Positions 1-32,000 are shown, counted from the first letter of the stretch. The stretch is 32,000 bases of DNA from Trichlorobacter lovleyi SZ (GCF_000020385.1 NC_010814.1:3420001-3452000), one strand, 5' to 3'. Numbers and translations are program-made. The notes: generated from the letters alone by a model not told the origin.

Positions 1-280
1 CCTGGGCGTCACCGCTGCAGGGCGTTATCGGCGGAATGGTATGTTCATCATGCAGGTAATGAACCTGCAGGTGTTTCAGGTTTGCCGGCAGCTCATACTT
101 GATGCCGTCATACTCGTCTGCCCTGCTGCCGATAAATACCGCCCCGAAATCCAGTTCGGGAAAGCCTCTGATAATCTGGTTGACCCAGCTGGAAACCCCG
201 CCGCTGACGTAGGGAAAGGTCCCCTCCAGCAGCAGCATGACATCAACCTTTTCAACCCTCGGAAGCCTGTTGTCAGCCAT
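1..280 (-). CDS. pelF: PelF-family GT4 glycosyltransferase, N-terminal 93 codons only (gene continues past coordinate 1)
   Basis: Minus-strand frame open to the window edge, so it is absent from the ORF track. ATG at 278-280 overlaps the pelE stop by 1 nt (TAATG). Hand translation: MADNRLPRVEKVDVMLLLEGTFPYVSGGVSSWVNQIIRGFPELDFGAVFIGSRADEYDGIKYELPAN. The LLLEGTFPYVSGGVSSWV block is typical of the N-terminal region of PelF-like glycosyltransferases. It sits directly after pelE, as in P. aeruginosa. Confidence 0.8.
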   Translation of the reverse strand, partial: MADNRLPRVEKVDVMLLLEGTFPYVSGGVSSWVNQIIRGFPELDFGAVFIGSRADEYDGIKYELPANLKHLQVHYLHDEHTIPPITPCSGDAQ

Positions 281-1275
281 TAGCGTGCTCCCCAGAACTG
301 GGCCACCGGACCGATGCCCGGCCTGAAACGGACCGTGGCATCCCGCATCAGAAAAGCTCTCACTGCCTGAAAGTCCCGGGCATAAAAAGCCAGTTCAGCC
401 TGATAAGGCAACAGCTTGAGCGGGTCAGCACCTGCTGCAAGGGCGGCTTGAATCGCCTCATCTGCCATGACGTAGTCACGTTTCTGAAGATGAATCCTGA
501 CCATCAGGACAAGTAGTGCCGGATTCCTGTTGCTTAACTGCAGTGCCTGCGCGGCATACTTGGCTGCCTGTTCCACAAAGAAGTCACGCAGGTCATCCTG
601 TGCCAGTGCGCTGTAAACCATCTCCCAGTATGAGAAGGCCAGATTACGGCAGACCGAGGCCTTAACCGCTGCTGTTTTGGCCTGCTTCAGCTCTTCCAGT
701 GAGGCGGAAATGGCCTGCTGAATCTTCTGTTCCTGGCGTTCATAGAGATTAAAGGCCAGAAGACGGATTTCATCGTCACTGTCGCCGGTGGCGTGCTGCA
801 GCAACCGGCTGGAATTATGTCCGCCGCTCGTCCCTACTGACAGCAGGGCCTTTAAACGCAGCTCACGGGGCAGGCCAACCGTGCGCAGACGGGACCAGGC
901 CCCCCCCTCTCCCATACCTGACCCCAGGTCGGCAGACTCTGCCTGAAAGGGAGGCAAGGGCACATTGGAAAACTCGGTCCGTTCTTCACTTGACAAAAAC
1001 ATCCGGAAGTACAGCAGGATCAACAAGGTGCCAACTGCGCCAAAGGCAGGCACAAAGAAGTTAAAGCAGAAAAAAAGCCCCAACAGGCCCCGGCGCAGCG
1101 CAACAAAGCGTTTGGGGAAACTGATGGCGAGCAGCAGAGAGAAGAGCGAGGACGCAATCAGATGCCCGGTGAGAAACAGCAGTACCCGTTGCCAGACCGG
1201 CTGCGTGCCAAAGACCGCCAGCAGGGCTGATTGCTCACTGCAGAGACCATAGATGAGCAGTTTCAGGCTGCTCAT
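280..1275 (-). CDS. pelE: PelE-like inner-membrane protein (N-terminal TM helices plus C-terminal TPR-like helical region)
   Basis: 331 aa. Hydrophobic N-terminal ~100 aa with several TM segments, then an Ala/Leu-rich helical repeat region. ATGA overlap with the pelD stop (1272-1275). It lies between pelD and pelF, and its size is close to P. aeruginosa PelE. Confidence 0.7.
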   Translation of the reverse strand: MSSLKLLIYGLCSEQSALLAVFGTQPVWQRVLLFLTGHLIASSLFSLLLAISFPKRFVALRRGLLGLFFCFNFFVPAFGAVGTLLILLYFRMFLSSEERTEFSNVPLPPFQAESADLGSGMGEGGAWSRLRTVGLPRELRLKALLSVGTSGGHNSSRLLQHATGDSDDEIRLLAFNLYERQEQKIQQAISASLEELKQAKTAAVKASVCRNLAFSYWEMVYSALAQDDLRDFFVEQAAKYAAQALQLSNRNPALLVLMVRIHLQKRDYVMADEAIQAALAAGADPLKLLPYQAELAFYARDFQAVRAFLMRDATVRFRPGIGPVAQFWGAR

Positions 1276-2585
1276 ACATCCTCCGTCAACAGGTTTGCCA
1301 GTTGTATAAGCGGTTCATCGCCGGACAGAACCGCATATTTTATGGTGATCCCCACGCTTTGCAGCGTCATGCCGAACTGCTTGCGCAAGACCTCATTCAG
1401 GCGGGCCTGATATCCTTCCAGAGCAGCCGGACCAGTGAACGGCATCAGGGTCACAAACTGCACGCACCAGCCCAGGTCCCTCCGCCAGCCGTGATCCAGG
1501 CCACGCTGCTGGCGCTCCAGTACCTGGCACAACTCGTCAAGTCTGGGCCCCGGTTGCAAATTGATCACCACCACGGTACTCACAATATCGAGGTCGCGCC
1601 TCAAACGGGTCATCTTGACCAGTTCAGCTCCAAAGACGGTCGGACAATCGGGATACACCGCTATCAGACGTTTGGCAATGGTGGCAGCCTCCACATGATC
1701 AGCCGCATAGGCCAGCAAGACGCCGAGGATCTGCAGTGTTTCACGATGCAGCGCCATAAAGGGCATATCACTGACCAACAGGACCCCCAGCATCCGGCCG
1801 CTGCTGGTACGAAGCGGTGCCGCCACCAGATAGCTGCTGTGTTGACCATCACCAAGCCGGCTGGCCGCCTGATATGCGGTGGTGCCCGACTCCAGGGCAG
1901 ATCGCAACAGCAGGTCATCCGGCCGGTAGGAGGCCCCCTGGCCGCACTGCGCCAGCGGCACAGGATCAGGCACGCCCCGGCGTACGGCATAGATGGCCGC
2001 ACTTGAGAGTGAGCAGTAGTGGGCCAGAATCACCATCAGCTCACCGGCCAGCTCATTGCTGACCTCCCCGCCTCTCTCAACCAACAGCCGGCGCAGCTCC
2101 ATCATGGCCTGCCGCAGAGTGACCGGACGGCTGACCAGGTTCTGCTCAAGCCGGTCATGGGAATGGCGGACCATGAAATACGCCCGTGAGAGTTGTTGAA
2201 AACGCTCGGAGGCATGACGGGAAAGCTGGTCAGAGCGCCTGAGACGGGTTGTCCAGACAGAACTGAATTGACCGGCAATCAGTGACAGCAAGGCTCCGCC
2301 AAGCATGAAATGCAACGGGAACGCCCCCTTGAGCAGGCCTGCCAGCGACAACGCAAACCAGAGCACTGCCAGGAACGAGACCGAGCTGAGTGCCGGGGCA
2401 ATGCCGTAACGCAGGGCCACCAGCAAAGGACCAAACCAGAGCCAGGGAAACGCTGACTGCACAAAAAAAGGATCATCCTTGCTCAGCAGACAGCCCAGCA
2501 GCGGCACCAGCAGGGTCAGCACCAGGGTCTCCAGCCACTGTGACAGCTGGGGAAAACGTGAGGTTATGCCGTTCAGCACGGACAT
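1272..2585 (-). CDS. pelD: PelD-like c-di-GMP receptor (TM region, GAF-like domain, degenerate GGDEF domain)
   Basis: 437 aa from the ATG at 2583-2585, which lies 1 nt after the pelC stop; the ORF-track start at 2600 is a TTG. Four hydrophobic N-terminal segments. The C-terminal part has RGLD (nt 1494-1505) followed 5 residues later by DLGWC where a GGDEF would sit, i.e. an I-site-like RxxD without a catalytic motif. Operon position matches pelD. Confidence 0.8.
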   Translation of the reverse strand: MSVLNGITSRFPQLSQWLETLVLTLLVPLLGCLLSKDDPFFVQSAFPWLWFGPLLVALRYGIAPALSSVSFLAVLWFALSLAGLLKGAFPLHFMLGGALLSLIAGQFSSVWTTRLRRSDQLSRHASERFQQLSRAYFMVRHSHDRLEQNLVSRPVTLRQAMMELRRLLVERGGEVSNELAGELMVILAHYCSLSSAAIYAVRRGVPDPVPLAQCGQGASYRPDDLLLRSALESGTTAYQAASRLGDGQHSSYLVAAPLRTSSGRMLGVLLVSDMPFMALHRETLQILGVLLAYAADHVEAATIAKRLIAVYPDCPTVFGAELVKMTRLRRDLDIVSTVVVINLQPGPRLDELCQVLERQQRGLDHGWRRDLGWCVQFVTLMPFTGPAALEGYQARLNEVLRKQFGMTLQSVGITIKYAVLSGDEPLIQLANLLTEDV

Positions 2586-2586
2586 G

Positions 2587-3108
2587 CTAGCGCAACTCAA
2601 TCGTCGTGATCAGGTTCTCCAACACCTGCTGCGCAACAGCACTGACCGCCTCGCGGCTCCAGCCGCTTTTCCCCGAACTGCCGCTCCAGAGCACTTTGTC
2701 ATCACGCAGGTCAACCAGTTGCAGGGTCATACCGGCCACCGGCTCACCGTCGAGTCCGACCTTGTAACGCCACTCCGTCACTGTCCCTTGCAGGGCATAG
2801 CGAATATTTTGTTTTTTGGCCCAGGCAATCCCCTCCTGCCGCCGCTTCAGCCCCCGGTCCGGCAGTGCCTCGGCATCCGCCACCGGGTCCTGGGGGGCCG
2901 TTACCACTCGTTGGACTCCACGGGCGTATAACAGCGCGGTACTGATCGCCTCAGCCCGCTCTGCGGCAAAGGGGGTCTCCGTATTGTTCACAAACGGGAT
3001 GACCGCCCAGGTTTCCGCCTGCGGCACTGCCTCCCGCATCCCCTGATGCAGGGTAGTACAACCGGCCAGCATCACTAGTCCCACCAGAACAGGCACGACA
3101 CGTTTCAT
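2587..3108 (-). CDS. pelC: PelC-like outer-membrane lipoprotein
   Basis: 173 aa. Signal peptide with lipobox MKRVVPVLVGLVMLAGC. Strong SD (GAGGAGGAAATC) before the ATG at 3106-3108. Size and position match PelC. Confidence 0.8.
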   Translation of the reverse strand: MKRVVPVLVGLVMLAGCTTLHQGMREAVPQAETWAVIPFVNNTETPFAAERAEAISTALLYARGVQRVVTAPQDPVADAEALPDRGLKRRQEGIAWAKKQNIRYALQGTVTEWRYKVGLDGEPVAGMTLQLVDLRDDKVLWSGSSGKSGWSREAVSAVAQQVLENLITTIELR

Positions 3109-3137
3109 GATTTCCTCCTCATCTGCTGCATAGAAAC

Positions 3138-5966
3138 TCAGTAAAAATACCGATAGATGACGCCGATGGTGGTGGTCAGGTCAGCGCTGCCGAACTGGCC
3201 GCTGCCTTGTGTCACCTCAAGCATCAACTGATCAAGGCCAAAGACCGGCCCCACCAGACCGGCCCCATAGCTGAAGCCGGCCCCGGAGTTGCTGTTCCAG
3301 TCAAAGTCAGCCTCAGCAAATGGTTTCCAGTCACGGCTATAGTTGTCTTTCCAGGACTGCCCCAGAAACAGGCCTGCCCCTAAATGCCCAAAACTGGCCG
3401 GAATAAAAAACGCTGCAGCCGGACTGACAGTAACCGGCACAAGCGTTGCAGACCTGCTGCTGACGGTACCATCTGCCGCATAAGCGGTGTAGCCGCCAAA
3501 CAGGCGCACCCCGTAATCAGGCCAGGCTCGGGCAAACTGATGTCTTACATCAAGATCCACTGACTGTCCCTGCCCCAGATAGTGCCTGCCCTGATCATGA
3601 AAACGTGCTGCAGCCAGTTCAAGGGAAAATGAATCTGCAGCACTCAACGTACCAAAGACCGTCAATCGCACACGATCACGGATGCCGCCGACAGAAAGCG
3701 CTGCAGTTTCACTGGCCCTGCCGTTCAGCTCCAGACCGGCTCCCAGCTGCAGATCACGCCAGGGTTGCCAGCTCCCTGCAAGCGAGGCCGTAACAAAGCT
3801 GTCCAGGCCGCCATCACGCCCCCCCAGCGTCAAGGCCAACTGCCCCCGCTCATGCTGGCGGGTAAGGGTCAGGCTGCCACTGAGATCATGGTCCGGCAAA
3901 GCACCCAGCACATTACTCTTCAACAGACTGAACTGCCGTTCGGTCAGCTCCGCCTTCAGACTGTAGCGGTTGCTGACCGGTTGCGCCAGCGCCAGCCGCG
4001 ACTCTGCCCAGCCGACACCGGACTGATCCTGCAGTTTCAGCCCCGTAGCGAGATAACCGGGGCGGCGGCCGAACAGTTGCCGCACCTGGGTATCCACCAG
4101 AGCATCCTCACGGTTCAGTTGCAGACGCTGCCAGGCATGCTCCTGAGCCAGCGGGATAAAGCCGGAACGTTGCGCTGCCTCAATGGCGTCTCGATAGGGC
4201 AACTGTTCCAGCTTGCGGTCAAGCAGCTCTGCCATGGCAGCCCGGTCGTTTTCTTCCAGGGCCAGTCCCAGCCGGGCCCATTCAGGCCGGGCTACGGCCC
4301 GGACAAACTTCTTCCAGTACCAGAGCCGGGCCAGATCGGTCTGACCGCTAGTCATGGCCCAGCTGAGGATCAGTTCATTACCGGCATCATCCCGTTCCCC
4401 TTCTGCAATCTGCCTGATGCGGGCTGAAAGAGCGTCACCAGGAGCGAGATGCAGTAACAGCTGGGCCCGGGTTAAGTGCAGAAACCGGGCATCGGCAAGC
4501 GGCTGACCGTTACGCAGTTGCTGATGCAGCAGCCGGTAAGCCTGACGTCTGACCGTCCAGGCGGCCTCCTGCCGGCCGGCCTGTTCCAGAACATCGGCAA
4601 AAGAAGCCAGCCAGGCCGGGTCCGCCTGTCGCTGCGGTGCCAGGATCTGATAGTGCCGTAAGGCCCGGGGGGTATCGCCCAGCAGCAGCATGGCGGCAGC
4701 CAGCGGTTCGCGCAGGGCAGGTAATGCGTCAATCCTCGCCTCCCACTCGCGCACCAGCGGCCGCAATTCAGCCACCTGTTTCAGGTCCACCAGCATCCAG
4801 AGGTAGGCCGCAAGCAGGTCGGCATCACCTGCTGCCAGACGCGCCGCAACCCGTGCGGCCGTCAGGCTGGCGACAGGATTACCGGCCTGACGGTAAACCT
4901 GGGCCATGGCCATCCAGGAACGGGCATCACGGGCAAGCAGAGCACGCTCTTCAGCCCCCAGATTTTTCAGAAACAGGGCCAGTGCCTTGGCCTGGCCGCT
5001 ACGCAGACCGGTATCGGCCATGGCATACCAGTACAGCGGGGTATGGAAACGCTGCCAGCCGGCCAGGGCATAGCCGTATGCCCGCCGGGGTTCCGATCCG
5101 CTGTACAGCTCCAGCAGGCGCTGGTAATCCACGGCAAGGGCCTGCCCCGTGGCAATCAGCTGCTCAGACGCCCTGGCTGAGGACGCTGTTTCCTGAACCG
5201 CCCAGGCCAGGTCCGCGTAGGTTCGCCAGAACATTGCAGCGCCCGACGGAGCGGTTGCAGCACCTTGTTTCAGTACCTGCCAGGCGCGTACCGTATCAGA
5301 CTGACCATACCATAGCGTGGCCAGTTTCAACGATTCATCAGCGTCAAGCGGTTTGAGTTCAGCCCGTTTTTCCCATGCCTGTGCCGCATCTACCGGCCGC
5401 CCCAGCTGCTCGGCCAGCCGGGCCTGCTCCGTCAGGCGCCAGACCGGGTCAAAACTCCCCAGATCTCCTGAAACCAACAGTGCATACACATCCTGCGGCA
5501 GCCCCATCCCTTCGGCAACGGCAAGATATTCCCGCTGCAGGGCAGGATCCGCGTTCCCCTCACGGATTGCCTGCTCAAGCAGTTGTTTGCGCAGGGGAAA
5601 CTCCTGCAGCCCGCGGGAGAGACGCAGCACAGACTGACGGGCCTCGTGACTCCCCTGCCGGGCCAGACAGAACCACTGTTCCAGGGCCAGATCGGGCCGT
5701 CCGGCCCACTCTGCCGTCTGGGCCGCCTTTTTTCTCCAGACCGGGTCGTTAGGCCGGGCCTTTACCGCACGCTGAGTAACCGCCAACGCCTCCTTGAGAT
5801 TGCCGTTAGCCAGAAAAACCGTGTGGGCCAGTTCAAACAGCTCCTGCTCAAAGATGGCCCTGATCTCCGGGATAGAGTGCGGCGTCGGCTCGGTCAGGGC
5901 ATGCACCCCGGTTGCCTGAGCAAGCAGCAGCCCGGCAGCAATCATTTTCACCGCAGCACTCTTCAT
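3138..5966 (-). CDS. pelB: PelB C-terminal part: periplasmic TPR scaffold plus C-terminal beta-barrel porin, with its own signal peptide
   Basis: 942 aa. N-terminus MKSAAVKMIAAGLLLAQATGVHA-LTEP looks like a Sec signal peptide. A long Ala/Leu/Arg/Trp-rich TPR-like region is followed by ~300 aa of Gly/aromatic alternating beta-strand-like sequence ending IGVIYRYFY, an aromatic terminus typical of OM barrels. ATGA overlap with the upstream ORF (5963-5966). Confidence 0.75.
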   Translation of the reverse strand: MKSAAVKMIAAGLLLAQATGVHALTEPTPHSIPEIRAIFEQELFELAHTVFLANGNLKEALAVTQRAVKARPNDPVWRKKAAQTAEWAGRPDLALEQWFCLARQGSHEARQSVLRLSRGLQEFPLRKQLLEQAIREGNADPALQREYLAVAEGMGLPQDVYALLVSGDLGSFDPVWRLTEQARLAEQLGRPVDAAQAWEKRAELKPLDADESLKLATLWYGQSDTVRAWQVLKQGAATAPSGAAMFWRTYADLAWAVQETASSARASEQLIATGQALAVDYQRLLELYSGSEPRRAYGYALAGWQRFHTPLYWYAMADTGLRSGQAKALALFLKNLGAEERALLARDARSWMAMAQVYRQAGNPVASLTAARVAARLAAGDADLLAAYLWMLVDLKQVAELRPLVREWEARIDALPALREPLAAAMLLLGDTPRALRHYQILAPQRQADPAWLASFADVLEQAGRQEAAWTVRRQAYRLLHQQLRNGQPLADARFLHLTRAQLLLHLAPGDALSARIRQIAEGERDDAGNELILSWAMTSGQTDLARLWYWKKFVRAVARPEWARLGLALEENDRAAMAELLDRKLEQLPYRDAIEAAQRSGFIPLAQEHAWQRLQLNREDALVDTQVRQLFGRRPGYLATGLKLQDQSGVGWAESRLALAQPVSNRYSLKAELTERQFSLLKSNVLGALPDHDLSGSLTLTRQHERGQLALTLGGRDGGLDSFVTASLAGSWQPWRDLQLGAGLELNGRASETAALSVGGIRDRVRLTVFGTLSAADSFSLELAAARFHDQGRHYLGQGQSVDLDVRHQFARAWPDYGVRLFGGYTAYAADGTVSSRSATLVPVTVSPAAAFFIPASFGHLGAGLFLGQSWKDNYSRDWKPFAEADFDWNSNSGAGFSYGAGLVGPVFGLDQLMLEVTQGSGQFGSADLTTTIGVIYRYFY

Positions 5967-6862
5967 GGTGTTGCTGCCCCGGACGGTTCGCCAGACGACA
6001 AGCCAAGGGCCCGCCGGACATACTTCTGGGCCAGGTCGGGACGATTTGCAGCCAGTGCAAGTCTGGTCAGATACAGCAGAGTCTGACGATCATGTGCCAG
6101 CCCTGCATCAAGGTGCCGCTCAGCTGCCGTCAGCGCCTCAGCCAGCAGGTTGCCCGATTGCAGTGTTCGCACCCCAGCCAGAAAATAGACCCGTTTCTGA
6201 TTCAGCCCGGCGGCCTGCAACCCCTTAAAATACAGCTCTGCTGCGCCACGGTAGTCACCCTTGGCCAAGGCAGCGGAGGCCGCAGCCTCCACCGCCGGAG
6301 CTGTGCCCTGACCGGCAGCTGTCCCCAGCAGCGTCTCAAGCCGCTTCACTGTCTGCCGGTCACCAAGGGCACGGGCATCTGCCAGGTAGCGCACCAGCTC
6401 CTTCGGTGTGGCTCCGGCCTGCTTCAATTGTTCAATCTGGTCTGCATAGTCCTGCTGTGCCCGTTTCCAACCCGGCTCGCCGGTCAGCATCAGTTCCAAT
6501 TGCTGCCGTCGCGCTTCATAGTACAGCTGCATGACGGTCTTCGCCTGCTCTCTGCTCAGCACACCTTGGCGGTGTTCCAGCGCCTTCAGCGCCTTTTCCG
6601 TACAACCTGCGGCCAGATAACTGCGCGCCAGAATGATGACCAGATTGGGATCTCCCGTACGCAGATGTACCAGCGCCTCAAGGTAGCGTTGCTGGGCCGG
6701 ACTGGTCACATCCGGCGCCTCAAGCAGCCTCAGCAGGCTTTTTTCCGGATAGAGCACAACCAGCAGCAACAGCCCTGCCCCGACAAGTCCGGCAATGGCG
6801 GCCGGCCCGGCAAAGCGCTCACGCGGATTCTGCTGCTTATTGGCAGACCAGTTCCAGGCCAT
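5963..6862 (-). CDS. pelB: PelB N-terminal part: single-TM-anchored TPR protein
   Basis: 299 aa. TM helix AAIAGLVGAGLLLLVVLYP near the N-terminus, followed by TPR-like repeats (e.g. GDYRGAAELYFKGLQAAGLN). The ATG at 6860-6862 overlaps the end of pelA by 26 nt. It lies between pelA and the TPR-porin ORF. Confidence 0.65.
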   Translation of the reverse strand: MAWNWSANKQQNPRERFAGPAAIAGLVGAGLLLLVVLYPEKSLLRLLEAPDVTSPAQQRYLEALVHLRTGDPNLVIILARSYLAAGCTEKALKALEHRQGVLSREQAKTVMQLYYEARRQQLELMLTGEPGWKRAQQDYADQIEQLKQAGATPKELVRYLADARALGDRQTVKRLETLLGTAAGQGTAPAVEAAASAALAKGDYRGAAELYFKGLQAAGLNQKRVYFLAGVRTLQSGNLLAEALTAAERHLDAGLAHDRQTLLYLTRLALAANRPDLAQKYVRRALGLSSGEPSGAATP

Positions 6863-9593
6863 AGATCCCTGTTTTCAGCGGGAGGATAAGTTGTTCCGCA
6901 TCCCGTTGTACTGCCGCGGGTCTACCATTGGAGTCCAGACGGCAACCGGTGGCGTGAGCAAAGGTCAGGTAGCCATCTGTCTGAGCTGTCACGGTCAGGC
7001 GCATACCACTGGCCGTCCAGTCAAAGCGGTCAATGCCGGCAGTTGCAGTTGCCAGCCAGCTCCGACCGGGACGATGCTCCGTCAGCTGCAGGAACGCCTC
7101 TCCGCCGGGCGCCAGATGGATGTAACGTTGATCATGGTGATCCGAGAAACCGATCACCCCGCGGCTGGCTTCCAGATCCGGGTAGCCGGCGCTCACCGGC
7201 AGACGCAACTGTCGCAGATCGCCGTTGTTACGGATCAACCAGCCGCTGCCGGAACGGGCAACCACGGTGCGGTTGAAATCCAGCACCTTGTTAACGTAGT
7301 CGGAGGTAAAAATCGCGTGGGGTTTCCGGGCCAGCACCCAGCCGTAGACATCCTCCAGGGCACGGCGTGAGGCCTCCTTGGTAACCGAATAGGTGTGATA
7401 GTAGAGGTTGATCGGCTTCAGCCTGCGGGGGGCATCGGTCAACCGGAAGGTCTCGATCACCCGGCGATAGCCGTAAAAGGGACCGGTCCAGAGATTGGTA
7501 TAGACGTTTTCGTTCTGATTGGGGGCAAAAACCTGAAACCAGCCATTTTTTGCCACACCCAACGGTGCAACGGCCGTAAGCGACCTGTTTGATTCTGTTA
7601 TTACCGTGTCGCCGCCATTAATATTGCCCAGCCCGGCACGATAGGTGGCAGCCAGCGCATCGCCCCCGGGCGCACAGTCGCCAGACCACTGAAGCAGGCG
7701 GGTTTTTTTGCCGGGAGGCAACAGGGTCTGATTGATAAAGGCCGCCGAACCGGCAATCTCTGATTCAAGCTGGAAACGGTACCCGGGAATCGGTAAATAC
7801 TGGGCTGTGTAGCCCTGTTTGGCTACGTCGGTATTCTGCCAGTAAAAGGGATGGGAAAAGGTGTGGCTCCCCGCTTCAACCCAGGGCAGCGCAAAAATCT
7901 CACGGGCCTCAGCCTGCAATGCCGGGGCCTGCTGCGGGTTCAGGCCATGATCACCCAAGGTACTGGTGATCACGGAATAGGTGGTCGGTATCCGGTATTT
8001 TTTCAGGATACGCTCCCGCAGCTCGGTTACTGCCAGCGGTCCACCGGGGCGTTCAACCCTGCTCTCAAAACCGTCGGCATCAATGTGGGATAGTAGCAGG
8101 CGCACCCCGTTTTCGGTGGTGGTATCCGGTACGGGGCTGTTTTCAAGGCGCAAGGCCTTTCTGAAAAATTCAAAGGGGTTGATCACCCAGCGTTCACGTT
8201 CATTGATCAGCTCATTCAGCACGTAGGGTTCCAGGGCGTATCCCCCCCAGGAGGTTACCGCAACCGCCTCACTGGCCACCTGTTGGCCATCACCCACAGC
8301 CAGCAGCACCTCACTGCCGGGAAAACGAAGCGCCGGCGGTGCCCCGGACGGCATGACTGCCGTCTCAAATCCCATCAGAGCATCCTGCTGCATGACCTTA
8401 AGCCCTTTACCGGTGGTACGTCCGGCAAGCAGCGTCCCCCCCATCGCCTGGGCAAACTGCTGGGGCGGCACACCGAAACGATCCAGAAAGACCAGCGGCA
8501 GCTTGTGCTCCTTCTGGCGGACAAGCCATTGCAACAGGTTGCTCTTGCTGCCGGAACTGTCCGAGTTGGGCCAGACCACCACCCCGGCATAGCGCCCCGC
8601 AAGCTGACCTGCCGGTAACGGCTGGCGCATATCAACCAGCTCAACCTGATAGCCCAGATAGTTCAGCGGCATGACCACAAAACGCTGCAGGTTGGTGTAG
8701 ATCGGATCTGCCCCTTCACTGCCGTCATACAGCCCCAGGATCTTGCGCGGCAGCACCTCTACGGTTCCTACCCCCAACGAAGCCAGATCCTTGTCGGTCA
8801 CCCAGGGTATGAACCCGGCCTTCTTGATCTTCTCTGCGGTCGTGCGGGCCAGATCGCGCTCTGACGGAGCAACGTAGTCGATCACGATCACCGGAAGTCC
8901 TGCCTTGCGCACCTCGGCAAATTTTCCCAGCAGCCACTGGCGATCATCTTCGTTCACCTCACCATAGCTGCCGGTGGCGGGATCAAAGTTCCGGAAAAGC
9001 GATTCTGCAGCAACTGCAAAGGCGGCATCCTTGACACGCTCCAGCACCTCAAAACCGCGGTTCATGATCAAGCGGGCCTCGGGATGCCGCTTTTTGATGC
9101 TGCGGATAATCTCCACCAGCCCGGCCTCAAGGGCAGGATGCCGTTGTTTGTCCTGTACCAGTTGATAGGAGTCAAGCGTGTCCAGAAAAAACCCGCGATA
9201 ACCGGCTGCCCAGAGCGGCTCAACGACCTGATCCAGAAAAAATGCCCGCCAGTCAGGATTGGCCAGGTCAACCAGCTTGCTTTTCCAGACCCGGTTTTCA
9301 CCAAGCAACCAGTCCGGTTTGATCTGTTTGTAAAATTTTCGTTGGGGATCCGCTTCTCCGACACTAACATACGCAAACAGCTCGCTATGAGTATTCCGAT
9401 AAGATTGCGGGGCATACCCGGCAGCATCAGGATCAACCACCACCAGATCAAAGGCCTGCAGTTCATCCAATGGCGGATTATCAGCATAGAAAAAGGCCAC
9501 ACTGAATTGACCGGGGGCTGCAACAGCAGCTGTCGCAGCCGGCGTGGTATACACCAGCAGCATCAGCAGAAGTATTGCAGACAGGCGTTGCAT
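6837..9593 (-). CDS. pelA: PelA-like bifunctional Pel polysaccharide hydrolase/deacetylase
   Basis: 918 aa with signal peptide MQRLSAILLLMLLVYTTPAATAAVA. The N-terminal region is TIM-barrel glycoside-hydrolase-like (ELFAYVSVGE, GFFLDTLDSY, RLIMNRGFE). The central/C-terminal region is CE4 deacetylase-like (LLSHIDADGF, GSHTFSHPF). It is the first gene of the operon, as for pelA. Confidence 0.85.
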   Translation of the reverse strand: MQRLSAILLLMLLVYTTPAATAAVAAPGQFSVAFFYADNPPLDELQAFDLVVVDPDAAGYAPQSYRNTHSELFAYVSVGEADPQRKFYKQIKPDWLLGENRVWKSKLVDLANPDWRAFFLDQVVEPLWAAGYRGFFLDTLDSYQLVQDKQRHPALEAGLVEIIRSIKKRHPEARLIMNRGFEVLERVKDAAFAVAAESLFRNFDPATGSYGEVNEDDRQWLLGKFAEVRKAGLPVIVIDYVAPSERDLARTTAEKIKKAGFIPWVTDKDLASLGVGTVEVLPRKILGLYDGSEGADPIYTNLQRFVVMPLNYLGYQVELVDMRQPLPAGQLAGRYAGVVVWPNSDSSGSKSNLLQWLVRQKEHKLPLVFLDRFGVPPQQFAQAMGGTLLAGRTTGKGLKVMQQDALMGFETAVMPSGAPPALRFPGSEVLLAVGDGQQVASEAVAVTSWGGYALEPYVLNELINERERWVINPFEFFRKALRLENSPVPDTTTENGVRLLLSHIDADGFESRVERPGGPLAVTELRERILKKYRIPTTYSVITSTLGDHGLNPQQAPALQAEAREIFALPWVEAGSHTFSHPFYWQNTDVAKQGYTAQYLPIPGYRFQLESEIAGSAAFINQTLLPPGKKTRLLQWSGDCAPGGDALAATYRAGLGNINGGDTVITESNRSLTAVAPLGVAKNGWFQVFAPNQNENVYTNLWTGPFYGYRRVIETFRLTDAPRRLKPINLYYHTYSVTKEASRRALEDVYGWVLARKPHAIFTSDYVNKVLDFNRTVVARSGSGWLIRNNGDLRQLRLPVSAGYPDLEASRGVIGFSDHHDQRYIHLAPGGEAFLQLTEHRPGRSWLATATAGIDRFDWTASGMRLTVTAQTDGYLTFAHATGCRLDSNGRPAAVQRDAEQLILPLKTGIYGLELVCQ

Positions 9594-9785
9594 AGAAATA
9601 ACCTCAGGATACTATTGATTGAATCGATTACTTTTAACACAAAGCAAACCTGTTGCAAACATTCAAGATCCTATTAATCCTGACAAGCTTTATTCTTGAC
9701 ACCAATCTTGATTTCTGTTAGTCATTTCCGCCTTTCGCAGCATAGCCTTATGTTTTAGATCGCTACTTGATGGAGCACGTGACGC

Positions 9786-10442
9786 ATGGCAACCACCAAG
9801 CCCGTAAAGAAAACAACTCAGGAGCCTTCTGCGGCTTCCAAGAAGCCCGCTGCACCGGCACCTGCCAAGGCACCTTCCAAAGAAGCCGCCGAGACCGCAC
9901 CGGTAAAATCCGAGGCAAAGCCTGCTGACAAAGCAGCCGAGCCAAAGAAAAAAGTGGCGACCGTTCCAGCCGAACCGTCAGTACCGCCCACGGCCAAAAC
10001 AGTGGAAGCGTCTGTTGCTTCAGGGGGCAAATGGAAGGAGATCCAGCAGATTCTCCTGGCCATGAAAGAACAGACTCTGCTTGAAATAAAGCGCTCGATC
10101 AAAAAGGGCTCGGAGGTGTCAGTCGGCGAGGAACCGACCGGTGATATCTACGATCAGGCCTCATCGGAGCGGGACCGAGAGCTTGGTCTGCTTCTGAACG
10201 ACCGTGAGCGGGAAAAACTGCATAGCATTGACGAAGCACTGCTGCGGATTGCCGAAGGCGAGTACGGCATCTGCGAAGAGTGCGACGAAGATATCCCGAT
10301 GGGGCGCCTGAAGGTGCTTCCCTTTACCCGTCACTGCGTCAAGTGCAAATCTGACCTGGAAAAGTTCCAGGCCCAGACCCGCCGGATAGAAGAGGATCGG
10401 GCCTATCGCGAGATACCGGTCGGCGACGACGACGAGGGCTAA
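9786..10442 (+). CDS. dksA: DksA/TraR-family RNA-polymerase-binding zinc-finger protein with Ala/Lys/Pro-rich N-terminal extension
   Basis: 218 aa. The C-terminal ~120 aa align by eye with E. coli DksA. They carry the coiled-coil tip motif DIYDQA (DxxDxA), NDREREKL, and the C4 finger CEEC-x17-CVKC. The first ~80 aa are low-complexity A/K/P/E (KKPAAPAPAKAPSKEAAETAPVKSEAKPADKAAEPKKK). Confidence 0.8.
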   Translation: MATTKPVKKTTQEPSAASKKPAAPAPAKAPSKEAAETAPVKSEAKPADKAAEPKKKVATVPAEPSVPPTAKTVEASVASGGKWKEIQQILLAMKEQTLLEIKRSIKKGSEVSVGEEPTGDIYDQASSERDRELGLLLNDREREKLHSIDEALLRIAEGEYGICEECDEDIPMGRLKVLPFTRHCVKCKSDLEKFQAQTRRIEEDRAYREIPVGDDDEG

Positions 10443-10445
10443 CCC

Positions 10446-11573
10446 CTACCGTAGCCGTTCCAGCAGCTGAAGCAGCACTCCTTTCCGGATTGCCATGGCA
10501 TGCCGGGGGCAAAGTTCCCGGCAGCACCAGCAACGAATGCAACGCCCTGAATCAACCTTCAGGGCGTTTTTTGTCAGGGTGATGGCGGCTGGCGGACAGG
10601 CATCACGGCAAACACCGCACAGAGTACAGCTGCCCTTCTCCGCTCCGGGTAAGGGAGTCAACTGGTTACGCAACAGCTTTTTCAAGAACCCGGGCAGGCC
10701 GAACTGCACATCCAGCCCTTCCGGCAGGATAAAGGGGGGCACTGCAACCATGTCTGCCAGGTCAGCCGTCAGCTCAATCCGGTCCAACTCGGTACCGGGC
10801 AGCCCTCTGCGACGGGCCTCACGTTCCACCGGCAGCAGGTCGGCCGGAATGCCTGCCAGATATGCTGCGACCGTATCGACAGCCACCGGATTTTCCCCCG
10901 CCAGCAATAGCCCCAGTTGACGCGGCCTGCCGCTGTTGGGCCCATTTCCCTCCATGGCAAGAATCCCATCCACAATGGTCAATGCCACAGGTCTGGCAAA
11001 GGCGATCTCCAGCAACAGCCCGGCAAACAGCTCCTTTGAGTGCCCTGCGGTCAGGTGCAGACCTGCCTTGGCAGCGCCGACAACCGTCCCGTACAGGTTC
11101 TTCACGGCGCATGTCAGGGTCATCATCTCATGGGTCTTCAGCTTGGGCAAATTGATGATCACATCGGCGTCCAGATAGGCGGTTGCCAGCTCCAGCTGCC
11201 GAAAGGTCCCGAAGGCGCCCACACTGCGGGTCTCACCAAACGGGATCAGCTGTCCCCCGGCAGATTCGACCGCCTTCCTGATACCGCTCTTTTCGGCAAC
11301 ACGCTCAAAAGAGCCGATACCGGGGCTATCGCCCACCATTACCTCTGCCCCGGCCCCCCTGACCAGTTCCGTCACCAGCTTGACCAGCGCAGGATGCGTG
11401 GTAACAGCCGCCTCAGGCGGTTTGCCGGCCAGCAGATTGGGCTTCAGCAGCACCCGCTGGCCCGGTCTGACAAACCGCTCTATTCCCCCCAACGGCTGCA
11501 ACAACGCAACAAGCCGTTCTCTCAGAAGATTCTCATCATATCCGTCACAGCCCTGCAGGCTTATCAAATCCAT
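10446..11573 (-). CDS. DUF362-domain protein with C-terminal 2x[4Fe-4S] ferredoxin-type motifs
   Basis: 375 aa. N-terminal RVLLKPNLL and overall DUF362-like sequence. The C-terminus has CTLCGVCRDACP and CIRCWCCRELCP. It converges on dksA with a 3-nt gap. Confidence 0.7.
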   Translation of the reverse strand: MDLISLQGCDGYDENLLRERLVALLQPLGGIERFVRPGQRVLLKPNLLAGKPPEAAVTTHPALVKLVTELVRGAGAEVMVGDSPGIGSFERVAEKSGIRKAVESAGGQLIPFGETRSVGAFGTFRQLELATAYLDADVIINLPKLKTHEMMTLTCAVKNLYGTVVGAAKAGLHLTAGHSKELFAGLLLEIAFARPVALTIVDGILAMEGNGPNSGRPRQLGLLLAGENPVAVDTVAAYLAGIPADLLPVEREARRRGLPGTELDRIELTADLADMVAVPPFILPEGLDVQFGLPGFLKKLLRNQLTPLPGAEKGSCTLCGVCRDACPPAAITLTKNALKVDSGRCIRCWCCRELCPRHAMAIRKGVLLQLLERLR

Positions 11574-11611
11574 AACAGCCCCCTTGCGTTTTATTCCAGT
11601 TCAGTTACACT

Positions 11612-11625
11612 ACGCTTGCAAGCGT
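11612..11625. promoter_or_regulatory. Perfect 14-bp palindrome ACGCTTGCAAGCGT in the divergent DUF362 / GGDEF intergenic region (candidate operator)
   Basis: Read directly from the sequence. It lies 35 nt upstream of the ATG at 11660 and 39 nt upstream of the DUF362 ATG (11573). Confidence 0.3.
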
Positions 11626-11659
11626 CGACAGGCACTACTACCGCGGGCACGGGGTACCC

Positions 11660-12937
11660 ATGAAATCAGCGACCATGGATCATTACGACATATCATTACT
11701 CTATGTAGAGGATGAACGGGTCACCCGTGAGCAGATTTCCCGAATCCTGCAACGGATCGTCACAGAGCTGCATGTCGCGGAAAACGGCCAGGAAGGCCTT
11801 GAACTCTACCGGGAGAAACACCCGGACATCATCATGACCGATATCATGATGCCGGTCATGAACGGCCTGGAAATGGCCCGTGAAATCCGCAAGTTGGATC
11901 ATGACAGCCAGATTATCATGCTGACCGCCTATAGCGACACCGAATATCTGCTGGAATGCATCAGCCTGGGGATCAACCAGTACGTGCAGAAGCCGGTGGA
12001 TTTTTCCCATTTGGCAACCGCAATAGAAACCTGCAGCAACTATGTCTTGCTGAAGCGGAAGCTGCACCAGCAGGAAAGCAAGATCCAGATGCTGTCTCAA
12101 GCGGTGGAACAGGCACCGGCACCGGTCATGATAACCTCATTAAGCGGCTCGATCGAATATGTCAATGCCATGTTCAGCCGCCTGACCGGCTATCAGGCCT
12201 CTGAAGTGCTGGGCCGCAATCCCCGCCTGCTGAAATCCGGCCTGAACTCTGCAGAGATCTACCACAACCTCTGGGAAACCATTTTGAGCGGCGAGGAGTG
12301 GAAGGGTGAGCTGGCCAACAAACGAAAAAACGGTTCCATCTATTGGGAAGTAGTCAAGATCTGCCCCTTACGCGATTCAGACAATGTGGTGACCGGTTTT
12401 TTGAAGGTTTCTCAGGATATCACTGAACGGAAACAATACGAAGAAAGCCTGCAGTACCTGGGCACCCATGACCCATTAACCGGCCTGTTCAACCGGGCCT
12501 ATTTCGATGCGGAACTGCAACGGATCGAGTCGGGCCGCGAATACCCGGTCAGTATCGTGATGGCCGACATTGATGGGTTGAAGGGGGTAAACGATTCACG
12601 CGGCCACGATGAGGGTGACCGCCTGATTAAAGGGGCGGCAGAGGTACTCTTGTCTGCCTTCCGCTCCAGCGACGTGGTTGCCCGGATCGGCGGAGACGAA
12701 TTTGCCGTGCTGCTCTCCCGCACCGACCATGACGCGGTTGTAGCGGCTATTCAACGGGTTAAAAACTGCGAAACCGATCCCAAGCTGGGAAATTTTGCCC
12801 GCTCACTTTCACTGGGAGCAGCAACGGCAGCACATCCGGATGAACTGCTGGACAGCATGAAGCTGGCTGACCGGCTTATGTATAAAGACAAGGCTGAACG
12901 CAAAGCCAGACACCTGAACAGCGCAACCAAGGCGTGA
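11660..12937 (+). CDS. Response-regulator diguanylate cyclase (REC-PAS-GGDEF) with I-site
   Basis: 425 aa. REC domain: YVEDE acidic pocket, phospho-acceptor D61 in IIMTDIMMP, and K in YVQKP. PAS domain: ITSLSGSIEYVNAMFSRLTGY...GSIYWE. GGDEF domain: DPLTGLFNR, and RIGGDEFAVLL with RSSD exactly 5 residues upstream (RxxD I-site). Confidence 0.9.
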   Translation: MKSATMDHYDISLLYVEDERVTREQISRILQRIVTELHVAENGQEGLELYREKHPDIIMTDIMMPVMNGLEMAREIRKLDHDSQIIMLTAYSDTEYLLECISLGINQYVQKPVDFSHLATAIETCSNYVLLKRKLHQQESKIQMLSQAVEQAPAPVMITSLSGSIEYVNAMFSRLTGYQASEVLGRNPRLLKSGLNSAEIYHNLWETILSGEEWKGELANKRKNGSIYWEVVKICPLRDSDNVVTGFLKVSQDITERKQYEESLQYLGTHDPLTGLFNRAYFDAELQRIESGREYPVSIVMADIDGLKGVNDSRGHDEGDRLIKGAAEVLLSAFRSSDVVARIGGDEFAVLLSRTDHDAVVAAIQRVKNCETDPKLGNFARSLSLGAATAAHPDELLDSMKLADRLMYKDKAERKARHLNSATKA

Positions 12938-12960
12938 TCAATCATCAAGACGCGCAACAG

Positions 12961-13941
12961 CTAAAACTGGATATTGGGTCGTAGCACAAGCGTAAAGTTA
13001 GACGCATTGGTATCCCGCAGACTCCCGCTGTAACGCGCCGGATCTTCCCAGATCATACCGACATCAAGCTTAAGTGCAACCCCCCAGGACTTGATCGGAA
13101 ACTTCTTCCCCAAGACATACTCCTGGCGCAACAGATCACCATGCTTGGCACCGACGTCCCAGCGGACATCAAAGGTACTGTTCCGCAGGAACTCAAGTGG
13201 ATTTACCCTGAAATCAAGGTTGCTGCGCCGGAATCCGACATAGAACGTGTTGGCAATATTCTGATTTTCGTGCATTTTTGCACCAAGCCGGAAACTCCAG
13301 GAGAGTTTTTCATCTTTAAAACTGCGCTCACCCTTCATCTTCCATTCGGCTTCAAGGGAATGGTCAGGAATCAGGACATTATTACGGATATGCTGATTCG
13401 AGTAACTGAAAAGGTAGCCCATATAGCCCTTGTTTGAGGACAGCCGTTCTTCACCCGGCTTGTTGAACTTGATCATATCACCCAAAAAGACTGAAAATGC
13501 GTAAGGCTCTTCAAAACCGGCAGTCAACCACTGGATTACATTCTGATTCCGCCCGATATCGGCTATCCCGTAGAAATCCCTGGCATACTCCTTCAGGGCA
13601 ACACCTGCCAGCGGTAACGGCATGACCGCCGCCTCAACCAGCATGAAGCGAGGCACAAGAGAATTGAGCATCAACCTGCTGTAGACCTCAAACTCGCTCT
13701 GATCTGCCACCGTGGTAATAGGTGAACCGTCCAGCGGGATATTCAGCGAGACATTTGTATAGTAAAGGTCCGTCTCCCAGTCCAGATCAGCCCAGCCAAG
13801 CTCCTGACTGCCAAAAAGATATTCTTTCAAGGTTCTTTCAGATGGCGGGAATTGTTGAGGTCTGGCCGGTTCACCGGCATGGACCACACTGACGAGGGAG
13901 AGCAACAGAAAGCAGGCCAGCAGCAAAAACCGTTGTCGCAT
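12961..13941 (-). CDS. Secreted protein of unknown family, outer-membrane beta-barrel-like
   Basis: 326 aa. Signal peptide MRQRFLLLACFLLLSLVSVVHA-GEP. The C-terminus LVLRPNIQF ends in Phe, as in many OM barrels. Its ATG (13939-13941) overlaps the stop of the upstream GH13 gene by 1 nt (TAATG). I recognised no family. Confidence 0.6.
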   Translation of the reverse strand: MRQRFLLLACFLLLSLVSVVHAGEPARPQQFPPSERTLKEYLFGSQELGWADLDWETDLYYTNVSLNIPLDGSPITTVADQSEFEVYSRLMLNSLVPRFMLVEAAVMPLPLAGVALKEYARDFYGIADIGRNQNVIQWLTAGFEEPYAFSVFLGDMIKFNKPGEERLSSNKGYMGYLFSYSNQHIRNNVLIPDHSLEAEWKMKGERSFKDEKLSWSFRLGAKMHENQNIANTFYVGFRRSNLDFRVNPLEFLRNSTFDVRWDVGAKHGDLLRQEYVLGKKFPIKSWGVALKLDVGMIWEDPARYSGSLRDTNASNFTLVLRPNIQF

Positions 13942-16900
13942 TACAGCCCTCCTTCCTGAAGCCCTTCTGCCAGCTGCAGCAATGGGCGCACGCGGTAACC
14001 TGCCGCCTTGGCCAGCGCCTCCAGCGCCTTCACCGGCACCAGCAGATGTCCTTCTCCCCGCGCCTGCTCAAAGGCCGCCTGGAATGCAAGCCACGTAAGC
14101 AGCTCTTCAAACCGCTCCTTATTAAACCAGACCACACCAGCATCCTCATGCACCAACAGGAAACGGTGCAACAGCGGATTGCTGAACAGCTGGTCCACAC
14201 GGTCTGCAGCCCCTGTGGACCAGATCCTCCCTGCCACAGCGGCTGCAGCGCACAGCTCAACAGTCCACGCCCCGGAATGGCGTTCCACCAGTTCTTCTCC
14301 TGCTACAAAGGCCGCCAGAGGACGCCCCAAGCCGTACTCATGCAAGGCATCATCGCTCAATGGCACAGCCAGGTGACCTGTCAGCAGTATGGCCATGGCC
14401 TGACGACGATTTTTCTGACCAAGGGGTAATGCCTGTCTGCTTACACCGCTCTTACGCAGCAGCCGCAGGGTCTTAGCAGCAAGTGCCGGCTGAAGTGCCG
14501 CCTCCAGAACGTCCATCAGGTGCTGCCGGTCTATTTCTGACGCTGCAGGCGCAGGCAGCTCCGCACAGTAGCCCTGAAAGGCCTTCTCCAGCAGTGCCAT
14601 CTGCGGTATCGCCTGCAGACAGGCTGTAAAGGCTGCAATCAGAGGCTGGTTGGCCAGCTGCACCCGTTCCTCCTCAAGCGAGACCACGCCACGCCCGCCC
14701 AGATGCGTACAGAGCGCAGCCCACTCGCCGTCAGGCGTGTCTTCAAGGATCCTGAAATCAAGAAAGACGTGAAATTCATACTCAGAAAGTTCGGCATACA
14801 TCCCGCGCCGGCAGATCTCAGCTGCGTTACGCAGATATTCATGCTGCGTGGAAATTTCACGGAAGGCCAGAAAACAACGGGTGTCATCCGGCACTGCCAA
14901 GGCCTGCCCCAGGCTGCCGGTGTACAATAGGGGCGCATCATCCCCGGCTCTGGCAGCAACCGGAGCAGCGGTCTTGATCCACCCGGCTGTCCTGGCGTAT
15001 CGGTTGTTATACAGCACCAATGCCCTTTGCTCATCTGCGCGGTTGCTGTAGGCAAAGACATTTTCATCCACACTGCCGTCATGGCAGTAAAAATCATACA
15101 GGGCAAAATGTTCTGAGCCGGAGAAAAGCCTGCGCCGCTTCAGCAGCGGGAAGATCCAGAGTTCATGCCCGCGCAGCAGCCCCTGATCCGCCGTCTCATC
15201 CCAATAGGCCCGGCGATATTCCATGCCGTATTTCTCATGAAACCCTTCAATCTGGCCGTGGCCGAACATCGGTAAGCCCGGCATGGTCGCCAGCAGCACA
15301 CAGGCCCCGAAATACTTGCCCTGGGTGCCAAACTGCTCCACCGCAGTCTTCTCATCGGGGTTGTTCATGAAGTTGACAAACCGCTTCAGGATCTCGGGGT
15401 TAAACTCCAGCACGTTCTTGACGGTCTGGCGATACTTGGCATTCTCTTCCTGCTTCAGCATGTTCATGAAGGCCGAGTTATAGACCCGGTGCATCCCCAG
15501 CGTACGGACAAAGTAGCCTTCCATCATCCAGAACGCCTCGGCCAGCAGCAGGGTATCCGGTGCTTCCTGTGCCATCCGGTCCACCACTTCGCGCCAGAAC
15601 TCAACCGGAAAGACCGCATCAAACTCATCGCGCCCCATGGCATGCTCAGCCCTGGAAGGGATACCGCCCCCCAACCCCCGTTGCGGGTACCAGAGCCGCT
15701 GGTAATGTTTCTTGGCCAGGGTCATGGCCGCATCAAAGCGGATGATCGGGGTCAGCCGGGCCACATGCAGGATCGTCTGAATAACGGTCTCCCGCACCTG
15801 CGGGATCAGGTAGTTCAGCTGAGCCGTGTCGTTCCAGGGGATACTGGTGCCGTCATTACCATGGTAGATGTAGCGTGTACGGTTATCCCGGCGGTCAATC
15901 ATCCTGAAGACCACCGCCGCATCCTGTTTGTTCCAGTAGCCGTCTTCAATTTGAAGCGTAACTGACGGATCAGGGGAAAGATCTTCACCGTTAAACTGGT
16001 AGGTGGGAAACGGGGCGTAGTCAGTCTGAATGAACCAGTCAGGATGTTCAAGCACCCAGCGGGAAAAGAGACCGGTATGGTTAGGAACCATATCACTGGC
16101 AAGCCGGATACCACGCTGCCAGGCTCGCTGTTTCAGATTCAGAAAGGCAGGCTCCCCCCCCAGGTCTGCTGCGATGGTATAATCATACAACGAATAGGCT
16201 GAGGCATGGGCCTCAGGATTGCCGCACAACTGCTTGATTCGTTGTGAGGCAGACGACCGTTCCCAGAGACCGATCAGCCAGAGGCCGGTGAAGCCCCATG
16301 AGGCCAGACGGTCAAGTTCGGCATCCGGCACCTGATCAAGACGGGTAATGGGGTAGGCGTAGGATTTGGAGAGTTGATCCAGCCAGACATGGGTCATCTT
16401 GGCGATCATCACCACGTTGGACATCCAGTCGGCATCGGCTGAAAAGGCCTCATACTCCGGCTGGTCGTAGCCTGCATGGTGACCGGCGCCATGGTAGGCA
16501 CTTCCCGGCACAGCCCCAAAGATTGCAGCTGCACCAGCAGCGCCCGGCAAACCGAACTGCAGTACCTCCGCAGGACCGGCACCGCCATCCGACCACTGGC
16601 GCTGTTCTTCGTCCAGGATATCAAAGGCGGTCAGCAGTTCTTCCAGCAACTCCGGCGGCAGGGCTTCAGCCCACTGTTCCCGGATATAGCCAAGCTGCCC
16701 TGCCAGAGAATCCGGGGCTGCACTCAACGGGGCATACAAGGCCTCAACCAGGGTCACACCGATTACAGGCAGCAGCGGCCCTTTTGCCAACGACTGCTCA
16801 AGCCCGGCAACTACCTGGCGATACGGGGCACTCGACGCCAGCTCCTGATCATCCAGCAACACGCGAAAAGGCTCAAGTGCCCGGTTCCGGGTTGCAAGGT

Positions 16901-17327
16901 TGAGCAGCAGCAACTCACGCAACAACAGGTATTCGCGTTGTTCCTGTGTCAGCGCAGTCAGCACGCAACCGGCCGGAAACATTTCCACAAAGGCATCAAA
17001 CGTCTGCCTGACCTGTCTACCGGCAGGATTCAGTCCAGCGTTCCTCAGGGCATCAGCCAGCAGAGGTGTCTGTCCGCCACGGCAGATATCATCGATCAGG
17101 TGACGGTAAATCCGCAAAAGCGAAGCATACAGGTTGAGCTGGGCAGCAGTAACCGTGGCAGGAGGATCGCCTGACCTGGTCAGGGCAGAGGCCAGCCGGC
17201 GATAGAACAGTATCTGGGGATAATTGTTGTCACTGTGAGCCAACAACGCCTCGACACCAAAACGTTGTTGCGCGCGCGCAGCAACCTGAATGGCATAAGG
17301 GAAATAATCCGGCAGTGATGTGGACAT
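13941..17327 (-). CDS. Large cytoplasmic alpha-amylase-superfamily (GH13-type) protein with unassigned N- and C-terminal domains
   Basis: 1128 aa from the ATG at 17325-17327; the track start at 17333 is a GTG. No signal peptide. GH13 conserved regions: I SDMVPNHTG, II IIRFDAAMTL, III LLLAEAFWM, IV FMNNPDE (His replaced by Pro). It is flanked by a ~290-aa helical N-terminal region and a ~330-aa C-terminal region that I cannot assign. Confidence 0.8.
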   Translation of the reverse strand: MSTSLPDYFPYAIQVAARAQQRFGVEALLAHSDNNYPQILFYRRLASALTRSGDPPATVTAAQLNLYASLLRIYRHLIDDICRGGQTPLLADALRNAGLNPAGRQVRQTFDAFVEMFPAGCVLTALTQEQREYLLLRELLLLNLATRNRALEPFRVLLDDQELASSAPYRQVVAGLEQSLAKGPLLPVIGVTLVEALYAPLSAAPDSLAGQLGYIREQWAEALPPELLEELLTAFDILDEEQRQWSDGGAGPAEVLQFGLPGAAGAAAIFGAVPGSAYHGAGHHAGYDQPEYEAFSADADWMSNVVMIAKMTHVWLDQLSKSYAYPITRLDQVPDAELDRLASWGFTGLWLIGLWERSSASQRIKQLCGNPEAHASAYSLYDYTIAADLGGEPAFLNLKQRAWQRGIRLASDMVPNHTGLFSRWVLEHPDWFIQTDYAPFPTYQFNGEDLSPDPSVTLQIEDGYWNKQDAAVVFRMIDRRDNRTRYIYHGNDGTSIPWNDTAQLNYLIPQVRETVIQTILHVARLTPIIRFDAAMTLAKKHYQRLWYPQRGLGGGIPSRAEHAMGRDEFDAVFPVEFWREVVDRMAQEAPDTLLLAEAFWMMEGYFVRTLGMHRVYNSAFMNMLKQEENAKYRQTVKNVLEFNPEILKRFVNFMNNPDEKTAVEQFGTQGKYFGACVLLATMPGLPMFGHGQIEGFHEKYGMEYRRAYWDETADQGLLRGHELWIFPLLKRRRLFSGSEHFALYDFYCHDGSVDENVFAYSNRADEQRALVLYNNRYARTAGWIKTAAPVAARAGDDAPLLYTGSLGQALAVPDDTRCFLAFREISTQHEYLRNAAEICRRGMYAELSEYEFHVFLDFRILEDTPDGEWAALCTHLGGRGVVSLEEERVQLANQPLIAAFTACLQAIPQMALLEKAFQGYCAELPAPAASEIDRQHLMDVLEAALQPALAAKTLRLLRKSGVSRQALPLGQKNRRQAMAILLTGHLAVPLSDDALHEYGLGRPLAAFVAGEELVERHSGAWTVELCAAAAVAGRIWSTGAADRVDQLFSNPLLHRFLLVHEDAGVVWFNKERFEELLTWLAFQAAFEQARGEGHLLVPVKALEALAKAAGYRVRPLLQLAEGLQEGGL

Positions 17328-17369
17328 GGTCACGGCTCGAGTCTATTTGGATAGGTGTATCAGGCTACT

Positions 17370-17399
17370 AAAAAAGGCGGCCAGATGGTACTGGCCGCC
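17370..17399 (-). terminator. Rho-independent terminator after the TPR gene
   Basis: On the minus strand: GGCGGCCAG-taccat-CTGGCCGCC followed by TTTTTT. This is a 9-bp GC-rich stem starting 10 nt after the TPR stop. Confidence 0.7.
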
Positions 17400-17408
17400 G
17401 ACGGTCTG

Positions 17409-19328
17409 TCAGGGAGACTTTTTCTTGGTTGATGCCTTTGCCTTACTGGACTTGGCGCTACTTTTCCTGCTTTTGCCTTTACTTTTACCGGAGCTTTTGA
17501 TCTTGCCCTTTTTGGTTTTCTTGGACTTGCTGATCTTGCGTGGCACCGGATTAAATTCATCCCGTATGTTGTTTAACAAAATCGAGGTTTCTTCCATGTT
17601 CGGGTCGGCCTTGCGAGCAGCTTCCAGCGCCTCGCGGGCCTCGGAGAGACGACCGGTTTTCATGTAGACCCGCCCAAGTGCATGCAGGGCACGGGCATGA
17701 TCCGGCTTCAGTTCAGCCGCTTTCTTATAACTGGCAATGGCGTTATCATACTCTTTCTTGAAATCGTAGATCAGGCCAAGCTTGTAATGGTTGTTCGCAT
17801 CATCCGGAGCCAGCTCTACCGCTTCCTGCAGCAGTTCTGCCAGTTCATCATATTTCTTGTCTTTGACATAGATAGCCACCAGGGCATTACGGCTTTCGTT
17901 ATCCTCCTCCTGCAACTCCAGTGCCTTGGTGTAATGTTCAACCGCCTTATCGGTTGCTCCCTTGGCACGGTAAACCGCTGCCAGTTCGCGATTTGCCTCG
18001 GGGTTATCAGGGGCCAGCTTCAGCACGGCCTTATAGGATTCTTCGGCAAGGTTCAGGTTCTTGTTTTTGACAAAAATCCTGGCAAGTTTCAGATGGATGT
18101 CGGCACTTTCCGGCTTTAGCTTCAAAAACTCGACATACTGTTCAACCGCTTCCTGGGTGTTGCCCCGTCCCAGCCGGATATCGGCCAGTTTCAACCGTGC
18201 CTCGGCATATGCCGGTCTTTTTTCAATGGCCCGTTTGTAGGCAACCACCGCCTCATCCAGCTGATTGCGTTTTTCATACAGCAGCCCCAGATTGTAGTAA
18301 ACCTCAGGATTGCTGCTGCCAAGGTGCGTTGCATCGCGGTAAGCCAGCAGGGCGTCACCATCCCGGCCGGCCCGGAAATACAGGGCACCGAGTTTTTCCA
18401 GCGGCTCGATCGCATCGGGCTGTTGTTTCAGCACGGCCCGGTAGGCTTCAGCGGCCTTATCCACCTCTCCTTTTGCAGCCAGCTGATCACCCAGAACAAC
18501 CCCTTCAGCCCTGGCTGGCAGCTCTTCTGTCACCACCACTTTTTTACCGCCCAGCAGACGTTCATATTCAGCCTGCTTTGCATCACCATTCTTCTCATAG
18601 ATATCAGCCAGCATCAGATGCAGACTGCTGCTGCGGGGATTGGCCGTTGAAGCCTTCTTCAGCAGATTCAAAGCGGCTTCCTGCTGATTTTGCTGCAGGT
18701 AGATGCCCGCAAGGGCAAGTGAGGCCTGCTCATGGGAGGGGTCCAGCAACAATGCACGCCTGAATTCGTCAACAGCGCGGTCGGTCTGACCTTGAGCGGC
18801 ATACACCTCGGCCTGCCCCGCCAACACGGCAGCATCCGCAGGCAGCTTGGCGGATGCCTCGCCATAATGGTACAGGGCAAGGGCATAAAACTTCCTGTCG
18901 GTCATGATCTTGCCCAGCGCCTTGTGATAGGCCGGTAACGGCTGTCCCGCTATCCCTTTGGTCAGTGCAACAGCGGCATCATCCTGCAGGCCCTTTTGCA
19001 GATACAGCAACCCAAGGTTGCCGGAGGCAACAGCAAGTCCCGGTTCCTTCTGCAAAGCACGGCGATAGCCGGCAATGGCACCGTCAATATTTCCGCTTCG
19101 CTCTGCCTGCAGGCCCTGCACAAACTGAGCGGCAGCTCCATCGGGACAACTGGACAGTATCTGAGCTTCATCCTTGGTTCTGGCCGCATCATCGCTATAG
19201 GCAGGGAGCTTGTTTGCCAGCTCAAGGGCATCCTTGCACCTGTCTCCACCGAAGTTCCAGCTGAAGCCGGTCAACAGAAAGAAAGCGCCGGCAAGGAGCG
19301 GCAGAACTGTCGTCCTTTTTGTATACAT
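17409..19328 (-). CDS. TPR-repeat protein with N-terminal signal/anchor and C-terminal polycationic Lys/Ser tail
   Basis: 639 aa from the ATG at 19326-19328 (MYTKRTTVLPLLAGAFFLLTGFSW). Many canonical TPR units (e.g. YYNLGLLYEKRNQLDEAVVAYKRAIEKRPAYAEA). The last ~44 aa are PRKISKSKKTKKGKIKSSGKSKGKSRKSSAKSSKAKASTKKKSP. The longer track start (19388) lies upstream of the predicted -10 box. Confidence 0.8.
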   Translation of the reverse strand: MYTKRTTVLPLLAGAFFLLTGFSWNFGGDRCKDALELANKLPAYSDDAARTKDEAQILSSCPDGAAAQFVQGLQAERSGNIDGAIAGYRRALQKEPGLAVASGNLGLLYLQKGLQDDAAVALTKGIAGQPLPAYHKALGKIMTDRKFYALALYHYGEASAKLPADAAVLAGQAEVYAAQGQTDRAVDEFRRALLLDPSHEQASLALAGIYLQQNQQEAALNLLKKASTANPRSSSLHLMLADIYEKNGDAKQAEYERLLGGKKVVVTEELPARAEGVVLGDQLAAKGEVDKAAEAYRAVLKQQPDAIEPLEKLGALYFRAGRDGDALLAYRDATHLGSSNPEVYYNLGLLYEKRNQLDEAVVAYKRAIEKRPAYAEARLKLADIRLGRGNTQEAVEQYVEFLKLKPESADIHLKLARIFVKNKNLNLAEESYKAVLKLAPDNPEANRELAAVYRAKGATDKAVEHYTKALELQEEDNESRNALVAIYVKDKKYDELAELLQEAVELAPDDANNHYKLGLIYDFKKEYDNAIASYKKAAELKPDHARALHALGRVYMKTGRLSEAREALEAARKADPNMEETSILLNNIRDEFNPVPRKISKSKKTKKGKIKSSGKSKGKSRKSSAKSSKAKASTKKKSP

Positions 19329-19367
19329 GGTTAATTTTCCTTTTGTTTGGCAGCAAGATTGGGGCGA

Positions 19368-19396
19368 AGTATACAGACAAAACTGCAAAAATTCAA
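19368..19396 (-). promoter_or_regulatory. Candidate sigma70 promoter for the TPR gene
   Basis: On the minus strand: TTGAAT (19391-19396), a 17-nt spacer, then TATACT (19368-19373). This is ~40 nt upstream of the ATG at 19328, with AGGA as the SD. Confidence 0.45.
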
Positions 19397-19414
19397 ATAA
19401 TTCTGCTGAACTGC

Positions 19415-19444
19415 TTGATTCTTTACAGTTTTATGGAATAGTAT
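19415..19444 (+). promoter_or_regulatory. Weak candidate sigma70 promoter for the HDOD gene
   Basis: TTGATT (19415-19420), an 18-nt spacer, then TAGTAT (19439-19444). It is ~50 nt upstream of the ATG at 19493. Confidence 0.25.
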
Positions 19445-19492
19445 AGCCAGGCATCAGTAAGCGTTTGTACGCACAAAGACAGGGGAAACTGC

Positions 19493-20341
19493 ATGATCAC
19501 AGACCTGGAACAGATCATCATGACGGCCGGCGATCTGCCCACCATTCCGGTTGTTGCCACCAAGGTTATGCAACTGATGGAGGATGAAAATTCCACTGCC
19601 GACGATCTGGCCAGGGTGGTTTCCTCTGATCCGGCCGTAGCCGCCAGGGTACTGAAGATATCCAACTCATCATTTTATGGCGCTCAGCGCCAGATCCAGA
19701 CCCTGCCCCATGCCATCATGATGCTTGGTTTTGTCACCCTGAAGAGCGTTGTCGTAACCGCGTCGGTCAAACAGGTCTATCACCCCTATGGTCTGACGGA
19801 AAAACTGCTCTGGGAACACTCCTTTGGCGCCGGCCTGGCAGCCCGCCTGATTGCGCAGGAGTTGCGCCAGATCAATCCGGACGAAGCTTTTTTAGGGGGA
19901 CTGTTTCACGATATCGGCAAACAGATCATGAACTATCTGGACAAAGACAAGTTTCAGGAAGTCATGCAGATTTGCTACAATGAAAAAATTCCGTTCGAAA
20001 CAGCGGAGCGGATGTTGTTTCCCTACACCCACGAAGAGGCCGGGGCGCTGGTGTTAAAAAAGTGGAACTTCCCCGAACAGATGATTAAAGCGGTCATGGC
20101 GCACCATGACCTTGACCTGGCAGATGACGAAGACCCCTATCTGATCAATCTCTCCAACGTAGTCAGCCTTTCAAGCCTGTTCTGCCATCGCTACGGGATC
20201 GGCACACTGGTCGCAGAAGAGGATCTGGATGTCGCTGCCAGCGCTCCCGCCGTCCGCCTGGGATTAAACGAAGAACGGATTGCAACCCTGCTGGAACGCT
20301 TTATTGAAACCTACACCAAGGATCAGTCGTTCTTTAGTTAG
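19493..20341 (+). CDS. Stand-alone HDOD-domain signalling protein
   Basis: 282 aa. LPTIPVVATKVMQLMEDENSTADDLARVVSSDPAVAARVLKISNSSFYG, and later GLFHDIGK and HEEAGALVLKKWNFP, are typical of HDOD domains. SD AGGGGA precedes the ATG. Confidence 0.85.
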   Translation: MITDLEQIIMTAGDLPTIPVVATKVMQLMEDENSTADDLARVVSSDPAVAARVLKISNSSFYGAQRQIQTLPHAIMMLGFVTLKSVVVTASVKQVYHPYGLTEKLLWEHSFGAGLAARLIAQELRQINPDEAFLGGLFHDIGKQIMNYLDKDKFQEVMQICYNEKIPFETAERMLFPYTHEEAGALVLKKWNFPEQMIKAVMAHHDLDLADDEDPYLINLSNVVSLSSLFCHRYGIGTLVAEEDLDVAASAPAVRLGLNEERIATLLERFIETYTKDQSFFS

Positions 20342-20351
20342 CCGGCCAGTG

Positions 20352-20567
20352 TCATTCATCGCTTTCAAGATGCTCAAGAATAGACTTGCGGTAGGTTCCC
20401 TCGGATCGTTGGCGCGCCTCCTCAGAAATATCCACCGTATCGTTCTCTTCCTCATCGCCGCCGGCATGTGCCGTGTCAGCATAAAGACGCCGCAAGCGTT
20501 CCTGTGTCGTACTGCGACGGCGCTCAACCCCGTCTGTCTTCACAACTCCCTGTATCGGTTCCGTCAT
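20352..20567 (-). CDS. Small acidic hypothetical protein (71 aa)
   Basis: ORF with SD-like GGGGTGG 6 nt upstream of the ATG. The sequence is charged (DEEENDTVDISEEARQRSEG). I could assign no family with confidence. Confidence 0.4.
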   Translation of the reverse strand: MTEPIQGVVKTDGVERRRSTTQERLRRLYADTAHAGGDEEENDTVDISEEARQRSEGTYRKSILEHLESDE

Positions 20568-20589
20568 TATGCCACCCCGCGCAACGTAG

Positions 20590-20619
20590 TTGATTTTGTT
20601 GCTCAGAAATTGGTATAAA
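20590..20619 (+). promoter_or_regulatory. Candidate sigma70 promoter (extended -10) for def-fmt-DUF116
   Basis: TTGATT (20590-20595), an 18-nt spacer, then TGgTATAAA (20611-20619). It is 40 nt upstream of the def ATG. Confidence 0.4.
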
Positions 20620-20658
20620 GTTAATTATGAATTTTACCAGACTACGAGTACGCAGACC

Positions 20659-21159
20659 ATGATTCGTCCTATTCTCGCTTTTCCCGACCCGCTTCTCAAG
20701 CAAAAATCCGCCCCGGTCACCATCATAACCGATGAGATTATCCAGCTGGCCAGAGACATGGCTGAAACCATGTATGACGCCCCTGGCGTCGGCCTGGCAG
20801 CACCTCAGATCGGGGTCCTGCAACGGGTGATCGTGATTGATGTAGCTGCCAAAAACGAGCCTCCCCAGCTGATTACCGCCATCAACCCGGTTGTCATCCA
20901 TGGCGAGGGAGAAACCTACGAAGAAGAAGGCTGCCTGTCAGTCCCTGATTTCTCGGCCAACGTCAAGCGGCATGAACGGGTGGTGGTCAAAGGGCTTTCC
21001 CTGGAGGGACAGGAACGGATCTGGCATGCCGATGGACTACTGGCGGTGGCCTTTCAGCACGAGATCGACCACCTGGATGGGATTCTGTTCGTGGATCGGC
21101 TCTCGCCGCTCAAGCGGGATCTGTTCGTCAAAAAATGCAAGAAACGGAGCGCCCAATGA
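20659..21159 (+). CDS. def: Peptide deformylase
   Basis: 166 aa from the ATG at 20659 (MIRPILAFPDPLL); the track start at 20590 is a TTG inside the promoter region. All three Def motifs are present: GVGLAAPQIG, EGCLSVP, QHEIDHLDG. Confidence 0.95.
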   Translation: MIRPILAFPDPLLKQKSAPVTIITDEIIQLARDMAETMYDAPGVGLAAPQIGVLQRVIVIDVAAKNEPPQLITAINPVVIHGEGETYEEEGCLSVPDFSANVKRHERVVVKGLSLEGQERIWHADGLLAVAFQHEIDHLDGILFVDRLSPLKRDLFVKKCKKRSAQ

Positions 21160-22106
21160 CCGGCTGGCGGATCATCTTTATGGGCACGCCGGAGTTTGCC
21201 TGCCCCACTCTGCAGACCCTGCTTGACCGTACTGAAAACGTAGTAGCGGTCTTTACCCAGCCTGACCGCCCCAAGGGGCGCGGCCAGAAGCTGCAACCGC
21301 CGCCGGTCAAGGAACTGGCGCTACGGCACGGGATTCCGGTCCATCAGCCTCCCAAGGTGCGGACGCCGGAGGTCATCGAGCAGATTCGTGCGCTGCAGCC
21401 CGACCTGATTGTCGTGATTGCCTTTGGCCAGATCCTGCCCAAAGCACTGCTGGAGATCCCGCCGCAGGGCTGCGTCAATGTCCACGCCTCGCTGTTGCCG
21501 CGCTACCGTGGCGCTGCACCGCTCAACTGGTGCATTGTCAATGGCGAGACCGAGACCGGCGTCACCACCATGCTGATGGATGTGGGGCTGGATACCGGAC
21601 CGATGCTGCTGAAAAAGACAACGCCAATTGCCCCGGACGAAGATATCCAGTCGCTGCATGACCGGATGTCGCAACTGGGAGCAGAACTGTTAGGAGAAAC
21701 TCTGGACGGCCTGAAAACTGGCCGGATTGTTCCCGAGGCACAGGATGACAGCCAGAGCTGTTATGCCCCACTGCTCAAAAAGGAACATGGCCTGATCGAC
21801 TGGCAGAAACCGGCCGTAACGATTCACAACCAGATTCGCGGCCTGTCCGCCTGGCCCGGGGCTGTGACCTCCCTTGGGGGCGCCCCGCTGAAGCTGTATC
21901 GCTCCAGTATCGGCCAGGGCGCCGGTACCCCCGGCACTATCATAGCAACAGGAAAAAACGGGATTGAGGTGGCCTGTGGCCACGGCTCACTGATCATCCA
22001 TGAGCTGCAGGCAGCAGGCAGTAAAAAAATGGATGCGGCCAGCTTCCTGGCAGGTCATCCCCTGGCACTCGGCACCCTGCTGATGCCCCATGAGGTAACT
22101 GCATGA
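21156..22106 (+). CDS. fmt: Methionyl-tRNA formyltransferase
   Basis: 316 aa from the ATG at 21156 (ATGA overlap with the def stop). MTGWRIIFMGTPEFA, VFTQPDRPKGRGQK, NVHASLLPRYRGAAPLNW are typical Fmt blocks. Confidence 0.95.
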   Translation: MTGWRIIFMGTPEFACPTLQTLLDRTENVVAVFTQPDRPKGRGQKLQPPPVKELALRHGIPVHQPPKVRTPEVIEQIRALQPDLIVVIAFGQILPKALLEIPPQGCVNVHASLLPRYRGAAPLNWCIVNGETETGVTTMLMDVGLDTGPMLLKKTTPIAPDEDIQSLHDRMSQLGAELLGETLDGLKTGRIVPEAQDDSQSCYAPLLKKEHGLIDWQKPAVTIHNQIRGLSAWPGAVTSLGGAPLKLYRSSIGQGAGTPGTIIATGKNGIEVACGHGSLIIHELQAAGSKKMDAASFLAGHPLALGTLLMPHEVTA

Positions 22107-22882
22107 GTGATGTTCAGGAGCAGACCGCCGCCCCACGCAAACGACTCTTTATCGCCCTGATGGGCTTTACCTGTGTTGTTCTGGTCCTGTTGATCTTTCT
22201 GGCCTGGTGGATACCCAGCCGCGGTCTGGCCAATATCCACCCCGACCTGCCCCGCATTGTCGGACTGGTGGTGCTGGCCCTGTCCGGTGTTGCCATTCTG
22301 GGCACGGTCCTGCTGGTACTGACCACGGCCCTGGGCAAGGATATCTTCTTTACCCGCTTCATGCGGCTGGTGGTGATCAAGTTCCTGCTGCCGATGATTG
22401 AGTTTGTGGGCAGGGTACTGGGGCTGGACAAGGACCGGATCCGTCAGTCCTTTATTGCCATGAACAACTCCCTGGTAATCTCACAGAAATACAAGGTACG
22501 GCCGGACCGGATACTGATCCTGCTGCCCCACTGTATTCAGCTGTTTGACTGCGAGATCAAGGTAACCGGCGACGTGAACAAATGCGTGCTGTGCGGCCGC
22601 TGCGACATCAAAGGGCTGGTGGAAATCGGCAGGAAGTACGGGATCGACATCTCGGTGGCCACCGGCGGCACTCTGGCCCGCAAGGTGATTGTGGAAAAAC
22701 GGCCTAAACTGGTACTGGCTGTGGCCTGCGAACGGGATCTGACCTCCGGCATCAAGGATTGCTACCCGCTGCCGGTGATCGGCGTCCTGAACCTGCGGCC
22801 CCATGGCCCCTGCTTCAACACCATTGTGGATACCGCTGCCATCGACGCCGCCCTGCAACAGGTGCTGGAGCTGCCAAAATAA
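22103..22882 (+). CDS. DUF116-family membrane protein with Cys cluster
   Basis: 259 aa with two or three N-terminal TM segments. Cys-rich block HCIQLFDCEIKVTGDVNKCVLCGRCDIKG and later LAVACERDL. ATGA overlap with the fmt stop (22103-22106). Confidence 0.7.
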   Translation: MSDVQEQTAAPRKRLFIALMGFTCVVLVLLIFLAWWIPSRGLANIHPDLPRIVGLVVLALSGVAILGTVLLVLTTALGKDIFFTRFMRLVVIKFLLPMIEFVGRVLGLDKDRIRQSFIAMNNSLVISQKYKVRPDRILILLPHCIQLFDCEIKVTGDVNKCVLCGRCDIKGLVEIGRKYGIDISVATGGTLARKVIVEKRPKLVLAVACERDLTSGIKDCYPLPVIGVLNLRPHGPCFNTIVDTAAIDAALQQVLELPK

Positions 22883-22943
22883 GACCCACCCCGGCCCTCC
22901 ATTAACAGGAATTATTCCAATTCCAAATCAAGGATGAGATCAA

Positions 22944-23007
22944 GGCGGCGAGGAATTAAGCGACGCAGGCGTACACGTCAGTACGTTGAGGAGCTGAAGA
23001 CGAGCCA
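22944..23007. repeat. Intergenic repeat element, copy A (conserved hairpin core)
   Basis: GGCGGCGAGGAATTAAGCGACGCAGGCGTACACGTCAGTACGTTGAGGAGCTGAAGACGAGCCA aligns by eye with 27001-27079. The shared core is GACGC..GGCGTACA...CAGTACG, with a 7-bp stem GGCGTAC / GTACGTT that includes two G-T wobbles. It is bracketed by the 9-bp inverted repeat ATTCCAATT (22914-22922) / AATTGGAAT (23031-23039). Confidence 0.45.
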
Positions 23008-23039
23008 ACGAAGATATCGTCTTGAGTTAAAATTGGAAT

Positions 23040-24041
23040 TTAAATCCTGAACCGGTCCAGCTCATCCTCCTGCAGATCATTCAGCACACTGATTTCTGAT
23101 CGTTTGCCATCAACCTGCAGACTTACACAGGCTGCCTCCCCTTTGGCGGCCCTGGTGTAGCGCAACAGAATCCGTCCTGCCTGCACCAAATCCGCTTCCT
23201 GGGGTTCTCCCAGCAACAGCACCAGCGGACTGGCGCCATCCATCCAGCGCAGGGTGGTTTCACCAGCACCGATGGCGGCCAGAATCTTCTCGTTGTCACT
23301 ACTGTCCCGCCCAACCACCGCCTTACAGGTCTCAGACAGCCGAAAGTGCCTACCGGTACGCAGCAGATCAAAATCCCTGATCACCGGCACGGTCTGGTGG
23401 TCCAGCAGATCCTTGACCTTGGGGATGTAGCTCTCCTCGGTCAGCAGACAGCCGCCACCCGGCGCCGGATACTCATCAACCCCCAGTTCGGCTGCCAGCC
23501 GCATCTGGTCCTTACGCCCCCGCCCCTTGATGGCAGGTAGCTGCTCCCGGTTGACCCAGCCCTCTGCCTCCGGTATGGTCACCTTCATATATTTTGCAGA
23601 AAGCGGACGCAGCAGCAGACCGGCAATGCCGCAATCCCGCTCAATCAGACGCAGGGTATCCTGACGCTGGCTCATGGGGCGCTGCCCCACCACCTCACCG
23701 GTGATCACAAAGTCAGCCTGCAACTCCTGCAACAGGGCTCCAGCACAGCGCAGCATGAAGGTCTTGCAGTCAATGCAGGGATTCAGGGCGCTGCCGTAGC
23801 CGTGGCGGGGATGCCGTAACATCTCGATAAATTCTGCCCCCAACGGGATAGAGCGGAACGGAATGTCATAACGCCGGGCATATCTGGCCGCCACCGGTTC
23901 ACCATCAAGGATCGGAGAACAGCCGAAAAAAGGCGAGGTGAAGTTGATGGCAAGGACATCAATCCCCTGCTGCTGGATCACCTTCACTGCCAGGATTGAA
24001 TCCAGGCCACCGGAAAATAACGCTAGGGCTCGACGCTGCAT
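23040..24041 (-). CDS. PP-loop (SGGxDS) ATP pyrophosphatase, MnmA/ThiI-like, putative tRNA thiolation enzyme
   Basis: 333 aa. ALFSGGLDS PP-loop at the N-terminus and NPCIDCK motif. Strong SD AAGGAG. The exact subfamily is not resolved. Confidence 0.65.
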   Translation of the reverse strand: MQRRALALFSGGLDSILAVKVIQQQGIDVLAINFTSPFFGCSPILDGEPVAARYARRYDIPFRSIPLGAEFIEMLRHPRHGYGSALNPCIDCKTFMLRCAGALLQELQADFVITGEVVGQRPMSQRQDTLRLIERDCGIAGLLLRPLSAKYMKVTIPEAEGWVNREQLPAIKGRGRKDQMRLAAELGVDEYPAPGGGCLLTEESYIPKVKDLLDHQTVPVIRDFDLLRTGRHFRLSETCKAVVGRDSSDNEKILAAIGAGETTLRWMDGASPLVLLLGEPQEADLVQAGRILLRYTRAAKGEAACVSLQVDGKRSEISVLNDLQEDELDRFRI

Positions 24042-24118
24042 CTGCTGAAAACTCCTTGGTTTGATTACTCAGTTGCGGGGCAGCATCTGTAGCACAACCG
24101 CACCATCTTCTGCAATGG

Positions 24119-24146
24119 TTGACTCACCATCATATCAGGTTACAAT
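24119..24146 (+). promoter_or_regulatory. Candidate sigma70 promoter for the pilB-like/pilT pair
   Basis: TTGACT (24119-24124), a 16-nt spacer, then TACAAT (24141-24146). It is 33 nt upstream of the ATG at 24180, with SD AAGGGAG. Confidence 0.45.
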
Positions 24147-24179
24147 AGCATCCATTCCTCAGCAGCAGAAGGGAGCCCT

Positions 24180-25832
24180 ATGCCGATCAATGTCAGAGAA
24201 GGTACGCTGGGTGCCATCCTCTACAACTCACGTATCATCAGTGAAGCCGACATCACTGCCGCCCTTGAAGAGCAGCAGCGCAGCAGCAGCCGCTTCGGTG
24301 AAGCCCTGGTATCGCTGGGAATTGTCACCCAGGAGGATATCGACTGGGCACTCTCCAATCAGCTGGACATCCCCTATATCCGTCTCAAGCAGGAGATGAT
24401 TGACCCGGAGGCGTTGAGCCTGCTGCCGCCGCACCTCTGCCGGATACACCAGCTGATCCCGTTGATCCGGGCTGGAGATGAACTTTCAATTGCCATTGCC
24501 GATCCGCTCAACAAAGAAGCAGTGACCGCGGCAGCAGAGGCTTCAGGCTGCCGGATCAACCTCTCGGTGGCCCTGATCCGGGAGATCAATGAGATGCTTG
24601 ACCTCTGTTATGGTCTACCCAGGGAAGATCTGCTGGGGTTCAGCTCCGGCCTTCTATCACCGGAACAGCTCAGCTCCATCAATGCCGACAGCAGCGGCCA
24701 GCAACTGATCAACAGTCTGCTGGCCTACAGCATCCAGCACCAGCTGACCTCCTTTTCCTTCAGACCGCTTGAGGATCTGATCAGCATCTCCGGCCGCAGC
24801 GGGGCAACCAGCCATGAGCTGGGACAGTTGACGCATGAACACTATGCCGGGCTGTGCACACTGCTCAGAAAGGCTGCCGGGCTGTTGCCATCGGGCGAGA
24901 CATCACAGAGCGGTTGTCTCTTTTTTCAGTACCATGAACGGGAGATCTGCTTTCAGGTACTGCTGCTGCAAGGGGCAAACGGTGACTACCTCACCATCCG
25001 CCAGCATATCAGCGCCACCATTCCGGCAAAATTGGACCTGCTGCAACTGCCCGACTTTCAGAAACAGCAGTTCAGACGACTGGCAACCCGACGTCAGGGA
25101 ATGATCCTGTTTGCCTCCCGCTCGTTGCAGGAACGTTGCCGTTTCATGGACCTGATGCTGGAAGAGCTGGACACCGACGGACAATCGGTGCTGATTCTGG
25201 GCAAGGAGCCGGGCCGCATGAACAAGCGCTTCCCCCGCATCCCCCTTGCCGGTTCGGAAGCGGCCAGGGGACGTCTGATCATGGACAGCCTGGAACATGG
25301 CCCGGACATTCTGGTGATTGAGGATGGTACGGCACTGGAGTCATTCACGGCAGCCGGCCGGGCCGCCATGCGGGGCAAACTGGTGCTGGTGGGAATGGAT
25401 ATCCGCGGCACCCGCAACCTGTGCGACCACCTGATCCGCTTTCGTCAGCGCAACGCCTTTCTGACCCCGTTTCTTTCCGGTATTGTATCATTCAAAGGCA
25501 TTCAGCTACTCTGTCCCTCCTGCAGACAGGCCGCCACCATAGCGCAACAGGAACTACTCGGCCTGCAGATGCAGCCACCACCTGCAGAGCTGTACCATGC
25601 AACAGGCTGTCCACAATGTAACTACACCGGGGTCAGTGAACGGATTTTTCTGACCAACTGCATCTGTTTTGACCGTGAACTGCACGCCCGTTTTGATGCC
25701 GCTTCTGACGGAAGCAGTTTTATCGCCGGACTTAATGCTGATGGGTATCGCGGCATCAAGGCGGAAGGCGAGGTTCTCTTGAAGGCGGGAGCTGTATCAC
25801 CGGAAGAGTTCATTGCTGCTGTCATTCAATAA
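24180..25832 (+). CDS. PilB/GspE/MshE-like protein with MshEN-type N-terminus and degenerate (pseudo-)ATPase domain
   Basis: 550 aa. aa 9-61 form two 24-aa MshEN-like motifs separated by a 5-aa spacer. A T2SSE_N-like region follows (IPLIRAGDELSIAIADPLNKEA). Tetracysteine CPSC...CPQC is present. Walker A, Asp box, Walker B and His box are all replaced (FASRSLQERC, LGKEPG, DILVIEDGTA, RGKLVLVGMDI). Confidence 0.8.
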   Translation: MPINVREGTLGAILYNSRIISEADITAALEEQQRSSSRFGEALVSLGIVTQEDIDWALSNQLDIPYIRLKQEMIDPEALSLLPPHLCRIHQLIPLIRAGDELSIAIADPLNKEAVTAAAEASGCRINLSVALIREINEMLDLCYGLPREDLLGFSSGLLSPEQLSSINADSSGQQLINSLLAYSIQHQLTSFSFRPLEDLISISGRSGATSHELGQLTHEHYAGLCTLLRKAAGLLPSGETSQSGCLFFQYHEREICFQVLLLQGANGDYLTIRQHISATIPAKLDLLQLPDFQKQQFRRLATRRQGMILFASRSLQERCRFMDLMLEELDTDGQSVLILGKEPGRMNKRFPRIPLAGSEAARGRLIMDSLEHGPDILVIEDGTALESFTAAGRAAMRGKLVLVGMDIRGTRNLCDHLIRFRQRNAFLTPFLSGIVSFKGIQLLCPSCRQAATIAQQELLGLQMQPPPAELYHATGCPQCNYTGVSERIFLTNCICFDRELHARFDAASDGSSFIAGLNADGYRGIKAEGEVLLKAGAVSPEEFIAAVIQ

Positions 25833-25856
25833 TCGACGACATGGAGACAAACAACC

Positions 25857-26927
25857 ATGGCTAAAATAGATGCACTGTTCAAGATGATGAAAGAACAGGG
25901 GGCTTCAGACCTGCACCTCTCATCCGGCAACCCACCCATCTTCCGCCAGCATGGCGAGATGGTCCGGCTGCAGTTCAAACCGCTCTCCCACGAAGAGTTG
26001 ATCCCGATCCTGTATGAGATCCTCAATGATGAGCAGCGGGCCCAGTTCGAGGCCACCAACGACCTGGACTTTGCCTACGCCGTACCGGATCTGGCCCGTT
26101 TCCGTGGCAACATCATGATGACCCACCGTGGCGTGGCAGCGGTCTTCAGGATCATCCCGGCTACGATCCTCTCGGCAGACCAGCTGAACCTGCCGGAAGG
26201 GGTGCGGCGGATGACCCAGTTCAAAAAGGGGCTGGTACTGGTGACCGGCCCGACCGGTTCCGGTAAATCCACCACCCTGGCAGCTCTGATCGATCTGATC
26301 AATGCCACCCGCAAGGAACATATCCTGACCCTGGAAGACCCGCTGGAGTTCATCCATGAAAACAAACAATCGCTCTTGAACCAGCGTCAGATCGGGGCGC
26401 ACACCAACTCGTTCGCCTCGGCCCTGCGGGCCGCCCTGCGGGAAGACCCGGACATCATCCTGGTGGGAGAGATGCGGGATCTGGAGACGATCCAGCTGGC
26501 CATGAGCGCTGCCGAGACCGGTCACCTGGTCTTCGGCACCCTGCACACCAACACCGCAGCCAAGACCATTGACCGGATCATTGATGTCTTTCCGAAGGAA
26601 TCACAGGATCAGGTTCGCACCATGCTGTCGGAATCGCTCAAGGGGGTGGTCTGCCAGCAACTGCTCAAGACTGCTGATGGTCACGGACGGGTGGCAGCCC
26701 TGGAGATCATGCTGGGTACCCCGGCCATTGCCAACCTGATCCGCGAAGGCAAGACCTTCCAGATCCCCTCCATCATCCAGACCGCCAAGAAAGACGGCAT
26801 GCAGCTGATGGACCAACACCTGCTGGATCTGCTCAAGACCAGGCAGATCAACCCGGAAGAGGCCCACCGCTGTGCCATTGACAAGAAACAGTTTGAACAG
26901 TACCTGCCTCAGACACCTGCGACATAG
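25857..26927 (+). CDS. pilT: Type IV pilus retraction ATPase PilT
   Basis: 356 aa. Walker A GPTGSGKST, EDPLEF, REDPDIILVGEMRD, TGHLVFGTLHTN, and the PilT signature AIANLIREGKTFQIPSIIQT. Confidence 0.9.
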   Translation: MAKIDALFKMMKEQGASDLHLSSGNPPIFRQHGEMVRLQFKPLSHEELIPILYEILNDEQRAQFEATNDLDFAYAVPDLARFRGNIMMTHRGVAAVFRIIPATILSADQLNLPEGVRRMTQFKKGLVLVTGPTGSGKSTTLAALIDLINATRKEHILTLEDPLEFIHENKQSLLNQRQIGAHTNSFASALRAALREDPDIILVGEMRDLETIQLAMSAAETGHLVFGTLHTNTAAKTIDRIIDVFPKESQDQVRTMLSESLKGVVCQQLLKTADGHGRVAALEIMLGTPAIANLIREGKTFQIPSIIQTAKKDGMQLMDQHLLDLLKTRQINPEEAHRCAIDKKQFEQYLPQTPAT

Positions 26928-26933
26928 CAGCAA

Positions 26934-26994
26934 CGCCCCACGAAAAATCCGTGGGGCGCAGACTTCCAGCCACTTAAGGAAGCGGGATTTTTTT
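26934..26994 (+). terminator. Stem-loops after pilT (possible terminator / 3' stabiliser)
   Basis: CGCCCCAC-gaaaaatcc-GTGGGGCG (26934-26958) starts 7 nt after the stop. A second short stem CTTCC/GGAAG is followed by a T7 run (26988-26994). ACGAAAAATCC and GGATTTTTTTCGT can also pair around both. Confidence 0.4.
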
Positions 26995-27000
26995 CGTTCT

Positions 27001-27079
27001 GGCTGCGGTAATCAAACAATGACGCGGAGGCGTACAGAGCAGTACGCCGCACAAGGCATTGTGAAGATTGACACGGCCA
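27001..27079. repeat. Intergenic repeat element, copy B (conserved hairpin core)
   Basis: GGCTGCGGTAATCAAACAATGACGCGGAGGCGTACAGAGCAGTACGCCGCACAAGGCATTGTGAAGATTGACACGGCCA. It has a perfect 7-bp stem GGCGTAC (27029-27035) / GTACGCC (27042-27048) with a 6-nt loop. It is related to 22944-23007. Confidence 0.45.
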
Positions 27080-27105
27080 GGGCGGAAAAGGGCCGCTTCC
27101 CTGTC

Positions 27106-28926
27106 CTACATTTCTACTCTTGTGACGACACCCTGTAATTTTGCCGCCGGCAGCTTGTTAAACTGCACAAAATTGGGGGTCAGCTTCTTGATCAGGGCAA
27201 AGAACTTCCAGATCGGGTTGGTGGTGGCAATATCTTCAATACCGTAGAAGATGACCTTCTCTGTGATACCGTAAGCCCTGATGATCTTTTCAATCTCGAT
27301 CACTTCCATGTAGCCAGCCTGAATCTCAAACCCCTCCAGCCCCGGCCCCATTTCCTTGGTATGCAGGCTTTCAACCCCGAACGGTTCATCGGTCCGTACG
27401 ATGGAAATCAACACGTTACGCTCATAGATAATGTTGCTGCGGATCACGCAGTGCACCAGATAGGGGGGGATCACATCCAGTCCCCGCACAAAGAACAGAC
27501 CGGTGCCGGGTATGTTGCGACCTTTGCCGAAGATCTGCTCGTAGGAGATCATGAAGGTCTCCAGATCCAGTGGTTTGAGGGCATGGTACAGCGCCTTCTG
27601 GCCCCTGGTCCAGACCATGATGGTGACAAACGGAATGGCAGCAAGAATGATTGACCAGTAGGCACCGTGGGGGATCTTGGAAAAGGTGGAGGTGAAATAG
27701 ATCAGGTCCAGAATACCCACCACCACCACGATCGGCACCTTCCATTTTTTCATGGTGTGGGAGTAGACCATGATCATCATGATGGCGGTAATGGTCATGG
27801 AGCCGGTCACGGCCATACCGTAGGCCGCGGCCAGATTCCCGGACTTCTGAAAAAAGAACATCACAAAGATCACGGCGGTCATCAGGGTCCAGTTGACCGC
27901 ACCGATGTAGATCTGGGACTGGATATGGGTAGAGGTGTAATCCACCTTCATCAGCGGCATCAGCCGGGTGGTGATCCCCTGGTAGACAATGGAAAAGACC
28001 CCGCTGATGATCGCCTGGGAGGCAATGATGGTGGCCATGATGGTCAGCAGCAGGAACGGGATGTAGAGCAGCGGCGCCTGATGGTTGATCATGGCAAACA
28101 GGATATTCTTGGTCTGGCCGCTGCTCAGGATAAAGGCCCCCTGGCCCAGGTAGTTCAGGTAGAGGGCAAAGAAGACAAAGTACCAGGCCCGCACGATCGG
28201 CTTGCGTCCCAGATGCCCCATATCGGCATAGAGCGCCTCGCCGCCGGTGGCGCAGAGGATCACCTCCGACAGTACAATGTAACCGGCAAAGCCGTTCTGG
28301 CGGAAAAACTCAAAGGCGTAATGGGGGCTGATCGCCTTGACGATGCCCGGCATACCGGCGATGGAGACCAGACCGGAAAGCATCAGGGCGCCAAAATAAA
28401 GGGCCATGATCGGCCCGAAGATTTTTGCCACCTTGTCGGTGCCGCGGTGCTGGAAGAAGAACAGAGTAAAGGCAATCAGAGCAGCAATCAGCACCAGCAC
28501 GGTCTGTTTTGTCCCTGCCAGCGCCGGGATCAGCAGCAGACCTTCCACAGCCGACAGGATTGAGATGGCCGGGGTGATTACACCATCACCAAGCAATAGG
28601 GAGACCCCCAGAAACGAGAGGAACCCGGCAAAGGCCAGCAGACGCCCCTGCTTGAGCATCTTGATCAGGATCTCCCTCAGGACGATCTCGCCCCCCTGCC
28701 CCTTGCGTCCCAACGCCATGGCCAGCCAGGCATACTCCACCGTCACCAGAATAGTCATGGTCCAGAACACCAGCGACAGGATGCCGTAGACGTTGGCAAC
28801 GGTCGGTTTGGTCAGGGCAAAGACAATGGTCAGGGTATAGATCGGGCTGGTGCCGATATCGCCGAACACCAGGCCCAAGGCCTTGATGATACCGCCCCAG
28901 AAGGAATCTTCATGTTTGTGGGTCAT
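27106..28926 (-). CDS. kup: KUP/HAK/KT-family potassium uptake transporter
   Basis: 606 aa. N-terminal LGLVFGDIGTSPIYTL signature, ~12 hydrophobic segments, and a cytoplasmic C-terminal domain ending LQGVVTRVEM. Confidence 0.95.
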   Translation of the reverse strand: MTHKHEDSFWGGIIKALGLVFGDIGTSPIYTLTIVFALTKPTVANVYGILSLVFWTMTILVTVEYAWLAMALGRKGQGGEIVLREILIKMLKQGRLLAFAGFLSFLGVSLLLGDGVITPAISILSAVEGLLLIPALAGTKQTVLVLIAALIAFTLFFFQHRGTDKVAKIFGPIMALYFGALMLSGLVSIAGMPGIVKAISPHYAFEFFRQNGFAGYIVLSEVILCATGGEALYADMGHLGRKPIVRAWYFVFFALYLNYLGQGAFILSSGQTKNILFAMINHQAPLLYIPFLLLTIMATIIASQAIISGVFSIVYQGITTRLMPLMKVDYTSTHIQSQIYIGAVNWTLMTAVIFVMFFFQKSGNLAAAYGMAVTGSMTITAIMMIMVYSHTMKKWKVPIVVVVGILDLIYFTSTFSKIPHGAYWSIILAAIPFVTIMVWTRGQKALYHALKPLDLETFMISYEQIFGKGRNIPGTGLFFVRGLDVIPPYLVHCVIRSNIIYERNVLISIVRTDEPFGVESLHTKEMGPGLEGFEIQAGYMEVIEIEKIIRAYGITEKVIFYGIEDIATTNPIWKFFALIKKLTPNFVQFNKLPAAKLQGVVTRVEM

Positions 28927-29010
28927 ACTATTCCTTTTCGATTCTTATTCTGTTCTTCCTTGTCCAAGCTACATGCTGTCTATACGCTACACCTATAGCA
29001 CTATCCATTC

Positions 29011-29028
29011 TATAAGCGAGCGCTTATA
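29011..29028. promoter_or_regulatory. 18-bp palindrome TATAAGCG-AG-CGCTTATA upstream of kup (candidate operator)
   Basis: 8-bp perfect arms read from the sequence, 85-102 nt upstream of the kup ATG (28926). It is embedded in a run of CTAT(A) repeats (28979-29037). Confidence 0.3.
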
Positions 29029-29076
29029 CCGCCTATAAACAAAGTCACCCTTGTGGCGGCTTCGGCCGTTTATGTG

Positions 29077-30114
29077 TCAGGTATCTTCCAGATTGCCGGA
29101 AAGCCCTTCAATCCGTTTGCTCATCTCTTCCGGAGACGGGAAATATTTTTTAAGTTCTTTTGGCAGTTTGTTTGAAAGCTTGTATGTCGAAACACCAATC
29201 GGTTTATTGCTGTCTCTCAAGGCATATTCGACAAAGGTCCTGCTTTTCTCCTTACAAAGGATGATGCCGATAGAAGGCTCCTCATCAGGCAATCGAACGG
29301 TATCGTTAAGCGCTGAAAGATAAAACTGCATCTTGCCTGCATATTCCGGTTTGAACGCTCCGATTTTCAGTTCAATTGCAACAAGGCAGCGCAACTGCCG
29401 GTGATACAGAAGCAGATCGATGAAAAACTCTGATCCGTCAATTTCCAGCCGGTATTGATTGCCAACAAAGGTAAAGTAGCCACCCATCTCCACCAGAAAC
29501 TTCCGTACATTGTCCACCAATGCCCGTTCAAGCTCTTTTTCCGAGTGCCCATCGGACATCTCCAGAAAGTCGAAGGTATATTCATCCTTAACCGCCAGTT
29601 TTGCCTGATGCCGGTATTTTTCCGGCACTGCTTTGTCAAAGTTGGTCTGGTTCGCCATAAATTTTTCAAAGGCACCAGCCTCAATCTGGTTGATAAGAAC
29701 ATCCTTGGTCCAGCCGAACTTCTTGGTTATCTTGATGTAAAACTCGCGCTGAAGTAGATCCTTACAGCGTTCCATGATGATGACATTTTTCGTCCAGCTG
29801 ATTTCTGCAGCCAATGGTTGCAGTTTTTGATTGTCCTTGTATGCCAGATAAAAGTTCTTCATATTCCAGAGGTTTCGTGAGGAAAACCCCTGCAGTCCAG
29901 GGAACTCGTTCTGTAAATCCCTCGCCAAAGTTTCTACAACCGCCTTGCCCCAGCCAAGCTGTTCCTGTCTGCTGACTATTGATTTTCCGATGTCCCAGTA
30001 CAGACTGATAAGCTCTTTATTTACTGCCTTCAGTGCGGCGTACTGGGCGTTGTGTATTCGTTCTTTCAGTTCCAGAAGGAATGTTGTGTATTCGGCGGGC
30101 AGGATATTGGTCAT
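29077..30114 (-). CDS. DUF1016 / YhcG-family PD-(D/E)xK nuclease-like protein
   Basis: 345 aa. The N-terminal block LKERIHNAQYAALKAVNKELISLYWDIGKSIV...GWGKAVVETLARDLQNEFPGLQGFSSRNLWNMKNFY is characteristic of DUF1016. The C-terminal FIDLLLYHRQLRCLVAIELK fits D...E-x-K. GC is clearly lower than the flanks. Confidence 0.85.
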   Translation of the reverse strand: MTNILPAEYTTFLLELKERIHNAQYAALKAVNKELISLYWDIGKSIVSRQEQLGWGKAVVETLARDLQNEFPGLQGFSSRNLWNMKNFYLAYKDNQKLQPLAAEISWTKNVIIMERCKDLLQREFYIKITKKFGWTKDVLINQIEAGAFEKFMANQTNFDKAVPEKYRHQAKLAVKDEYTFDFLEMSDGHSEKELERALVDNVRKFLVEMGGYFTFVGNQYRLEIDGSEFFIDLLLYHRQLRCLVAIELKIGAFKPEYAGKMQFYLSALNDTVRLPDEEPSIGIILCKEKSRTFVEYALRDSNKPIGVSTYKLSNKLPKELKKYFPSPEEMSKRIEGLSGNLEDT

Positions 30115-30248
30115 TTCTTTCCCTCCAGCACGGAGCTTTTCTCATCAGACAGGGCGTAGAGTACGTAGATGCGGCGGTCGGATTTGAACTCCACGTCAAA
30201 CTGTTCGCCTTTGGAGATTATGTCAGTCAGTTGGTCAAGGGTTATCAT
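30111..30248 (-). CDS. 45-codon ORF translationally coupled to the DUF1016 gene (below the ORF-track cut-off)
   Basis: Hand translation: MITLDQLTDIISKGEQFDVEFKSDRRIYVLYALSDEKSSVLEGKK. ATGA overlap with the DUF1016 start (30111-30114). SD-like GGGGGA lies upstream. The first ~23 aa resemble the N-terminus of AlbA_2/Schlafen-type DNA-binding domains (GE..vEFKS). Confidence 0.35.
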   Translation of the reverse strand: MITLDQLTDIISKGEQFDVEFKSDRRIYVLYALSDEKSSVLEGKK

Positions 30249-30303
30249 TTTTTCCCCCTGCCAGCGTACTCTTGATACCTGAACTGGACACGGTCACCTC
30301 ACC

Positions 30304-30343
30304 AAATAAAAAAGCAGAGAGCAACATCTCTGTCGCTCTCTGC
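30304..30343 (-). terminator. Rho-independent terminator after the second kup gene
   Basis: On the minus strand: GCAGAGAGC - 12-nt loop - GCTCTCTGC followed by TTTTTTATTT. It is 36 nt downstream of the kup stop (30379). Confidence 0.7.
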
Positions 30344-30378
30344 CTGTATACCCCAAGACGGCCTGTTTGACCAGCCCG

Positions 30379-32000
30379 CTACATCTCCACCCGCGTTACC
30401 ACCCCCTGCAGCCGGCTGGCAGGCAGCTTGTTAAACTGCACAAAGTTGGGGGTCTGGCGCTTGATGGTGGCAAACAGCTTCCAGACCGGGTTGGGGGTAC
30501 TGATATCTTCCACCCCGTAGAAAATCACCTTCTCCTTGATCCCGTGCTGCTGCAGCAGTGTCTCAATCTCCAGATGTTCCATATAGCCGGCGTGAATCTC
30601 AAAGGCATCCAGTCCGGTGGCGATGCCGGTTTTAAGTTCCGACACCAGACCAAACGGCTCGTCAGTCCGCACAATGGAAATAAAGACGTTACGTTCATAG
30701 ATAATATTGCTGCGGATGATGCAATGCACCACATAGGGGGGTACCACATTGTACTCCTTCACAAAAAACAGGCCGGTGCCGGGGATGTTGCGCCCTTTGG
30801 CGTAGATCTGCTCATAGGCCAGCTCAAAGGTGTCCAGCTCCAGCGGACGCAGGGCGCGGTACAGGGCCCGCTGTCCCTTGGTCCAGACCAGAATGGTGAT
30901 AAACGGCACCGAGGCCAGGATGATTGACCAGTAGCCGCCATGTGGCAGCTTGTGCAGGCAGGCGGTAAAAAACACCAGATCCACCACGGTGATCAGGGCG
31001 GCAAAGACCGCCTTCCAGGCCTTGGTGGTGCGGGAGAGGATCAGGATCATCATGATGCCGGTGATACTCATGGAACCGGTCACGGCCAGACCGTAGGCCG
31101 CTGCCAGATTTTCTGACTTCTGGAACACCAGCATGATCACCACCACCGCAATCATCAGCATCCAGTTGACCGAGCCGATGTAGATCTGTGATTTCAGATG
31201 ACTGGAGGTATAGTCCACCTTCAGAAGCGGCAGGATGCGGGTGGTGATCCCCTGGTAGACAATTGAAAAGACCCCGCTGATCATGGCCTGGGAGGCGATG
31301 ATGGTGGCCAGGATAGTCAGGATCAGGAACGGGATATACAGCAGCGGCGCCTGATGCTGCACCATACCGAACAGGTAGTTCTTGGCGCCGGGGTGGGAGA
31401 TGATGAAGGCCCCCTGGCCCAGATAGTTGAGGTACAGCGCCCAGAAGACAATATACCAGGCCCGCACAATCGGCTTGCGCCCCAGATGGCCCATGTCGGC
31501 ATACAGTGCCTCACCGCCGGTGGCACAGAGGATCACCTCGGACAGCACAATGAACCCGGCCAGACCGTTGTCCAGTAGAAACTGCAGGGCGTAATGGGGG
31601 CTGACCGCAAACAGCACGGTGGGGTGCGAGGCAACCGAGACCGCACCGGAAAGCGCCAGGGAGGCAAACCAGACGACCATGATCGGCCCGAAGGCACCGG
31701 CCACCTTGTCAGTCCCCTTGAACTGGAAGACAAACAGTCCCACCGCGATAATAGCAGCGATCAGGATCAGCCAGGACTGGTGCAGCCCACCCAGGCCGGG
31801 AATCAACACCATCCCCTCAACCGCCGAGAGGATCGAAATGGCCGGGGTGATCACCCCGTCTCCCATCAACAGACTGACCCCCAGATAGGTCAGAAAGACC
31901 ACAAAGGTAAGCTGGCGCCCCGGCCTGATCATCCTGGCCAGGATCTCCTTCAGCACGATTGCGCCCCCCTCTCCCTTGCGCCCCAGCCGCATGGCCAGCC
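30379..32000 (-). CDS. kup: KUP/HAK/KT-family potassium uptake transporter, second paralog (N-terminal ~70 codons off-window)
   Basis: The frame is open to the window edge. The 537 aa visible align along their whole length with residues ~70-606 of the first Kup (e.g. GDGVITPAISILSAVEG, CATGGEALYADMGHLGRKPIVRAWY, LQGVVTRVEM). Confidence 0.9.
   Translation of the reverse strand, partial: LAMRLGRKGEGGAIVLKEILARMIRPGRQLTFVVFLTYLGVSLLMGDGVITPAISILSAVEGMVLIPGLGGLHQSWLILIAAIIAVGLFVFQFKGTDKVAGAFGPIMVVWFASLALSGAVSVASHPTVLFAVSPHYALQFLLDNGLAGFIVLSEVILCATGGEALYADMGHLGRKPIVRAWYIVFWALYLNYLGQGAFIISHPGAKNYLFGMVQHQAPLLYIPFLILTILATIIASQAMISGVFSIVYQGITTRILPLLKVDYTSSHLKSQIYIGSVNWMLMIAVVVIMLVFQKSENLAAAYGLAVTGSMSITGIMMILILSRTTKAWKAVFAALITVVDLVFFTACLHKLPHGGYWSIILASVPFITILVWTKGQRALYRALRPLELDTFELAYEQIYAKGRNIPGTGLFFVKEYNVVPPYVVHCIIRSNIIYERNVFISIVRTDEPFGLVSELKTGIATGLDAFEIHAGYMEHLEIETLLQQHGIKEKVIFYGVEDISTPNPVWKLFATIKRQTPNFVQFNKLPASRLQGVVTRVEM

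Follow-up and report, generated by a model that had tools for sequence, protein, structure and literature searches.

The window analysed here, a stretch of 32,000 nt from Trichlorobacter lovleyi SZ (NC_010814.1:3420001-3452000), contains a pair of adjacent genes spanning positions 24180-26927 (Table 1). The upstream gene encodes a protein of the PilB/MshE type that is predicted to be a pseudo-ATPase, and the downstream gene, pilT, encodes a retraction ATPase. As the original prediction had it, the upstream reading frame is intact, has a good Shine-Dalgarno sequence (AGGGAG, 5 nt 5' of the start) and ends 24 nt before the start of pilT, which is provided with its own ribosome site, GGAGA. No terminator-like site was found between the two genes, and no riboswitch or other RNA element was matched in Rfam at the gathering threshold across the entire window.

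Table 1. Features of the gene pair and of its candidate promoter. Positions are counted within the window; aa numbers refer to the 550-aa protein.
Feature	Position	Strand	Basis
Sigma-70-like promoter candidate, TTGACT-16-TACAAT	24119..24146	+	Consensus scan, 10/12 matches; consensus match only
Gene for PilB/MshE-like predicted pseudo-ATPase	24180..25832	+	ORF, 550 aa, ATG start
c-di-GMP motif I, aa 9-32, TLGAILYNSRIISEADITAALEEQ	24204..24275	+	Gapless alignment to MshE 5HTL residues 9-32
Spacer, aa 33-37, QRSSS, 5 residues	24276..24290	+	Length and position as in MshE (PMC5013675)
c-di-GMP motif II, aa 38-61, RFGEALVSLGIVTQEDIDWALSNQ	24291..24362	+	NF053729; canonical except L2->F
MshEN C-terminal subdomain, aa 62-148	24363..24623	+	Pfam PF05157, 59.9 bits
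Lost N2D arginine-finger site, GETSQSGC for canonical RxPQDGR	24894..24917	+	HMMER alignments to PilB/PilF
Degenerate Walker A, aa 311-321, FASRSLQERCR	25110..25142	+	HMMER alignments, family consensus
Degenerate Asp box, aa 342-346, KEPGR for EDPxE	25203..25217	+	HMMER alignments, family
Degenerate Walker B, aa 376-385, DILVIEDGTA for DIIMVGEIRD	25305..25334	+	HMMER alignments, family
Degenerate His box, aa 398-409, RGKLVLVGMDIR, both His gone	25371..25406	+	HMMER alignments, family
Zn tetracysteine segment, C445/C448/C477/C480	25512..25619	+	CxxC...CxxC kept
pilT, intact PilT3-type retraction ATPase, 356 aa	25857..26927	+	TIGR01420, motifs
PilT Walker A, GPTGSGKS	26247..26270	+	Intact
PilT Asp box, EDPLE	26334..26348	+	Intact
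PilT Walker B, DIILVGEMRD	26451..26480	+	Intact
PilT His box, GHLVFGTLHT	26520..26549	+	Intact
PilT AIANLIRE (AIRNLIRE-type motif)	26724..26747	+	Present

The 550-aa protein possesses the full PilB/MshE domain order of MshEN, N2D, CTD and a Zn tetracysteine. A PilB/GspE/MshE architecture had been proposed for it, and this proposal is supported by Pfam and NCBIfam profiles, by an AF2 model and by Foldseek. The Pfam matches comprise MshEN and a partial T2SSE, and in the latter profile the first 200 core positions at the N-terminal side are unmatched. The AF2 model (pLDDT 87.1) has GspE 4PHT, PilF 5OIU and G. metallireducens PilB 5TSH as its top Foldseek matches, with E-values of ~1e-27 to 1e-28 and a TM of ~0.7 to Geobacter PilB, and an N2D plus CTD fold with the Zn site is indicated by the model, these matches and the cysteines. 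The four Zn-site cysteines, already noted as kept in the original prediction, are present and are invariant in 121 family sequences as well as in 75 full-length ORFs from 80 metagenome loci. The protein falls far under the cutoff of the PilB equivalog model TIGR02538 (91.4 versus 675.65 bits) and also under that of TIGR02533 (57.4 versus 630.25 bits).

Three references, PilB of M. xanthus (3JC8), PilB of G. sulfurreducens (5ZFR) and PilF of T. thermophilus (6F8L), were aligned with HMMER to map the nucleotide-handling motifs. The canonical GPTGSGKT is aligned with S313-R-S-L-Q-E-R-C320, in a site with the family consensus F-A-S-R-[NS]-x-Q-E-R-[CD]-R, and the position of the Walker lysine is taken by R319, a family-wide invariant; 26 of the 35 clade representatives have either R or K there. 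Likewise, EDPVE of the references is aligned with K342-E-P-G-R346, DIIMIGEIRD with D376-ILVIEDGTA385, which keeps the acidic pair E381-D382, and TGHLVLSTLHT with R398-GKLVLVGMDI; all three substitutes (KEPGR, DILVIEDGTA and RGKLVLVGMDIR) are conserved family-wide. These alignments agree with the replacements originally read from the sequence for Walker A (FASRSLQERC), Walker B (DILVIEDGTA) and the His box (RGKLVLVGMDI), and they confirm the site of the Asp box, but the string given for it, LGKEPG, was offset by two residues. The arginine-finger site is occupied by ETSQSGC (aa 240-246), of which G245 is the sole residue conserved in the family. The arginine-finger loss, the E381-D382 pair and the invariant R319 are points that the earlier reading of the sequence did not include. 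A P-loop located elsewhere in the protein had been named as evidence against the loss of catalysis; a regex scan for G....GK[ST] or [AG]....GK[ST] found none anywhere in the 550 residues. The sole regex match among 80 metagenome relatives, GPAEIGKT at aa 145 of one protein, falls in the MshEN-N2D linker and was rejected as a P-loop, the core of this relative being degenerate nonetheless. The 550-aa protein is thus most probably a non-catalytic PilB/MshE paralogue, a pseudo-ATPase.

A total of 539 homologues were found, and the best 120 of them are 546-554 aa long. For the predicted pseudo-ATPase, dN/dS lies at 0.10-0.20 for the whole gene and at 0.09-0.20 for the degenerate core. The CTD core, though apparently catalytically dead, ranks second in conservation among the segments (0.78). 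Degenerate catalytic motifs occur in ~66 of the 150 top-scoring representative clusters at 50% identity, more widely than the original prediction supposed, and 40 of these ~66 group with the query in one clade of an NJ tree, a crude distance tree in which long-branch attraction may inflate this 40-member clade. As judged from the sequences compared, there is one large degenerate clade beside scattered independent losses. Orthologues with the same degenerate motifs, the lack of which would imply recent decay, number in the hundreds and are of the same length.

The sensor module is better preserved than the rest of the protein. Residues 9-32, 33-37 and 38-61 align without gaps and with identical numbering to V. 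cholerae MshE 5HTL, both proteins beginning with MPIN, and with the NCBIfam model NF053729 ('c-di-GMP_motif'), aa 10-61 reach 57.2 bits, the cutoff being 38, and correspond to profile positions 2-53 of 53; both results agree with the tandem 24-5-24 MshEN layout that had been noticed at aa 9-61. The deviations within the two motifs are also those noticed earlier. Motif II (RFGEALVSLGIVTQEDIDWALSNQ) fits RLGxx(LVI)(LVI)xxG(LVI)(LVI)xxxx(LVI)xxxLxxQ with L2->F as the only exception, and this change is permitted by the published relaxed motif ('h') (PMC5013675). Motif I fails the consensus at position 1 (T9) and position 10 (R18) and fits at the remaining positions. The residues allowed at position 1 are R/K/L in the extended consensus and RKPN in the relaxed one, and those allowed at position 10 are G/A/S; an S or T stands at position 1 in 114 of the 121 family sequences and an R in none, and a G at position 10 is also missing from M. 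xanthus and Geobacter PilB in the alignment. Conserved residues of motif I in the family are L10, G11, I25, L29 and Q32. For motif II, R38, G40, E41 and A57 are invariant in the 121 family sequences (L58, 115; Q61, 118), and in the 35 clade representatives the counts are 35 for G40, 34 for E41, 33 for L58, and 32 each for R38 and Q61. MshE has 14 named positions in its ligand pocket (PMC5013675), and 12 of them are kept in kind here, the exceptions being R9, which is lost, and D12, which varies and makes its contact through the backbone. The c-di-GMP motifs are the most conserved segment (top-residue frequency 0.82; dN/dS 0.05-0.09), and they stay nearly unchanged over the 35 divergent clade representatives, in which residues of the former ATP site drift. 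PilF GSPII-B, with K and L at motif position 1, binds c-di-GMP with a Kd of 6 nM, and the Arg is dispensable there (PMC11731258); no MshEN domain tested with a small polar S/T at position 1 was found in the literature. We infer that the predicted pseudo-ATPase binds c-di-GMP, and its affinity or specificity may differ from that of MshE because motif I is without the stacking Arg and departs even from the relaxed motif at positions 1 and 10.

The partner PilT scores 479.3 bits against TIGR01420 (cutoff 319.1). Its best match in the PDB is P. aeruginosa PilT (390 bits), followed by Geobacter PilT4 (353) and PilU (256). Conservation of the pair across genomes, proposed earlier as a check, was found in every scorable locus: pilT is immediately downstream in all 70 metagenome loci that extend far enough on that side and in 15 of 15 further loci, in some of which it is partial at the contig end. 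This adjacency holds down to 27% identity, with a median gap of ~18 nt, and pilT is the sole universal neighbour. The identities of the two proteins co-vary across loci (Spearman 0.82, n=72), and the catalytic motifs are kept in all seven full-length partner PilTs inspected and, as far as it extends, in an eighth that is incomplete at its contig end. In the loci compared, the pair is never within a pil gene cluster, and therefore PilT alone connects it with the type IV pilus machinery. Linkage of the genes and co-divergence of their products are the evidence suggesting that the predicted pseudo-ATPase acts on PilT or on the pilus platform. The Pel/PelD, GGDEF and HDOD genes of the window were also considered as one system with the pair; other loci carry different neighbours, and this grouping was rejected as a conserved linkage.

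The pair appears to be the counterpart of G. sulfurreducens 'mshE' (GSU0435) and pilT3 (GSU0436), and GSU0435 is very likely orthologous to the predicted pseudo-ATPase, as judged from primers, gene order and reported identity. G. metallireducens and G. uraniireducens are reported to share the mshE-pilT3 order (PMC5065972), and GSU0435 is just 26% identical to PilB (PMC8557921). The pilT3 primers encode MTQFKKG and MIDLIN, a clean match to MTQFKKG and LIDLIN of the window PilT; the GSU0435 reverse primer has 2-4 mismatches at the homologous site in family loci, and no placement was obtained there for the forward primer. In addition, the window PilT is closer to P. aeruginosa PilT than to PilT4, as reported for G. 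sulfurreducens PilT3. In the literature, GSU0435 is treated as a PilB/MshE-type ATPase (PMC5065972, PMC8557921) and is named among genes possibly functioning as or compensating PilB (PMC8557921). A loss of catalytic motifs is unmentioned in these two papers, and no paper noting it was found. The claim of novelty in the original prediction is thereby narrowed: the probable counterpart, the GSU0435-pilT3 pair, was already published, and it is the catalytic-motif loss that went unnoted in the papers found. No description of a pilus pseudo-ATPase of the MshEN type was found in the literature, and the MshEN supplement of Wang et al. 2016 contains other Geobacter architectures (GAF- and REC-MshEN-T2SSE) without the present one. 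By RT-PCR in G. sulfurreducens, mshE and pilT3 are possibly not co-transcribed; PilT3 restores retraction in a P. aeruginosa ΔpilT mutant, and deletion of pilT3 in G. sulfurreducens merely delays attachment (PMC5065972). Taken together, the rescue and the mild native deletion effect fit a conditionally gated motor.

The predicted pseudo-ATPase resembles V. cholerae MshE, the PilB proteins of M. xanthus, Geobacter and Chloracidobacterium, and T. thermophilus PilF in its MshEN-N2D-CTD order, Zn tetracysteine and predicted fold, but it is without their catalytic motifs, arginine fingers and Arg 1 of motif I, and its gene is coupled to pilT instead of pilC, pilin or msh genes. A functional parallel is provided by FimX (GGDEF/EAL) and PelD, in which a catalytically dead enzyme fold controls a pilus motor or polysaccharide machine in response to c-di-GMP (PMC11656802). 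However, the folds are unrelated; in the present case it is the motor fold itself that has degenerated, an intact MshEN module apart from it holds the ligand site, and the linked motor is the retraction ATPase rather than the extension ATPase of FimX-PilZ-PilB. PilU is likewise a PilT/PilB-superfamily paralogue encoded beside pilT and is reported to work via PilT or together with it (PMC6762196). Unlike the predicted pseudo-ATPase, PilU has ATPase motifs and neither an MshEN domain nor a Zn site, and the partner gene in the window is of the PilT type, not the PilU type. In archaea, the RecA/KaiC-like protein ArlH (FlaH) does not hydrolyse ATP and partners ArlI, the motor of the archaellum. The resemblance lies in a P-loop fold with impaired catalysis that modulates a motor of the PilT/FlaI superfamily, but ArlH belongs to another fold family, still binds ATP and is without a cyclic-dinucleotide sensor.

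Architecture, loss of all nucleotide-handling motifs, strong purifying selection, a sensor that is the best conserved part and an invariable, co-diverging pairing with PilT are observed, and the protein is probably a regulator of the pilus and not a power source. The favoured reading, to which a probability of about 0.55 is given, is that a c-di-GMP-reading, PilB-like pseudo-ATPase gates its cognate PilT or the platform. The pseudo-ATPase and a competent PilT3-type retraction ATPase would be made together from adjacent, closely spaced genes, and c-di-GMP would be read through the two 24-residue motifs. The ligand state would then set the docking of the PilB-like body on the cognate PilT, on the PilB/PilT site of the PilC/PilM platform, or on both, and this docking would decide at what times retraction by the motor is possible. 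Ligand binding, oligomeric state, physical partner and direction of regulation are what we infer for the pseudo-ATPase.

A less probable scenario is that of a PilB mimic, in which a dead hexamer-like body takes the PilB site on PilC/PilM in a c-di-GMP-dependent manner and stops extension, PilT being co-expressed just to clear existing fibres without contacting the pseudo-ATPase. The full N1-N2-CTD-Zn scaffold is kept, and a CTD core conserved despite its death is as expected of a docking surface; however, the co-divergence with PilT and the constant adjacency at 27% identity are explained less readily by such mimicry, and a platform gene is never linked to the pair. It is unlikely that the protein is a dinucleotide effector with a non-pilus output (exopolysaccharide or secretion), similar to M. 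xanthus PilB, or a high-affinity c-di-GMP buffer. The sensor as the most conserved module, the location of the pair outside pil clusters and the presence in the window of a Pel cluster (PelD included) and of two further proteins, one REC-PAS-GGDEF and one HDOD, are all in keeping with such a role, and M. xanthus PilB is reported to signal EPS production independently of its ATPase (PMC5544727). Yet the Pel/GGDEF surroundings are not conserved at other loci, where pilT always is, and a buffer alone would not require ~400 conserved residues of a PilB body.

More doubtful still is a non-canonical nucleotide-binding or weakly hydrolysing enzyme, or a former ATP pocket that binds another anionic ligand. 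Some residual or alternative ligand binding in this pocket may be conceivable because E381-D382 and a basic residue at the Walker-lysine position remain, the latter being R319 (R or K in 26/35), and conserved basic residues (R314, R321, R346, R398 and K400) would also lie there by homology with PilB. On the other hand, nothing is left of the P-loop glycines, the Mg-ligating Ser/Thr, both His-box His, the Asp-box acids or the N2D arginine fingers, a Glu stands before the basic residue where a P-loop needs Gly, and the first 200 positions of the T2SSE core find no match. A decaying pseudogene or annotation artefact, for which motif loss alone could speak, can be dismissed because the gene is under purifying selection (dN/dS 0.10-0.20), has same-length homologues with the same conserved substitutes and an intact 550-aa frame in hundreds of genomes, lacks a P-loop, gives a confident AF2 model and keeps its pairing with pilT; the original view, that the gene is not decaying and encodes a sensor or adaptor, is strongly supported.

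Within the preferred reading of a pseudo-ATPase that gates PilT, a bolder and rather improbable version is that the whole clade is an unrecognised class of pilus-motor regulators, in which the MshEN site is asymmetric, motif I having lost its capping Arg, and its bound dinucleotide would be completed by PilT or would bridge to it, a glue that switches the dedicated retraction motor on or off. Geobacteraceae possess a second dinucleotide messenger, 3'3'-cGAMP, and in a variant of this version the altered site would prefer it, tying retraction to a metal-respiration signalling branch. A second ligand site in the Arg-rich, remodelled former ATP pocket is a further possibility.

Control of type IV pili by c-di-GMP is known mainly via the extension motor, either directly (MshE, PilB, PilF) or through FimX-PilZ. 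The control of retraction is much less clear, and a ligand-sensing, dead PilB beside PilT would be a concrete, testable candidate. If GSU0435 belongs to this family, no ATPase activity would be expected from it, which would bear on the debate over pilus or pseudopilus assembly in Geobacter ΔpilB mutants. Members of the predicted pseudo-ATPase family now carry the public names 'pilus assembly protein PilB' or 'ATPase', and these are misleading. As ~66 of the best 150 clusters are degenerate, pseudo-ATPases may be common, and overlooked, in type IV filament systems.

Pseudo-PilB, the PilB/MshE-like product of the gene upstream of pilT, appears to have lost the chemistry of an assembly ATPase and kept its fold. 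Profile searches bore out the originally predicted MshEN plus PilB-like architecture: Pfam places the c-di-GMP-binding MshEN domain at aa 62-148, and the curated NCBIfam model of the MshE-type 'c-di-GMP_motif' matches aa 10-61 (57.2 bits; cutoff 38). The Pfam T2SSE match (aa 366-542) is confined to the C-terminal half of the ATPase core, and the scores lie below the equivalog cutoffs of the PilB (91 bits vs 676) and GspE (57 bits vs 630) models. When aligned by HMMER with PilB and PilF proteins of solved structure, the protein has S313-RSLQERC320 instead of GPTGSGKT at the Walker A site, K342-EPGR346 instead of EDPVE at the Asp box, D376-ILVIEDGTA385 instead of DIIMIGEIRD at the Walker B site and R398-GKLVLVGMDI instead of TGHLVLSTLHT at the His box, while all four Zn cysteines are retained, confirming the loss of the four motifs beside an intact tetracysteine. 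The arginine-finger motif RxPQDGR of N2D, an addition to the original list, is also lost (ETSQSGC), and a search of the whole protein found no second P-loop, so that the predicted loss is not offset by a functional P-loop elsewhere. An AlphaFold2 model built from an alignment of 70 family sequences (pLDDT 87.1) has GspE, PilF and Geobacter PilB as its best Foldseek matches (E ~1e-27 to 1e-28; TM ~0.7 to PilB). Because the Walker lysine position is an invariant Arg and the Walker B site still carries the acidic pair E381-D382, the former ATP pocket appears to be remodelled rather than randomised; an alternative reading is that this remodelled pocket serves as a non-canonical site for a nucleotide or other anion.

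Features of the window, with window-relative coordinates
Feature	Coordinates	Strand	Basis
Pel exopolysaccharide cluster	280-9593	-	domain matches
PelD, GAF + degenerate GGDEF c-di-GMP receptor domain	1272-2600	-	domain matches
PelB, TPR + C-terminal beta-barrel	3138-5966	-	domain matches
PelA-like GH114 protein	6837-9593	-	domain matches
REC-PAS-GGDEF putative diguanylate cyclase	11660-12937	+	domain matches
HDOD-domain protein	19493-20341	+	domain matches
ThiI-like PP-loop domain + NFACT-R_2 RNA-binding domain fusion, 333 aa, divergent from pseudo-PilB	23040-24041	-	domain matches
pseudo-PilB ORF, 550 aa, intact	24180-25832	+	ORF call
pilT ORF, 356 aa, 24 nt past the pseudo-PilB ORF end	25857-26927	+	ORF call
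Kup-type K+ transporter gene, first copy	27106-28926	-	domain matches
YhcG/DUF1016 PDDEXK-nuclease gene, between the two kup copies	29077-30114	-	domain matches
Kup-type K+ transporter gene, second copy, extends past window end	30379-31992	-	domain matches

For the c-di-GMP module, aa 1-84 align without gaps to Vibrio cholerae MshE (5HTL) and both proteins start with MPIN, so that motif I (9-32), the spacer (33-37) and motif II (38-61) are numbered identically in the two. This alignment upheld the proposed 24-5-24 layout with a deviating motif I and a near-canonical motif II. Motif II is canonical except for Leu to Phe at position 2, and motif I keeps L10, G11, I25, L29 and Q32. Position 1 of motif I is Thr and position 10 is Arg, so that this motif does not match the published c-di-GMP motif, even in its relaxed version. 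The corresponding Arg9 of MshE (motif I position 1) stacks on the first guanine (PMC5013675). Two published results soften the mismatch: altering Arg9 of MshE reportedly shifted affinity by at most about five-fold, hydrophobic residues being more important (PMC5013675), and PilF GSPII-B, whose two motifs carry Lys and Leu at position 1, bound c-di-GMP at 6 nM (PMC11731258). No tested MshEN domain with a small polar residue at position 1 was found in the literature.

Decay of the gene can be excluded, in line with the original prediction. A search of 5.8 billion proteins yielded 539 homologues, the best 120 of which have lengths of 546-554 aa and share 49-97% identity with pseudo-PilB; those with a named source come from Geobacter, Trichlorobacter, Oryzomonas, Geobacteraceae and Desulfuromonadales. 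Among named genomes, Trichlorobacter thiogenes gives the closest match (81% identity). The same degenerate motifs are conserved among these orthologues, the family consensus being F-A-S-R-[NS]-x-Q-E-R-[CD]-R-F at the former Walker A and ILG[EN][GE]PGR, HxPDILVIED[AG]T and RAAMRGKLVLAG at the other substitute motifs. Comparison with four orthologues gave dN/dS values of 0.10-0.20 over the full gene, 0.09-0.20 over the dead core and 0.02-0.06 for pilT; the c-di-GMP motifs, scored where dS was unsaturated (three comparisons), gave 0.05-0.09. These motifs also rank first in column conservation (0.82), followed by the dead core in the CTD, a PilB body domain (0.78).

When 1.84 billion cluster representatives (50% identity) were searched with a profile, many PilB-like proteins came up in which the xLG...Q / R[FL]G...Q motifs and all four cysteines are preserved and the catalytic motifs are degenerate; among the best 150 representatives, Walker A is degenerate in 66 and canonical in 72. 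Degenerate proteins of this kind appear, by their sequences, to extend beyond the one family found here. In a distance tree, which is crude, one clade holds 40 degenerate representatives including pseudo-PilB, and further, smaller degenerate groups are dispersed outside it. Over 35 representatives of this clade the ligand-pocket positions are near-invariant (L29 and G40 35/35, E41 34/35, Q32 33/35, R38 and Q61 32/35), whereas the residues replacing the ATP site drift (position 319, for instance, is R or K in 26/35); the c-di-GMP sensor is thus the part that selection has kept most tightly. An acidic-then-basic pair ([DE][RK]) is common at the former GK position across the whole degenerate clade. 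In one degenerate sub-group (P0146, P0149, P0152, P0168, P0170 and P0188) the Walker lysine persists within a loop poor in glycine, such as GPGKLEKLS or GTDRIEKYK, and motif I has Lys at position 1. Eight long representatives of 860-1325 aa (P0137, P0143, P0148, P0150, P0151, P0155, P0211 and P0224) have several separate family-profile matches each, and most contain canonical PilF-like ATPase cores; none aligned in P0155, P0211 and P0224, where the best-matching stretch is the MshEN region and which probably carry repeated MshEN-like modules.

The neighbouring PilT is intact, as had been claimed (TIGR01420, 479 bits; cutoff 319), with all motifs present (GPTGSGKS, EDPLE, DIILVGEMRD, GHLVFGTLHT, AIANLIRE), and by sequence is a bona fide PilT. 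Upstream of the pseudo-PilB gene lie an AGGGAG ribosome-binding site and a promoter-like TTGACT-16-TACAAT; pilT has its own GGAGA site, and no terminator-like site was found between the two genes. The pilT gene lies directly downstream in all seven close genome loci. The same holds for Oryzomonas japonica, a further relative at ~50% and loci with 39-47% identity, where the other neighbours differ, and for three sub-clade loci only 27-29% identical (gaps 4-7 nt). A metagenome scan added 80 loci, and pilT followed directly in every one of the 70 that extend 300 nt or more downstream (median gap ~18 nt). It is the sole universal neighbour: upstream, dnaB occurs in 38 of the 80 loci and the divergent ThiI/NFACT-R_2 gene in 30. 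The latter is also present in L012, a relative's locus (47% identity) with a response-regulator + HD_5/HD gene (1113-2201) about 3 kb upstream of the pair, whose product is possibly an HD-GYP-like c-di-GMP phosphodiesterase. Catalytic motifs are all kept in the seven full-length partner PilTs inspected, and the identities of the two proteins co-vary (Spearman 0.82, n=72), of which shared phylogeny alone would yield part. No pil, msh or gsp genes were linked to the pair in the neighbourhoods surveyed; an alternative view takes pseudo-PilB for a non-pilus c-di-GMP effector or buffer.

Two loci of the most distant degenerate sub-clade (~27% identity) carry a PatA_N (PATAN) domain gene after the pair (L013, 7777-9030; L014, 7816-8994, the latter with a weak REC-domain match as well). 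Type IV pilus motors of cyanobacteria interact with response regulators of the PATAN type, and by analogy this gene would fit a motor-regulation module.

Elsewhere in the window, the REC-PAS-GGDEF and HDOD genes within 12 kb of the pseudo-PilB gene make the region rich in c-di-GMP signalling genes, and this neighbourhood is not kept at other loci. Two minus-strand ORFs of the Pel cluster, 5963-6862 and 280-1275 (the latter in the PelE position), had no Pfam match. A single kup follows pilT in three relatives (L004, L005 and L007), so that the two copies around the YhcG/DUF1016 gene suggest a duplication or insertion.

In Geobacter sulfurreducens, 'mshE' (GSU0435) precedes pilT3 (GSU0436). The same order is reported for G. 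metallireducens and G. uraniireducens, Fe(III)-oxide cultures contain both proteins in abundance, and co-transcription was not clearly seen by RT-PCR (PMC5065972). The peptides encoded by the published pilT3 primers match the window PilT, which is nearer to Pseudomonas aeruginosa PilT than to PilT4; on both counts it behaves as a PilT3 orthologue. For GSU0435, one primer fits the corresponding site in family loci, and the protein is very likely a family member, as judged from the primer match and the pairing rather than the full sequence. Piliation of P. aeruginosa ΔpilT returned to normal with PilT3 alone, and deletion of pilT3 in Geobacter only delayed electrode attachment (PMC5065972). No published mention of catalytic motif loss in such proteins was found in the literature.

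The best-supported reading is that pseudo-PilB is a pseudo-ATPase whose MshEN head would sense c-di-GMP and whose PilB-like body would act as a gate, either on its cognate PilT or on access to the PilC/PilM platform. Conditional gating of the motor is consistent with the weak effect that loss of PilT3, otherwise a competent motor, has in its native host. Alternatively, the protein may be a pure blocker of the PilB site. Its binding of the ligand, its oligomeric state, its partner and the direction in which it regulates are inferred. In its mode of working, pseudo-PilB may be likened to the MshE/PilB-type c-di-GMP receptors, but the catalytic features that define the PilB/GspE family are absent. 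Neither its classification nor its annotation should name it an ATPase, and it is relevant to the pilus, c-di-GMP and Geobacter fields.
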